Assembly: GCA_965231015.1 (NCBI GenBank)
Contig: OZ246408.1
Span: forward strand, 346,158-394,487
Reading direction: 5' to 3'
DNA: 48,330 bases
Origin: an uncultured Gammaproteobacteria bacterium
GTDB taxonomy: Bacteria > Patescibacteriota > Patescibacteriia > UBA9934 > CAZDDW01
Within the stretch, counting starts at the first letter, position 1, and every line of letters starts with the position of its first letter. The position numbers were made by a program, and so were the translations under genes. The notes beneath the pieces were generated by a model. That model did not search any database. It was given only the letters and a program-made list of their open reading frames with translations, and was not told the origin of the DNA. This document shows, piece after piece, positions 1 to 48,330 of this stretch.

Positions 1-1
1 G

Positions 2-211
2 GTTTCACGTCTGCGAGAACGGATTGAATCGCGAACCCGGCTCATCAAGAGTTTAGATCCTAAACGAGTACTCGAACGCGGATATTCGCTTGTGACTTCA
101 AAGGGAAAAGTGGTTAAAAAGGCGTCTCAATTGGACGCGGGTGATAAAATTAAGGTACAATTTGCTCAAGGTTCGGCAGATGCCGACGTAACTAAAAAAT
201 ATGCCTCCTAA
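2..211 (+). CDS. xseA: exodeoxyribonuclease VII large subunit, C-terminal fragment (5' end outside window)
   Basis: Open frame from the window edge to TAA 209-211. The tail LDPKRVLERGYSLVTSKGKVVKKASQLDAGDKIKVQFAQGSADADV fits the XseA C-terminus. Overlaps the xseB start by 11 nt. Confidence 0.75.
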   Translation, partial: VSRLRERIESRTRLIKSLDPKRVLERGYSLVTSKGKVVKKASQLDAGDKIKVQFAQGSADADVTKKYAS

Positions 212-416
212 AAAGAAAGCTGACTTTGCTGCGGCCTTTGCCGAGCTAGAAAAAATTTCAGAATGGTTCGAAACCGAAGAGATTGACCTGGACGAGGGCT
301 TGAAAAAGTTTGAACGTGGTTTAGAACTCGCAACTGATTGTAAGAAAAAATTAACCGAGGTCGAAAATAAGGTCGAAGAGATCAAAAAGAAGTTTTCTGA
401 CCTTGCTAACGAATAA
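201..416 (+). CDS. xseB: exodeoxyribonuclease VII small subunit
   Basis: 71 aa. FAELEKISEWFETEEIDLDEGLKKFERGLELATDCKKKL is the typical XseB helical hairpin. Coupled to xseA. Confidence 0.85.
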   Translation: MPPKKKADFAAAFAELEKISEWFETEEIDLDEGLKKFERGLELATDCKKKLTEVENKVEEIKKKFSDLANE

Positions 417-418
417 TT

Positions 419-769
419 ATGTTTTTAATACTTCGTTGGGTGATCATGTCCGTGGCACTCCTTGGAGTTGCCTACTTGGTACCTGGATTCGAGGTTACCT
501 CGTTTTACATCGCTCTACTCGCAGCCCTTGTGCTCGGTTTAGCTAACGCAGTAGTCCGACCTCTCGTTTTTATTTTGACTCTCCCGGTCAATATCATAAC
601 ACTCGGATTGTTCACGTTCATTATCAACGCAGCCATGATCTGGCTCGCGGCTTCTGTAGTGCCAGGATTCGAGATTGCAAATTTTGTTTCCGCTGTAATG
701 GGGGCGATTGTACTTTGGGTCGTTGGGCTCTTCGTAAACGCGTTAATTAAACAGGCTAAGCGTTCATAA
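419..769 (+). CDS. phage-holin-4_2 / DUF360-like small membrane protein
   Basis: 116 aa with about four TM helices. LGLANAVVRPLVFILTLPVNIITLGLFTFIINA resembles the YvlD/DUF360 family. Confidence 0.65.
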   Translation: MFLILRWVIMSVALLGVAYLVPGFEVTSFYIALLAALVLGLANAVVRPLVFILTLPVNIITLGLFTFIINAAMIWLAASVVPGFEIANFVSAVMGAIVLWVVGLFVNALIKQAKRS

Positions 770-774
770 GAGCT

Positions 775-1455
775 ATGAAAAAGACTCATGTTTTATCGGT
801 TGGTGGATCAATCGTGGCTCCAGCTGGTGGAATTAATATTTTCTTGCTCAAAAAACTAAAAACATTACTCTCAAAGATGTCCCGAAGTGGGCATCGTTTT
901 GTTATTGTGGTTGGCGGGGGTTCAACGTGTCGAGATTATCAAAACGCAGCTCGAAAGGCCGGGGTAAAATCCAAGGATGATCTTGATTGGATTGGGATTG
1001 CGTGTTCAAGAGCCAACGCAGAACTCGTGCGATCGATTTTTGGTAAGCTGGCATCTCAACAAATTGTGACTGATCCGACTAAACCGATTAAACCAGGGAA
1101 GGTGATCGTAGCTGGTGGTTGGAAGCCAGGTTGGTCAACTGATTATGTGGCGGTCAAGCTCGCTAAGAAACTCAGGGCTCAAGAGGTAATCAATATTTCA
1201 AATATCAAGTACGTTTTTGATAAGGATCCATCAAAACATAAAGATGCCAAGCCATTGAAAGAGATAACATGGAAAGATTTTAAAAAGTTAGTTGGCAGTA
1301 AATGGAATCCAGGTTTGAATATGCCATTTGATCCGATCGCAACTAAATTGGCGGCTCGACACGGTCTGGAAGTGATGGTTGCAGATGGTAAAAATTTGAA
1401 GAACCTGGAAAATATTTTGAAAGGGAAGTCATTTACGGGAACAAGAATTCGCTAA
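775..1455 (+). CDS. pyrH: UMP kinase, archaeal-type (amino acid kinase fold)
   Basis: 226 aa. Contains VLSVGGS, VIVVGGGSTCRDYQ and AGGWKPGWSTDYVA motifs. Confidence 0.75.
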   Translation: MKKTHVLSVGGSIVAPAGGINIFLLKKLKTLLSKMSRSGHRFVIVVGGGSTCRDYQNAARKAGVKSKDDLDWIGIACSRANAELVRSIFGKLASQQIVTDPTKPIKPGKVIVAGGWKPGWSTDYVAVKLAKKLRAQEVINISNIKYVFDKDPSKHKDAKPLKEITWKDFKKLVGSKWNPGLNMPFDPIATKLAARHGLEVMVADGKNLKNLENILKGKSFTGTRIR

Positions 1456-1499
1456 AAAAATACGCCCGCGCCGGTTTCAGAGTTGAGACCGGGGCGGGT
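1454..1499. terminator. GC-rich hairpin terminator between pyrH (+) and the 76-aa ORF (-)
   Basis: CCCGC-g-CCGGT / ACCGG-g-GCGGG stem, with an A-run on the left and so a T-run on the minus strand. Confidence 0.6.
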
Positions 1500-1506
1500 C
1501 TTGTAT

Positions 1507-1737
1507 TTAGTGAGTACACGGTTTGATGACTGTCTTGCCGCGCTCGGTCACGTGAACCCCGCGGATGATCACAGGGAAGCCGGCATAGCGCAAGGACCAG
1601 TCTTTGATCATGCGATTACGTTGCTTAAGCCATTCCGGCTCTTCATTATACCAGTCGACAAGGTCGTCAAGACTGTAGTCCTCGGACGGACGTATTTCGA
1701 TTTCCTCGCACTCGTCGGTTGGTTCGACTGAAGACAC
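1507..1737 (-). CDS. hypothetical 76-aa acidic protein in GC-elevated islet 1 (GTG start)
   Basis: ORF track. The sequence is protein-like (DDLVDWYNEEPEWLKQRNRMIKDW) and is followed by a minus-strand terminator. G+C is 33 of 60 at 1561-1620. No family recognised. Confidence 0.5.
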   Translation of the reverse strand: MSSVEPTDECEEIEIRPSEDYSLDDLVDWYNEEPEWLKQRNRMIKDWSLRYAGFPVIIRGVHVTERGKTVIKPCTH

Positions 1738-1867
1738 TCTCTCTACTTAGACTTGAGTTGACCTCGAGGCTCAGTACTACCTGGGCTTCCAGGACGTCAA
1801 TCGCGGTCATACCATCCGGCTCGTCACCGCGCTTGGATTCTAAACTCCAACCTGTCACCGCATCTCG

Positions 1868-1905
1868 CACCTCGTTCCCCCTTGGGAGCGAGGTGTTTCG
1901 TTTTT
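1868..1905 (+). terminator. hairpin plus T-run (terminator-like on plus strand; antisense to islet ORFs)
   Basis: CACCTCG(14 nt)CGAGGTG followed by TTTCGTTTTT. Confidence 0.35.
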
Positions 1906-2110
1906 AAGTGAAGGGGGTACGGTGTTTGTTCGTAGGTACGAAAAACATGTCGAGTATACTTGTTAATTTGGCGAAATAAGCAAATACCCAGTGCTTTCTT
2001 AATCGATCGAATAGGAAAGTAACTTGTGTAGGTAAAAAGTTCCGATCGGGAAGATTTTACCTGCAGGATAAGATCGAAGTGGTATAAGTTAAGCCTGATT
2101 TGGTTCATTC

Positions 2111-2139
2111 TTGACATGTTTTAGGTCTTAGGTTATACT
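2111..2139 (+). promoter_or_regulatory. sigma70-like promoter of rplJ-rplL
   Basis: TTGACA (2111-2116), 17-nt spacer, TATACT (2134-2139). Confidence 0.55.
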
Positions 2140-2145
2140 TGAGCC

Positions 2146-2267
2146 ACAAATAAATTAGCCGTAGACAATAGGCATCAAATAAGACCTATCGAGGTGGAAT
2201 AAGCGAAATTTTCGCTGTCTATTGTCTGCGCCTAAGTGCAGATTTTTTCTTAACAAAGGTCGATAAT
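2146..2267 (+). promoter_or_regulatory. candidate ribosomal protein L10 leader (autoregulatory 5' UTR)
   Basis: AGACAATAG (2163-2171) pairs with CTATTGTCT (2219-2227). Inner hairpin GCGAAATTTTCGC. A weak hairpin plus T-run lies just before rplJ. Confidence 0.4.
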
Positions 2268-2792
2268 ATGGCAAAGACGAAACAACAGAAAGAAGAGATC
2301 GTGGCAGAGCTGACAGATAAGTTCGGTCGCGCCAAGTCAGCTGTTTTTACCAAGGCTGACGGTTTTACCATGTCTGACGCTGATGAGCTCCGCAAGACCG
2401 CCAAGGACGAAGGGCTCGATATCATGATCGCCAAAAAGACGCTCATGAAATTAGCAGCCGACAGTGCAAAAGTTGAAGGGGTTGACCCTAAGGCTTTGGA
2501 GGGAAGTGTGCTCGTAACATTCGGGTACGACGACGAGGTAGCTCCGGCTCGTGTGATGGCTAAGTTCATCAAGGAACGGGAAACCATGGAAATCCTCGCC
2601 GGTGTGCTTGAGGGCAAAGGCGTTCCTGACGATATGGTAGTAAGTCTCTCAAAACTGCCAAGCAAGGAAGAGCTTCTTGCCAAGGTGGTTGGATCGATCA
2701 ACGCTCCAGTGTCAGGTTTCGTTGGTGTCTTGAACGCCAATTTACGAAACTTGGTCGGGGTACTTAATGCGATCCAGGAAAAGAAAGCGTAA
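2268..2792 (+). CDS. rplJ: 50S ribosomal protein L10
   Basis: 174 aa. [19 protein letters not shown]...[11 protein letters not shown] is typical of L10. Immediately upstream of rplL. Confidence 0.9.
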
Positions 2793-2814
2793 TTACAAAT
2801 TTAACATCAACACT

Positions 2815-3261
2815 ATGGCTGATGAAGAAAAGAAAGACGACGTTCAGGAAGCTGCGGCTGACGAAAAGAAAGCTTTGGAAGTTCCTGAAAAGTTCGCCAA
2901 GCTCGTTTCAGAGATCGAAGGCATGTCAGTGCTTGACCTCTCAGAACTTGTAAAAATCCTCGAAGATAAGTTCGGGGTAAGTGCAGCCGCTCCTGTGGCT
3001 GTTGCTGCAGCTCCTGGCGCTGCTGGTGAAGCCGGCGCTGCCGAGGAAAAGAGTGAGTTCAATGTTGAGCTTACTGCTGTAGGAGATAATAAGATCAACG
3101 TCATTAAGGCTGTTCGTGAGATTACCGGTTTGGGACTCAAGGAAGCTAAAGACATTGTTGACGGAGCTCCTAAGACTGTAAAGGAAGCTGTTGCTAAGGC
3201 AGAGGCTGAAGAGATGAAGAAGAAGATTGAGGAAGCTGGTGGTACAGCTGAACTCAAATAA
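2815..3261 (+). CDS. rplL: 50S ribosomal protein L7/L12 (with about 20-aa acidic N-terminal extension)
   Basis: Internal ATG at 2815 (MADEEKK). Contains [19 protein letters not shown], an Ala/Pro hinge and [22 protein letters not shown]. Confidence 0.9.
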
Positions 3262-3276
3262 ATTTAGAAAGAAATC

Positions 3277-3312
3277 AAAAACAGAGCCTATTGTAGGCTC
3301 TGTTTTTATTTT
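3277..3312. terminator. bidirectional rho-independent terminator
   Basis: ACAGAGCC-tattgta-GGCTCTGT flanked by an A-run and a T-run, between convergent genes. Confidence 0.7.
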
Positions 3313-3318
3313 TGATTA

Positions 3319-5445
3319 TTAAAGGTGTGTCATTGGGAACTCAAGGACTTGAGTGCTGACCAGGATCAAGATTCGTTTGTTGGCTTCGTCGGCAATGAAC
3401 TCAATGGCACCTTCAAACAGGCCTGATTGATACTGAACAATAAGTTTACCACTTTCTTTTTCAAAGACGATTAATCTACCACTGGTCGGTTCGAGAAGAT
3501 ACAGATACTTGCTAACGTCATCGGTCCATATTTCTGTAGCCCCGGTTAGGCTTGGATCAATTGTATCGTGATTCCAATTTACTTCTTCGCCCCCATCAAA
3601 CACCACGATTGATCCATCAGTCTTAAGCAGATAAATTCGTCCGTCAATTGACAGGGCGACCGTATCAGTTAAATCTGCCTGCTTGTTGTTGATCCAGCTG
3701 GAACCGCTGTCAAATCCATCACCGGCTCGCAGGTACTTAATAATCTGTTCTGCTTCAGGAACGAGGGCGTAGATGCGTCGGGCATAAACTTCGATATCCG
3801 GTACTTCGTTTTCGATCCAACCAATACTGACCGGCTCGAGCAAACTCTGATCCGGATCAAACATGGTAATTCCCGGACGAGTATCAAGATAGTAAAAGAC
3901 GTTATTGGTGCTGTCATAACCCACATCAATTGCGGCGGCTCCAACTGATTCTCCAAGGTCAACCACGCCAATTTTTTTCGATACCTCATCAACTGAATAT
4001 GCCAGACCATTATCAGCGAAAACAAAAATCCCGTTTGTACTTAGACCAAGCGTTGTGGCCGCTGCTTCAGACTCTACTTCACGCAGGTCGGCCAGTACGG
4101 TTGGAGAATTAACAGCTGTAATGTGTCGAAGTTCGTTTAAAGCGGTTTCGAGCTCTGATCTTAATTCAGCTTGTTTAGCGGCCCTTTCCTCATTCTCGGT
4201 GTTCAGATTAGCAACCATATTCATGGCTTCAATAAGTAAAGTACGAGCTTGGTTATCGTCGTGATAAATCACGCTTGCTTCTGCCGCATCCCGTTTTTCA
4301 TAAATTGCTTCCACAGACGCCTCGTATTCAGCTAAGCCCCGCTGTTTTTCTTTTGATTTTGAAATAAAGAAGATGCTGGTGCCAAGAATCAGTACCAGAA
4401 CCAGTACCGCTAGGAGAATGTATTTACTGGTTTTTGGAAGGACGTTAAAACGTCGTAGAAGGCCATGGATAAACTGATCGGTTTTTGATTTTGTCAGACG
4501 CAGTTTTTGTTTCTTGTCAGCCTTGATAATAATCATGCCAACTCGGTAAACAAATTTAACAAGGCCCCAACCCAGACTGACTGTGACAATCAACGCAGCT
4601 AAAATGATTTTTCCAAAGATCAATAGAATATTGAAAACAAAAGACAGTTTACTGACATCCGGACGTTGATCTTCTAAAACATGTTGCGTTTTTGCACCAG
4701 CCTCATTTAATTCTTCAACGGTCTGTGTGCTCGGTAATGATTTTGTCTTTGGTGAGGCTTGTGCTTTCAGGATGATCGAGCCAAAGTCAGCTTTAAGTGG
4801 GAAGTACTGACGAATTTTTACTACGGCGCCAGATGGAGGAAGAGTCGAGATTACGTTCATGAGATCGTCTTTTGGTACTTCTTTGATCAATTCTCTGTTG
4901 GCAGTTAAAAATACATCACCCGGGTGCAGGTCTCCATCAAGCACCACCGCGAATATTTTTTCCCAACTTGGTTTAGTTTGTTCTGTTTCAACCCCTCGGA
5001 ACAAGTTGTAAATTTGGTACCTGGTTTTATTTTTTTGATGCAGCAAAATGCCGATCATCTCTCCGGCACCACTGAGATACATGCGGTCATCAGCGGCGAT
5101 GCCAAGTGTGGCACTAAATTTTTCCGGAACCAGATTGATTTGTCCGGCATCATCCATGGCTCGGATATCCTCATTTATTTCGGAAAGCAATTTCTCAAAT
5201 TCACGTTGCAGGTTAGTCTTAGAGCTGATTCTTTCAGCCAATCTGATTAAACGACCGTTGATGATTTGACCAATTTCTGTGGCCAAATCTTGGTCACCTC
5301 TTACATCGAGCAGGTAAAAAGCAAACCCTTCCCGTTCTTCAAGGGGTAAGACCTGTGCTTTAATAAAAACAAGGCCACCTTCCTTGGCTTCATCGAAATG
5401 TCCTATTTTTAGCTCAGTCTGGGCCATAGTCTTGTTGATTTGCAT
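3319..5445 (-). CDS. large membrane protein, function unknown
   Basis: 708-aa ORF. Domain order: N-terminal globular region, TM segments (about aa 270-360), coiled coil, C-terminal repeat/beta-propeller-like region. The N-terminus weakly resembles a PP2C/SpoIIE-type fold, but this is uncertain. Confidence 0.6.
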   Translation of the reverse strand: MQINKTMAQTELKIGHFDEAKEGGLVFIKAQVLPLEEREGFAFYLLDVRGDQDLATEIGQIINGRLIRLAERISSKTNLQREFEKLLSEINEDIRAMDDAGQINLVPEKFSATLGIAADDRMYLSGAGEMIGILLHQKNKTRYQIYNLFRGVETEQTKPSWEKIFAVVLDGDLHPGDVFLTANRELIKEVPKDDLMNVISTLPPSGAVVKIRQYFPLKADFGSIILKAQASPKTKSLPSTQTVEELNEAGAKTQHVLEDQRPDVSKLSFVFNILLIFGKIILAALIVTVSLGWGLVKFVYRVGMIIIKADKKQKLRLTKSKTDQFIHGLLRRFNVLPKTSKYILLAVLVLVLILGTSIFFISKSKEKQRGLAEYEASVEAIYEKRDAAEASVIYHDDNQARTLLIEAMNMVANLNTENEERAAKQAELRSELETALNELRHITAVNSPTVLADLREVESEAAATTLGLSTNGIFVFADNGLAYSVDEVSKKIGVVDLGESVGAAAIDVGYDSTNNVFYYLDTRPGITMFDPDQSLLEPVSIGWIENEVPDIEVYARRIYALVPEAEQIIKYLRAGDGFDSGSSWINNKQADLTDTVALSIDGRIYLLKTDGSIVVFDGGEEVNWNHDTIDPSLTGATEIWTDDVSKYLYLLEPTSGRLIVFEKESGKLIVQYQSGLFEGAIEFIADEANKRILILVSTQVLEFPMTHL

Positions 5446-5511
5446 GATATAGGCAGTTCGTGTACATTATACCTGAGTGAATATTGTACGCAATACCCAG
5501 GTTGAACAATT

Positions 5512-6126
5512 ATGGCTAAGTCAAACTTCAAACTTGAACAGATCTTTGGTTCAAAGACAAGAGCCCGCTTGCTTGGAATTTTCATGCAGAATTCCGATCA
5601 GGCTTTTTTCGTTCGTGAATTAACCAGAAAGATTGATGCTCAGCTGAATTCAGTCCGTCGAGAGATTGATAACCTGCTTAAATTAGGGATTATTCTTGAG
5701 GTTAAAAAGAAGAAGGGAAAAGACGGCAAAATAAAATCTGACAAGAAAAAATATTTCACAGCCAATCCTGACTTTATGCTGTTTGAAGACATGCGAAGTC
5801 TTTTTAAGAAAGTGCAGATTTTAATGAAACAAAACCTTGTTCAACAAATTGATGACAAGGGCAAGATTGACTACTTGGCTTTCACAGGAAAGTTCGTAGA
5901 TGAAAAAGATGTCCCAACTGACATTATAATTGTTGGGAGTATTGAGCAGAAGGTTTTACAGAAGCTCGTCAAGTCGTTTGAAAATGAATTTGGCACCGAA
6001 ATCAATTATACCTTGATGCCGCGTGATGAATTTTTATACCGCCGGCAAATTACAGACCGTTTCTTATTTTCGATTCTCGAAAGAGAAAAAGTGGAAATGA
6101 TCAATCGGGTCAAGGATCAGAAATAA
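5512..6126 (+). CDS. winged-helix (ArsR-like) DNA-binding protein with C-terminal extension
   Basis: 204 aa. The N-terminus IFGSKTRARLLGIFMQNSDQAFFVRELTRKIDAQLNSVRREIDNLLKLGII looks like a wHTH. Confidence 0.5.
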   Translation: MAKSNFKLEQIFGSKTRARLLGIFMQNSDQAFFVRELTRKIDAQLNSVRREIDNLLKLGIILEVKKKKGKDGKIKSDKKKYFTANPDFMLFEDMRSLFKKVQILMKQNLVQQIDDKGKIDYLAFTGKFVDEKDVPTDIIIVGSIEQKVLQKLVKSFENEFGTEINYTLMPRDEFLYRRQITDRFLFSILEREKVEMINRVKDQK

Positions 6127-6132
6127 CCCTAT

Positions 6133-6522
6133 ATGTTGCTTTATATAGATCCAACTGATATTTATTCTCTTCAGTTAGGCATTATTAAAGAAGGTAATTT
6201 AGTTAAACATTCAGATCATAAAGTGGGTCCTGAGGATTTTTTGAACATGCTTATTAAAGATTTGAATGCTTGGGAAGTCGGGGTGGATAATATAACAGCG
6301 GTGGTAGTTGTAAAGGGGCCTGGTTCTGCAACTGCTTTAAGAGCCGGGGTGAGTATTGCTAACTCGATTGGTTTTATCAAAGCTGTTCCTGTGATTGGTA
6401 TCACTAGAATTGATAGTCTTGAGGCAACAGGATTGATTCAGAAAAACATTGACTTCATTACACAAAACCTGAACACTAAATTTATTCCTCTTTCACCCGT
6501 GTACGAAAGAGAGGCAGTATAA
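6133..6522 (+). CDS. short TsaB/YeaZ-like protein (t6A biosynthesis partner), truncated form
   Basis: 129 aa. VVVVKGPGSATALRAGVSIANSIGF resembles the TsaB GPGSFTGLR motif. About half the usual length. Confidence 0.5.
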   Translation: MLLYIDPTDIYSLQLGIIKEGNLVKHSDHKVGPEDFLNMLIKDLNAWEVGVDNITAVVVVKGPGSATALRAGVSIANSIGFIKAVPVIGITRIDSLEATGLIQKNIDFITQNLNTKFIPLSPVYEREAV

Positions 6523-6590
6523 GAAGACGACTGTGGAAGCATGTCTTTTTTATTTTGTGTAAAATAGTTATGTAATTAATAAATGTTCTT

Positions 6591-7268
6591 ATGACAACAT
6601 CATTCGATATAATTCAAACAGCCTTTGCAGATCTTTGGGCCAGCTTGCTTGAATTTTTGCCGCTGTTTTTAGGGGCACTCATTGTGTTCCTAATCGGGCT
6701 TATCATTGCTCTTATCTTGAAGAAGATTGTAATGAAAATTTCTAATTTTCTTAAACTGGATGAGCTAGCAGTGAAGCTTGAAGTAAAAAAGAGTTTTGAA
6801 CGTTCCGGTATCAGGCTCCACATTGCCGGACTACTGGGCTGGATTGTTAAGTGGTTTGTGATCGTTGTGGCTCTTATTGCCGCAACTGACATTTTGGGCT
6901 GGACACAACTGACAGAATTTTTAAAAGAGGTTGTGTTGTATCTGCCAAATGTGATCATTGCAGTCATCATTCTGCTCGTTGGAGTATTGCTTGCGAATTT
7001 TGTTTACAACGTGGTCAAGACCGCGGTTGATGCGGCCAAACTTACGTCAGCAGATTTCCTGGCCGGTATTTCCAAGTGGGCGATTCTGGTGTTCAGTTTT
7101 ATGGCCGCACTTTCCCAGCTTGGGATTGCCCAGGCGCTCATTCAGGTTCTTTTCACCGGATTCGTAGCCTTGCTGGCCCTAGCTGGTGGATTGGCCTTCG
7201 GGCTTGGCGGAAAGGATCATGCTAATCGCGCCTTGAATCGGTTGAAAAAAGATATCTCTGCAGAATAG
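6591..7268 (+). CDS. multi-pass membrane protein with conserved TM-helix repeats (MscS-associated type)
   Basis: 225 aa with repeated hydrophobic helices carrying LPNVIIAVIILLVG-type segments. Confidence 0.5.
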   Translation: MTTSFDIIQTAFADLWASLLEFLPLFLGALIVFLIGLIIALILKKIVMKISNFLKLDELAVKLEVKKSFERSGIRLHIAGLLGWIVKWFVIVVALIAATDILGWTQLTEFLKEVVLYLPNVIIAVIILLVGVLLANFVYNVVKTAVDAAKLTSADFLAGISKWAILVFSFMAALSQLGIAQALIQVLFTGFVALLALAGGLAFGLGGKDHANRALNRLKKDISAE

Positions 7269-7383
7269 AGGAAACGCTCAGAAAATATTATCATCGAACC
7301 GCTCGGCCTCGGCTGGGCGGTTTTCGATCAAGACCCCTTAAGCTCTTGTTTTGTTAGCCTAAATATGGTAATTTCAGGTCAAT

Positions 7384-8868
7384 ATGGAGCAATATTCATA
7401 CGGAAAACATCGTTATTTTGAGGTAATTCCCGGACTCCTGCTGTGGTTCACTTTTGGCCTGGCGATTGTGTTATCTTTTGTCGCACCAATCTGGGCTATT
7501 ATTTTCATTATAATTTTTGACCTGTATTGGGTTTTCCGGGTGAGTTATTTTATTTTCTATTTGGTTTTGTCGTGGCGGAAGTATAGAGCTTACACAAAAA
7601 AAGATTGGTTTTTAGAAGTGGAGCAGATTGAGGATTGGCAAAAGTTGTACCATTTTGTTTTTCTACCAACTTACAAAGAAAGTATCGGTATCATCCGTGA
7701 TACCTTGAACGCAATAAAGAACTCGAAGTATCCGAACAAAAAGTTTGTGATTGTTTTAGGAGGTGAAGAAGGCGACAAGGAACACTTTAGAGAAAATGCT
7801 CAAAAGGTGTACGAGGAATACAATGATGTTTTTTTCAAACTGATCATTACTGAACATCTGAAGGGTCTGCCAAATGAAATTCCCGGCAAGGGATCAAACA
7901 TGAATTGGATGGGGCACCAGGTGAAAAAAGTTATTGATCAAAATTTAAAGATTCCTTACGAGGATATTGTAGTCTCGGCTCTCGACGTCGACACCAATGT
8001 CCATCCTCAATATTTTGCTTGTTTGGCGTATCATTATTTGACTCACCCCAATCCTACTCATTCCAGTTATCAGCCGCTCACGCTTTATTCGAACAATATC
8101 TGGGAAGCAACTGCTCCGGTTCGAATCCAGGCGTTTAGTAATACTTTTTGGTTATTAACTGAGTTGGCTCGGCCAAATCGATTGTGGACTTTCTCTTCCC
8201 ATTCTATGCCGTGGAAGATGCTCGTTGACGTTGGTTTTTGGCAAAAAGACATGGTTAGTGAAGACTCAAGAATTTTTTTACAGGGCTTAATTCGTTATCA
8301 CGGCGATTATGAAGTCACTCCACTTTATATCCCGGTGAACCTTGATGCCTTAATGGGTGAAGGATTCTTCGATACACTTAGCGCGCTTTACAAACAACAA
8401 CGGCGTTGGGCCTGGGGAGTAGAACACTTACCGTATATGTTGGTTGAGTTTATAAAAGATAAGCAGATGCCATTCCGAGTCAAGCTCAAATATGTATTTA
8501 ATCAGATTGAAGGAATGTATACCTGGGCCACAGCACCAATTTTGATTTTCATTCTTGGGTGGTTGCCGCTTTGGGTGATCAAGGATACCGAGGCAACCAG
8601 TGTTTTGGTTCAGAACGCTCCGTTTACTCTAGAGTGGCTGATGCGTTTGGCCATGCTGGGAATTTTTATTTCCGGATTTTTAAGTGTGTCCTTTTTGCCA
8701 CGTCGGCCCAAGAAGGTTAAGCCTTTAGCCTGGGCAGTAATGATTTTGCAATGGGCGTTGCTCCCAATTACTTTTGTAGTATTCGGTGCTTTACCAGCGG
8801 TAGATGCTCAAACTCGATTAATGCTTGGAAAATACCTCGGCTTTAACGTAACTAAGAAACAGCGCTAA
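7384..8868 (+). CDS. membrane-embedded family 2 glycosyltransferase (processive, cellulose-synthase-like)
   Basis: 494 aa. N- and C-terminal TM helices, LPTYKE, a DVD-type motif and the QQRRWAWG (QxxRW) motif. Confidence 0.75.
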   Translation: MEQYSYGKHRYFEVIPGLLLWFTFGLAIVLSFVAPIWAIIFIIIFDLYWVFRVSYFIFYLVLSWRKYRAYTKKDWFLEVEQIEDWQKLYHFVFLPTYKESIGIIRDTLNAIKNSKYPNKKFVIVLGGEEGDKEHFRENAQKVYEEYNDVFFKLIITEHLKGLPNEIPGKGSNMNWMGHQVKKVIDQNLKIPYEDIVVSALDVDTNVHPQYFACLAYHYLTHPNPTHSSYQPLTLYSNNIWEATAPVRIQAFSNTFWLLTELARPNRLWTFSSHSMPWKMLVDVGFWQKDMVSEDSRIFLQGLIRYHGDYEVTPLYIPVNLDALMGEGFFDTLSALYKQQRRWAWGVEHLPYMLVEFIKDKQMPFRVKLKYVFNQIEGMYTWATAPILIFILGWLPLWVIKDTEATSVLVQNAPFTLEWLMRLAMLGIFISGFLSVSFLPRRPKKVKPLAWAVMILQWALLPITFVVFGALPAVDAQTRLMLGKYLGFNVTKKQR

Positions 8869-8870
8869 CT

Positions 8871-9917
8871 ATGTTGCCTAAAGTTTCTGTAAATATTTTG
8901 ACTTGGAACGGCAAGCGTTATTTGCCCGAGCTTTTAGACTCAATCGATGCTCAGACGTTTCGTGATTTTTCTGTACGAGTTATAGATAATGGTTCGGATG
9001 ATGGCACTGTACAATATTTGACCGAGAATCGGCCGGATATAATGCTTGTGCGCAACGTAAAAAATCACGGTTTTGCGGCCGGGCATAATCAAGGTATTCG
9101 TTATGTAATTGATCGAATTGGGGAACATAATGATCAGCGTTATATTTTGATTGTCAATCAGGATACGATTTTGGAACCGGGCTATTTAGAAAAATTATTG
9201 GCAGAAGCAGATGCATATCCTAAGGCGGGGGCTTTGACCGGTAAATTGTTACGCGCCTACGGGGAGAATCTTAATGATGAATATCTGCGTCAGACAGTTA
9301 AAAGTGAGAGAATTGATAGTACAGGTTTGCGTCCCAACCGTTGGCGGCGTTTTACTGACCGGGGAGCCGGGGAAATGGATGAAGGTCAGTACGATGAAGC
9401 AAGAGATATTTTTGGGCCGAGCGGAGCCTTGGCCATGTATCGAGTTAAAGCTTTGGCAGACGTGGCCATTGATGGTGAATATTTTGATGAAGACTTTTTT
9501 TCGTATAAAGAAGACATTGATTTAGTTTGGCGAATGCAGAACGCCGGATGGACGGCTCGGTTTGTTCCCGAGGCTAAGGCTTATCATTTTCGTGGCATGT
9601 ATGGTGCCGAAAAAGGGGGGATTTGGACTCGAATCAAAGACCGCCGTGGCAAGCGTCCATTTTTTGCCGCACTCTCTACACGCAACCATTGGCTCGTTTT
9701 AATTAAAAATGAACGTTGGTGGCGATTAGCTCTTGCACTCCCGTTTATTATCCCGATCGAGTTGGGTCGAGTTGGATATATGCTATTAGTTGAAACTAAG
9801 CTGCTTTGGGTGATTCCGAGCGCCCTTAGATTGGTCCCCAAAATGATCAAGAAGCGATGGAAGTCTAGAAACAAAAAGCGGAGCAAGGCCCGCGAGGTTT
9901 ATCAATGGTTTAGATAG
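8871..9917 (+). CDS. family 2 glycosyltransferase (rhamnosyltransferase-like)
   Basis: 348 aa. Contains VSVNILTWNGKRYL, VIDNGSDDGT and the DED region FFSYKEDIDL. Confidence 0.8.
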   Translation: MLPKVSVNILTWNGKRYLPELLDSIDAQTFRDFSVRVIDNGSDDGTVQYLTENRPDIMLVRNVKNHGFAAGHNQGIRYVIDRIGEHNDQRYILIVNQDTILEPGYLEKLLAEADAYPKAGALTGKLLRAYGENLNDEYLRQTVKSERIDSTGLRPNRWRRFTDRGAGEMDEGQYDEARDIFGPSGALAMYRVKALADVAIDGEYFDEDFFSYKEDIDLVWRMQNAGWTARFVPEAKAYHFRGMYGAEKGGIWTRIKDRRGKRPFFAALSTRNHWLVLIKNERWWRLALALPFIIPIELGRVGYMLLVETKLLWVIPSALRLVPKMIKKRWKSRNKKRSKAREVYQWFR

Positions 9918-9970
9918 AGAACCGGTTTGGGAGATTGAGTTTTTTATCCGTTTATAATAAAATAAAAAAT

Positions 9971-10273
9971 ATGGAAGATACTGCAAAAAATGAAATCCTT
10001 GAGGCCATAAATACTTTTTCAACCCATGTTGATAAGCGTTTTGAAGATATGAGTTTAGATACAAAAAAGGATCTTGGTAAACTCAATCATGATCTCAAGG
10101 ATCATATTGATCGGAAAATTTCAGGATACAACACTGACTTATTCAAAAAGCTTGAAAAAAAGTATCAATTAGATAAGCACTATAAAAATAAGATTGTAGA
10201 GTTGTTTAAGTCTAATCAAATAGGAACCCCAGAAGATTTAGCTTATTTGGAAGGCTTGGCCGAAGGTGGGTAG
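9971..10273 (+). CDS. hypothetical coiled-coil protein
   Basis: ATG at 9971 (MEDTAKNEIL) inside track ORF 9935-10273. Charged, helical composition. Confidence 0.45.
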   Translation: MEDTAKNEILEAINTFSTHVDKRFEDMSLDTKKDLGKLNHDLKDHIDRKISGYNTDLFKKLEKKYQLDKHYKNKIVELFKSNQIGTPEDLAYLEGLAEGG

Positions 10274-10344
10274 TTAGATTAAGTTTAAAATTAGCTAAAA
10301 CAAACCAATTCGGGGTTGATAAAACCTCGAATTTGTGCTATTTT

Positions 10345-10605
10345 TGTCTATCAGATCTTTAACCTCCGTTTAAGCTGTTAATGACGTCCATTGGGTGGGT
10401 GTCGCAACGGTTAGAATGGTATTTCAAAAGGAGTTGTCATGACGTCTTATGATGTCACCGACGAACAGCTGGGTCAGTTAGCCCGGCGTCAACACGACCT
10501 GTTCCGCCGCGTCCGCCCGGCTCACTTGCAAGTGAGCCGGCTCAATCCCTTCCTCCAACTCCCCCCCGCATGGATAATACCTGTGCGGGGGATTCACTTT
10601 TTGAA
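10345..10605 (+). other. GC-rich islet 2: SD-preceded short frame running through a 24-nt palindrome and a second hairpin (gene remnant or ncRNA)
   Basis: 39 of 60 G+C at 10501-10560. AAAGGAG lies 7 nt before ATG 10439. Perfect palindrome CCGGCTCACTTGCAAGTGAGCCGG at 10517-10540. Hairpin CCCCGCA/TGCGGGG at 10564-10590. Confidence 0.35.
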
Positions 10606-10698
10606 AACTTTGCTATCTAATACCACCAACTTGTGGCTTTGGCAGTGAGTGGTCTATCCATTGAATTATTACTCAATTTATGATAATTTCAGATCATT

Positions 10699-11511
10699 AT
10701 GGATGTCAGTATCAACATTGTGCACTATAACACCCCGCGGTTGCTACGCCAGACACTCTCCAGTATTCGTCGGGCCGCTCCTCGTTTACGTTACGAGGTG
10801 ATTGTGGTGGACAATAATCCAAATTTGAAAGTGGGGGAGGGGCTCAAGCATGAGTTCCCTGAAGTCCGAGTTGTGGACCCGGGTCAAAATCTTGGTTTTG
10901 GACAAGGGATGAATGCGGCTTTTGCCAAAGCTAGAGGGCGTTATTTACTTGTTTTCAATCCGGACGTATCCATGTTGCCCGGTTCACTCGAAAAGCTTGT
11001 ACAGTATTTAGAGGATAACCCTAGAGCCGGAATTGTGGGCTCACGTTTAAATGACCCGGGCGGCCGCTTGCAACACTCCTGCTATACCTTCATGCAGCCA
11101 CGAACCGTGCTTTACCGTCGTTTACCTTTGGTTGATCGTTTCAGTTCAGTTAGAGAACACTTAAATCAGTATCTGATGGCTGATTGGTCACACGAAGAAA
11201 CTCGATCCGTAGATTACATTTTAGGGGCTTGTATGTTGGTGCGGCGCCAGTTGATTGATGAGATCGGAACCTTTGATCCCGGATTTTTCATGTACTTTGA
11301 AGAACAAGACTTGTGTCGCCGGACCTGGTTGGCAAATTGGCAAGTGGTCTACCATCCTGACTCGATCATGGTACACTATCATAGAAGGGAAACCGCGAAA
11401 GGTGGAATTGTTAGCCAGTTGCTTAATCCGGTGACCCATCATCAGATCAAGAGTGCGATTTATTATTTTAAAAAATATCGCGGAGCCGTCAATCCGCGTC
11501 AGGAGGTATGA
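10699..11511 (+). CDS. family 2 glycosyltransferase
   Basis: 270 aa. Contains VSINIVHYNT, VVDNNP, NLGFGQGMN and FMYFEEQDLCRR. Confidence 0.8.
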   Translation: MDVSINIVHYNTPRLLRQTLSSIRRAAPRLRYEVIVVDNNPNLKVGEGLKHEFPEVRVVDPGQNLGFGQGMNAAFAKARGRYLLVFNPDVSMLPGSLEKLVQYLEDNPRAGIVGSRLNDPGGRLQHSCYTFMQPRTVLYRRLPLVDRFSSVREHLNQYLMADWSHEETRSVDYILGACMLVRRQLIDEIGTFDPGFFMYFEEQDLCRRTWLANWQVVYHPDSIMVHYHRRETAKGGIVSQLLNPVTHHQIKSAIYYFKKYRGAVNPRQEV

Positions 11512-13523
11512 GTCATAGTGCCAATTATCTTTACGAACACGAACCGCAAGAGCAGGTTCAGGTTCGGCGAAAAAAAAGAATAGGTCTAAAAATCTTTTTG
11601 GTTCTTTTGGTCGTGGTTGTTTTGTATGGTTTGGGAGGAGTGGTTTACGCCGGTAAAATCGCTGCTCATGCCCTTGATGGAAAAGTGGCAACAGAAGAAG
11701 CCCAGAAGGCTTTGTTGGATTTGGAATTTGATGAAGCCCGGAGCAAGCTTTCCGAGGCTGAGACCAATTTTTTAGCAGCTGCCGATGGAACAAAATACTT
11801 TGTACCGTTGCGAATTGTGCCATGGGTTGGTGATCAGCTTGAAGCCACGGAAGCAATTTTTCGAGCTGGCTCAGATACTGCAAGTACGCTTGAGGATTTG
11901 ATTGAGGTGGCCGAGGATGTGGTTCGTTTGGCTGTGGGAAGCGAAGCCTTGGTGGAAGGACTTGATGTCAGCGAACAACTTAGTTGGTACGATTTATCTC
12001 CGGAAGTAAAGAAAGCTATTATCTTACGCTTTGCCTCTTCGGCATCTGATCTTGAGTTAGCTCAACTAAACATTGATCTAATCTTGCGTGATCTTGAGGA
12101 ATTACCGGAAGAAAGTTTAGTTGGCCCTCTTCGCGAGGTGTTGGATCCGTTTGTAGATCAGCTGCTAGTAATTGATGAGGCCTTGGAAACCTTAATCCCA
12201 GTGTCGTTTGTTTTGCCGTCTTTTGCCGGTCTAGACCAAGAACAACATGTTTTGGTTTTGTTTTTGAACAATGCAGAAATGCGACCGGGCGGTGGGTTTA
12301 TTGGATCGTACGGGATCGTTTCCTTTTTAAACGGAGAAATGACTCGCTTTGAAACGCACGATGTAATGGATGTCGACGGGCCGGCCGCGGCCTTTAGAAC
12401 CCAGTATCCACCAGAGCCGATCCAGCGATACTTGGGAGAGACTGTTTGGTATTTTCGAGACAGTAATTGGTCACCTGATTTTGCGGTTTCTAGTGAAAAT
12501 GGCTTAAAAATTTTTCGGGCTTCCACAGCAGATGCTCCGGAGGGAACCGTTCTTAAACAGCCGTATGTTCAATTTGATGCAGTGATCGGTATTACACCTG
12601 ATTTTGTGGCTGATCTGCTGACCATTACCGGTCCGGTTACAGTGGAAGACCAAACTTTCACTTCAGGTAATATTTTTGAAACATTAGAATATGCGGTTGA
12701 GTATGGGTTTGATGATAAAGGGATTCCTTTTGATCAGAGAAAAGAGATTCTGGGCCCCTTGGCAGATCAGATTCGGGATGGGTTATTTAAGCTGCCATCC
12801 AGTGAATGGGGTAAGGTTTTTGAGTCTGTATCCGAGGCGCTAAGCGAAAAGCAATTTGTGATTTACAGTACTGATCCAACTACTCACGAAATCATTGCCA
12901 GTAAAGATTGGGCCGGTCGGGCAATTCCAGGCGAGGTTGATTCACTCATGGTGGTGGACGCTAACCTGGCAGCTTTAAAGACCGACGTCTCGGTCGACAA
13001 ATCGATAGACTATTCAATCAGTGGAATGAGCGAAGGTAGATACGTAGCCAAAGTGACAGTTACGTACGACCACTTCGGAACCTTTGATTGGAAAACGACT
13101 CGTTACAGAACCTACACCCGGGTTTACGTTCCTTCGGGCAGTGAGTTAATCCGTTATGATGGATTACTGGCTGATGATGCCCTGCGCAATCCATCCCTTG
13201 CTCCAGGAATGGCGGAAGTTGGTGAGGAGCTAAGCTTTACTGTGTTTGGAGGATTCATTTCTGTGGAGCCAGGAGAAACCGGATCGTTTACATACGAATA
13301 CTTATTGCCAGAGAGTGTGACTGGTGCTGTCGAAGCAGGGATGTACGAGCTAGATGTGGTCAAACAAATCGGATCGGACAAACATGAGCTAACCCTGAAT
13401 CTTGATTTTGACAAACCGGTCAAATCAGCGTACCCTTCCGAAGAGCCAAGTGAGTTCGGGGATGATCAATATTTATTGAACACAAAATTAGATCAGAACC
13501 TTGAATTCACGGTGAGCTTTTGA
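11508..13523 (+). CDS. DUF4012 domain-containing membrane-anchored protein
   Basis: 671 aa with an N-terminal TM. FLNNAEMRPGGGFIGSYG is the DUF4012 hallmark. Its ATGA start overlaps the upstream GT2 stop. Confidence 0.7.
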   Translation: MSHSANYLYEHEPQEQVQVRRKKRIGLKIFLVLLVVVVLYGLGGVVYAGKIAAHALDGKVATEEAQKALLDLEFDEARSKLSEAETNFLAAADGTKYFVPLRIVPWVGDQLEATEAIFRAGSDTASTLEDLIEVAEDVVRLAVGSEALVEGLDVSEQLSWYDLSPEVKKAIILRFASSASDLELAQLNIDLILRDLEELPEESLVGPLREVLDPFVDQLLVIDEALETLIPVSFVLPSFAGLDQEQHVLVLFLNNAEMRPGGGFIGSYGIVSFLNGEMTRFETHDVMDVDGPAAAFRTQYPPEPIQRYLGETVWYFRDSNWSPDFAVSSENGLKIFRASTADAPEGTVLKQPYVQFDAVIGITPDFVADLLTITGPVTVEDQTFTSGNIFETLEYAVEYGFDDKGIPFDQRKEILGPLADQIRDGLFKLPSSEWGKVFESVSEALSEKQFVIYSTDPTTHEIIASKDWAGRAIPGEVDSLMVVDANLAALKTDVSVDKSIDYSISGMSEGRYVAKVTVTYDHFGTFDWKTTRYRTYTRVYVPSGSELIRYDGLLADDALRNPSLAPGMAEVGEELSFTVFGGFISVEPGETGSFTYEYLLPESVTGAVEAGMYELDVVKQIGSDKHELTLNLDFDKPVKSAYPSEEPSEFGDDQYLLNTKLDQNLEFTVSF

Positions 13524-13537
13524 TGAACTGATCAATT

Positions 13538-14542
13538 ATGTTTGCTAAAAAAATAGGGATCGATCTAGGAACTACAACCGTGCTGGTTTTTATGCCCAAG
13601 CGCGGTATTATCATTCATGAGCCATCCGTGGTAGCGGTTTCTCAAGTTGATAAAAAAGTGTTGGCGGTTGGCAAAGAGGCCAAGGACATGTTGGGACGAA
13701 CTCCAGATACGATTGTGGCCCGGCGACCACTCAAAGACGGAGTCATTGCTGATTACCGGACCACCGAAGCCATGTTGCGCTACTTTATTAATAAGGCGCT
13801 CGGAGGTGTTCGTATTTTTCGGCCGGAGGTTATGGTGGCAGTACCGGGTGGTATTACTTCTACTGAACGTCGAGCTGTGATCGATGCGGCCATGTCTGCC
13901 GGAGCGAAAGCGGCCTACATTATTAAAGAGCCTATTGTGGCGGCGATTGGTGCAAATATCCCGATCGGGTCTCCAGCCGGACACATGATTATTGACATTG
14001 GTGGCGGAACTTCAGAAATGGCTGTGATCTCGCTTGGCGGAATTGTGGCTTCAGAGTCAGTCCGAATCGGGGGAGTCAAGATCGATGCCGCCATTGCTGA
14101 ACATGTTCGCAAAAAGTATGGTTTAGCAGTAGGAGAACGCACGGCTGAAGAAATCAAGATTCAAATTGGCTCGGCCATGTATATGGACGATAAACTATAT
14201 ATGGAAGTGAAGGGTCGGGACATGATTACCGGTCTGCCAAAAATTATTGAAATTTCAAGCGATGATGTAACTGATGCTATCCAGCACGAACTCGAAGGAA
14301 TCATTAATACGGTGAAAGACGTCTTGCATAAAACCCCGCCAGAACTATCAGCTGACGTGATGGATAAAGGAATTGTTCTTTCAGGTGGCTCTTCACAGCT
14401 GCGCAATCTGGACGAACTGATAGCTGAAGCTACCGGTGTGCCAACCTACGTGGCTGAAGACCCACAGCAGTGTGTGGCCAAGGGAACCGGAATTGCGTTA
14501 GAAAACCTTGAAGCCTACAAGCGTAGTATTTTTACGTCATAA
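13538..14542 (+). CDS. mreB: rod shape-determining protein MreB
   Basis: 334 aa. Contains GIDLGTTTVLVF, DIGGGTSEMAVISLGG and GIVLSGGSSQLRNLDELI. Confidence 0.9.
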   Translation: MFAKKIGIDLGTTTVLVFMPKRGIIIHEPSVVAVSQVDKKVLAVGKEAKDMLGRTPDTIVARRPLKDGVIADYRTTEAMLRYFINKALGGVRIFRPEVMVAVPGGITSTERRAVIDAAMSAGAKAAYIIKEPIVAAIGANIPIGSPAGHMIIDIGGGTSEMAVISLGGIVASESVRIGGVKIDAAIAEHVRKKYGLAVGERTAEEIKIQIGSAMYMDDKLYMEVKGRDMITGLPKIIEISSDDVTDAIQHELEGIINTVKDVLHKTPPELSADVMDKGIVLSGGSSQLRNLDELIAEATGVPTYVAEDPQQCVAKGTGIALENLEAYKRSIFTS

Positions 14543-14544
14543 AT

Positions 14545-15669
14545 ATGGTTATCGGAATCGATGCCAGTGCAGCCAACCGGGAAAAGAAAACCGGGGTGAA
14601 CTGGTATGCCTACAACCTGATCAATGCCCTCCAGGAGGTGGACCGGGGTGGACACCAGGTTGTCTTGTATTTAGACGCACCTCCCCGCGATGATATTTTG
14701 CACTGGGGAAATCATTTTGAGCTCAGGGAATTGAAGTGGTCCGGAAAGGGTTGGAATACCTTCCGGCTAAGCTGGGAGATGTGGCGGAATGCCCCTGAAA
14801 TATTATTTGTACCGGCCAATAAAATTCCACCAGCCCATCCTAAAAATACAGTGACCACTATTCACGACATTGGGCCGGATCGTATTCCGGAGATGTATGA
14901 TCCGCGGATTCGTTCCAAGGTAAAATCAGCCACCCGCCAAGCTATAAAACGAGCGGGTCACCTGCTAACAGTTTCTGAATTTACCAAGCAAGAGCTCGCG
15001 GAGGTGTACAAAGTACCAGAGTCTAAAATGACAGCAACTCCGTTGGCAGCTGATACCAACAAGTTTAAACCATTGGATCAGACCAAGATCGATAAAATCC
15101 TGGCCAAGTACAGGCTTGGTCGATCGTATTTTCTCTATGTTGGCAGATTGGAAGCTAAGAAAAATATTCAAACTCTGCTTCGGGCGTTTGAGATTTTCAA
15201 GGGTAGTCGCGGATTAGGGGATCCGTACCAATTGGTATTGGCCGGAACTCCGGGTTACGGATATGATCGGTACAAAAAGTTCATCAATCTTTCTAAAGTC
15301 AAAGATTCAATCATTGAACTTGGTTTTGTGCCGGATGAAGATCTACCAGGATTAATGAACGGGGCTTACGCTTACACGTTTCCGTCTTGGTATGAGGGTT
15401 TTGGAATTCCTGCGGTAGAATCGTTCGCTTGCGGTACCCCGCTCATAGCTTCTGACATAGGGGCTTTACACGAAGCCGCCGGAGATGCGGCCTTGTTTGT
15501 TTCTCCGCGTGAGCCTGAAGCCTGGGCCGCGGCCATGGCTCGGTTGGCTCGGGAGCCTAGGTTGGTTGAAGAGTTGAAAGCGAAGGGATTTAATCAGGTA
15601 GAAAAATTTAGCTGGCGTACCACGGCGGAACAAACCTGGAAAGTGTTATCAACAATTGACAAAGCTTAG
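14545..15669 (+). CDS. GT4-family glycosyltransferase (Glycos_transf_1)
   Basis: 374 aa. Contains YVGRLEAKKN and PSWYEGFGIPAVESFACGTPLIAS (EX7E region). Confidence 0.8.
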   Translation: MVIGIDASAANREKKTGVNWYAYNLINALQEVDRGGHQVVLYLDAPPRDDILHWGNHFELRELKWSGKGWNTFRLSWEMWRNAPEILFVPANKIPPAHPKNTVTTIHDIGPDRIPEMYDPRIRSKVKSATRQAIKRAGHLLTVSEFTKQELAEVYKVPESKMTATPLAADTNKFKPLDQTKIDKILAKYRLGRSYFLYVGRLEAKKNIQTLLRAFEIFKGSRGLGDPYQLVLAGTPGYGYDRYKKFINLSKVKDSIIELGFVPDEDLPGLMNGAYAYTFPSWYEGFGIPAVESFACGTPLIASDIGALHEAAGDAALFVSPREPEAWAAAMARLAREPRLVEELKAKGFNQVEKFSWRTTAEQTWKVLSTIDKA

Positions 15670-15688
15670 TGTGTTATAATTTTTAGGT

Positions 15689-16462
15689 ATGAATGATCTG
15701 ATTCGAGAATTGAACCACATGGGTCTAAGTGAGAAAGAGGCCGCTGTTTATTTGGCGGCTATGGAGCTTGGTCCCTCAGTTGCTCAAGACATTGCCAAAA
15801 AAGCTAAAGTGAATCGAGCGACCACCTACGTGATGATCGATACTTTAAAGACACGTGGTCTGATGAGCTCGTTTTCTAAGGGTAAGAAAAAGTTTTTTTC
15901 TGCTGAAACTCCAGAGCGTTTGATGAGCATGGTGCGTCATCAGCGACAGGAACTTGAGGATAGGGAAACGGAACTAAGTAAGGTCATGCCACAACTGATG
16001 GCTCTCTTTAACGTGGAAGGAGTTAAGCCGCAAGTGCGTTTTTTGGAAGGGATTGAGGGACTGAAGACCATTCAGTCAGAACTTGATTCTCTTAAAGGAG
16101 AAGGAGTTCAAATTTTATCTTGGGACGACGCTTACGAATTTATTGATCGAGTTATTGAAGATCATGTTCAGAAGCGTATGAAAAGTTTCGAAAGCAACAG
16201 GACTTCTTTCCGATCAATTGTTGCGGTAAAAGACGAGAAGAAATTTGCCCAAGTTAAATATCCGGACTCAATTAAAATTAGAAAAGTCCCCTTTGATCAA
16301 TTTCCCATTCACGGCGAGATTACCATTAAAGAGGATAGAATAACCTTCTTTTCTTACAAGTCGTCCTTGTTGGCTATTGTGATTGTTAGCCAGGTGTTGG
16401 CTGACACGGCCAAAGCCTTGTTTGAATTAGCTTGGGTGGGAGCAGAAAAGAAAACAGGATAG
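15689..16462 (+). CDS. TrmB-family transcriptional regulator
   Basis: 257 aa. LSEKEAAVYLAAMELGPSVAQDIAKKAKVNRATTYVMIDTLKTRGL is the typical TrmB HTH. Confidence 0.75.
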   Translation: MNDLIRELNHMGLSEKEAAVYLAAMELGPSVAQDIAKKAKVNRATTYVMIDTLKTRGLMSSFSKGKKKFFSAETPERLMSMVRHQRQELEDRETELSKVMPQLMALFNVEGVKPQVRFLEGIEGLKTIQSELDSLKGEGVQILSWDDAYEFIDRVIEDHVQKRMKSFESNRTSFRSIVAVKDEKKFAQVKYPDSIKIRKVPFDQFPIHGEITIKEDRITFFSYKSSLLAIVIVSQVLADTAKALFELAWVGAEKKTG

Positions 16463-16493
16463 ACAAGGTGGACTCGTCTATCCGTAGTAGCTA

Positions 16494-16520
16494 CGACTGT
16501 CTCGTTTCAGTCGTTTTTTT
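16494..16520 (+). terminator. rho-independent terminator of the TrmB-like gene
   Basis: CGACTG-8 nt-CAGTCG followed by seven T. Confidence 0.7.
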
Positions 16521-16546
16521 GCTTCAGCGCCGGCTTGAGCCGGCTG

Positions 16547-16720
16547 TCAACATCCGCCACAGGCACCGCACATGTGGCCGGCTCCGTTGAATACGAAGGC
16601 TCGCATGACGCCGCCGTGGTGGTGGGGATCGTTGCCGTCACCACAGTTTCTCAGAACACCCTTGGAAAGATTTTCTTCGCACTCGGTCAGGGCGATCTGG
16701 TTCAGCCTGCTTGAACTCAT
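16547..16720 (-). CDS. 57-aa His/Cys-rich peptide ending ...HHHGGVMRAFVFNGAGHMCGACGGC (candidate RiPP precursor or metallopeptide)
   Basis: Internal ATG at 16720, preceded by AAGGAGAC with 7-nt spacing. Has its own promoter. TGA at 16547-16549 is followed by hairpin GCCGGC-TTGA-GCCGGC. Confidence 0.5.
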   Translation of the reverse strand: MSSSRLNQIALTECEENLSKGVLRNCGDGNDPHHHGGVMRAFVFNGAGHMCGACGGC

Positions 16721-16812
16721 GGCCTTGTCTCCTTTCCAGGAGACTCGGTGTCGTTGCCGATCTCCTGCCTGTCTTGGATGTTGTTTATTTTTTGTCACGA
16801 ATGCGACAGGGT

Positions 16813-16841
16813 AATTTAGCATAAACATGTAATGTTGTCAA
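16813..16841 (-). promoter_or_regulatory. sigma70-like promoter for the 57-aa peptide
   Basis: Minus strand: TTGACA (16841-16836), 17 nt, TAAATT (16818-16813). The 5' UTR holds hairpin GTCTCC-TGGAAA-GGAGAC (16744-16727), which includes the SD. Confidence 0.5.
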
Positions 16842-16901
16842 GGAAGATAAACATGGATTTTGGCTAAAATAGGTAGAATTGGCTTAAAATGTTGCCGACC
16901 C

Positions 16902-16930
16902 TTGACAATATTTGATTCATATGTTAATTT
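16902..16930 (+). promoter_or_regulatory. divergent sigma70-like promoter
   Basis: TTGACA (16902-16907), 17 nt, TAATTT (16925-16930). The -35 context CCTTGACAA is the same as in the minus-strand promoter. Confidence 0.45.
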
Positions 16931-16937
16931 GCCGAGT

Positions 16938-17073
16938 TCCCGTTAAGGCGGGAATATGAGGGGGGGGAGAGTGAAAAAGTCCGTTAGTGTGAGCCATGCT
17001 TGCAAATGAGCGGGCTTTTTCAATTTATTTGGAAATCAAAAACCCCTGAAGAAATTCTCTTCAGGGGTTTTTG
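16938..17073 (+). ncRNA. candidate ~135-nt small RNA (promoter to terminator unit), unclassified
   Basis: Runs from the predicted start after 16930 to the 10-bp terminator at 17043-17067. Hairpin TTCCCG-TTAAGG-CGGGAA. Only a 17-codon frame without a clear SD. Confidence 0.3.
17036..17073. terminator. bidirectional rho-independent terminator
   Basis: CCCCTGAAGA-aattc-TCTTCAGGGG with flanking A-run and T-run. Lies downstream of the 371-aa ORF on the minus strand. Confidence 0.75.
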
Positions 17074-17118
17074 GATACCCTCGAACGCTAGTTCAAGGGT
17101 GAAAAGGTAGGAAAAGAT

Positions 17119-18234
17119 CTAGAGCTCGATGCCGTCGTCCGGCACCGTGCCCTGGTACTCGGGCACAGTGCCGGATCGGCTCGGCTCGGTACCGACAGCG
17201 CGTCGTTCCTGCTCGGCTCGCAGGTGCGAGTCGAAGGCATGGAAGAGCGCCATGGCGTCGCGCTTGCGCCGACCCGAGTTGGCGGCGGAGGTTCCGAAGG
17301 CGATCAGTTCGCGTCGGATCTCCGATTCTTTGCCCAGGTCGTCGATGGCGAGTGCCACGAGCTCGGCCGAACTCATCTCGGCGAACCGACAGCGTCCAGC
17401 CTCAGCGATCTGTTCAGCCAGTCGCCGCTTGAGCTGGTCGTGCTCGTTGAAGCATTGCTGACGCTCTGCTCCTGTGAGCCGCTCGCGCCCGGCGGCACGG
17501 CGCATCTCGTTGATGCGCCTGTGTGCCTTGTCCTTGCTCGTCGAGAGCAAGGCGGTCAGGATGTCACCGGGGCTCGCCAGCACGGCTTCGGTGGTGAGAC
17601 CGGCTCCGGCGAGCGGGGCGATGAACTCGGCCGCGTCTCGCTGCTGTTCGGGCAGCATTGCCCGAAACCGCCGTAGCAACCGGTTGACGTCCCGCTTGGT
17701 GCCTTCATCGGCACGCAGCTTCGCGGGCTTGGCCGGACGGTGCTTGCGCGGCTTGGCCGGCTTGCGGCCGACGTAGGTCTTCATCTCCTCGCGCAGGAGT
17801 CCGCACGCGCTACCCCGCTTGCCGCGCTTGGAGCGGCGCTGGCGCTGACCGCGTCCGTCGTAGCTCGAACGCGTGCCGCGGGGGGCGGCGCTGATCACCT
17901 CATGAAGCTCGGTTTCGAGCTCGTTCACGAGCTGGTCGTAGGCCAGACCGTCGCGGAGGTCGTCGTCGAACTCGAACGGCTGGACCGCGAGCTCGAACTC
18001 GCCCGCGGTGTCGTCCTCGAGTTCATCACCGAGGATCCAGGTCTCGAGCACGTCCCGGTTGGGCTCGTGCTCGGGCTCTTCCTGAGCCGTGATCTCGAAC
18101 GGGTTGAAGATCTGACGCGTTCGCCAGATCTCCCGGTAGTCCTTTCGCCACTCGTTCCAGCTCTGCTGCTGGAGCTCGGCCGAAGGCAACCTTCCGATCA
18201 ACATCCACTTCTGCTGGTTCAACAAATTTTTCAT
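17119..18234 (-). CDS. hypothetical 371-aa protein (acidic N-terminal part, Arg/Lys-rich centre, helical C-terminal part)
   Basis: Longest frame in the islet, with pronounced GC3 bias. ATG at 18234 (MKNLLNQQKW) is preceded by AAAGGAAA. No catalytic motif recognised. Confidence 0.7.
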   Translation of the reverse strand: MKNLLNQQKWMLIGRLPSAELQQQSWNEWRKDYREIWRTRQIFNPFEITAQEEPEHEPNRDVLETWILGDELEDDTAGEFELAVQPFEFDDDLRDGLAYDQLVNELETELHEVISAAPRGTRSSYDGRGQRQRRSKRGKRGSACGLLREEMKTYVGRKPAKPRKHRPAKPAKLRADEGTKRDVNRLLRRFRAMLPEQQRDAAEFIAPLAGAGLTTEAVLASPGDILTALLSTSKDKAHRRINEMRRAAGRERLTGAERQQCFNEHDQLKRRLAEQIAEAGRCRFAEMSSAELVALAIDDLGKESEIRRELIAFGTSAANSGRRKRDAMALFHAFDSHLRAEQERRAVGTEPSRSGTVPEYQGTVPDDGIEL

Positions 18235-18313
18235 CAAGTTTCCTTTCGGCCGTGAGCGGCCAGGGACCCCATTGGCTGGTCCGGATCGACATCCTCGTCT
18301 TAGAGGCGTCGCG

Positions 18314-18349
18314 TTAAAAAACAAAAAGGCACCCCAAAAACGGTGTCCT
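18314..18349 (-). terminator. terminator-like hairpin between the 36-aa ORF and the 371-aa ORF
   Basis: Minus strand: AGGACACC-loop-GGTGCCTT followed by TTTGTTTTTT. Confidence 0.4.
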
Positions 18350-18461
18350 CCCTTAAGTTAGCAATTTGCCATGCGGAAACATCGAATTCGGATTCAATAT
18401 CTCTGCGCGGCGGGGAAGGGGTGAACCTTCCCCGAGAGATTGGAACCGAGCAGGTTCCAAT

Positions 18462-18572
18462 CTAACTGACCGCCGTGAGGATTGCCGGCAAGGCGATCAT
18501 GATACTAACGGCGATGATTGCCGTCAGACCAGTGATCGACCGGTGGCGATTTTCCATCTCTTCGTTGCTCAT
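18462..18572 (-). CDS. 36-aa hydrophobic peptide MSNEEMENRHRSITGLTAIIAVSIMIALPAILTAVS (single TM)
   Basis: Not in the ORF track because it is under 60 aa. ATG at 18572 is preceded by GGGAGGAAG. TAG at 18462-18464 is followed directly by two hairpins (18439-18461 and 18412-18433). Confidence 0.5.
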   Translation of the reverse strand: MSNEEMENRHRSITGLTAIIAVSIMIALPAILTAVS

Positions 18573-18603
18573 GTCTTCCTCCCGAGGCGGTGTTGTTTGA
18601 GTT

Positions 18604-18805
18604 CCGCCCATGACTCTGAGGAGCTCCCCCGTGCTAAAGACGGGGAAGAGGCACAGTGACCGTTACAAAGTAACAGGTGTATGCCGTGATGATCAGGTGT
18701 GTGGCACAAGTTAGCGTTGCCAAGTTGTACCACTCGATCATCGCCGTGTCCTTTTAGCATAGCCATCCGGACAACGGATTAACCCTTCCTCAGAGTCATG
18801 AGCGG
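18604..18805 (-). promoter_or_regulatory. structured leader closed by an 18-bp long-range helix
   Basis: 18788-18805 pairs with 18604-18621: 17 Watson-Crick pairs plus one G-U, but only in the minus-strand sense. About 166 nt are enclosed, with internal hairpins. It ends about 30 nt before the peptide ATG. Confidence 0.45.
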
Positions 18806-18816
18806 AAAATGTAATG

Positions 18817-18941
18817 TAAAAAGCTGATTACTGGGTTTAATCGGGGAATAAACACAATAATCAGCTCTTTCTCTCTCTCCCCAAGTCTATTTTTATCCGG
18901 CTTCGACCCCGGATTGATGCTAAAAATAGCAATTATTTTGA
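18817..18941 (-). ncRNA. promoter-proximal stem-loops ending in a terminator-like hairpin (small RNA or attenuator)
   Basis: Stem-loop at 18887-18929 (CTATTTTTA/TAAAAATAG with inner ATCCGG/CCGGAT). A 9-bp hairpin AGCTGATTA/TAATCAGCT (18822-18866) is followed by a T-run. Confidence 0.3.
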
Positions 18942-18947
18942 CTGTTC

Positions 18948-18976
18948 AATATAGCATAAAAACAGACTTTTGTCAA
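18948..18976 (-). promoter_or_regulatory. sigma70-like promoter driving the islet-3 minus-strand transcript
   Basis: Minus strand: TTGACA (18976-18971), 17 nt, TATATT (18953-18948). Confidence 0.55.
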
Positions 18977-19211
18977 GCCTCAGACACAAAAAATATGCTA
19001 AAATTAGATAAATTTGCTCGGTTATCTTTCTGAGAGAACCACTCAGCCTCGGACATGCAAAATGTCAGGTTGAATCTTAGCCTTGTTATGATGCTCGCCG
19101 ATCAAGAGTCAATGTTATTAGTCTTTTAAGGCAATTTTGTAATCGGTAAGCAAATTTCTCTCAGAAAGGATACCCTCGCAGTGGGAATGAAACAGGAGGG
19201 AAGCGCGGCAA

Positions 19212-19240
19212 TTGAATTGTTAGCCTTAATCAGCTATAAT
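19212..19240 (+). promoter_or_regulatory. sigma70-like promoter of holB (near-leaderless)
   Basis: TTGAAT, 17 nt, TATAAT. The ATG at 19250 lies 10 nt after the -10 element. Confidence 0.5.
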
Positions 19241-19249
19241 TTAGTCATT

Positions 19250-20224
19250 ATGAGGCTTCAAAATAACAAGCCCCGTCTTTCTGACGAAAGTAAACGGAGC
19301 AAATCAATTATCGGTCATACTAAAATTTTAGATTTGTTGCAGCGTGGGGTTAAAAATAACTCTGTGGCTCATGCCTATGTTTTTTTAGGGCCGGCTCGAA
19401 TTGGAAAAAACACCGTGGCCAAGTGGTTAGCTCGTCAGCTGCTGAATGACTTTGAGGGTTCTTTTGAAGCCCATCCAAACGTTTCTTTGGTGCGTCGTGA
19501 ATACGATGAAAAAAAGAAAAAATTAAAATCCAAGATTTCCATTGAGCATATTCGGGCGTTGCGTGAGCGGCTAGGAATGTCTACTTTCGGACAAGGTTGG
19601 AAAGTTGCAATTATTGAAGAAGCCGAGACCATGAGTTTAGATGCGGCTAACGCACTTTTAAAAACACTGGAAGAGCCAAGTGGTCAGACCACAGTAATAT
19701 TAATTGCTTCAAGCGAAAACGGAATTCCAGCCACCATCTTTTCTCGAGCTCAAGTGATTTATTTTAATCTGGTGCCAAACCAAGAAATCAAATTAGCTTT
19801 TCAGGACGATGTTTTAGTGGATGAGCTGGTCGCCCACGCCGCTGGCCGGCCAGGTGTTGCAATCAGTATGAAAGATGACGCTGAAGATTTTGAGGCTCGT
19901 CGGCAAACTGAGCAGGAGTTCTGGCAGTTGCTGGAGGGAACGCTTTCGGAACGAATGGCAGCAGCAGCTCGGTTACCAAAGGGTGTGTCGGCTCGAGAGG
20001 ATGTGCGAGCTAAATTGAATCGGTTTGAGGTTAAGTTGCGCGAGTTGCTGTTGATGGCCAGTGGTTGTGATGAACTGGTAAGCTCAGCTCAGGCTAAACG
20101 TTTGGCGGGCAAGGATTCTAATCATTGGAAAAAAGCTTTGCAGACATTGAGTGAATGTCGATCCGCTCTTGAGGCCAATACTAACCCACAACTTGTGCTT
20201 GAAAACTTTCTTATCAAACTATAA
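19250..20224 (+). CDS. holB: DNA polymerase III subunit delta prime
   Basis: Contains HAYVFLGPARIGKNT and KVAIIEEAETMSLDAANALLKTLEEP. Start chosen at 19250 because the track start at 19181 lies upstream of the promoter. Confidence 0.75.
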   Translation: MRLQNNKPRLSDESKRSKSIIGHTKILDLLQRGVKNNSVAHAYVFLGPARIGKNTVAKWLARQLLNDFEGSFEAHPNVSLVRREYDEKKKKLKSKISIEHIRALRERLGMSTFGQGWKVAIIEEAETMSLDAANALLKTLEEPSGQTTVILIASSENGIPATIFSRAQVIYFNLVPNQEIKLAFQDDVLVDELVAHAAGRPGVAISMKDDAEDFEARRQTEQEFWQLLEGTLSERMAAAARLPKGVSAREDVRAKLNRFEVKLRELLLMASGCDELVSSAQAKRLAGKDSNHWKKALQTLSECRSALEANTNPQLVLENFLIKL

Positions 20225-20248
20225 AAATATTTTATAAAAAATAAAAAT

Positions 20249-21304
20249 ATGCGCATTTTTAAATTATCAATTCCGTTACTCGTGCTGGTACTCATGGGAG
20301 CCGGGTGCCTTGGTTTCGGATCCAAGAGTTCGCCTGACGGTGGTGTGTGGAAATCAACTGACGCCGGACTTACTTTCGTACAATCCACTTCTTTGCCAAC
20401 GGCCAAGGGAGTTGATTCAATTGCCAGCGTTAATGTGCTTGATTTTGCCTTTGATCCGCAGGATCGATATGCTCTATACCTTGGTACCCGTTCCAATGGA
20501 ATGCTTTTTAGCTATAACGGTGGCCAAACTTGGATGCAGCCTCGGGAAGAAGAGTTACAATCCGGTTCAGTGCTGGCAGTTGAGGTTGACCCAACGGATA
20601 AGTGTACGCTTTATGCCATCAAATCAACCAGGTTTATGAAGAGTGAAGATTGTGGCCGAACTTTTGATGCAGAGATGTACGTGGAAACCCGACCGGATGT
20701 TCACTTAACCGATATTGAAATTGATTTTTATGACTCGCAAACTATTTGGATGACCTCGGATGATGGAGATGTTTGGCTTAGTACGGACGGGGGCGAAAGT
20801 TGGAACCGATCAGTCAGTATTAAGGGGCCGGCTACGGGTATCATGATTGATAACGCGGATTCACGTATTGTTTATATTTCAACCGAACGGCGTGGTATTT
20901 GGCGCACGGATGATAAGGGAGAGAACTGGGTTGATCTTCAGGATAATTTGGAAGATCGAGACGGTATGGACATTATTAAATACATGACACAAGACGCAAG
21001 TGGGGAAATCATGATGTTGGCCACAGAATATGGATTAATTCGATCTGCGGACAACGGGGAGACTTGGGAGCGTCTAAGATTGTTAACTTCAGCTCGAGAA
21101 GTAAATATTCCGGTGTTGGCCATTGACCCGAATGACCCGAACGTGATTTACTACGCCACAGCCGCCACCTTCTATTCTTCTAAAGACGGTGGAACCAGTT
21201 GGCAAACTCGGGAAATGCCAACCAATAAAACAGCTACATTCTTAGCTATTGATCCAGAAAACACTAATATAATTTATCTTGGAGGAGCTACATTTGATGA
21301 ATAA
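20249..21304 (+). CDS. BNR/Asp-box repeat lipoprotein (beta-propeller, sialidase/Ycf48-like fold)
   Basis: Lipobox LMGAGC. Seven SxDxGxTW-type boxes: STDAGLTF, YNGGQTW, SEDCGRTF, STDGGESW, TDDKGENW, SADNGETW, SKDGGTSW. Confidence 0.75.
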   Translation: MRIFKLSIPLLVLVLMGAGCLGFGSKSSPDGGVWKSTDAGLTFVQSTSLPTAKGVDSIASVNVLDFAFDPQDRYALYLGTRSNGMLFSYNGGQTWMQPREEELQSGSVLAVEVDPTDKCTLYAIKSTRFMKSEDCGRTFDAEMYVETRPDVHLTDIEIDFYDSQTIWMTSDDGDVWLSTDGGESWNRSVSIKGPATGIMIDNADSRIVYISTERRGIWRTDDKGENWVDLQDNLEDRDGMDIIKYMTQDASGEIMMLATEYGLIRSADNGETWERLRLLTSAREVNIPVLAIDPNDPNVIYYATAATFYSSKDGGTSWQTREMPTNKTATFLAIDPENTNIIYLGGATFDE

Positions 21305-21308
21305 ACAT

Positions 21309-21860
21309 ATGAGTATTGTATTAGAACAAAAACCGGCGTTAACACAGGCGTTTGAATATTTGCAGGGGGAACTAGGAACTCTTCGTACCGGGCGAGCGAC
21401 CCCGGCCCTTGTTGAGGACATTAAAGTGACCGCTTACGGAACTGAACAACCACTCAAGGGGCTGGCCTCAATAAACGTGCCGGACTCTAAGACTCTTTCG
21501 GTTGAACCTTGGGACAAGTCAGTGCTGAAAGACATTGAAACAGCTATTCAAAATGCTGACCTTGGGATCAATCCGGTGGTTGATTCGGACGTGGTGCGGC
21601 TGGTAATGCCTGAGATGACCGAAGAGAACCGAAAGGATATGGTGAAAAAAATGAAGGAGAAGCTCGAAGAAGCAAAAGTGAAGATGCGTCGGGTACGGGA
21701 GGAAGCGCGTGATGTGATTGGTAAAATGGAAAAGGACAAGGAGATCAGTGAGGATGAAAAATATAAGCTTCAAGAAGAGCTGGATAAATTGATCAAAGAG
21801 TATACGGACAAAGTAGAACAACTGGGAAAAGAAAAGGAAGAAGAAATCATGACGGTTTAG
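21309..21860 (+). CDS. frr: ribosome recycling factor
   Basis: Contains LGTLRTGRATPALVEDIKV and PWDKSVLKDIETAIQNADLGINP. Start at 21309, just after the upstream stop at 21304. Confidence 0.9.
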   Translation: MSIVLEQKPALTQAFEYLQGELGTLRTGRATPALVEDIKVTAYGTEQPLKGLASINVPDSKTLSVEPWDKSVLKDIETAIQNADLGINPVVDSDVVRLVMPEMTEENRKDMVKKMKEKLEEAKVKMRRVREEARDVIGKMEKDKEISEDEKYKLQEELDKLIKEYTDKVEQLGKEKEEEIMTV

Positions 21861-21890
21861 TTAATTGTAAATGGTAAAAGTAAATTGAAT

Positions 21891-23279
21891 ATGGTAAGTG
21901 ACAAAATGGATAAAGTAGTGGCGCTGGCTAAAAAGCGTGGTTTTGTTTTTCCGGGTTCAGAAATTTACGGCGGTCTGGCTAATTCATGGGATTACGGACC
22001 ACTTGGAACAGAACTAAAAAACAATATTCGTGATTGGTGGTGGGATCGGTTTGTACACTCGCGGGGAGACATGGTGGGACTAGACGCGGCTATTATGATG
22101 AATCCAAAAGTTTGGGAGGCTTCAGGTCACGTTTCTAATTTTAATGATGTCATGATCGATTGTAAGTCGTGTCATGCGCGACACCGAGCGGACCATTTAA
22201 TCGAAGACAAATATCCGGATATGCAGGTAGACGGACTGGAGCCAAAGGAACTCGGCAAGATCATCGTGGAAAAAGAAATCGCTTGTCCAAAGTGTGGTAA
22301 CAAAGAGTTTACTAACGCTCGGCGTTTTAATTTGCTCTTCAAGACCCAAATCGGAAAAGTTGAAAATGAGGGCAGTGATATTTATCTGCGAGGAGAAATT
22401 GCTCAGGCCATGTTTGTGAACTTTAAGAATATTTTGAACACCTCTCGAAAACGGGTGCCGTTTGGGATTGCGTCAGTTGGAAAAGCCTTCCGAAACGAAA
22501 TTACCCCGGGGAACTTTATTTTTCGCACTCTTGAATTCGATTTAATGGAGTTCGAGTATTTTATTCGGGAAGACGTTTGGGAAAACACGTTTGAAATGTG
22601 GCTCGCGGAAATGCAGGCGTGGCTCAAAGACATGAACTTTGACGAATCGAATTTACGAGTTCGAGAACATACCGCTGAAGAGTTGTCGCACTACTCAAAG
22701 CGAACCGTGGATATTGAATATGAAACTCCGTTTGGTTGGAAAGAGATGTTTGGTTTGGCTTACCGAACTAACTTTGATTTGAAAAATCACATGAAGGAGA
22801 GTGGGGAAGACATGAATTATACTGATCCGGCTACAGGAGAGAAGTTTATTCCGCATGTAGTTGAACCAACCTTTGGTTTGTCTCGACTGACTCTGATGTC
22901 TATGCTTGAAGCCTACACCGAGGAAGAAGCTCCAACAGCAGATGGTGGAGTCGAGACTCGGGTGGTGATGAAGTTTCATCCGCGACTTGCCCCTTATAAG
23001 ATTGCTGTACTGCCGCTTTCGAAAAAAGATGAGCTTGCAGTCGTCGCTCGACCAATTTGGGAGAGTCTGACCAAGCGGTGGTTTACGGATTATGATGAAA
23101 CACAATCAATCGGAAAGCGCTACCGCCGTCAAGATGAAATCGGAACTCCGTATTGTGTGACAGTTGATTTTGATTCTCTTGAAGACAAGAAAGTAACCGT
23201 TCGTGATCGAGATAGTATGGAGCAAGACAGGGTAGCGATTGATGAACTCGAGTCATATTTTGCTAAACGACTCGGATAA
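21891..23279 (+). CDS. glyQS: glycine--tRNA ligase (homodimeric class II)
   Basis: Contains RGFVFPGSEIYGGLANSWDYGPLG and FRNEITPGNFIFRTLEFDLMEFEYF. First ATG at 21891. Confidence 0.9.
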   Translation: MVSDKMDKVVALAKKRGFVFPGSEIYGGLANSWDYGPLGTELKNNIRDWWWDRFVHSRGDMVGLDAAIMMNPKVWEASGHVSNFNDVMIDCKSCHARHRADHLIEDKYPDMQVDGLEPKELGKIIVEKEIACPKCGNKEFTNARRFNLLFKTQIGKVENEGSDIYLRGEIAQAMFVNFKNILNTSRKRVPFGIASVGKAFRNEITPGNFIFRTLEFDLMEFEYFIREDVWENTFEMWLAEMQAWLKDMNFDESNLRVREHTAEELSHYSKRTVDIEYETPFGWKEMFGLAYRTNFDLKNHMKESGEDMNYTDPATGEKFIPHVVEPTFGLSRLTLMSMLEAYTEEEAPTADGGVETRVVMKFHPRLAPYKIAVLPLSKKDELAVVARPIWESLTKRWFTDYDETQSIGKRYRRQDEIGTPYCVTVDFDSLEDKKVTVRDRDSMEQDRVAIDELESYFAKRLG

Positions 23280-23280
23280 T

Positions 23281-24546
23281 ATGCATGATAAGTTTACTTT
23301 GGACAATGGAATGAAAGTTCACTTGTTGCCTTACAAAGGAACCGAGGCTGCTACTTGCTTAGTGCTCGTTAAGGTTGGTTCACGGTATGAACCGGCACAC
23401 TTAAACGGAGCCAGTCATTTCATCGAGCACTTGCTTTTCAAGGGGACAAAGCGTCGACCGGACACCACCACAATCAGCCGGGCTCTTGATTCAATTGGAG
23501 CTGAATTTAATGCCTACACCGGAAAAGATCGTACCGGATACTACATTAAATCAGCCGGATCGCACCTGCCTTTAGCGATAGATATTTTGCATGACATGAT
23601 TTTTCATTCCAAGTTTGCTCCAGTAGAAGTCAATCGGGAGCGCGGGGTGATCATCGAAGAAATAAACATGTATCACGATAACCCACTTTTATATGTGGAA
23701 GATCTGCTTGAGCAAACTATTTTTAGTCCAAGCCCTCTTGGTCGTGAAATCGCTGGAACTAAAAAGACCATGCTTAACATGACCCGTAAGGAAGTGGTTA
23801 GGTTTTATGAAAACCATTATGTGCCAAGTAAAATGGTGTTAGTGTTGGCCGGAAATGTTGATGGAGTTAAGACAAAAGAGTTGATCAAGAAAAAGTTCGG
23901 TCGGGTAAAGGGTGCGGTTCAAGAGAGCCCGGTCTTTATTCCCTATACAGCACGCAATAAAAAAACACGGACCAAAGTTCAATATAAAAAAACCAAGCAA
24001 ACCCAAGTGGCTCTTGGGTTCCCTTCTTATGGACGATCAGATAAACGTGTTCCAGCGGCCAAATTATTGGCTTCAATTTTGGGGGGCAGTATGAGTTCTC
24101 GCTTATTTATCTCGATTCGTGAACGCAAGGGGTTGGCTTATTTGGTTCGAGCGGCGCAATCGGAGTATGAGGATGTTGGCACCTTTATGATCCAGTCCGG
24201 GTTGGACATGAGTCGATTGGATTTGGCGGCCAAAACTTTGAAAAGGGAATTGCGAGCAGTAAAAAAGAAAGGGGTAACCGCTGAAGAGTTAAAACGAGCC
24301 AAGGATAATTTACGTGGTCGGGTGACATTGGCGCTTGAGGATTCAATGCGACGAGCTGAGTTTTATGCTGAACAGGAGTTATTTCTTGGCATGGTGAAAA
24401 CCCCAAAACAGCGTCTTAATGAGTTTGACAAGGTGACACGTGCCGAGGTACAAAAAGTAGCGAACGAGGTTCTTGATTTTAAGCAAATGCATTTAGCTGG
24501 TATCGGATCCTATAAAAAACCAGAAGCATTGAATAAGTATTTTTAA
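23281..24546 (+). CDS. M16-family zinc peptidase (insulinase-like)
   Basis: The HFIEH (HxxEH) motif sits in GASHFIEHLLFKGT. ATG at 23281, 2 nt after the glyQS stop. Confidence 0.85.
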   Translation: MHDKFTLDNGMKVHLLPYKGTEAATCLVLVKVGSRYEPAHLNGASHFIEHLLFKGTKRRPDTTTISRALDSIGAEFNAYTGKDRTGYYIKSAGSHLPLAIDILHDMIFHSKFAPVEVNRERGVIIEEINMYHDNPLLYVEDLLEQTIFSPSPLGREIAGTKKTMLNMTRKEVVRFYENHYVPSKMVLVLAGNVDGVKTKELIKKKFGRVKGAVQESPVFIPYTARNKKTRTKVQYKKTKQTQVALGFPSYGRSDKRVPAAKLLASILGGSMSSRLFISIRERKGLAYLVRAAQSEYEDVGTFMIQSGLDMSRLDLAAKTLKRELRAVKKKGVTAEELKRAKDNLRGRVTLALEDSMRRAEFYAEQELFLGMVKTPKQRLNEFDKVTRAEVQKVANEVLDFKQMHLAGIGSYKKPEALNKYF

Positions 24547-24547
24547 T

Positions 24548-25315
24548 ATGAAAATTGTAATTGCCAACTGGAAGATGAATTTAACCGTTCGTGAAAGCGT
24601 GGCTTTAGCGCGAGGCGTATTACGTGGTATTCGAGGAAAAGTGAAATTGCCTGAAATTGTACTGTGTCCGTCTTTTCCTGCTTTGGGCGAGATGCGCAAG
24701 ATTATGGCTCGTAGTAAAATCAATCTGGGAGCACAGAACGTGCACTGGGAACCAAGTGGGGCACAAACAGGTGAAGTGTCAACGCGTCAATTAGCAGAAT
24801 CAAAAGTATCACATGTTATCGTGGGTCATTCTGAACGTCGCGCTTTGGGAGAGACTGACGAAATGGTGAATAAAAAAATAAAAGCTGTTATGGACTCCAA
24901 GATGATTCCGGTCTTATGTCTTGGTGAACCAGCAGGTGTCCGCAAGAAGGGAGGAGATGAAGCGGCTGCTTATGTCCAAGATCAACTCAAAGCGTCTTTG
25001 GACGGTGTACGCTTCAACAACAAACCTTTCTTTATTGCTTATGAACCCATTTGGTCGATCAGTTCCAGTTTTGTTAAACAAGCTACACCTGAAGAAGTGG
25101 TCAACATGCACGAGGTGATTCGTAGTGAACTCGATAAAACTTACGGCCATGATGATACTACTAAGGTGCATATTATTTATGGTGGTAGTATTAATAAGGC
25201 AAATGCTCATTCGTTTTTACGTGAGCCGGCTGTTGAAGGTGTGTTAGTTGGGTCTGCCTCGATCAAGTTGAGTGAGTTTAACGAGATTATTAAAGTGGCT
25301 ACCGAAGTTGAATAA
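24548..25315 (+). CDS. tpiA: triosephosphate isomerase
   Basis: Contains IANWKMN, VGHSERR, AYEPIWSI and YGGSI. Confidence 0.9.
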   Translation: MKIVIANWKMNLTVRESVALARGVLRGIRGKVKLPEIVLCPSFPALGEMRKIMARSKINLGAQNVHWEPSGAQTGEVSTRQLAESKVSHVIVGHSERRALGETDEMVNKKIKAVMDSKMIPVLCLGEPAGVRKKGGDEAAAYVQDQLKASLDGVRFNNKPFFIAYEPIWSISSSFVKQATPEEVVNMHEVIRSELDKTYGHDDTTKVHIIYGGSINKANAHSFLREPAVEGVLVGSASIKLSEFNEIIKVATEVE

Positions 25316-25316
25316 T

Positions 25317-26141
25317 ATGCTTTATTGGATAGTACCGTTAGTTTTTGCCCTGATCGCCCTTGTGATTATTGTGGTTTTAATGATCAGGAAGATTCCACAG
25401 TTACGGGCCCTGAATGTTGAAGAAACTTTGGAAGAAAAATTACGGCGTAAAAAAGAAGATCTGGTTTTAGAACGATTGAAAAGGATAAGTGACAGTCGGT
25501 TCGGCCGCCTGACCAGCAAGGTCGGCTCTATTTTTAAGGGGGCCATGAAATTTGGTCGAAAAACAGTTCATCGTCTAAAGGATTTGGAAGAGTATTATCA
25601 GGAACTCAAAGAGTCCAACGAGGGCGTGAGAAAAACTGATCCAGAGGTGGTTAAGCGATTGCTGGGTGAGGCTGGGTCGCTTGAAAAAGAGGAAAAGTAT
25701 GCAGCAGCGGAAAAGAAATATGTGGAGATTATCAGCCATAATCCAAAACATGTTGAAGCGTATGAAGAGTTGGGTCATTTATACATGAAAACGAAGCAGA
25801 TGGATCAGGCCAAAGAAACCTTTGGGTTTATTCTAAATTTACACTCAGATGATGCCAGTGTTTTAGCGGCCATGGGAGAGATTAGTTTAGGGGAAAATGA
25901 ACATGAACAAGCTTTGGGTTATTTTGAAAAAGCTGTTGCCAAAAGACCGGGTAATCCAAAATATTTGGATTTTATGATTGAAGCGGCCTTGCGGAGCAAG
26001 AAATTGTCTACTGCTCGACAAGGAATTGATCGTTTAAGAGAGGTTAATCCTGAAAATAGTAAACTGGATGAATTTGAGGCCAGATTTGGTGAACAAAGTG
26101 TTACTCCGGATAAAGAGGAAGAGTCTTTACAAGATCAGTAA
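25317..26141 (+). CDS. membrane-anchored TPR-repeat protein
   Basis: ATG at 25317 (MLYWIVPLVFALIALV, TM). TPR-like AEKKYVEIISHNPKHVEAYEELGHLYM repeats. Confidence 0.65.
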   Translation: MLYWIVPLVFALIALVIIVVLMIRKIPQLRALNVEETLEEKLRRKKEDLVLERLKRISDSRFGRLTSKVGSIFKGAMKFGRKTVHRLKDLEEYYQELKESNEGVRKTDPEVVKRLLGEAGSLEKEEKYAAAEKKYVEIISHNPKHVEAYEELGHLYMKTKQMDQAKETFGFILNLHSDDASVLAAMGEISLGENEHEQALGYFEKAVAKRPGNPKYLDFMIEAALRSKKLSTARQGIDRLREVNPENSKLDEFEARFGEQSVTPDKEEESLQDQ

Positions 26142-26184
26142 TAAATGATACAATTTCGCTGCTTCATAGCGTTTTTTATTTTAG

Positions 26185-26259
<75 letters not shown>

Positions 26260-26260
26260 C

Positions 26261-26345
26261 GGGTCGGTACTCAAGTGGTCAACGAGAGCAGACTGTAAAT
26301 CTGCTGGCATTGCCTTCGGGGGTTCGAATCCCTCCCGGCCCACCA
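26261..26345 (+). tRNA. tRNA-Tyr (anticodon GTA), long variable arm, CCA encoded
   Basis: GGGTCGG/CCGGCCC acceptor, GCAGA-CTGTAAA-TCTGC anticodon arm, 13-nt variable arm, TTCGAAT T-loop. Lies 1 nt after tRNA-Thr. Confidence 0.9.
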
Positions 26346-26462
26346 TCCTTCGCTCCAGCAAGTTTTTTGTTGGTGGGGCGAAGGATGTCCTCCGTAGCTT
26401 TAGCGAAGGAGGACCTCAGAAGAGGTCCCGCTGAAGCTTCGTATGGCAGGCCATCACAATAC
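26345..26462 (+). other. 117-nt highly structured spacer within the tRNA cluster
   Basis: A 16-bp composite hairpin at 26345-26386. Mutually exclusive hairpins GTCCTCC/GGAGGAC (26387-26414) and GGACCTC/GAGGTCC (26411-26428). Confidence 0.4.
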
Positions 26463-26538
26463 GCCACCTTAGCTCAGTTGGCAGAGCAACAGTTTTGTAA
26501 ACTGTGGGTCCCCGGTTCGAGCCCGGGAGGTGGCTCCA
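26463..26538 (+). tRNA. tRNA-Thr (anticodon TGT), CCA encoded
   Basis: GCCACCT/AGGTGGC acceptor, ACAGT-TTTGTAA-ACTGT anticodon arm, TTCGAGC T-loop. Confidence 0.9.
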
Positions 26539-26568
26539 TGTAATAATCAAACTTTGAAACCATAACTT

Positions 26569-26724
26569 ATGTCACAGGATAACTTGATCAAGCTCGAGTG
26601 TACCGAATGCAAAAGAATCGGCTACCAGAGTTTCAAAAATAAAAAGACTTTGAAGGAACGATTGGAACTTAAGAAACACTGCAAGTTCTGTAATAAACAC
26701 ACCCTTCATAAGGAGACCAAATAA
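26569..26724 (+). CDS. rpmG: 50S ribosomal protein L33 (zinc-ribbon type)
   Basis: 51 aa, not in the ORF track: [51 protein letters not shown], with CxxC...CxxC. Confidence 0.85.
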
Positions 26725-26752
26725 AAAAAGCCCCGATCATTCGGGGTTTTTG
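26724..26752. terminator. bidirectional rho-independent terminator
   Basis: A-run, GCCCCGA-tcat-TCGGGGT, T-run. Confidence 0.75.
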
Positions 26753-26808
26753 CTTTGAATAGAATAGCTCCCAAACCAGATTGGCTTGGGAGCAAGGAGG
26801 TCGGTGGC

Positions 26809-27174
26809 TCAGGCAGGGTTGGGGTCAAGACTGAGAAACTGGACGTTCGGTCCGTCAGGGTCCAGAGTTTTGGCACCGGATTCATCGTCTTCGTCACTGA
26901 CGACCACCACCGTTCCGCTTTCCGTGGTTCCGGTGGCGGTGAAGCGACGCCTGGTTATGTGGGGATGACGAGAGATGGTGAGCCCTCGCCGAGAAGGGTC
27001 TGGGCGGGCTACGGCGAATTCGGCCTTACAGCTGGTGCACCGCAGCCAGGTTTCACACTCACCCTGCAGCATGGTCTCACACTCGCTGTGGTGGGAAAAA
27101 CAGTGCGGACAACCGTATTTGATGAGATCCGCTGAGCGGATGCAAATAATGCTATTACCGGCCTGTTCGCTCAC
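26809..27174 (-). CDS. 121-aa zinc-ribbon protein in GC-rich islet 4 (GTG start)
   Basis: GGAGG lies 6 nt before GTG 27174. CPHC...CTSC cysteine pairs and an acidic tail. 37 of 60 G+C at 26941-27000. Hairpin GCTCCCAA/TTGGGAGC after the stop. Confidence 0.6.
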   Translation of the reverse strand: MSEQAGNSIICIRSADLIKYGCPHCFSHHSECETMLQGECETWLRCTSCKAEFAVARPDPSRRGLTISRHPHITRRRFTATGTTESGTVVVVSDEDDESGAKTLDPDGPNVQFLSLDPNPA

Positions 27175-27311
27175 GTGCCGCCTCCGCTTGCTTGAGCATG
27201 GTTGTTAAATGTCCGAAGAAACAAATCTACTATATTATTGTAGAAAAATCAAGGGCTAGTCAAGAGATTGACTTTTTATGCTACAATGGGACAAGAATTA
27301 ATCGAATTAAT

Positions 27312-27773
27312 ATGTCACGATATTTTATTGCTTTTTCACTTTCAGCTTTTGTGTTTGTGGGAGCCGGATGCCTGTCACCAGAGCCGGAGCTTGAAACGCC
27401 AAGCACGCCAACCGAACAGACAGAGGAGACAACAGAAACCCAAATTCATCCAGCCGCAGAAGTAATCGGAGCCTGGCACGTTTTATTAACTGATTCAGAC
27501 GCACCTGGGGTGCCGGCCGATTTTTCAATCGAAGGTGATGTGATTTTTCAAACGGATTATACGGTAGTGGGGGATTTTGAAACCTCGGCTTTTAACACCG
27601 GAACTTATACTTATGAAAATGGTCAGGTGCATGCCGTGGCTGACAACGGTTCGATAGAGTTTTTTGCCACGGCAAGTGGGGACAGTACTAGTGGCACTTG
27701 GCACAACATGGTCAGTGATATTTGGGGCGAGATGACCGGTTATCGAATTCAGGCTGAAACTTTCTCATTGTAA
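27312..27773 (+). CDS. lipoprotein, function unknown
   Basis: ATG at 27312 (MSRYFIAFSLSAFVFVGAGC lipobox) within track ORF 27192-27773. An extended -10 (TGCTACAAT) lies upstream. Confidence 0.65.
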   Translation: MSRYFIAFSLSAFVFVGAGCLSPEPELETPSTPTEQTEETTETQIHPAAEVIGAWHVLLTDSDAPGVPADFSIEGDVIFQTDYTVVGDFETSAFNTGTYTYENGQVHAVADNGSIEFFATASGDSTSGTWHNMVSDIWGEMTGYRIQAETFSL

Positions 27774-27777
27774 AAAT

Positions 27778-28518
27778 ATGAAAAAAATTATTGCTTTGAT
27801 CGTCGGTATAACGATCACGTTCTCGTTCGTACCAAGTGCAGAAGCCGCAGAGGTTGGCGGGTACATTGATTCGATCGATTATTCCAATTACAGAATTGAT
27901 AATAACATTATTGGTTGGGCATACGACCCGCGTAACCCATCCGGTCCGGTAGAAATTGAGATTCAGATTGACGGTGAGTATGTTGAAACCTACCCTGTTA
28001 ATTGGCCAAGGCCTGACGTTGGTCAGGCCATGGGAATTGGTGATAATCAAGGATTTTTATATCCGGTCGATGATGTATATTTTGATGGGGAAGAGCATAT
28101 GGTTCGGATATATAGTGTCAGTTTAACTACCGGAGGAAAAACTGAGCTTGGCGGTTCGCCTTTTATGTTTTCAAAATATGATCCCGGAGTCACCGGTTAT
28201 GTCGACGAAGCTATACAACTAGAACAAGACGGTAGCTATTGGATTAAGGGTTGGGCCTTTGATAATCGTGATAACGACATCAATGTTCCAATTATTGTGT
28301 ACAAGCAATATTATTCTACAGGGGAAGTAATTGGTTTTGGTCAGGCTGATACCATCAGGACTGACGTGGGAGATGCCTATGACGTGGGAGATCAGCATGG
28401 TTTTTCAATTGAAATTGATTCCAGTCAAAAAAAATATTATTCTTTAGTTTCAGTTTACGCCATTGATTCTTCCGTTGGAGAATTGAAGCTATTGGGCCAG
28501 TTATCTATGGATTGGTAG
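27778..28518 (+). CDS. secreted protein with two tandem copies of an uncharacterised domain
   Basis: Signal peptide MKKIIALIVGITITFSFVPSAEA. The GYID...IIGWAYD...DVG...GF module occurs twice. Confidence 0.6.
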   Translation: MKKIIALIVGITITFSFVPSAEAAEVGGYIDSIDYSNYRIDNNIIGWAYDPRNPSGPVEIEIQIDGEYVETYPVNWPRPDVGQAMGIGDNQGFLYPVDDVYFDGEEHMVRIYSVSLTTGGKTELGGSPFMFSKYDPGVTGYVDEAIQLEQDGSYWIKGWAFDNRDNDINVPIIVYKQYYSTGEVIGFGQADTIRTDVGDAYDVGDQHGFSIEIDSSQKKYYSLVSVYAIDSSVGELKLLGQLSMDW

Positions 28519-28524
28519 CTTTGT

Positions 28525-29037
28525 TTAGACGCTTCGATAAAGATAAATCTCAATATCATCCTCGGTTGGTTTGTCGACCCTGACCGGCTTCCAGCCATCG
28601 ACAGGAAAAGCGTAAGAAATAACTCGAGTACCGGATTTAAGATCGGTCTCGAGTTTTGTTTTTAGTTTTTTGGTAATTGATTCTGGCATGCCGAAAAAAT
28701 AGACCACATCGGCCGCTCTAAGATCAGTTCGAAATAAACTACCAAATTTGATTCTAGCCGGAGAACCAAGAGCTCGAAGTTTTCCAAGAAATAAGATCGG
28801 CCAAGCGAGCTCGATTCCAGTAGCTCGAGCACCGGCCTTGGCCGCGGCAATCGTGGTGCGCCCGTCCCCGCAACCAAGCTCAAACCAAATCTCACCAGGG
28901 GTTATCCCCGCGAGATTAATAACTCGTTGAACGTCCTTTTTTCTCGTTGGTACCCATGGCGCAAAAGACTTAGCGGCAACAGCCACGGGAAGGAGAAGGA
29001 TCAGGATCGCGATGATGAGAATAAGTTGAACCGACAT
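28525..29037 (-). CDS. class I SAM-dependent methyltransferase with N-terminal TM anchor
   Basis: Contains the FELGCGDGRTTIAAAKAGARATGIEL motif. Start at ATG 29037 (MSVQLILIIAIL). Confidence 0.75.
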   Translation of the reverse strand: MSVQLILIIAILILLLPVAVAAKSFAPWVPTRKKDVQRVINLAGITPGEIWFELGCGDGRTTIAAAKAGARATGIELAWPILFLGKLRALGSPARIKFGSLFRTDLRAADVVYFFGMPESITKKLKTKLETDLKSGTRVISYAFPVDGWKPVRVDKPTEDDIEIYLYRSV

Positions 29038-29257
29038 AATTACTCGCCATTGTATCACAAAACCCCGAGTTTGAGCTCAGCAATTTGTGACAGGCTAAGT
29101 CGTTCGCGGCCCACGTGGCAGAATATTGCCTGCCGATCGAAGCTTTGGCAAAGGCTGGTAGTATATATTGTGAAGATATTTGCTTTTTTTCATCTATTTT
29201 ATAATACGAAATAGAATAAATTAATAAGATATTTATGTCCGAAAAAAACACAAAATA

Positions 29258-29557
29258 ATGCGTGAGCATCTCCGTTCCCAAGTCAAATTAGGAGATTGGG
29301 GGGAAGCGGATTATCAAAAGGGTTATAAATTTTTGGGTGCCAAAATGCAGGAGGGTATATTTGGCGTTGTTCTAAAAAAGGACGGGAGTATAGATGGTTA
29401 TGAAGATGCTATTAGTCTGAGCGGGCCTGAAAAAAATATATTAAAAAATGAGATAGTAGAGCAATATGCCCAATTGTTCTCTGATAGAAAAAAAGAAGTA
29501 GCTGAAATTCAAGTCGAATTGGTTGTTCCAGAAGAGGATGCTGAGCGCCAATGGTAA
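29258..29557 (+). CDS. hypothetical protein
   Basis: 99-aa track ORF. No recognisable motif. Confidence 0.45.
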   Translation: MREHLRSQVKLGDWGEADYQKGYKFLGAKMQEGIFGVVLKKDGSIDGYEDAISLSGPEKNILKNEIVEQYAQLFSDRKKEVAEIQVELVVPEEDAERQW

Positions 29558-29686
29558 CAATGATCAACCTAAAAATCGTCAGGTATGACAGCCTGCCGGT
29601 TTTTTGATCAAGCAGGGAGTCAGAGGTTTTTCTTTTTGAAATCAAAAACCCCGGGCGGGAGGCTCAGGGATTTTACAAAAAATAAA

Positions 29687-29920
29687 TTAAGCTTGTCGGG
29701 TTTCGAGTTTAACTATTCGTTCCTCAAGACGATCATATTTGCTGCGCAACGCAACTAATTTTTGATCGAGAGTCTCATGAAGTTTTACAGAACGATCGAA
29801 ATCTGTAAGAATTCGATTCTCGGTTTGTTTTAAATCTTCCTTGGTCACAAAGTCATCCATGCGTTCATCCATGTCGATAACTTTGGTTAAAATTTTATCT
29901 AGCATTTCTTGTTGTTCCAT
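29687..29920 (-). CDS. hypothetical coiled-coil protein
   Basis: 77-aa track ORF with heptad-like charged sequence. Confidence 0.5.
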   Translation of the reverse strand: MEQQEMLDKILTKVIDMDERMDDFVTKEDLKQTENRILTDFDRSVKLHETLDQKLVALRSKYDRLEERIVKLETRQA

Positions 29921-29959
29921 ACATTGGCAGTATAGCTGACCAACATCAATAAATCAAGT

Positions 29960-30035
29960 CCTCGAACTCTCGAAAAATAGCCAAGACAAAGAAAAAACCA
30001 CGGCATATACTTCCGTGATTTCCTCTTGGCAGGGG
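29960..30035. repeat. 76-bp direct repeat, copy A (contains the last 10 nt of tRNA-Trp)
   Basis: Identical base for base to 34025-34100. Confidence 0.95.
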
Positions 30036-30239
30036 TACATAGACCTCATGCGAACTCGCTTGAACGTACGTGCGGCATAGGCACAGTGGCAGAAATGCTT
30101 AGAAAATTGGCTTGAGTTAGCTGAGCTGGCCTCCCCCCTCCACCCCCCAAGGGGGTATCTGCTATATACGTACCAACCCGCTAAAAATCACACAAATTTC
30201 CGTTCCAGAACTTTTGTGCGAACTCAGTGAGGAAGCGTG

Positions 30240-30974
30240 CTATATTCGTCGAATTTGCACCTTTGATTCGTCGATCGAATCGTAACCAGTAAAAACACCC
30301 TCTTCGAAAATAAGTTCGTATTTCTGCAAAAAAGCTGTTACATTTTCTGCACCAATTAATAACTCGATATAATACCTGCCAGGTTTGAGAACGTTGGGTA
30401 TAACATTTCCCCCAACCATATTTGGCTGAACTACGGTACTGAACAACATGATATTATTTCCATTCCAGTTTTTTAAAAAACCCAGATCCCCATGTCTCTT
30501 GTGACCAGGTAAAATATCCATGCTTGTACTTTGATAATGACTCCACCTTAAATTCATTGGTAAAAAGGTTTTAACAATTTCTTCAGAACCATCACTGAAA
30601 ATTTGTTCACATTTATTGATATATATTTCTACATTCCTTGCTTCGGTATTCCCGATATTTTTTACATTCAACCTTATGTAATATACATACCCAGCTGAAG
30701 AGCCGTCTTCATACCGCATCTCAATTAAGTGACAATCTGGTGGCTCCTGTTTTATATCAACAAGTAGTTCGGTTTTGCTAAAAGCTCGTCGAATAGCCTC
30801 CTGAAAGACAGCTGCTATCCCAAGCCCGATTGTTCCAAATGCAACCCACCATTGCGAATTTGTATACCACGGGACAGACGCCTCGTTGAAGAGTGCCAAC
30901 AAGATTAGACAAAATACAAAAATGACAGCACCCAGTACCAAACCCTCCAGGAACAGTTTTTTCTCAAACTTCAT
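30240..30974 (-). CDS. membrane protein (two N-terminal TM helices), function unknown
   Basis: 244-aa track ORF. Last gene of the minus-strand island operon. Confidence 0.6.
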   Translation of the reverse strand: MKFEKKLFLEGLVLGAVIFVFCLILLALFNEASVPWYTNSQWWVAFGTIGLGIAAVFQEAIRRAFSKTELLVDIKQEPPDCHLIEMRYEDGSSAGYVYYIRLNVKNIGNTEARNVEIYINKCEQIFSDGSEEIVKTFLPMNLRWSHYQSTSMDILPGHKRHGDLGFLKNWNGNNIMLFSTVVQPNMVGGNVIPNVLKPGRYYIELLIGAENVTAFLQKYELIFEEGVFTGYDSIDESKVQIRRI

Positions 30975-31044
30975 ATACCACTCAATTAAATAAGGTTATC
31001 GTGAAGATAACCTTATCATTGTTTAATTTTCCTATCAAATTAAT

Positions 31045-32859
31045 TTATTCAAAATCCCCGCTAGGGATTTTGGCCAGATTATCATTGCTAATACCCATGC
31101 TCAACCACCGCATAATGCTGTAGGCTACGTCGCCGTTTTGCATGTAGATTCGGTGACATTTTTCCGGATGGATATACCAGGCCTCGCCGTGTTCCTCAAC
31201 CTGGAGCAAGATGTATCCCTTAAGACGGTCGGCCAAAGAATTGGTTGAACAAACGCTAGTGACTTCGTCCATCCCCGGTGCATCCTCAACAGAAGGAATC
31301 TGTTCCAAGTCTGAATTGGAAATACCTAATCCGAAAGCTCTCATCATTTCATAGGCTGTCCCTCCGTTCTTCATGTAATACCTGATTCCTTCGTCCGGGT
31401 GCAGGTACCAGGCCTCCCCGTGTTCGTCGGTTTGTAACATAACCCAGCCCTTCAATCGGTTGATTAACGAATCGTCGTGTTTAGCATCATTATATTGCCC
31501 GCCCAATTGAGCTACATCGGAACCATTGCTACCATTAGATATTTCGGACGTTGTCCCTGAATCACTTTGGCTTGACCCACTTGAACCACCTGAAGATATC
31601 ACTGAAAATTCAGGGCTATAATCATTTGAGTTTTCTAACTTCACCTTATACGTCCCAGTTGGCAAAATGCTTGGAATTGAAAATTCTGCTGATTCAGAAT
31701 CTTTGTAAGTGATATCTGTGGTACTAATCTTCATTGAATAAGAATCGGAGCTAATATAAATATCACGATATCTAAAATGTTCTCCTGATATTTCTACTGT
31801 TTCACCACTAGTAAAAGAGGTTCCGGAGACAGAATCTATCTTTATTGCTGGCAGTGTATCATCTAAAATATCCCCTACATGCAGATTGCCATGATTTGAC
31901 AGTTCAATAATGTAATCCATTATCTCGAAATTTTTCAGATTAGAATTTTGATTCATTAATAATGCTGCAGTCGCTGCAACCATTGGTGCCGAGAACGATG
32001 TCCCACTGATAAAATCATAATCCCACCCGTACATATGATGTGCTGGAACAACAGAAGTCAAAATTAAGTTTCCCGGAGCATTCACATCAACACAATCTCC
32101 GTAATTACTCCAATTGGCATCATAAGCCCCAACCCCGAGAACAATATTATAACCTTCTACATCATTGCAGACGGGAGAGACAGGGGCATAGGTAAGATTC
32201 TGGCCAATGGAATTAACAGATTCTACATCACCATTCCCAGCTGAAACAACAACAAAAACATCATGATCATACGCATATTGTATTGGGGTATCATAGCTTG
32301 ATGAGTACCCAACATACCCACTAGAACCTAAACTCATATTAATAATGTCTGCTCCATTGTCTACAGCATAATATATCGCATTGATAACACTAGCTTCATC
32401 GCATCCAAAATCATCACATGCTGTCAGTGCCATTATTTTGGCAGACGGTGCAATACCAACAATTCCATAACTATTCATTCTTGATGCAATGATACCAGCT
32501 ACTGCTGTCCCATGACTTCCCTTAGAAGAGACGTCTTGATTGCTATCTAGAAAATTCCAGCCCCAGTAATCATCGACATAACCATTTCCATCATCATCAA
32601 TACCGTTGTTAGCGACCTCATCTGAGTTCGTCCACATATTATTTGCAAGATCAGGGTGTCCGTGCCAAACGCCTTCGTCGATCACAGCAACAACGACACC
32701 ATCACCACGAACATCAACACTGTTCGGATAAAAACCGATTTTTACCAAATAATCCTGATATTCATAATAAGGATCGTTCACCGCATACCCAATATGTGGA
32801 ACAAGACAGAGAACAAAAAGTAGTGTGATAATCACCTGAAATTTGGTGTGTTCAATCAT
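31045..32859 (-). CDS. secreted subtilisin-like serine protease (peptidase S8) with two C-terminal ~60-aa repeats
   Basis: Signal peptide. Catalytic triad: Asp in VAVIDEGV, His in SHGTAVAGIIAS, Ser in SGTSFSAPMVAA. C-terminal repeats: RLKGxxxLQxxEHGEAWYxHP...GISNxxLxxIPS. Confidence 0.85.
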   Translation of the reverse strand: MIEHTKFQVIITLLFVLCLVPHIGYAVNDPYYEYQDYLVKIGFYPNSVDVRGDGVVVAVIDEGVWHGHPDLANNMWTNSDEVANNGIDDDGNGYVDDYWGWNFLDSNQDVSSKGSHGTAVAGIIASRMNSYGIVGIAPSAKIMALTACDDFGCDEASVINAIYYAVDNGADIINMSLGSSGYVGYSSSYDTPIQYAYDHDVFVVVSAGNGDVESVNSIGQNLTYAPVSPVCNDVEGYNIVLGVGAYDANWSNYGDCVDVNAPGNLILTSVVPAHHMYGWDYDFISGTSFSAPMVAATAALLMNQNSNLKNFEIMDYIIELSNHGNLHVGDILDDTLPAIKIDSVSGTSFTSGETVEISGEHFRYRDIYISSDSYSMKISTTDITYKDSESAEFSIPSILPTGTYKVKLENSNDYSPEFSVISSGGSSGSSQSDSGTTSEISNGSNGSDVAQLGGQYNDAKHDDSLINRLKGWVMLQTDEHGEAWYLHPDEGIRYYMKNGGTAYEMMRAFGLGISNSDLEQIPSVEDAPGMDEVTSVCSTNSLADRLKGYILLQVEEHGEAWYIHPEKCHRIYMQNGDVAYSIMRWLSMGISNDNLAKIPSGDFE

Positions 32860-32862
32860 AAT

Positions 32863-33185
32863 TTAATTCTGAATATTTTTTAAATGATATTTGTATTGTT
32901 CTGAAATCCGGAAGACCGCTTCGGTAATTTTTTTAATATCAGCTTCATCTTTGAAATACTGCTTATTCGTCTTACAGTGGTCTGTAAAATTGTTCATACT
33001 CTGCCCAAGTTTACCAAGTCTAAACAATGCACTAGTTAACGCATAGTTGTCTGCACGTAGTTTTAATTGTGTAGTTGGGGTCAGGTCTTGAGCAAATGAA
33101 ATTAGTACCCTGGAACATCATCTAACTTAACTTGGGAAAAACCACCCGAGGCCCCACCATTGCTATATGTAATAACCTCCCCCAT
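32863..33185 (-). pseudogene. disrupted small ORF between the lipoprotein and the S8 protease (27 codons, then 84 codons in another frame)
   Basis: ATG at 33185 lies 1 nt after the lipoprotein stop. The 84-codon frame (33117-32863) has no start codon and stops 3 nt before the protease ATG. Confidence 0.3.
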
Positions 33186-33186
33186 A

Positions 33187-33483
33187 TTATTTTGTAGAAT
33201 ACGGATTCTCACCATGCATCACGGCATCAACACACTCCTCTTTTGTGATGATACTCGGGTCTGGCGAAATACAACCAGCAATATACTCTTGATCTACATA
33301 TTCAATCATATTTGGATGATCTGGATTTCTCTGAGGACGGCCTTGTGTATAGCAATTCTGCTCTTCGGTCACAGGAAAATCTTTGCATGTTTCCATTGCT
33401 TCATCAACTGAAACTGTGGAATTATTGCACCCCACACCCATGAATATGATGCAGGCCAGAATCGGCAGGAAGAAAAATTTCAT
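33187..33483 (-). CDS. small lipoprotein with conserved cysteines
   Basis: ATG at 33483 (MKFFFLPILACIIFMGVGC lipobox) within track ORF 33187-33534. Confidence 0.6.
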   Translation of the reverse strand: MKFFFLPILACIIFMGVGCNNSTVSVDEAMETCKDFPVTEEQNCYTQGRPQRNPDHPNMIEYVDQEYIAGCISPDPSIITKEECVDAVMHGENPYSTK

Positions 33484-33496
33484 ATTAAAGATATAA

Positions 33497-33635
33497 ATAA
33501 AAAGCGACACCCGAGTGGTGTCGAACCCAGCCACACGTGACGAATCACGCTCGCTGTTTTAACCGGGTGCCGCTTATTAAGCGCGATTCCCGGTAAAAAC
33601 CGAAAAAAGATTAGTCACATGTGACTGGGTTCAAC
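33497..33635 (-). ncRNA. candidate ~140-nt small RNA: promoter, 19-bp closing helix, nested hairpins, intrinsic terminator
   Basis: The helix 33614-33632 / 33523-33541 has two G-U pairs, only in the minus sense. Inner ACCGGG/CCCGGT and CGCTTA/TAAGCG stems. Terminator GACACC-ACTCG-GGTGTC plus T-run at 33495-33522. Confidence 0.45.
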
Positions 33636-33641
33636 ATGACT

Positions 33642-33670
33642 AGTATAACAAGGTGCCTAATTTTAGACAA
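33642..33670 (-). promoter_or_regulatory. sigma70-like promoter of the candidate small RNA
   Basis: Minus strand: TTGTCT (33670-33665), 17 nt, TATACT (33647-33642). Confidence 0.5.
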
Positions 33671-33702
33671 GAATTAGGTTTTGTGGTAATTTAGAGGCAA
33701 AC

Positions 33703-34123
33703 ATGCGTATGAATATGAATATTATGCAAAAAGAAAGAGATGATGTTATTTCCTTGCTGAAATATACCTTCAAGGTAAAAGAAGCTTTGGGTGGTGATAA
33801 AGGCCCTCTTGAGGCTGATATTTATTTTGATACAAGAGACTTTAGCATTCGCTAAATCAGCCCAAGAACGTTTTGAAGAGGGTGATTATGAAGCCAAACG
33901 TTCTATCGCAGCATCGCTCGGAATTCAATATTCGTTAAAGGATAGAAAGCTCACATTGAACCTAGAACCGGTCTGGGAATTACTGTCAGATATTAAACCT
34001 CAGCTTGAGGAGGACGTACAAATTCTCGAACTCTCGAAAAATAGCCAAGACAAAGAAAAAACCACGGCATATACTTCCGTGATTTCCTCTTGGCAGGGGT
34101 GGGAGGAATCGAACCCCCAATAG
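33703..34123 (+). pseudogene. frameshifted remnant, possibly the C-terminal part of a large serine recombinase (identity uncertain)
   Basis: A 50-codon frame (33703-33855) continues in another frame as AFAKSAQERFEEGDYEAKRSIAASLGIQYSLKDRKLTLNLEPVWE. No catalytic N-terminal domain. The tail GWEESNPQ is an antisense read of the tRNA. Confidence 0.3.
34025..34100. repeat. 76-bp direct repeat, copy B (overlaps the tRNA-Trp 3' end)
   Basis: Identical to 29960-30035. Confidence 0.95.
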
Positions 34124-34164
34124 AGGTTTTGGAGACCCCTGTGATACCGTTTCACCACACCCCT
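34091..34164 (-). tRNA. tRNA-Trp (anticodon CCA), CCA encoded
   Basis: Manual cloverleaf: AGGGGTG/CACCCCT acceptor, GGGGT-CTCCAAA-ACCTC anticodon arm, GGGGG-TTCGATT-CCTCC T-arm. 74 nt. Confidence 0.85.
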
Positions 34165-34500
34165 AGAAATATGTATGTGGCTCAGATGGTACCATGTTTT
34201 AGCCTTTTTGTAAAGATATGATTAACCCCCCGGATCGTAAAATCCAGGAGAAAAGTATTTTTGATTTATCTTTACCCCTCCTTGTCAACCATATTATATG
34301 TGATAGGATCTGGAGCTATGAATTTGGGTCCGCTGGACTATTATACACGCGACCGCAGCCCAGGCTCGCTCCATGACGCCTCTACTCGCAAACCCTTGAG
34401 CCACTTGGTTCTCGGGCTTTTTGTTTGGTGAAAGAAGATTTTATGGCGTGCGTATTAACAAGTGAAGGGACGTACGCCCTATTTAAAACTTAAAACAAAA

Positions 34501-34914
34501 ATGCCCATGACCAAAACTCTCTCTAAAAAATATCTAATCGGACTGGCGACTCTTGCGGTTGTGGCAGGTTCGGCGCTCCTAGCGTCGGCGGTTATGGCCA
34601 GTGAGATTGACCAGGATCAAAGCTGTCCGTCACCACTGCACATGGGACGAATGAGCGATGGTTCAGGTCCACGAGCCGAGGTACAAGCTGCGATCGAGGC
34701 CGATGACTATGAGGCTTTCCTTGAACTGATAGCCGAAAGTCCTTGGGTCGATCGAGTTGATGAAGAGATCTTCAATATTTTGGTTGAGGCCCACGCTCTA
34801 CGTGAAGCCGGGGATATAGAAGGGGCTCGGGCTCTCTTGGATGAGTCAGATCTCCCAAGAGACGGACCACATCACCGATACGGACATGCTTTCCATAGCA
34901 ATTCAAACGAATAA
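34501..34914 (+). CDS. small secreted acidic protein with His-rich C-terminus
   Basis: ATG at 34501. Signal peptide LIGLATLAVVAGSALLASAVMA. Tail PHHRYGHAFH. Lies upstream of the ECF sigma gene. Confidence 0.55.
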   Translation: MPMTKTLSKKYLIGLATLAVVAGSALLASAVMASEIDQDQSCPSPLHMGRMSDGSGPRAEVQAAIEADDYEAFLELIAESPWVDRVDEEIFNILVEAHALREAGDIEGARALLDESDLPRDGPHHRYGHAFHSNSNE

Positions 34915-34944
34915 CAAAAACACATACAAGCTAGACGGGGACGC

Positions 34945-34982
34945 GACAAACAGCCTGAGCACGACAAGGCTGTTTGTCTTTT
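34945..34982 (+). terminator. rho-independent terminator
   Basis: 11-bp stem GACAAACAGCC/GGCTGTTTGTC followed by TTTT. Confidence 0.75.
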
Positions 34983-35028
34983 GAAAGAAAAAGCGGTGTA
35001 ATACGTATTACAAGATACAGGGAATTGT

Positions 35029-35604
35029 ATGGATAATCTTGTCGCAGATTGCGATCAAAAAACCGATTCAGAACTTGTGCGTCTCACTCTGGGAAACCAG
35101 ATATTTTTTCAGTGTCTAATGAAACGGTATGAAGAATCGTTAAAGAGGTACATTCGAAGAATATCGGGTTTTTCTGAGACTGAGGCCGAGGATATTCTTC
35201 AAGAGGTCTACATTAAGACTTTTTTGAATCTTAATGATTATGATAAAAGTTTAAAGTTTTCCTCCTGGATTTATCGGATCACTCACAATGAGGTGATTAG
35301 TCAGTATCGAAAAATTAAAGCCCGACCTCAAGGGAATTCAATCAAGGTTGATGAAGGGTGGTTGAATAATTTGCCCGGGGAGTTGGATTTGCAAGAAGAG
35401 ATTGAGAACAGATTTGATATTGAGAAAGTAAGGCAAGCTTTAAATAAAATTAGGATTAAATATAGGGAGGTAATTATCCTCCGGTTTCTTGAAGAGAAGA
35501 GTTATAAGGAAATTTCTGATATTATTAAAAAGCCGGAGGGAACTGTGGCGACTTTGTTGAACCGTGCCAAGAAACATTTAGCCGAGCAAATCAAAAAAGG
35601 ATAA
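35029..35604 (+). CDS. ECF-type RNA polymerase sigma factor (sigma-70 family, regions 2 and 4)
   Basis: Contains EDILQEVYIKTFLNL, FSSWIYRITHNEVISQYRK and SYKEISDIIKKPEGTVATLLNRAKKHL. Confidence 0.85.
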   Translation: MDNLVADCDQKTDSELVRLTLGNQIFFQCLMKRYEESLKRYIRRISGFSETEAEDILQEVYIKTFLNLNDYDKSLKFSSWIYRITHNEVISQYRKIKARPQGNSIKVDEGWLNNLPGELDLQEEIENRFDIEKVRQALNKIRIKYREVIILRFLEEKSYKEISDIIKKPEGTVATLLNRAKKHLAEQIKKG

Positions 35605-35608
35605 ATCT

Positions 35609-36352
35609 ATGAGCGAACAAGATTTGAGTGCCAAAGTGCTCGAAACAATCAAAGAGAAAAAGTTGAAGCCACGAGCCAAGTGGCACTTTGTGGTTCGTGA
35701 AATTTTGATTATCGTGGCTAGTGCGGCCTTGTTGGTGGTAGGTTCGATTTCTTTTTCAGCCATGATTCATCGATTCCAGTACAACGATTACGGGTTGTAT
35801 GCTCATCGGGGTTCAGATTTAGCTCTGTTTGTCTTGGCTACCATTCCATATTTCTGGATTTTGGCCACGGTAGCCTTCCTGGCTTTACTTTACTATATTT
35901 TGAAAAACACCAAGAAGGGTTATCGTTACCGACTTCCTGTAATTGTGATTTCTTCTGTGGTCGGTAGTTTCATTCTTGGAGGAACCCTGTTTATTTTTGG
36001 GGTTGGTCATCAGACTGACAGGATTATGAATCAGCATGTTCCAGGCTATGACAAGATAGTTGATCACGGTCGTGGTTTTTGGTTGAATCCGGAAGATGGA
36101 TTGCTGGCCGGTGAAATAATTGAAATGTCGCCGGAAGAAACCTGGTTCGTGGTCGATTTACACGGTGAACAATGGCTGGTTTATGTTGGAGAAGCGGAAA
36201 TTGTTTTGTTTGACGGAATCAAACAGGTTGAGGTTGGTTACAATTGTATGATGATAGGTGATATGCTGACCCAGGGTGAGTTTACTGCCGAGCAAGTTCA
36301 CGTTCGGAATTTGCCTGGCAAACCATCGGGTCCACCATCATGTTGCGAATAA
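35609..36352 (+). CDS. multi-pass membrane protein, likely cognate anti-sigma factor
   Basis: 247 aa, 4 nt downstream of the sigma gene. Four TM helices followed by a C-terminal soluble domain. Confidence 0.5.
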   Translation: MSEQDLSAKVLETIKEKKLKPRAKWHFVVREILIIVASAALLVVGSISFSAMIHRFQYNDYGLYAHRGSDLALFVLATIPYFWILATVAFLALLYYILKNTKKGYRYRLPVIVISSVVGSFILGGTLFIFGVGHQTDRIMNQHVPGYDKIVDHGRGFWLNPEDGLLAGEIIEMSPEETWFVVDLHGEQWLVYVGEAEIVLFDGIKQVEVGYNCMMIGDMLTQGEFTAEQVHVRNLPGKPSGPPSCCE

Positions 36353-36353
36353 T

Positions 36354-36611
36354 ATGACCAAGTGGGTGGTTTACATGGTTCGGTGTTCAGATAAGAGTTT
36401 GTATACCGGAATTACCAATAATCTTGAAGCTCGAATCAAACAACACAATCTAGGAAAAGGGGCAAAATATACTCGATCGCGTTTGCCGGTTGAGTTAATT
36501 TGGTTCGAGCGGAAACGGAATGAGAGTTACGCCCGAAAAAGAGAAGCAGCAATCAAAAAAATGACTCGAGCAGACAAAGAAAAGCTACTTGCAAACAATT
36601 TGCATTTGTGA
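36354..36611 (+). CDS. GIY-YIG nuclease family protein
   Basis: 85 aa. WVVYMVRCSDKSLYTGITNNLEARIKQHNLGKGAKYT matches the GIY...YIG pattern. Confidence 0.8.
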   Translation: MTKWVVYMVRCSDKSLYTGITNNLEARIKQHNLGKGAKYTRSRLPVELIWFERKRNESYARKREAAIKKMTRADKEKLLANNLHL

Positions 36612-36617
36612 TATAGT
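36589..36617 (+). promoter_or_regulatory. promoter of the zur operon with overlapping 6-3-6 palindrome (candidate Zur/Fur operator)
   Basis: TTGCAA, 17 nt, TATAGT. Palindrome TGCAAA-caa-TTTGCA at 36590-36604. Confidence 0.4.
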
Positions 36618-36623
36618 GCTCGT

Positions 36624-36995
36624 GTGTTTGAGCAAATAGTTAAACAAGCTGGATACAAGATGACTCGTCCACGGCGAGTTATTTTGGATTTGCTTACAAA
36701 ATCGCACCGTCCGAGTTCGGCTCAAGAGCTTCACGAACAAGTCTCGGTAATTGACCTAGTGTCGGTTTACCGAACCCTAAGTCTTTTCGAAGAACTCGGG
36801 ATCGTTCAACGGGAGCCGGTCTCCGGCACCGCTCGGTTTTATCTAGCCGACTGTCAGCATCATCATATCACTTGTACCAAATGCGGTCGTAGTCAGTGTG
36901 TGCCATGCAAACATCGCTTCAATTCAATTCAAGGTTTTACCAATATTAATCATCAACTAACTTTAACCGGACTTTGTAGTAGGTGTGCAAAGTAA
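36624..36995 (+). CDS. zur: Fur-family metalloregulator (probably Zur)
   Basis: 123 aa. Contains TRPRRVILDLL and CxxC pairs (CTKCGRSQC...CSRC). Heads a zinc ABC transporter operon. Start is GTG 36624 or ATG 36660. Confidence 0.75.
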   Translation: MFEQIVKQAGYKMTRPRRVILDLLTKSHRPSSAQELHEQVSVIDLVSVYRTLSLFEELGIVQREPVSGTARFYLADCQHHHITCTKCGRSQCVPCKHRFNSIQGFTNINHQLTLTGLCSRCAK

Positions 36996-36996
36996 T

Positions 36997-37119
36997 ATGT
37001 GCATGTTTTGCGGGAATCAATGTGGAGGAACGATTGATTACTTAATTGCCTTTAGCCCACCCTTTATTATTTGGGGTTATTACAAATTAGTTAACTTAAA
37101 ACATAAGTTAAGAAAATAG
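36997..37119 (+). CDS. 40-aa Cys-rich membrane micropeptide MCMFCGNQCGGTIDYLIAFSPPFIIWGYYKLVNLKHKLRK
   Basis: Not in the ORF track. ATG lies 1 nt after the zur stop, and its TAG lies 1 nt before the znuA ATG. CxxCxxxC followed by one TM segment. Confidence 0.5.
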   Translation: MCMFCGNQCGGTIDYLIAFSPPFIIWGYYKLVNLKHKLRK

Positions 37120-37120
37120 T

Positions 37121-38110
37121 ATGAAAAAGTTTATCGGACCAGCAATTCTGGTCGGAGTCATGGCAGTAGTTTTAGTAATTGGTTACGTCTTTCTTATCAA
37201 ACCAGTCACACAAGAAGGAAATAATCTAAAAGTAGCCGCTACGATTTATCCCCTGGCCGATATTGTTGAAAATATAGCTGGAGATAAGATCGAAGTCGTA
37301 AATATTGTACCACCCGGAGCCAGTCCTCACACTTTCGAGGTTACTCCATCCTCGGTCAAAGAACTTCAGGGGGCTGAAATTATTTTTGCGATCGGCGACC
37401 CGCTTGATACTTGGACGGCTGATCTGTTGTCAGCGGTTGATGGAACAGAAGTCTTAACTGTTGATGACGGAATTGATCGACATGAATTTCAGTACACCCA
37501 TCATCATGAGGAAGCTGATCATGAAGAAGACGAACATGAACATGAGGAAGCCGATCATGAAGAGGAAGAACATGGGCATGGGCACGAACACGAAGATGGA
37601 GAATTGGATCCACACTATTGGCTTTCGACAAATAATGCTAAAATAATTGCTGGGAACGTGGCAGCTGAATTAAGTTGGCTTGATCCTGAAAATGCAGAAG
37701 TTTATCAAAGTAACCTCTTGGCTTATCAAGCCGAACTTGATCAGGTTCATGAAGAGATTGAATCTATCCTAAAGAGTTTATCTTCAAGAGAATTAATCGT
37801 CTTCCATGAATCTTGGAATTATTTCGCTGATGAGTTTGATCTTGAGATTGCGGGAGTGTTCACAACCTCACCGGGAAAAGAACCAACTCCATCAGAGTTA
37901 GCTGAGTTGCATGATACCGCCGAGGAGCACGGAATTACGGCTGTTTTTTCTGAGCCACAGCTTTCTCCAGAAACCATTCGTCCGTTTGTTGAAGATTTAG
38001 ACCTGGAATTGTACGTTCTAGACCCACTTGGTGGCATCGATGAGCGTGACAGCTTAATCAACACCTTAAAATACAATGCCCAAACCATCCAACAAGCACT
38101 CGGTAAGTAA
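37121..38110 (+). CDS. znuA: zinc ABC transporter substrate-binding protein with His/Asp/Glu-rich loop
   Basis: 329 aa. Loop HHHEEADHEEDEHEHEEADHEEEEHGHGHEHEDGE, then DPHYWLS. Confidence 0.85.
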   Translation: MKKFIGPAILVGVMAVVLVIGYVFLIKPVTQEGNNLKVAATIYPLADIVENIAGDKIEVVNIVPPGASPHTFEVTPSSVKELQGAEIIFAIGDPLDTWTADLLSAVDGTEVLTVDDGIDRHEFQYTHHHEEADHEEDEHEHEEADHEEEEHGHGHEHEDGELDPHYWLSTNNAKIIAGNVAAELSWLDPENAEVYQSNLLAYQAELDQVHEEIESILKSLSSRELIVFHESWNYFADEFDLEIAGVFTTSPGKEPTPSELAELHDTAEEHGITAVFSEPQLSPETIRPFVEDLDLELYVLDPLGGIDERDSLINTLKYNAQTIQQALGK

Positions 38111-38810
38111 AGAGGCTCTGCGGGTAAAAAACGTTAGTGTCTTTTATGGTAACTATCCAGCCGTCCAGAAGATAAATTTCACAGTTGAAAAAGGCGAAGT
38201 GGTTGCCATAATTGGACCTAATGGATCAGGCAAGTCCTCGTTGCTAAAAGCAATCCTGGGCTTGATTGAGTTTAAGGGTAAAATTGATGTTTTAGGACAG
38301 CCTGTAAAAAAAGTCTTAAAAGAAATTGGCTACGTTCCTCAAAGGTACAACTTTGATGCTAGTTTCCCACTAACAGTAGAAGAATTTTTAAGACTGTCTT
38401 TACAAAAGGGAAACGAAGATCAGATGGAGTATGCACTCAAGGAGGTTGAAATGACAGATTTTCGAAACAAGATGTTGGGTGAATTGTCGGGTGGTCAATT
38501 GCAAAGAGTCCTAATTGCCCGGGCATTATTGAACAAGCCGGAAATATTATTCCTGGATGAGCCGACAGCCGGGATTGATATGGAGGCAGAGAGGAATTTT
38601 TACGAGCTTGTTAAACACTTGAATGACGAACATGAATTGACCATTGTTATGGTTTCTCATGAGGTGAACATGGTTTACAAATTTGCCGACCAGGTTTTGT
38701 GTTTAAACAAGGATCTAATTTGCTTTGGAAAAACCAAGGAGGCAGTTACCAAGGAGGTGATGGAAAAACTCTACGGAAAGGAGGTAAAATTACAACACCA
38801 TAAGCACTAA
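38076..38810 (+). CDS. znuC: zinc ABC transporter ATP-binding protein
   Basis: Walker A GPNGSGKSS, signature LSGGQLQRV, Walker B ILFLDEP. Overlaps znuA by 35 nt. Confidence 0.85.
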   Translation: MPKPSNKHSVSKEALRVKNVSVFYGNYPAVQKINFTVEKGEVVAIIGPNGSGKSSLLKAILGLIEFKGKIDVLGQPVKKVLKEIGYVPQRYNFDASFPLTVEEFLRLSLQKGNEDQMEYALKEVEMTDFRNKMLGELSGGQLQRVLIARALLNKPEILFLDEPTAGIDMEAERNFYELVKHLNDEHELTIVMVSHEVNMVYKFADQVLCLNKDLICFGKTKEAVTKEVMEKLYGKEVKLQHHKH

Positions 38811-38811
38811 C

Positions 38812-39618
38812 ATGGAAATCTTGGAATTATTACAATATCCGTTTATTCAACGAGCTCTGGTTGCAGGGCTGGTTTTAGCAGGAGTTTTGTCTCTGCTTGG
38901 GGTGTTTGTGATTTTGCGTCGCATGGCTTTCTTTGCTGATGGGATTGCTCATGCCTCATTAGCGGGAGTAGCCATCGGGGTTGTTTTTTCCTTTAATCCT
39001 CTTACAACAGCGGTAATCGCAACGGCCATAATTGCTGCCTTGATTTTCTTGCTTGAGCGGCGCTTTAATTTAGGCTCTGATGCAGCCATTGGTATTTTGT
39101 TTACTTCTGGTATGGCTCTTGGAGTACTGCTCATTAGTTTGACACCGGGTTATCAGCCGGAACTCATTAGTTTCCTTTTTGGAAATATTCTGTCTATTGC
39201 CAATAAAGAACTTTGGATTCTGATAATAATCAGTATACTGGTTGCCCTGTTCGTTTTTATAAAACTCAAGCCTCTTGTTCTGGTTAGTTGCGACGAAGAG
39301 TCAGCTTACTTATCTGGAGTCAACGTTGTTTGGTTGCAGTTTTTTCTGTATATAATTACCGCTGTTGCCATTGTTCTTGGAATCAAACTACTGGGAATTA
39401 TCCTGGTTAGTGCCTTGATTATTACTCCGGTAGCTGCCGCTAAAGTTTTAGCTCGTTCCTTTAGGTCTCTTTTGGTCTATTCTTTGTTGTTGGCTGAATT
39501 GATAATGTTGATCGGATTAACGCTTTCGATTTATCTAGACTGGCCCACTGGACCAACCATTGTTCTTTCTGGTACAGTAATATTCATTCTTGTTGGTTTA
39601 GTTAAGAAGATAAAATAG
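38812..39618 (+). CDS. znuB: zinc ABC transporter permease
   Basis: 268 aa, ABC-3 family pattern with about 8 TM helices. Confidence 0.85.
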   Translation: MEILELLQYPFIQRALVAGLVLAGVLSLLGVFVILRRMAFFADGIAHASLAGVAIGVVFSFNPLTTAVIATAIIAALIFLLERRFNLGSDAAIGILFTSGMALGVLLISLTPGYQPELISFLFGNILSIANKELWILIIISILVALFVFIKLKPLVLVSCDEESAYLSGVNVVWLQFFLYIITAVAIVLGIKLLGIILVSALIITPVAAAKVLARSFRSLLVYSLLLAELIMLIGLTLSIYLDWPTGPTIVLSGTVIFILVGLVKKIK

Positions 39619-39623
39619 AAAAA

Positions 39624-39818
39624 ATGTCTGAACAAGAACAAAACAAACTTCAGGCTTCTGGGATGTGTCCTCATGGTAATGAACCCGGGGGTTGTGAAAA
39701 GTGTACTGAACAAGAAATTGTTAACTCAGATCAATTGGTCGATTCTTTCAGTCGAACTTTACTCTCTCTTCCAGAGGGAATGATTCCTGGAAAATATTTA
39801 CGAGGTAGATTAGTCTAA
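39624..39818 (+). CDS. small Cys-containing hypothetical protein (CPHGNEPGGCEKC)
   Basis: 64-aa track ORF. In the same frame as the next two segments. Confidence 0.4.
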   Translation: MSEQEQNKLQASGMCPHGNEPGGCEKCTEQEIVNSDQLVDSFSRTLLSLPEGMIPGKYLRGRLV

Positions 39819-39830
39819 CAGTTCAGTGAG

Positions 39831-40361
39831 ATGATTCCGGATTTAGCTTCAGATCTCGATGCTCGAATGATTGAACTTGATGAAGAAACAGATCTACAAA
39901 AAGCTGTACAGGATGCAGCAAAAATTGTAAATGCGTTTTTGGCAGAACATTTTACCCGAGAGAAATTCGAAGAATTATCTCGTCAATACTTTGTTGAGAA
40001 ATCAGGCTTTGTTCCGTTAAATGAAGTTTTGTCTTATGGTGCTGATAGGCAACTGGTCCATATTCACTTGGCTCCTTCCGAGACCCTTGGACCAAAGGCC
40101 TTGGTAAAGAAAGTGCAGGAGGGTTTATCCGAATTAGCTCAACGTTTAGAAATCGAAGAAGATTTAGGAGAAATTTAAAGTGTAACGGCGTCATCCTGGA
40201 TCGTAGCCAAGAATCCAGATCTTCTAAAGCGAATGGGATTCACTATAGATGGGCCAATTAGTGATGAAATGAAGCAAGGATATTTTACTGATGATACAAG
40301 AGATATCTGGACTAGTCACATGGATCGAAAAGATTTTTTACAAAAATATCTTAAAAATTAA
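39831..40361 (+). pseudogene. hypothetical gene interrupted by an in-frame TAA at 40176-40178
   Basis: After the stop the frame continues for 60 sense codons (SVTASSWIVAKNPDLLKRMGFTIDG...), with no start codon for 18 codons. Confidence 0.4.
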
Positions 40362-40371
40362 TTGAAATCGT

Positions 40372-40746
40372 ATGAGCGGATATCATGTAGAACTCGAGCA
40401 AGCAACGCTCGATAACAACAACTTTCGCAAAGTCCTATTTACCGGACCAAAGTCACAATTGGTCTTAATGTCACTTCTTTCAGGGGAAGAAATCGGCATG
40501 GAGGTTCATGACGATCATGATCAGTTTATCCGAGTTGAAGAAGGGGTTGGTAAGGCCAGTATCGACGGTGAAGAGTTTGATCTTAAAGATGGATCAGCGA
40601 TTGTGATTCCGGCAGGCGCGGAACACAACGTCTGGAATACATCGGAAGGTGATAAGATGAAGTTGTACACCGTGTACGCACCGCCAGAACACGCTGACGG
40701 AACAGTTCATGCTACAAAAGCTGAAGCGGCAGAGCACGAACACTAG
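40372..40746 (+). CDS. cupin domain protein
   Basis: 124 aa. Contains GMEVHDDHDQFIRVEEG...IVIPAGAEHNVWN. Confidence 0.75.
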   Translation: MSGYHVELEQATLDNNNFRKVLFTGPKSQLVLMSLLSGEEIGMEVHDDHDQFIRVEEGVGKASIDGEEFDLKDGSAIVIPAGAEHNVWNTSEGDKMKLYTVYAPPEHADGTVHATKAEAAEHEH

Positions 40747-40756
40747 AGACAAAACT

Positions 40757-40803
40757 AAAACCCGCAAGGATCTATGCATGAAATGAGAACCTTGCGGGTT
40801 TTG
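40757..40803. terminator. bidirectional rho-independent terminator
   Basis: CCCGCAAGG-20 nt-CCTTGCGGG with A-run and T-run flanks. Confidence 0.7.
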
Positions 40804-40805
40804 CT

Positions 40806-41228
40806 TTACTTAGCTTTAATCAGAATCGGTTCAGTGTCAAAAAAGTCATCTTCATTGCTGGAATCAAAGATCCGAATAACTACTTCGCCTTCATCAACTC
40901 CAAAGTTCGAAACATAACCGTCCGGCACGGTCCAGGTGTAACTTCCGTCATCGGCATCAACTTCGTGGACGATCATTCCAAGCGGCTTACCACCGGTAGC
41001 GGCCTCGATGCTTATTTTTGTTGATTCCGGGGCGAGCCAGGTGATCTCATAAACCTGACCTTCGTACCACGTTTCGTATCCGGTTGGATTTGTGATTGAA
41101 AGCCCAGACTCGGTCGCAGTTAAAACATCAGTCTCAGTTTCAGTCGGTCCATCAGCTTGGTACACCCAGAACAAAACTCCAAGCAAAACGAGTAAACCAA
41201 TAACTATGATCCAAAGATTGTGACGCAT
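40806..41228 (-). CDS. secreted/anchored small beta-rich protein, function unknown
   Basis: 140-aa track ORF with an N-terminal TM or signal sequence. Confidence 0.55.
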   Translation of the reverse strand: MRHNLWIIVIGLLVLLGVLFWVYQADGPTETETDVLTATESGLSITNPTGYETWYEGQVYEITWLAPESTKISIEAATGGKPLGMIVHEVDADDGSYTWTVPDGYVSNFGVDEGEVVIRIFDSSNEDDFFDTEPILIKAK

Positions 41229-41229
41229 A

Positions 41230-41757
41230 CTATTCGATATCAGGGATTACACCAAGTGCGTCATTGAAACGGTTGATGTAGTTAAAGAGTCCAATACAGG
41301 CTGTGATTTCTACGATTTCAGGATCAGAGAAATATTGTTTAAGTTCGTCAATGGCCGCTTCATCAATTTTATACGCTTCTTTGGTTACGTTTTCAGAAAA
41401 TTTTAAAACGGCTTTTTCACGCTCGTCTGCCGCTTTTTCAATTTTTTCAACTGAAATATCTTCAAGACCCATTTGTTTCAGTTTCATTTCTGAAACACCA
41501 ACGCAGTATTCACATTTGTTCATTTCAGAGACCTTGTAGGCCACTTTCCATTTTAGCTTAGCGTCAACTGGAGCGTCGTCCATGGTGGCTTTGAACATGG
41601 AGAAAAATCCGAGCAGGATATCATCTTGGTTCGCCATAACGCGGATCCATTTTGGAACGTCCCCCATTTGTTCTTTTAAATTAGCAAAAAGCTCCGCGGC
41701 TTTTCCTTTGACTTCGTCATCGGTAACCACGTGGACCAGAGGATTTGTGTCGCTCAT
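41230..41757 (-). CDS. carboxymuconolactone decarboxylase (AhpD-like) family protein
   Basis: 175 aa with a CEYCVGVS CxxC motif in a helical context. Confidence 0.7.
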   Translation of the reverse strand: MSDTNPLVHVVTDDEVKGKAAELFANLKEQMGDVPKWIRVMANQDDILLGFFSMFKATMDDAPVDAKLKWKVAYKVSEMNKCEYCVGVSEMKLKQMGLEDISVEKIEKAADEREKAVLKFSENVTKEAYKIDEAAIDELKQYFSDPEIVEITACIGLFNYINRFNDALGVIPDIE

Positions 41758-41799
41758 AAAAAATGTTTAATAATATTACGTTCATGGTATCATATAAAG

Positions 41800-43578
41800 A
41801 TGGAAATTCCACATTTATTTAAACAGATCAGTAAATTTTATAGAATTTTAATCTTCACCATTCTTGGAGGACAGTTTTTGGCTTTAGGGATTAGCTTTGG
41901 GTATACCGCGCTCAAATCTGAACCAGAAATTTTAGTTGATTATTCTTCTACTGAAATAGTTGAGTTTCAATATGAATCAAATCCGGAATACAGCTCCGGT
42001 TTGTACGGACAGGATTTTTATGACTTGGCCTATGATGATATTGGGGCAGTTGACCACACTAGCTCGCTCAGTGGTATATCAGCTCATCACTTGTTGGTTG
42101 GTAATAAGATTGCAGAGTTATTTGAGACAGTTAGCTCAGACGAAATTGAAACCGTGGTTGTAATAAGTCCGAATCATTTTGATTCAGGACGTTCAGCGGC
42201 TCAAATATCATACGGCAGCTGGGAAACACCCTATGGATTGCTTGAAAACGATCGAGGCCATGTGACCGAGCTCTTAGAAGCAATTAAGTTTTTACGATTA
42301 GAAGAAATTACTTTTGAAAATGAACACGGTGTATCCGGTTTAACCCCTTTTATCAAGCGTTCTTTTCCAAACGCAAAAATTGTTCCATTGGTGTTGCATG
42401 AAGATTTGACTTGGGAAGAGAGTGAAAAGATCGCTCAAGCCATTGTTGAGTTAGTGCCGGACGCTTTTGTTCTGGCGAGCATTGATATGTCGCACTACTT
42501 GCCGGAGTATGTGTCGAGCTTTCATGATGACGTGACTCTGCGAACTATCGCGCAGGGTGGTTGCGCAGACTGTGAGCTCGAGATCGATTCGAACGCGTCC
42601 ATGCGCGTGCTATGGGCTGTGAATGAAGCTCGCGGAACCCAGGTTTGGAACAAGGTTTATCGGGGTAGTTCGGTTAAGATGGGTGCGGCCAAAGAATATA
42701 AAGACAATACCAGCCATATCATCGGATACTTTACAGATGGCGAGCCAGTGGAATCCAACATGGTCAGTCTGACTTTTATTGGAGACATTATGCTTAGTCG
42801 ATACGTTGGTGACCTGATCGAAGCTAACAGTCCGTACTACCCTTGGAACAACATCCAGGCTCTGCTCAAAGGATCGGATTATGTAGTTGGAAATTTTGAA
42901 GGTCAGATTTGTGCCGGAAAACACGATCCAAATGATGCTGAGCCGCCGTATCAGTTTTCAAGCACCCGCGAAGCCGTGCAAGCTATGTCGGACTATATTG
43001 ATATTGTAAGTCTTTCCAATAATCACACCATGGATTTCGGTTTAGCTTGTTTTGCGGAAACCAAAACGACCCTGGACGAGATCGGAGTTGAACATTTTGG
43101 CGGTTATTTTTATTCGGATGAGATTTTACGATTGAGCTCGGGGGAGATCGAGATAAGTTTGATTGGCTATAACCAGTTTGGAGCCAGCCTCGACGACGTG
43201 CTCGAGTTAATCGAGATCGAATCAGCTGATCGATTTGTAATCGTGTACCCGCACTGGGGAACCGAGTACGTTACGAGCTCGACAATCACTCAAGAAGCCA
43301 TGGCCGAGCAAATGGTCGCGGCTGGAGCAAATCTTGTGATCGGCTCACACCCGCATGTGATTGAGAACCAAGATCTTATTGATTCATCTGAAGTTTACTA
43401 TTCACTCGGTAACTTTATCTTTGATCAGAATCTACCAGGCACTAATCAAGGTCTGGCAGTTGGTGTGATAATCGAAGAAGGGGAAGTAACTACCTACAAA
43501 ATGCCATTTAATATTGAAACTAGTCGTCCAACTCCCATGAATGATTCCGAAGCTAAGGACATTATTGATTCCTTGTAG
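41800..43578 (+). CDS. fusion protein: Memo-like (AmmeMemoRadiSam system protein B) N-terminal domain + CapA/PGA_cap metallophosphatase C-terminal domain
   Basis: Memo half: SAHHLLVG, VVISPNHF, WETPYG, ENEHGVSGLTPFIK, IDMSHYL. CapA half: LTFIGDIML, GNFEG, SLSNNHTMDFG, YPHWGTEY, GSHPHV. Confidence 0.7.
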   Translation: MEIPHLFKQISKFYRILIFTILGGQFLALGISFGYTALKSEPEILVDYSSTEIVEFQYESNPEYSSGLYGQDFYDLAYDDIGAVDHTSSLSGISAHHLLVGNKIAELFETVSSDEIETVVVISPNHFDSGRSAAQISYGSWETPYGLLENDRGHVTELLEAIKFLRLEEITFENEHGVSGLTPFIKRSFPNAKIVPLVLHEDLTWEESEKIAQAIVELVPDAFVLASIDMSHYLPEYVSSFHDDVTLRTIAQGGCADCELEIDSNASMRVLWAVNEARGTQVWNKVYRGSSVKMGAAKEYKDNTSHIIGYFTDGEPVESNMVSLTFIGDIMLSRYVGDLIEANSPYYPWNNIQALLKGSDYVVGNFEGQICAGKHDPNDAEPPYQFSSTREAVQAMSDYIDIVSLSNNHTMDFGLACFAETKTTLDEIGVEHFGGYFYSDEILRLSSGEIEISLIGYNQFGASLDDVLELIEIESADRFVIVYPHWGTEYVTSSTITQEAMAEQMVAAGANLVIGSHPHVIENQDLIDSSEVYYSLGNFIFDQNLPGTNQGLAVGVIIEEGEVTTYKMPFNIETSRPTPMNDSEAKDIIDSL

Positions 43579-43624
43579 ATTCAGCCAAAATTTGCTATTT
43601 TAAAGATAATATTAACTTTGATAT

Positions 43625-45484
43625 ATGAAAGAAGAGAATAAAAATCCGCTTCAAGAAGAAATGGTTGCCAAAACCAGTTCTGTGGGTCGGGTGGTTTTAA
43701 TAATCCTCGGTTTTTTGGTCATCTTTGCCGCTGGTTTGGCCATTGGTTGGTTTTTCCAGAGCCGGGCTAATGACACCACTCAACCGGTGGTTCTTGACCA
43801 GACCCAGCAACAAGATCATGAACTCGAACAACTAACTGACAATCAGAAAGAAGAGCTTGAAGAAAAGCTTCAAGATTCGACCCCGCGCTTGTATGAAAAC
43901 CCGGATACGGTGCAAGTTGATTGGCTTCCGGTTGATGAACAATATCCAACGGATTCAGATTACCGGTTAGTTGATATTTTCTTTGCCGACGTCATGTCTC
44001 AGGAGTTGTCCGGCAACGGAGCCGGAGCCAAAACTTATGTTCTCGGAACAGTGGAAGGTGGAGAATATGATGGTTATGAATTGCAACACTTTATGGCCGG
44101 TTTGACTGGAATGGGAACATATATCAACGGCATGTATCTTTTGGTGAGCGAAGAAGAGTTTCCAAATAACGTTATTGTCTTGGGAAATTATCTAACCCAA
44201 GTAAGTCTTGTGTTTTCTCATCCTTCAGAATACAGGGAACCTAATGAGTTGTTTTACGGCGGGGAATGGGAGGAAATAGAAGAACAGTTCACCGTTGATT
44301 ACGGGGCTAAAATTAACGAGCTGGAGATTTCTGAAAAAATCACGGATGAAAACGGAGTTGATTTATATTCAACCGGAGTGTGGGTGCGCAGTGATTATCC
44401 GTATAATTTTCCAATGGAAGACTTTGAAGTTATTACGACCACAACAGACGGGATTGAATTGCGAATATACAAAGATGACGAACATGGTTATATTGGTAAG
44501 GAGAATGCTTTCTTCTATGTGCGTGAGGATGGTCGGATTGAATTTATTGCCATGGAAATCCCATTTTATGAAGCCGGCGACACTTTTGATGAGATTATCC
44601 CGGAAATAACTTGGAACAATGGAACCGAAAATTCGGTTGGTTATATTTCGCACGCAATCACTGGTTGTGGTTATTCGGATCAGTATAAAGTGGTTGATGA
44701 TGAGTCGATTACAAATAATTTGGTGGCCGCGGGAACATATTTGGGAAACGGCACCGTTTTTGAGCCGGCTGATCTTGACAGTGAGTACTATCGAGATTAT
44801 TACGAAACTTGGTCTAATCTAAACCCGGAAGAAAAAACTTGGGAAGATTTTACGGCCGGTCATCCATTCTTTTATTGGCAGGATACGTATGGTCGTTGGC
44901 TTGAGTTCATGAGTGTTGATGTAATGCCAGCGGTTGAATGTGGCAAACCGGTGATTTATTTATACCCGGAAGAAAAAATGGAGATAGGAGTCGAGATCGA
45001 TCTTGAAAAGATGAGTTATTCTGAACCGGAATACAAAGATGGTTGGGAGGTAGTGGCGTATCCGGATGGCACGCTCGTGGAGCTCGAGACCGGGGAAGAG
45101 TATCCTTATTTGTTCTGGGAAGGACTGGGAGAAAGCTATACCTCGCCAGTGAATTATTGGGTGGTGACTCAAGACGAAGTTGAACCATTCTTGGTCGAGA
45201 CGTTGGGAAGGCTTGGACTGAACGAGCAAGAAATCACTGACTTTAATGAGTTTTGGTTACCACGTATGGAGAGCGCGCCATACTACCAGGTCGGTTTTCA
45301 TGGGACAGAGGTGATGAATCAGCTGGCACCACTAAGTTTAACTGAAAGCCCTGATTCGATTTTACGCATCTTGATGGACTACCAGGAACTTGATGTGTTA
45401 ATTCCAGCCAATCCACCAAAATTCTTACCAACCTTTGAGCGCGGTGGTTTTACTTTAGTTGAGTGGGGTGGAGTTTTAAGGTAA
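43625..45484 (+). CDS. large membrane-anchored extracytoplasmic protein, function unknown
   Basis: 619-aa track ORF with a single N-terminal TM (VVLIILGFLVIFAAGLAIGWFF). Confidence 0.6.
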   Translation: MKEENKNPLQEEMVAKTSSVGRVVLIILGFLVIFAAGLAIGWFFQSRANDTTQPVVLDQTQQQDHELEQLTDNQKEELEEKLQDSTPRLYENPDTVQVDWLPVDEQYPTDSDYRLVDIFFADVMSQELSGNGAGAKTYVLGTVEGGEYDGYELQHFMAGLTGMGTYINGMYLLVSEEEFPNNVIVLGNYLTQVSLVFSHPSEYREPNELFYGGEWEEIEEQFTVDYGAKINELEISEKITDENGVDLYSTGVWVRSDYPYNFPMEDFEVITTTTDGIELRIYKDDEHGYIGKENAFFYVREDGRIEFIAMEIPFYEAGDTFDEIIPEITWNNGTENSVGYISHAITGCGYSDQYKVVDDESITNNLVAAGTYLGNGTVFEPADLDSEYYRDYYETWSNLNPEEKTWEDFTAGHPFFYWQDTYGRWLEFMSVDVMPAVECGKPVIYLYPEEKMEIGVEIDLEKMSYSEPEYKDGWEVVAYPDGTLVELETGEEYPYLFWEGLGESYTSPVNYWVVTQDEVEPFLVETLGRLGLNEQEITDFNEFWLPRMESAPYYQVGFHGTEVMNQLAPLSLTESPDSILRILMDYQELDVLIPANPPKFLPTFERGGFTLVEWGGVLR

Positions 45485-45496
45485 AATAAAACAGTT

Positions 45497-46558
45497 ATGT
45501 TAGAATTTATTTTCGATATAATATCGGCCGTCTTATTTTTGGCTGCGATTGTCTTGTTTTTCCGAGTCTTTTTAAAGACATCCGGAGTGCGTTATCAGTT
45601 TTTGTGGGTGGTTATGCTGCTCTTCACCATGTTTTTTTTAGTGGCTTATGTCATCATGGCCTATGAGCACGCTACTGGATCAGTCATTGCCGACGTTAAC
45701 ACTATTCAGACCTGGACTTTCTTAATCGGGTCAGCTTATGTTTTTGTGGTGGCTTGGCTTATCAATACTTTAGTACAAGGTTTTGAAAACGCTACTGAAA
45801 AAGAAAGAAAAAAAATAAAAAAAGATTTGGGAACTGAGTTGCAAAAACAAAAAGAATTGGTACGCAATAAGGATCATTTTATCTTTGTAGCTGCGCACGA
45901 ACTACGCAGTCCGATTACGTCTATCAAGTGGAACATGGAGATGCTGCAGGAAGGGAAGTGTTTAAAAGAACCTGATGAAGATGATAAAACCATTGTTGAA
46001 AATTTAGACCGATCAATTGGACAGCTAACCGATCTTATCAATGATTTGTTAGACACCTCCCGAATTGAATATGGGACTTACAAAATCACGGTTGAACCAT
46101 TTGATATGGTCAGAGCTATTGAAGAAGTGATTAAAGAAAATGAATTTTCAGTCGAAGAACATCAGGTAAGGGTGGTCTTCAAGGCACCGGAAAAATTTGA
46201 GCACCAAGTCTTTGCAGATAAAAAACGTACCAAAGAGGCATTGACTAATCTTTTCAGCAACGCGATAAAATATAATTCTAAAAACGGACAGGTGGAAATA
46301 ACCCTGCAAGAAAAAGATGGTCAGGTTGTGGTGGAGGTCAAGGATCAGGGGATTGGTCTTTCAAAATCTGATCAAGAAAAACTGTTCAAGAAATTTTCGC
46401 GAATTGATCGGGATGAGACAGAAAAGATTACAGGTACAGGACTCGGGCTTTTTGTTACTCAGCAGATAATTCAACGCATGGGTGGACGAATTTGGGTCAA
46501 AAGTGCCGGTCGGGGCAAGGGCTCGACTTTTGGGTTTTCTTTACCGGTAAAGAAATAA
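45497..46558 (+). CDS. sensor histidine kinase (no adjacent response regulator)
   Basis: Three TM helices. H-box FVAAHELRSPITSI, N-box LFSNAIKYN, G-box GTGLGLFVTQQII. Confidence 0.8.
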   Translation: MLEFIFDIISAVLFLAAIVLFFRVFLKTSGVRYQFLWVVMLLFTMFFLVAYVIMAYEHATGSVIADVNTIQTWTFLIGSAYVFVVAWLINTLVQGFENATEKERKKIKKDLGTELQKQKELVRNKDHFIFVAAHELRSPITSIKWNMEMLQEGKCLKEPDEDDKTIVENLDRSIGQLTDLINDLLDTSRIEYGTYKITVEPFDMVRAIEEVIKENEFSVEEHQVRVVFKAPEKFEHQVFADKKRTKEALTNLFSNAIKYNSKNGQVEITLQEKDGQVVVEVKDQGIGLSKSDQEKLFKKFSRIDRDETEKITGTGLGLFVTQQIIQRMGGRIWVKSAGRGKGSTFGFSLPVKK

Positions 46559-46614
46559 AACTCTTGCCAAATTCGTAAAAATAGTGTTAAATATGGTTCG
46601 TTAATGAAATTACT

Positions 46615-46725
46615 ATGCCTTGTAAAAAGAAACGTGTTAAACCAACCACCGGAGTCAAAGTTCCAAAGCTTAAGACTCGTGCCAAAAAGTTCAAAGCCAA
46701 GGCCGGTGGTAAAAAGATAAAATAA
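46615..46725 (+). CDS. 36-aa lysine-rich micropeptide MPCKKKRVKPTTGVKVPKLKTRAKKFKAKAGGKKIK
   Basis: Not in the ORF track. Candidate promoter upstream: TTGCCA (46564-46569), 17 nt, TTAAAT. Terminator directly downstream. Confidence 0.4.
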   Translation: MPCKKKRVKPTTGVKVPKLKTRAKKFKAKAGGKKIK

Positions 46726-46730
46726 GTGAT

Positions 46731-46759
46731 CCGCCCTCAAAAAAGAAGGGGGCGGTTTC
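46731..46759 (+). terminator. rho-independent terminator
   Basis: CCGCCC-loop-GGGCGG followed by TTTCGTATT. Confidence 0.55.
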
Positions 46760-46767
46760 GTATTATT

Positions 46768-47979
46768 ATGAAAAGATGGGGGACAATCCTGATCTTGGTT
46801 GGAATTGCCGCGGTACTAACCGCCAGCTTTTTTGTTATTCGGGCCTTAGCTTCACATTCAGTGGATTTTGGTTCGGTACCAAATGAAGAGGATTTGGTAA
46901 CACAGGTTTTGGAGGATCGGTTGGCCAAGCTTGAACAGGGGGACGTACAGGATTTGGGGTCTGAACATGAGATTAATATTTTGTTGCTTGGGCTTGATTC
47001 ACGCAAAACTTGGGAAGGGGCTCATTGTGATGCTATCCATATGTTCACCTTCAACCTGGATACAGATACTCTCACTATTACTTCAGTGCCACGCGGTACC
47101 TATTCATACATTCCCAATGGCCCTTATGGTGAAACCGAATATTATCTGGCCAACGCCTGTTATTATGCCGGACTTGATTATGGAATTGAACAGATTGAAA
47201 GATACGTTGGCAAAAAACATGATTATTTAGTAACGGTTGGTTTTTCCCAAGCCATGGGTTTTTTCCGGTTGTTTGATTTACCGGAAATTGAAACCTTACA
47301 ATGGTTGCGTCATCGGCAAAGTTATCAGATTGGAGAGCCACAGCGATCGCATAATCAAGCTGTGTTTATGAAAGATATGATTATTGATAATTTTGATACC
47401 GTAATTCATGAGTTTAATTTACCACTACAATACATTGCGTTTCGGATGGTGAACACGGATATGGATTTTGCTACAGCCCGCGGTTTGCTGGCGGTGGCTG
47501 AAGACACGGGCTTATCAAAGAACCCGGATAAAATTGTTCTACAAATGAGGCCGTACTATGAAACCGTTGACTTACACTTTGATCCGGAGACAATAGATGA
47601 TCAGCTGTCTGCAATCACTGAATTCTTACGCCCATACCTTAATGAGGAAGACTTATCAGAAAAAAGTGCTGAAGAAATTCAGGCTGAACTGGTTGATTAT
47701 CTTGATTACCGACTCGGTCTTGAAGATTCCGTGACTGATGTGTTTGAACAGCAAATGTGGCGACAGATTAATGATGAAGGTGAACGAGAGCGGCTACATT
47801 ACGCCTATGTTGAGCGATATGCTTATGAAGTGGGTTCGGAGGATTCGGCCATGGCTGCTGAACAGACGGTTTTGGACTACGTTTTAGAAAAAGAGGTGCT
47901 AGGACCGGAAGAGTATGCTAAAATGGGGGCAACTTTACACGAAGAAATAATAGAACTATATGGCTACGACGTTATTTAG
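46768..47979 (+). CDS. LytR-CpsA-Psr (LCP) family protein
   Basis: ATG at 46768 (MKRWGTILILVG, TM). Contains INILLLGLDSR and TITSVPRGTY. Confidence 0.8.
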   Translation: MKRWGTILILVGIAAVLTASFFVIRALASHSVDFGSVPNEEDLVTQVLEDRLAKLEQGDVQDLGSEHEINILLLGLDSRKTWEGAHCDAIHMFTFNLDTDTLTITSVPRGTYSYIPNGPYGETEYYLANACYYAGLDYGIEQIERYVGKKHDYLVTVGFSQAMGFFRLFDLPEIETLQWLRHRQSYQIGEPQRSHNQAVFMKDMIIDNFDTVIHEFNLPLQYIAFRMVNTDMDFATARGLLAVAEDTGLSKNPDKIVLQMRPYYETVDLHFDPETIDDQLSAITEFLRPYLNEEDLSEKSAEEIQAELVDYLDYRLGLEDSVTDVFEQQMWRQINDEGERERLHYAYVERYAYEVGSEDSAMAAEQTVLDYVLEKEVLGPEEYAKMGATLHEEIIELYGYDVI

Positions 47980-47983
47980 CTCA

Positions 47984-48330
47984 ATGACCGAGCAAGAGAA
48001 AAATACAGCAATTAAAGAAATTATTGCTGAATCAAGTCCACGTCATGATTTCTTTTTAATGGTTGTGCTGGCAGTTTTAATGGCGACTTTTGGTTTAATG
48101 CTCAATAACACGGCCGTGGTGATTGGTTCCATGCTCGTGGCGCCTATTTTGTCACCAATTTTAAGTGTATCGCTTGGAATTGTGATGGCAGATTTTAGAT
48201 TAATCGCTCGATCGTTTATCACTATTGTTAAGTCTTTGGGTCTGGCGATTCCGGCTTCGACTGTGGTAACCCTGCTTTTTATGACAACAACCGATGTGAA
48301 TATTCAATTTAACACGGAAATTATTTCACG
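47984..48330 (+). CDS. DUF389 family membrane protein, N-terminal part (3' end outside window)
   Basis: ESSPRHDFFLMVVLAVLMATFGLMLNNTAVVIGSMLVAPILSPIL. An alternative ATG is at 47960. Confidence 0.6.
   Translation, partial: MTEQEKNTAIKEIIAESSPRHDFFLMVVLAVLMATFGLMLNNTAVVIGSMLVAPILSPILSVSLGIVMADFRLIARSFITIVKSLGLAIPASTVVTLLFMTTTDVNIQFNTEIIS

Follow-up and report, generated by a model that had tools for sequence, protein, structure and literature searches.

Patescibacteria are ultra-small bacteria with tiny genomes in which most genes have no known function and only a handful of regulatory RNAs have been described. The window analysed here, a 48,330-nucleotide stretch of contig OZ246408.1, carries between a TrmB-family gene and holB a GC-rich block of minus-strand genes. 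This raises the question of whether the block is a recent import from a high-GC donor, as the original prediction proposed, or belongs to the place where it stands. The G+C content rises to 60–70% across 17100–18300, versus 43.8% for the whole window, with shoulders of about 0.53 at 16350–16800 and 18150–18750 (300-nt windows). The main ORF of the block (17119–18234, minus strand), which encodes a 371-residue protein, shows genuine coding periodicity (GC1/GC2/GC3 = 0.685/0.457/0.828). Its GC3 is about 6 SD higher than that of the remaining window ORFs (n = 52; mean 0.422, SD 0.064, maximum 0.59), and its GC1 is also raised (0.69 versus approximately 0.52), which bears out the predicted jump in composition (in round figures, GC3 of 0.83 versus 0.42 ± 0.06).

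The boundaries and the predicted signals were recovered as well. Back-to-back terminator hairpins (16457–16514), with terminator-like sites at 16493–16514 on the plus strand for the TrmB-family gene and at 16483–16457 on the minus strand for the island, delimit the block on one side and are conserved in the related contig L001; on the other side a plus-strand promoter-like site lies near holB, and the signal scan found both sites. Both claimed minus-strand promoters, TTGACA-17-TATATT (18976–18948) and TTGACA-17-TAAATT (16841–16813), were recovered, and the ORFs of 57, 36 and 371 amino acids and their three SD sites are all as predicted in the ORF list and the sequence. The main island promoter, TTGTGTCT-N4-CTTGACAAA-N11-ATGCTATATT (18948–18989, minus strand; −35 TTGACA, 17-nt spacer, TG-extended −10), has 11 of 12 consensus matches, is unique in the window and is conserved in L001, L002 and L045. 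The description of the block as a coherent, separately promoted minus-strand module with a composition foreign to the surrounding genome is confirmed.

The same arrangement is widespread among relatives. A TrmB|holB gap with GC-rich minus-strand ORFs occurs in at least 13 independent contigs of related Patescibacteria. The gene order GT4-TrmB-gap-holB-BNR is present in L001, L002/L008, L015, L018, L019, L020, L024, L045 and L055, and in each of these the highest-GC window of the locus falls within the gap; in L011, L016/17, L021, L025 and L090 the TrmB-proximal part is seen. In one relative, L023, the site is empty and TrmB and holB are just 96 nt apart. An assembly chimera is ruled out by the same arrangement in independent assemblies, including L001 (from a Logan SRA run), L002/L008, L090 and many JGI/ENA contigs. 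At every locus the island ORFs have a GC3 of 0.78–0.97, always above that of the host (0.38–0.68), and even hosts with a GC3 of 0.65–0.68 are paired with islands of 0.87–0.97. The locus belongs to Patescibacteria related to Candidatus Giovannonibacteria and runs counter to the transcription of its two neighbour genes; in the GC-rich block the window carries its own version of this old, clade-specific accessory locus at a fixed position. Recent acquisition from a high-GC donor, for which clade-wide conservation of the block had been named as the refuting outcome, is contradicted by the GC-rich minus-strand block at the same junction throughout the clade.

The cargo ORFs evolve fast, are mostly non-homologous from locus to locus and typically comprise a small membrane protein and a larger, charged one that contains a basic segment. 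Searches with 35 cargo proteins gave no significant Pfam match, no PHROG match at E ≤ 0.01 and a single marginal PADLOC match (JetC, E = 0.008), and neither 1.84 billion representative proteins nor 5.8 billion clusters contain a homologue of the island proteins from anywhere but this locus of the clade. In its fixed position, conserved flanks, non-homologous cargo and empty site in one relative, the locus resembles accessory-gene hotspots such as O-antigen/capsule loci and integron arrays, where likewise one conserved promoter-proximal element drives variable genes. Unlike integrons, it has neither an integrase nor attC-like repeats, and its cargo consists of clade-endemic orphans. Hypervariable accessory hotspots are usually AT-rich, whereas the composition of the TrmB|holB locus deviates upwards (GC3 0.8–0.97). 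The variable content, the empty site in L023 and the many small orphan ORFs with TM segments would also suit a prophage in decay, a satellite or another integrating mobile element with this site as its target. We consider such an origin improbable: no integrase, replication or structural gene is present, the cargo is almost devoid of PHROG and PADLOC matches, the phage and plasmid collections gave no match, and no protein or RNA match was confirmed in IMG/VR. Pfam, PHROG and other profile searches and the repeat scan agree with the original prediction in finding no integrase, transposase or flanking direct repeat, and the nearest tRNA in the window lies 7 kb from the island.

The 371-residue protein is itself an orphan. 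Its N-terminal half is acidic and largely disordered, it carries an invariant basic GRKPAKPRKHRPAKP repeat, and its C-terminal domain is helical; the AF2 model has a mean pLDDT of 51, with residues 230–350 helical at about 57–89. Among the 1.84 billion representative proteins just three full or partial relatives were found, namely its own gene-caller version, the L001 orthologue P0002 (63% identity, same locus) and the fragment P0003. It has no Pfam, PADLOC, family, fold or PDB match, tblastn found no match in phage or plasmid collections, and its single weak PHROG match is to a family of unknown function (phrog_32985, E = 0.006), which argues further against a mobile element. Between the window and L001 the gene shows a dN of 0.29 and a dS of 0.90. 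Its third-position synonymous divergence stands at 0.59 of saturation, equal to that of the flanking core genes (0.56–0.68), and the gene therefore predates the split of the two lineages and was inherited vertically. We infer that the last ancestor shared by the window and L001 lineages already had it and that its high G+C is no fresh import.

These results bear directly on import into the clade from a high-GC outsider, such as an actinobacterium on which an episymbiont lives, the origin that the original prediction offered as testable. The strongly atypical composition and a sub-threshold match of the 36-residue TM peptide to Pfam DUF6480 (E = 0.038, under the family cut-off) point that way, but we regard a recent outside import as barely credible. 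No homologue exists off the clade locus in the databases searched; the position, the promoter and the leader RNA described below are conserved together across the clade; the 371-residue gene has co-diverged with its flanks; mobility genes and flanking repeats are lacking; and the block is neither patchy, with one relative (L023) without it, nor younger than its flanks. Like an ameliorating island in the Lawrence–Ochman model, the block is atypical at all codon positions and shows a possible GC-to-AT excess. Unlike such an island, it has no tRNA or integrase association and no donor homologues, occupies the same site clade-wide and has co-diverged with its flanks. For screens of horizontal transfer this is a caution, as the composition jump alone would wrongly have scored a host-to-symbiont transfer.

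Two candidates could account for the persisting high GC3: the gene may stem from high-GC relatives within the clade, or the locus may have a bias of its own. Most likely, the 371-residue gene would have been drawn from the clade's own high-GC gene pool, with exchange by homologous recombination via the conserved flanks and leader, and its high GC would decay only slowly. Core genes of the clade members L010, L014 and L031 have a GC3 of 0.78–0.86, so a high-GC source does not have to be sought elsewhere, although the island sequences analysed come from other members, which makes the case for this origin indirect. Alternatively, a locus-specific process may keep the island GC-rich: the locus could be a recombination hotspot with GC-biased gene conversion, or its synonymous sites could be under selection through mRNA stability, mRNA structure or codon-dependent translation, and high GC3 would in either case be an equilibrium property of the locus. 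This alternative, which we hold as tentative and rather unlikely, fits the nearly constant GC3 of the islands whatever the GC3 of the host, the high islands of hosts at 0.65–0.68 included, the retention of a GC3 of about 0.8 in both lineages of a 371-residue gene that has diverged like core genes, the raised GC1, as pervasive GC pressure predicts, and the hypervariable content within conserved flanks, which suggests frequent recombination. On the other hand, the polarised changes lean from S to W (11 versus 2 from W to S), although with n = 13 this count is small and prone to parsimony bias, and hint at decay out of equilibrium. Arithmetic permits a decay from about 0.97 to about 0.76–0.8 over the observed divergence and so does not strictly call for a special force. 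A search for enriched oligomers of the uptake-like or Chi-like kind found none, and we know of no documented case in bacteria of a GC-biased conversion effect this large. The locus is a rare natural case in which a GC3 of 0.8–0.97 persists in genomes with a GC3 of about 0.4 while synonymous sites are about 60% to saturation, and this contrast allows direct tests of amelioration, GC-biased conversion and exchange within the clade.

The best-conserved part of the island is not the GC-rich gene but the leader RNA. The original prediction had pointed to about 370 nt of highly structured leader, and this was upheld: its MFE of −269 kcal/mol compares with −186.8 ± 7.4 for shuffles (z = −11.2). Within it lies a four-way-junction domain of about 200 nt (18602–18807, minus strand; inverted repeat I3, covariance model R1), which measures 170–225 nt across instances. 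A long-range helix, P1, pairs 18807–18787 with 18622–18602 and encloses P2, a hairpin that varies, and the conserved arms P3 and P4, which form a conserved 96-nt core (18744–18648). P1 is near-perfect and 19–21 bp long (5′ ..CUGGAGGAGAGAG.., 3′ ..CCUCCAGAU..). The core is 94.2% paired, with double (compensatory) changes at 22 of 31 pairs; in P1 the figures are 90.2% and 15 of 19 pairs. Such values were matched by 0–1 of 500 shuffles (1 of 500 for one of 15 measures), and slid controls reached 27–48% paired. The MFE folds of eight instances gave the same architecture, and the transcribed strand is fixed by an invariant G-U pair. Rfam 15 yielded gathering scores for tRNAs only in the whole window, no match at E ≤ 10 for 18300–18990 and no match at E ≤ 1 in four other loci. 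The leader RNA is a well supported, previously uncatalogued structured RNA. The 5′ part of the transcript (18808–18942, minus strand) contains three hairpins and a GGGGAGAGAGAG purine tract; it is 95–98% identical to L001, while the synonymous sites of the neighbouring genes are about 60% to saturation, and it is partly recognisable in L002 and L045.

In all, 15 distinct instances of the RNA were found, which are ready for biochemical probing. An nhmmer search with the window leader matches the gaps of distant loci. The covariance model R1 matches the window once (98.6 bits, E = 1e-24) and gives 14 matches at E ≤ 1e-8, all on the ORF strand, all within the gap and six of them absent from the seed; the fifteenth instance lies in L090, a locus reached independently via protein. 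Three islands, L020, L024 and L025, have no match to R1. In 9 of 13 instances the RNA core is preceded by a promoter of the main type, 128–334 nt upstream, and in the nine instances with a callable convincing ORF this ORF lies on the same strand and starts 24–244 nt past the core. No common expression platform was found across the instances; an SD-sequestering element is confined to the L045/L055/L090 subgroup, and in the window the SD is open and the terminator lies after the TM peptide.

What this RNA does can be approached through its context. Its position and orientation suggest that it would be the cis-acting 5′ leader of a cassette mRNA, serving as a processing/stability element or a sensor domain and setting the expression of whichever variable genes lie behind it. 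Taken as a whole, a clade-specific cassette locus in which the leader RNA may act in cis on variable orphans, with high-GC cargo from a same-clade pool, is the reading we favour, judged from sequence and with the case for it about evenly balanced. Like multi-helix leader RNAs (cobalamin and lysine riboswitches, T-box), the RNA sits in a 5′ UTR behind a promoter and spans 170–225 nt, and like riboswitch aptamers it is built on a helical junction whose junction and loop nucleotides are invariant, covaries strongly and occasionally occurs in tandem copies. It matches no Rfam 15 family, and in place of a short, switchable P1 its closing helix has 19–25 bp and is too long and stable for a typical switching helix. 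The genes behind the RNA are unrelated orphans that share no function, unlike the regulon of an ordinary riboswitch. A long perfect duplex such as P1 is the kind of substrate that RNase III cuts. P1 resembles the RNase III processing stems of rRNA precursors and the inter-cistronic R sites of phage T7 as a long, near-perfect covarying duplex bracketing a structured RNA at a polycistronic start, but the domain that it encloses, a conserved four-way junction, is neither an rRNA nor a simple hairpin, and cleavage is putative.

The same stem could mean that the true product of the locus is the folded RNA, cut out at P1 as a stable ncRNA with a structural or trans-acting role, and that the downstream ORFs are passengers on its promoter. 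Near-perfect covarying duplexes of this type flank stable RNAs as processing stems, the junction and loop nucleotides are conserved far deeper than any cargo protein, and tandem copies occur in L002 and L015. We nevertheless think this unlikely, since no terminator directly follows the domain in any examined instance, each copy faces a same-strand downstream ORF region, and internal copies lie between ORFs within operons without a promoter of their own. A bolder possibility is that the RNA represents a new functional class confined to Giovannonibacteria-like Patescibacteria (a sensor, a ribozyme or a recognition element for cassette exchange) and the locus an integron-like, integrase-less 'expression slot', in which clade-endemic orphans are replaced continually and a mechanism specific to the locus, for instance strong GC-biased gene conversion, holds GC3 at its extreme level; this we offer as a speculation with a distinctly small chance of being right.

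Under the favoured cis-acting reading, the window transcript would encode first the 36-residue single-TM peptide (MSNEEMENRHRSITGLTAIIAVSIMIALPAILTAVS; 18462–18572, minus strand; SD GGGAGGAAG), which is 97% identical to its L001 counterpart, with six of seven substitutions at third codon positions. A small hydrophobic peptide behind a long structured leader recalls a type I toxin-antitoxin-like module, in which the structured mRNA would control a toxic peptide, and in L002 and L016, too, the RNA precedes small TM ORFs. This is very improbable: the promoter scan found no antisense promoter or RNA overlapping the peptide mRNA, large soluble proteins directly follow the RNA in L045, L055, L090, L019 and L015, and the SD of the peptide is open in the predicted fold. 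Most other RNA instances lack the peptide. In the cassette reading, the 371-residue gene would then be reached by read-through of an attenuator-like intrinsic terminator, AGGACACC..GGUGCCU followed by a U-run (18315–18349, minus strand), identified by reading the sequence. It is kept in L001 with a compensating bulge and was probably missed by the terminator scan because its stem is bulged. A perfect 16-bp bidirectional terminator hairpin (17037–17073; inverted repeat I5), conserved in L001 and L089, follows the gene.

Past the 371-residue gene, the cassette would continue with a convergent sRNA candidate and then a separately promoted 57-residue His/Cys peptide. The simplest reading of the sRNA-like unit of the original prediction puts its promoter and terminator on the plus strand, as a candidate sRNA of about 85 nt (16902–17022; terminator scan and inverted-repeat promoter pair I1). 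Its parts are TTGACA (16902)-17-TAATTT (16930), a UUCCCG/CGGGAA hairpin, a G-run and a terminator at 16998–17022. L001 keeps the −35, the −10 and, with covariation (GUUCUC/GAGAAC), the hairpin, and the 3′ part is conserved in L089. The 57-residue peptide gene of the 'NGAGH' family (..CGDGNDPHHHGGVMRAFVFNGAGHMCGACGGC; 16547–16720, minus strand; SD AAGGAGAC) has no Pfam, NCBIfam or PDB match. A RiPP cluster was considered for this Cys/His peptide and rejected, as no enzyme domain occurs in the island or its neighbours. Homologues of the peptide are confined to the corresponding position of L001, L002/L008 and L009; its C-terminal half is conserved and the changes are mostly at third positions. 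The promoter scan placed its promoter, TTGACA-17-TAAATT with a TG-extended −10, at 16813–16841 on the minus strand, and a box upstream of it resembles the upstream box of the main island promoter (repeat families D5/D6).

The junction between the TrmB-family gene and holB in the window carries a minus-strand module (about 16521-18976), and it exposes both an apparently undescribed structured RNA family and a clade-wide slot of orphan genes with a persistent GC3 excess. The position of the locus is fixed across the clade and its promoter and RNA are conserved; its cargo, the variable gap ORFs behind the RNA, is endemic and GC3-rich. The G+C content of the whole window is 43.8%, compared with 0.60-0.70 at 17100-18300 and about 0.40 on either side of the island, with shoulders of about 0.53 at 16350-16800 and 18150-18750 (300-nt windows). 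The ORF at 17119-18234 (minus strand) has GC1/GC2/GC3 values of 0.685/0.457/0.828, a codon periodicity that is impossible for non-coding GC-rich DNA and is therefore a coding signal. The remaining 52 ORFs of the window have a mean GC3 of 0.422 (sd 0.064, maximum 0.59), which makes this 371-aa gene an outlier by roughly 6 sd. The jump in G+C described in the original prediction was thus confirmed, as were both minus-strand promoters, the island-flanking terminators, the strong SD sites, the minus-strand ORFs of 57, 36 and 371 amino acids and the structured leader, which folds with an MFE of -269 kcal/mol versus -186.8 +/- 7.4 for shuffled sequences (z = -11.2). No direct repeats flank the island, in agreement with the same prediction, and no att sites were found.

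In transcription order along the minus strand, the main island promoter (18989-18948) is followed by 5' hairpins and a GGGGAGAGAGAG tract (18942-18808), a four-way-junction RNA (18807-18602), an SD site with a 36-aa single-TM peptide, TM36 (18572-18462), two covarying hairpins and then a bulged intrinsic terminator (18349-18315), an SD site with the 371-aa gene (18234-17119) and a perfect bidirectional terminator (17073-17037). A second minus-strand promoter (16841-16813), with an upstream box like that of the first, precedes an SD site with the 57-aa His/Cys peptide (16720-16547) and the terminators adjoining the TrmB gene (16514-16457). TM36 is considered to be coding because six of its seven substitutions relative to L001, the closest relative carrying an orthologue of the 371-aa gene, fall on third positions. 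The start of the 371-aa gene (MKNL..KWM) is kept in L001, with an in-frame 3-nt indel there. A 65-aa ORF (18766-18569) that falls within the RNA is not considered coding, as L001 has frame-shifting indels there. Convergent with the 371-aa gene lies a candidate sRNA of approximately 85 nt (16902-17022, plus strand) with its own promoter (TTGACA-17-TAATTT) and terminator. Its hairpin covaries (UUCCCG/CGGGAA in the window, GUUCUC/GAGAAC in L001), it carries a G-run resembling the GGGGAGAGAGAG tract of the leader, and its 3' part is kept in L089, a 543-nt contig with a fragmentary relative of the 371-aa protein. The two island promoters are alike through the -35 element and about 20-40 nt upstream (repeat families D5/D6); the shared boxes, at 16790-16808 / 16863-16884 and 18968-18986 / 18997-19018, could represent a common operator or UP element, with the neighbouring TrmB-family protein as a candidate regulator acting there. 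On the plus strand, the long holB ORF, which opens with GTG at 19181, contains a promoter-like site (19212-19240); the conserved N-terminus, MRLQNNKP, is reached only at 19250, probably the true holB start.

The island is not peculiar to this genome. L001, an 18.8-kb Logan contig, encodes the orthologue P0002 and has the gene order of the window (GT4, TrmB, His/Cys peptide, 378-aa protein, 36-aa TM peptide, holB, BNR-repeat protein and RRF) and a similar GC spike of 0.62-0.69. An extra 84-aa ORF in L001 (7271-7525, plus strand; G+C about 0.6, GC3 0.73), located between holB and the island promoter, is not found in the window, so that the locus varies at its holB-proximal edge as well. When GTDB species genomes were scanned with the TrmB protein, L002 was recovered (TrmB identity 61%); its TrmB-holB junction holds a 7.7-kb island of 60-74% G+C, with GC3 up to 0.95-0.99, which, as in the window, runs opposite to TrmB and holB. 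The L002 record (CAZDDW010000001.1) bears the title 'uncultured Gammaproteobacteria bacterium', a label that is probably wrong, since the order of its genes (MreB-GT4-TrmB-island-holB-BNR) is that of the Patescibacteria loci.

A metagenome scan using the TrmB alignment yielded 80 further loci. Wherever the GT4-TrmB...holB-BNR synteny was visible with a TrmB identity of at least 37%, a gap of 1.4-6.3 kb was present, seen in full in L015, L018, L019, L020, L024, L045 and L055 and in its TrmB-proximal part only in L011, L016/17, L021 and L025. In the seven loci with the full gap, the gap is the stretch of highest G+C in the locus. The gap ORFs lie on the minus strand, with GC3 of 0.77-0.97 and GC2 of 0.37-0.51. 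Orthologous core genes have GC3 of 0.38-0.68 versus 0.78-0.97 for the island ORFs, the island being higher in every locus. In one relative, L023, only 96 nt separate TrmB and holB, indicating that the island is dispensable. Since the same arrangement recurs in other contigs, a misassembled or chimeric origin of the island is poorly supported.

In the DNA alignment of the window and L001, the best-conserved stretch begins at the promoter and ends shortly beyond the TM peptide (about 18990-18340; 90-98% identity), and the flanking genes and the GC-rich ORF are less conserved. Searching with the leader by nhmmer matched the gaps of L002 (several copies), L045, L015 and L018, as well as that of L021 with a weak, non-significant score (E=1.6) later confirmed by the covariance model; the TrmB proteins of the matched loci are merely 39-61% identical. 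The shared RNA core spans 96 nt (18744-18648, minus strand). It comprises P3, a 7-bp stem (GAUGAUC/GAUCAUC in the window) with an internal loop and a 13-bp hairpin containing an invariant G-U pair; a linker, AYG; and P4, a 6-bp stem around ACC, a small hairpin (often with a UUCG loop) and GGU, followed by CAC. Among eight seed sequences of the core, 93.4% of cells pair, versus 27-37% with the partners slid, and compensatory double changes occur at 19 of 31 pairs; none of 500 shuffles reached the observed values. A covariance model built from the seed was run on the window and 87 loci (869 kb) and gave 14 matches at E <= 1e-8, all on the ORF strand and all inside the TrmB-holB gap, six of them absent from the seed (L055, L016, L019, L011 and two extra L015 copies). 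Over the 14 matches 94.2% of cells pair, with double changes at 22 of the 31 pairs. A 15th instance was present in L090, a locus found independently through a cargo protein.

The core sits in a larger domain closed by P1, a 19-21-bp long-range helix (18807-18787 paired with 18622-18602 in the window; inverted repeat I3). The inner part of P1 is conserved (CUGGAGG/CCUCCAG) and is followed by a purine-rich junction, AGAGAG; the outer part is completely different between loci with complementarity kept. On 13 sequences, 90.2% of P1 cells pair versus 34-48% when slid, with double changes at 15 of 19 pairs. The MFE folds of eight instances independently gave the same four-way junction of P1, a variable hairpin P2, P3 and P4, and an extra hairpin appears in the window and L002 folds. 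Neither the window island nor any of four other loci matched an Rfam 15 family, also at permissive E-values; at the gathering score only tRNAs were found in the window. No description of the TrmB-holB locus or its RNA came up in literature searches.

In nine of 13 instances, a perfect TTGACA -35 element with a 17-nt spacer and a TG-extended -10 element lies 128-334 nt upstream of the core, and the remaining four are internal copies within operons. The first ORF follows 24-244 nt downstream on the same strand in the nine instances for which a convincing ORF could be called. The RNA would thus be the 5' leader of the cassette mRNA, acting in cis. The main rival is a stable trans-acting RNA freed by processing. 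P1 switches in a classical riboswitch, whereas the helix seen here is very long and stable, which argues against such a device. A processing or stability element, P1 being a duplex of the RNase III type, or a constitutively folded sensor or protein-binding platform, fits better. For the cis-acting leader, a pyrimidine-rich element (GUGUUCUUUUCAC) is found downstream of the RNA in L045 (about 7165-7060), L055 (about 2555-2450) and L090 (about 425-530), where MFE folds show it paired, over two covarying hairpins, with the first ORF's SD region, and it may serve as a translational expression platform; this SD-sequestering segment is visible in the L045/L055/L090 subgroup only. Tandem cores (two adjacent copies) and additional internal copies between the ORFs of one island were also observed (L002 13490-13803; L015 10339-10628 and 8371-8485), and a 5'-leader-like fragment heads a second gene module in L002 (18052-17895).

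The cargo proteins are orphans. Among 5.8 billion protein clusters, the single full-length relative of the 371-aa protein is P0002 (63% identity), and a HMMER profile of these two proteins retrieved only the query itself and P0003, a 124-aa fragment, from 1.84 billion representative proteins. P0003 is encoded on L089, where the conserved 3' UTR and the terminator are present as well. Four members make up the His/Cys peptide family, every one at this locus position, and the L045/L055/L021 family has seven, one of them an NCBI hypothetical protein from a MAG of Candidatus Giovannonibacteria, which indicates the neighbourhood to which the clade belongs. When 39 island ORFs from 14 loci, the window and L001 included, were compared all against all by BLASTP, only close relatives were linked, and profile-profile comparison gave no homology between the two largest cargo families, that of the window and that of L045/L055/L021 (probability 0.2%). 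For the window proteins and 35 cargo proteins from 12 loci, the matches in Pfam, PHROGs, NCBIfam and PADLOC were either below threshold or isolated strays, with no credible Pfam, PHROG or PADLOC match among the 35. A prophage remnant is poorly supported as a source of the module: tblastn of the 371-aa protein against phage and plasmid collections found no match, and IMG/VR gave no relative of this protein; the promoter pattern had no match in IMG/VR, and none of ten RNA-pattern matches there was confirmed by the covariance model. The reading of the locus as a type I toxin module is also poorly supported.

PDB sequence searches gave no relative of the 57-aa peptide or of the 371-aa protein. The AF2 model of the 371-aa protein is poor (mean pLDDT 51), with 226 disordered N-terminal residues and a helical region at residues 230-350, and Foldseek with this model gave no PDB match at E <= 0.001. 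By direct reading of the sequences, many of the larger cargo proteins contain a basic segment rich in Arg, Lys and Pro, represented in the window by an invariant GRKPAKPRKHRPAKP tandem repeat (17713-17760), together with acidic stretches that are probably disordered; a small single- or multi-pass membrane protein is usually present alongside them. The basic segment may bind nucleic acid, as we infer from its sequence only; the roles proposed here for the RNA, the peptides and the 371-aa protein are likewise putative. The gap cargo of L024 (3091-3534 and 5029-5883, minus strand) and L025 consists of two predicted lipoproteins (lipobox ..FACGG / ..ALACSS), in which Cys-rich modules occur together with long acidic linkers rich in Asp and Pro; the leader RNA was not detected in either locus. 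One of the 35 cargo proteins matched the Pfam MopE-type metal-binding motif (E = 1e-5); we suspect that it is one of these lipoproteins, the scan output naming no member.

The GC-rich block is real, and the reading first proposed for it, an island of horizontal transfer, is not supported. The window and L001 were compared at third positions of codons with the same amino acid and the same first two bases. The core genes (DUF4012 protein, MreB, GT4, TrmB, holB, BNR protein, RRF, GlyRS, M16 peptidase and TIM) are 0.56-0.68 of the way to compositional saturation and the 371-aa gene 0.59. This value lies within the range of the flanks, so the gene is of the same age, was present in the common ancestor and has been inherited vertically, as has the window cargo since the split from L001. 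The protein evolves fast (dN 0.29 versus 0.004-0.16 in the flanks; dN/dS about 0.3), and GC3 of the gene stays at 0.78-0.81 in both lineages. Acquisition from Actinobacteria or another outside donor is poorly supported, given the islands at the same junction across the clade, the lack of outside relatives and an age equal to that of the flanks.

TrmB and GT4 orthologues in the clade range in GC3 from 0.20 (L012) to 0.78-0.86 (L010, L014 and L031), so that a high-GC source exists within the clade; the core-gene span of 0.20-0.86 is unusually wide for related small genomes. We favour an origin of the cassettes in a high-GC part of the same clade, with exchange via the conserved flanks and leader and then slow GC decay as the proposed course. 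Changes polarised with the L089 fragment as outgroup comprise 11 GC-to-AT versus two AT-to-GC at 56 sites, which hints at slow decay, the changes being few and parsimony biased in this direction. In a simple relaxation calculation, a fall in GC3 from about 0.97, the value that L045 still has, to about 0.76-0.80 just fits the divergence observed, so that neutral amelioration is possible; a locus-specific force is possible as well. Nearly as likely as an origin within the clade, and the more remarkable outcome if true, is a GC-favouring process specific to the locus, either biased gene conversion at a recombination hotspot or selection on synonymous sites. No over-represented uptake-like or Chi-like oligomer was found in the islands of 11 loci, which gave codon-pair effects only. 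The stretch of second-highest G+C in the window (26750-27200; 0.58), which has no Rfam match, lies directly downstream of a tRNA-Thr/Tyr/Thr cluster and contains two overlapping ORFs, one of 121 aa on the minus strand, rich in Cys (CPHC...CTSC), and one of 126 aa on the plus strand.

Follow-up and report, generated by a model that had tools for sequence, protein, structure and literature searches.

The stretch of DNA analysed here, 48,330 nucleotides long and hereafter called the window, belongs to a CPR bacterium close to Candidatus Uhrbacteria, whose GlyRS is 77% identical to that of an Uhrbacteria MAG. Its housekeeping content includes L10/L12, TsaD, glycosyltransferases, DUF4012, MreB, holB, RRF, GlyRS, TIM and tRNAs, together with an ECF sigma factor, a histidine kinase and znuABC, the latter lying 20 kb from the microprotein gene that is the subject of this study and unlinked to it. 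Searches against Pfam, NCBIfam, PHROGs and PADLOC returned, near the locus, only the TrmB, holB and GT4 neighbours, and Rfam at gathering score recovered only tRNAs from the window.

The microprotein gene runs on the minus strand, converges with a gene for a TrmB-family transcription regulator, and has a GC-rich island of minus-strand ORFans on its upstream side (Table 1). Contigs from two independent microbial-mat metagenome runs cover positions 15500-20000 at 44-46x with zero differences and span the junctions, so an assembly chimera was rejected. Nothing was found in the literature on the locus, the microprotein family or the island.

Table 1 Annotated features of the locus (positions in the window)
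Feature	Position	Strand	Details
TrmB-family transcription regulator gene	15689..16462	+	Pfam PF01978, E 2.9e-11; convergent with the microprotein gene
Microprotein 3' UTR	16457..16544	-	Three stem-loops
Microprotein terminator	16483-16457	-	Intrinsic; GGATAGAC..GUCUAUCC plus U-tract
3'-UTR stem-loop 2	16514-16493	-	ACGACTG..CAGTCGT; doubles as + strand terminator of the TrmB gene
3'-UTR stem-loop 1	16544-16529	-	GCCGGC-TCAA-GCCGGC
Microprotein CDS	16720..16547	-	57 aa; stop TGA at 16549-16547
SD hairpin	16726..16745	-	GUCUCCU-GGAA-AGGAGAC; SD GGAG 16732-16729, 8 nt before ATG
Inverted repeat	16793..16808	-	TGTCGC-ATTC-GTGACA; at inferred TSS; sole exact match in window
Microprotein promoter, sigma-70-type	16813..16841	-	-35 TTGACA 16841-16836, 17 nt, -10 TAAATT 16818-16813
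Divergent promoter and candidate sRNA	16902..17025	+	TTGACA 16902-16907, 17 nt, TGt-TAATTT to 16930
Bidirectional terminator	17037..17073	.	Perfect 16-bp, 100% complementary; between 371-aa gene and sRNA candidate
GC-rich ORFan gene	17119..18234	-	371 aa (source: 361 aa); GC3 0.83 vs host 0.41-0.49
Single-pass membrane microprotein	18462..18572	-	36 aa, MSNEEMENRHRSITGLTAIIAVSIMIALPAILTAVS; first gene of the island
206-nt structured RNA	18602..18807	-	21-bp closing stem, four internal hairpins; leader of island operon
Island operon promoter	18948..18976	-	TTGACA-17-TATATT, 11/12, TG present; identical in L002

Expression signals of the microprotein gene

The promoter proposed in the initial annotation, TTGACA-17-TAAATT, was confirmed and proved to be of the extended -10 type, with a TG at 16821-16820 (TGc-TAAATT) and an overall match of 10/12. 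Promoter-like sites number six in the region, against 1.9 expected. In all seven homologous loci that could be compared (the window and those labelled L002, L007/L013, L014, L015, L019 and L104) the arrangement TTGACA-17-TAnnnT is preceded by TGn, while the spacer sequences are divergent. Transcription is predicted to start near 16806, which agrees with the proposed 5' UTR of ~85 nt; across loci the leader ranges from 69 to 116 nt.

An inverted repeat beginning with TGTCGC lies at the predicted start site. L002 and L014 retain it, with A-U in place of G-U; at the same position L015 carries an unrelated 5' hairpin, and the L007 subgroup is without the repeat. The element may be either a 5'-terminal stem-loop of the mRNA, acting as a stabiliser, or a protein operator, and a role at the RNA level is favoured because a different hairpin occupies the same place in L015.

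Closer to the start codon, the pairing of the Shine-Dalgarno (SD) sequence within 16744-16727, already pointed out in the initial annotation, was confirmed. The arms GTCTCC (16744-16739) and GGAGAC (16732-16727) enclose TGGAAA, and in the local fold seven base pairs close a GGAA loop (-14.6 kcal/mol, z -2.6). The hairpin is identical in L002 (-14.1 kcal/mol), has another loop in L014 (-17.6 kcal/mol, z -5.6) and a single mismatch in L015. In the second subgroup, comprising L007, L019 and L104, the hairpin is an unrelated one (CCAGG..CCUGG or CCAG..UUGG); its 3' arm abuts GGAGG, and it covers the SD only partly. An SD-overlapping hairpin thus recurs in two sequence forms and, at the level of structure, a stable hairpin that includes the SD is kept in relatives, as is expected of a translationally controlled mRNA.

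Three stem-loops follow the stop codon. Since the middle one terminates the TrmB gene and the last one the microprotein gene, the two convergent mRNAs would overlap by about 58 nt. All three are kept in L002, and L015 has other complementary sequences instead. The gene, with what are predicted to be its own promoter and terminator, is monocistronic. A leader peptide or attenuator uORF was rejected, since the ORF is followed by a terminator and no gene lies downstream on its strand, the neighbouring TrmB gene being convergent. The anatomy of the mRNA suggests a transcript that is strongly transcribed, stable and, we infer, translationally damped. A search of RNA-seq runs recovered none that contains the locus.

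On the opposite strand, a divergent promoter forms an inverted repeat with that of the microprotein gene, the two standing back-to-back. L002, L015 and L014 all share its hexamers, L014 having another spacer between them. The candidate sRNA downstream of it (~85 nt, about 16937-17025) is predicted to comprise a 5' hairpin, in which one compensatory pair was seen, a purine-rich stretch, and a long terminator-like hairpin with the invariant loop GUGUGAGCCAUGCUUGCAAAU. The bidirectional terminator beyond it is kept in L002 and L015.

The reading frame, its relatives and its conserved core

The coordinates, strand and translation of the 57-aa ORF in the initial annotation were all reproduced. An alternative in-frame ATG would extend the protein to 93 aa. 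This codon sits within the promoter, between the -35 and -10 boxes, and comparison with the closest relative reveals indels of 8 nt and 2 nt in the stretch upstream of the 57-aa start, which break the extended frame. The 93-aa version was rejected for these two reasons, and the 57-aa start is taken to be the right one.

Homologous small ORFs, including that of the window, number seven; the six others are 48-75 aa long and are found on metagenome contigs of related, Uhrbacteria-like CPR bacteria. A word-indexed search of 5.8e9 proteins recovered a sole homologue (P0002), and a search with the neighbouring genes added a second, in L007. The resulting three-sequence profile, run with HMMER over all 1.84e9 representatives, yielded three more, of 48-65 aa (P0005-P0008 are labels of further homologues), and the seventh member, of 75 aa, was read off locus L104. 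When loci were searched with the peptide profile, GTDB genomes added no relative and JGI metagenomes only duplicates of L015; a search for further relatives with holB as query gave nothing useful.

The initial annotation had taken a lack of protein-level conservation in relatives as the sign of a spurious ORF. What was found is seven homologous ORFs in which the annotated frame is the only one open in every member, the other frames containing stops in most of the seven, and a 32-codon core with dS 0.73, dN 0.07 and dN/dS 0.10 between the window and L002, its closest relative. At greater distances synonymous sites are saturated and pN in the core is still 0.27-0.42. The third positions of the invariant Gly-Ala-Gly are free (GGA/GGT, GCC/GCG/GCT, GGC/GGA/GGG). 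Homologous ORFs, a frame open in every member and purifying selection mark 16720-16547 on the minus strand as a genuine stand-alone gene, coding for a soluble microprotein of 57 aa.

These data also bear on the idea that no protein is made, the gene yielding a small RNA whose GC-rich, structured sequence contains an ORF by accident. Conservation of the leader and of the 3' UTR roughly equals that of the CDS, and hairpins are kept at both ends; however, substitutions are three-periodic, both the ATG and the SD are conserved, the frame stays open in all seven members while all others contain stops, invariant amino acids are specified by varying codons, and Rfam returned no match. We consider a small RNA very improbable here, codon periodicity nearly excluding a structured non-coding RNA in place of the ORF. 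A type I toxin was likewise rejected, the peptide not being hydrophobic.

Scans of the peptide and its homologues against Pfam, NCBIfam, PHROGs and PADLOC identified no family relative. At E<=1, Pfam and NCBIfam gave only a chance 12.7-bit match of the peptide to endonuclease VIII, and a search of PDB sequences with profiles of three and six sequences gave chance matches only, with E above 1. Metal-binding families (HMA, zinc ribbon, metallothionein) were unmatched in Pfam, NCBIfam and PDB sequences. The family thus matches none of the libraries searched and counts seven lineages across all public data searched; as delimited by these searches it is restricted to one small clade of ultra-small, Uhrbacteria-like CPR bacteria and is previously undescribed, although microproteins rich in Cys and His are in themselves nothing new.

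In the seven-member alignment, residues 1-21 of the 57-aa microprotein are variable and residues 22-57 form a conserved core. The N-terminal part is acidic and polar, fast-evolving and rich in indels. The core follows the pattern [VI]L-x2-[H/C]-x4-[D/N/T]-P-x-H-x-G-x(3-5)-[A/G/Y]-[F/V]-x-[F/M/R/S]-[N/S]-G-A-G-[H/R]-(M)-C, from which L104, without NGAG, is more divergent. Column 26 is Cys or His in all seven members, and every sequence has one Cys following GAG[H/R]. His34 and His49 are each found in five of seven, both being missing from the same two members, L019 and L104; these two, and likewise L015, have a His at column 30.

The family contains 8.2% His and 4.5% Cys against 1.9% and 0.4% in the host (9,772 host residues from the window), an enrichment of about 4-fold and 11-fold respectively, in which the seven sequences, being phylogenetically related, are less independent than composition statistics assume. 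His and Cys together make up 7.7-16.9% of each of the seven members, and the variable tails are also rich in His, Asp and Glu, e.g. EHHDYDDHGTD in L015. In an AF2 model of low confidence (pLDDT 47), residues 13-26 are helical, and 38-44 and 50-55 pair as a beta-hairpin with NGAG at its turn.

The alignment weighs directly on the proposal of the initial annotation that the microprotein is a RiPP precursor, whose leader would be cut at a Gly-Gly-type site and whose Cys-bearing core would be converted, by enzymes from other parts of the genome, into a thiazole, a thioether or a methanobactin-like metallophore. Small size, a polar N-terminal half and a Cys-bearing C-terminus are in keeping with it, and the window and L002 carry an LTxxEL-like stretch as well as the GG. 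The double-glycine site is nevertheless lineage-private and unconserved across the family: HHHGG, HHRGG and QHQGG stand against HHSGA, QHKGY, ETKGK and MSRGV, with one Gly invariant. The triple-Cys tail CGACGGC is not a family trait either, being limited to the window and L002, whereas other members end in HMCGPGG, HMCGAFGGIK, HCVPTCGLH (L007) or RCIQIGL and a single Cys is invariant. The half described as leader-like is the most variable part and the supposed core the conserved one; a recognition leader is usually not the least conserved part of a precursor.

Precursor HMMs of NCBIfam and Pfam gave no match. The remark that no maturase, protease or exporter is adjacent held throughout the 48-kb window and the seven loci, where YcaO, radical SAM, MNIO (DUF692), LanB/C/M, C39-ABC and protease genes were all absent. 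The inspection spanned 48 kb of a ~1.0-Mb genome, and neighbouring ORFans could in principle be novel enzymes; yet the only conserved neighbour is a regulator, and the adjacent ORFans of ~400 aa share no homology between subgroups, the one that was modelled being disordered and helical, not enzyme-like. We regard a RiPP precursor as improbable. The stand-alone gene and its expression signals, as first annotated, have therefore stood, and the features of a RiPP (GG site, triple Cys and leader) have not; the alternative offered at the same time, a small metal-binding peptide, would fit better.

The regulator, the ORFan island and its structured RNA

The TrmB gene is the only neighbour common to all seven loci. 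Its product is 98% identical in amino acids to that of L002 (dS 1.68, dN/dS 0.01), and identity among the compared lineages falls to 61%. In more distant TrmB loci (28-34% identity) a comparable small ORF is absent.

Such constancy raises the possibility of a microprotein with a regulatory function, connected with the TrmB-family regulator or with the island. It would bind and modulate the regulator or another protein, its His and Cys serving structure or redox sensing and not metal handling; the overlapping convergent transcripts could also, or instead, control one another. Adjacency is strict in 7/7 loci while other island cargo is variable, the regulator is under extreme constraint, and the predicted 3' overlap of the transcripts adds to the case. 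In addition, TGTCGC-N4-GTGACA at the start site resembles the archaeal TrmBL1 site, TATCAC-N5-GTGATA. Adjacency may, however, be mere inherited synteny in a narrow clade, and the distant TrmB loci lack such an ORF. The inverted repeat, swapped for an unrelated hairpin in L015 and absent from the L007 subgroup, fits better as an RNA stem-loop. A partnership with the regulator is, in our assessment, unlikely, although it deserves consideration.

The GC-rich minus-strand island was found upstream of the microprotein gene wherever the sequence reaches far enough, in six lineages. Across lineages, GC3 is 0.71-0.99 in island genes, 0.36-0.49 in host genes and 0.62-0.68 in the microprotein gene (0.66 in the window). 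The island of L013 holds ten ORFans with GC3 of 0.62-0.99. The window, L002 and L015 share homologous cargo, to which that of L007/L013 and L104 is unrelated.

The 371-aa ORFan matched only itself and L002 among 5.8e9 proteins, has a 459-aa homologue in L015, and gave no Pfam, PHROG or PADLOC match. Its N-terminal half is predicted to be disordered and its C-terminal part helical (AF2 pLDDT 50.8), and comparison with L002 gives dN/dS 0.32 at dS 0.90. The 36-aa membrane microprotein differs from that of L002 mostly at synonymous sites; L015 encodes a 171-aa version with a shared N-terminus. Between the window and L002, flanking genes have dS of 1.15-1.84 against 0.90 for the 371-aa gene; the island has thus co-diverged with the genome, and its GC-richness is old and maintained. 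Ordinary amelioration is a poor explanation for GC3 above 0.8 in a 43%-GC genome at synonymous divergence near 1.

About 130 nt downstream of the island operon promoter begins a structured RNA of 206 nt. The leader that bears it (18560-18945) folds far better than shuffled sequences (z -9.8), and the RNA is 90% conserved among three species. A covariance model located it also in L104, in two tandem copies, and in L007/L013, in two copies, so that it is present in all five lineages in which that part of the island is sequenced (the window, L002, L015, L104 and L007/L013), always directly upstream of a gene for a small single-pass membrane protein. Covariation is strong: 96% of the alignment cells are paired, and both sides have changed in 32/75 pairs, compared with 2-6 in slid controls. 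Rfam 15 at E<=10 left the RNA unmatched, giving only terminator-like noise in the island, and an exact-motif scan of viral contigs gave 0 matches. Retron, MITE and omega-RNA readings were rejected, as there is no RT, TnpB or IscB, and are also opposed by the single copy in the window and by the covarying internal helices.

The setting invites the view that the microprotein is cargo of a foreign or mobile GC-rich element and serves that element (maintenance, exclusion or host interaction) and not host physiology. Its GC3 is intermediate between island and host genes in all lineages, it stands at the island edge in all six lineages with enough upstream sequence, and the island differs in content between subgroups, all of its proteins being ORFans. 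On the other hand, there is no integrase, no repeat boundary and no match to phage, plasmid or defence-system families, the RNA motif has no exact match in viral contigs, the island has co-diverged with the genome, and the microprotein is retained even where the cargo is swapped. Element cargo appears rather unlikely, somewhat more so than a partner of the regulator.

A broader and speculative proposal, which we hold to be improbable, joins the microprotein, the 206-nt RNA, the small membrane proteins and the TrmB regulator into one clade-specific module within the hyper-GC ORFan island. One possibility would then be an RNA-sensed metal or host-interaction system, in which the peptide would be a new His/Cys metallopeptide or a RiPP precursor of a new class with its maturases among the ORFans. 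As to its neighbourhood, the supposed orphan is shown to be one element of a conserved module with an Rfam-unmatched structured RNA and a compositionally aberrant ORFan island. Such a combination of structured RNA, membrane microprotein, hyper-GC ORFans, peptide and TrmB regulator is unusual, the context being more surprising than the peptide itself.

A putative metal- or thiol-binding microprotein and known systems

We tentatively favour a metal- or thiol-binding role for the microprotein in the cytosol, with the SD hairpin gating its translation. This is the best fit to the ligand-type residues, to a composition rich in His, Cys, Asp and Gly within a Cys-poor proteome, and to the compact beta-hairpin core. 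The N-terminal third would be a variable, acidic, disordered tail, and the conserved C-terminal 30-35 residues are modelled as a short helix plus a beta-hairpin (VMRAFVF-NGAG-HMCGAC). This fold would gather the ligand-type residues Cys/His26, His34, His49 and Cys51, to which Cys54 and Cys57 would be added in the lineage of the window, and these could coordinate Zn, Ni or Cu, as a borderline or soft metal ion, or form a reactive thiol site. The spacing of the proposed ligands varies among members, and L019 and L104 are without two of the four. The protein might buffer metal, serve as a chaperone or partner another protein in a metal-dependent way, and the 7-bp hairpin on the SD would repress its synthesis until opened by temperature, a factor or an RNA.

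CPR bacteria (Patescibacteria) have tiny genomes with many unannotated genes. Against this background, a selected and strongly promoted His/Cys-rich microprotein in an extremely Cys-poor proteome (0.4%), keeping its place beside a near-invariant regulator, is of interest as an easily synthesised target for the study of metal or redox handling, or of host communication, in CPR.

Several known systems share individual traits with the microprotein. Precursors with double-glycine leaders (class II bacteriocins, lanthipeptides, NHLP/Nif11) are similar in their length of 50-60 aa and polar or acidic N-terminal half and, as far as the copy in the window is concerned, in the Gly-rich junction and Cys-containing C-terminus. 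Unlike in these precursors, the GG is unconserved, the N-terminal half is variable, no HMM matches, no C39-ABC exporter or maturase is near, and the gene forms a transcription unit of its own beside a regulator. Methanobactin MbnA and the peptides modified by MNIO (DUF692) enzymes, such as bufferins and TglA, are likewise short, with Cys that could ligate metal; in contrast to them, the 48-kb window and the loci of the relatives contain no MbnB/MbnC or DUF692 gene, and the microprotein has neither a signal peptide nor a DUF2282-like domain and has one family-conserved Cys.

Zinc-ribbon and zinc-knuckle microproteins and bacterial metallothioneins (SmtA, MymT) resemble it in being small and Gly-rich, with Cys/His ligands in two clusters about 15-25 residues apart. 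It differs in lacking two CxxC knuckles and any sequence match to solved structures, and two members are without half of the proposed ligands; its Cys content (2-9%) is far below that of metallothioneins.

The loop of CopZ/HMA proteins is MxCxxC and the N-terminal hook of NiSOD is HCxxPCGxY, NiSOD requiring N-terminal processing. In the microprotein the corresponding motif comes at the C-terminal end of 57 residues, and neither a ferredoxin-like nor a four-helix fold follows it. In comparison with CopZ/Atx1, there is no PF00403 match at E<=1, the protein ends just past the Cys motif and the spacing varies between members; in comparison with NiSOD, there is no sign of N-terminal processing. At the level of the motif itself, the beta-strand followed by G-H-M-C-G-A-C resembles the beta1-loop of HMA domains and the tail HCVPTCGLH of L007 has the H-C-x3-C-G spacing of the Ni-hook.

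Genes and promoters around the peptide gene

The TrmB-family regulator encoded convergently to the His/Cys-rich peptide retains 98% protein identity with L002, the closest related locus, despite near-saturation at synonymous positions (dS 1.68, dN/dS 0.01), which suggests an essential global regulator in the clade. A conserved divergent promoter (TTGACA-17-TAATTT, with an extended -10) mirrors the peptide promoter and is followed by a candidate sRNA of ~85 nt, composed of a covarying 5' hairpin, a purine stretch (GGGGAGAG) and a terminator-like hairpin whose loop is invariant.

At a distance of 20 kb from the peptide, an ECF-type sigma factor precedes a 247-aa gene, possibly an anti-sigma factor, and a znuA/ABC/permease zinc-uptake operon.

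Coordinates of the features in the window and in related CPR metagenome loci (L-numbers)
Feature	Sequence	Position	Strand
TrmB-family regulator gene	window	15689-16462	+
Divergent promoter and candidate ~85-nt sRNA	window	16902-17025	+
GC-rich ORFan island (between holB and TrmB genes)	window	~17119-18620	-
GC-rich ORFan island	L013	1311-7773	
GC-rich ORFan island	L104	~7500-12300	
GC-rich ORFan island	L015	320-2438	
36-aa single-pass membrane microprotein (MSNEEMENRH...)	window	18462-18572	-
206-nt structured RNA	window	18602-18807	-
206-nt structured RNA	L002	7777-7982	
206-nt structured RNA	L015	84-286	
206-nt structured RNA	L104	11843-12027; 12040-12230	-
206-nt structured RNA	L007	9423-9648; 9661-9867	-
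First ~125 nt of island transcript	window	18815-18945	-
ECF-type sigma factor, 247-aa gene, znuA/ABC/permease operon	window	35029-39618	+

The GC-rich ORFan island

The island, flanked by the holB and TrmB genes, reaches a GC3 of 0.83 (up to 0.99 in L013) against ~0.42 for the genome; its cargo varies from subgroup to subgroup, and no homologues were found beyond the clade. Since it co-diverged with the genome (dS ~0.9), its composition is maintained rather than transient. Differences between the window and L002 in the unannotated membrane microprotein are mostly synonymous, and in L015 a 171-aa Cys-rich protein begins with the same N-terminus.

Several MAG records with CPR/Uhrbacteria-like proteins and gene order, including L007 (CAZDDW010000001.1), L104 (CAYZPO010000003.1) and L025, are labelled 'uncultured Gammaproteobacteria', probably wrongly.

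The structured RNA and the start of the island transcript

The beginning of the island transcript, 5' of a 206-nt RNA, carries a pair of hairpins, a GGGGAGAGAGAG stretch and a terminator-like hairpin of 25 bp (18870-18818) that is followed by U5; this segment may act as an attenuator or represent a small RNA of its own.

The 206-nt RNA consists of four hairpins and a 21-bp closing stem, with 96% of cells paired and compensatory changes in 32 of 75 pairs. Its copies, sometimes in tandem, lie upstream of small membrane-protein genes. An Rfam 15 search returned no match at E<=10, and the RNA is a candidate for a new cis-regulatory RNA or riboswitch class of CPR bacteria.
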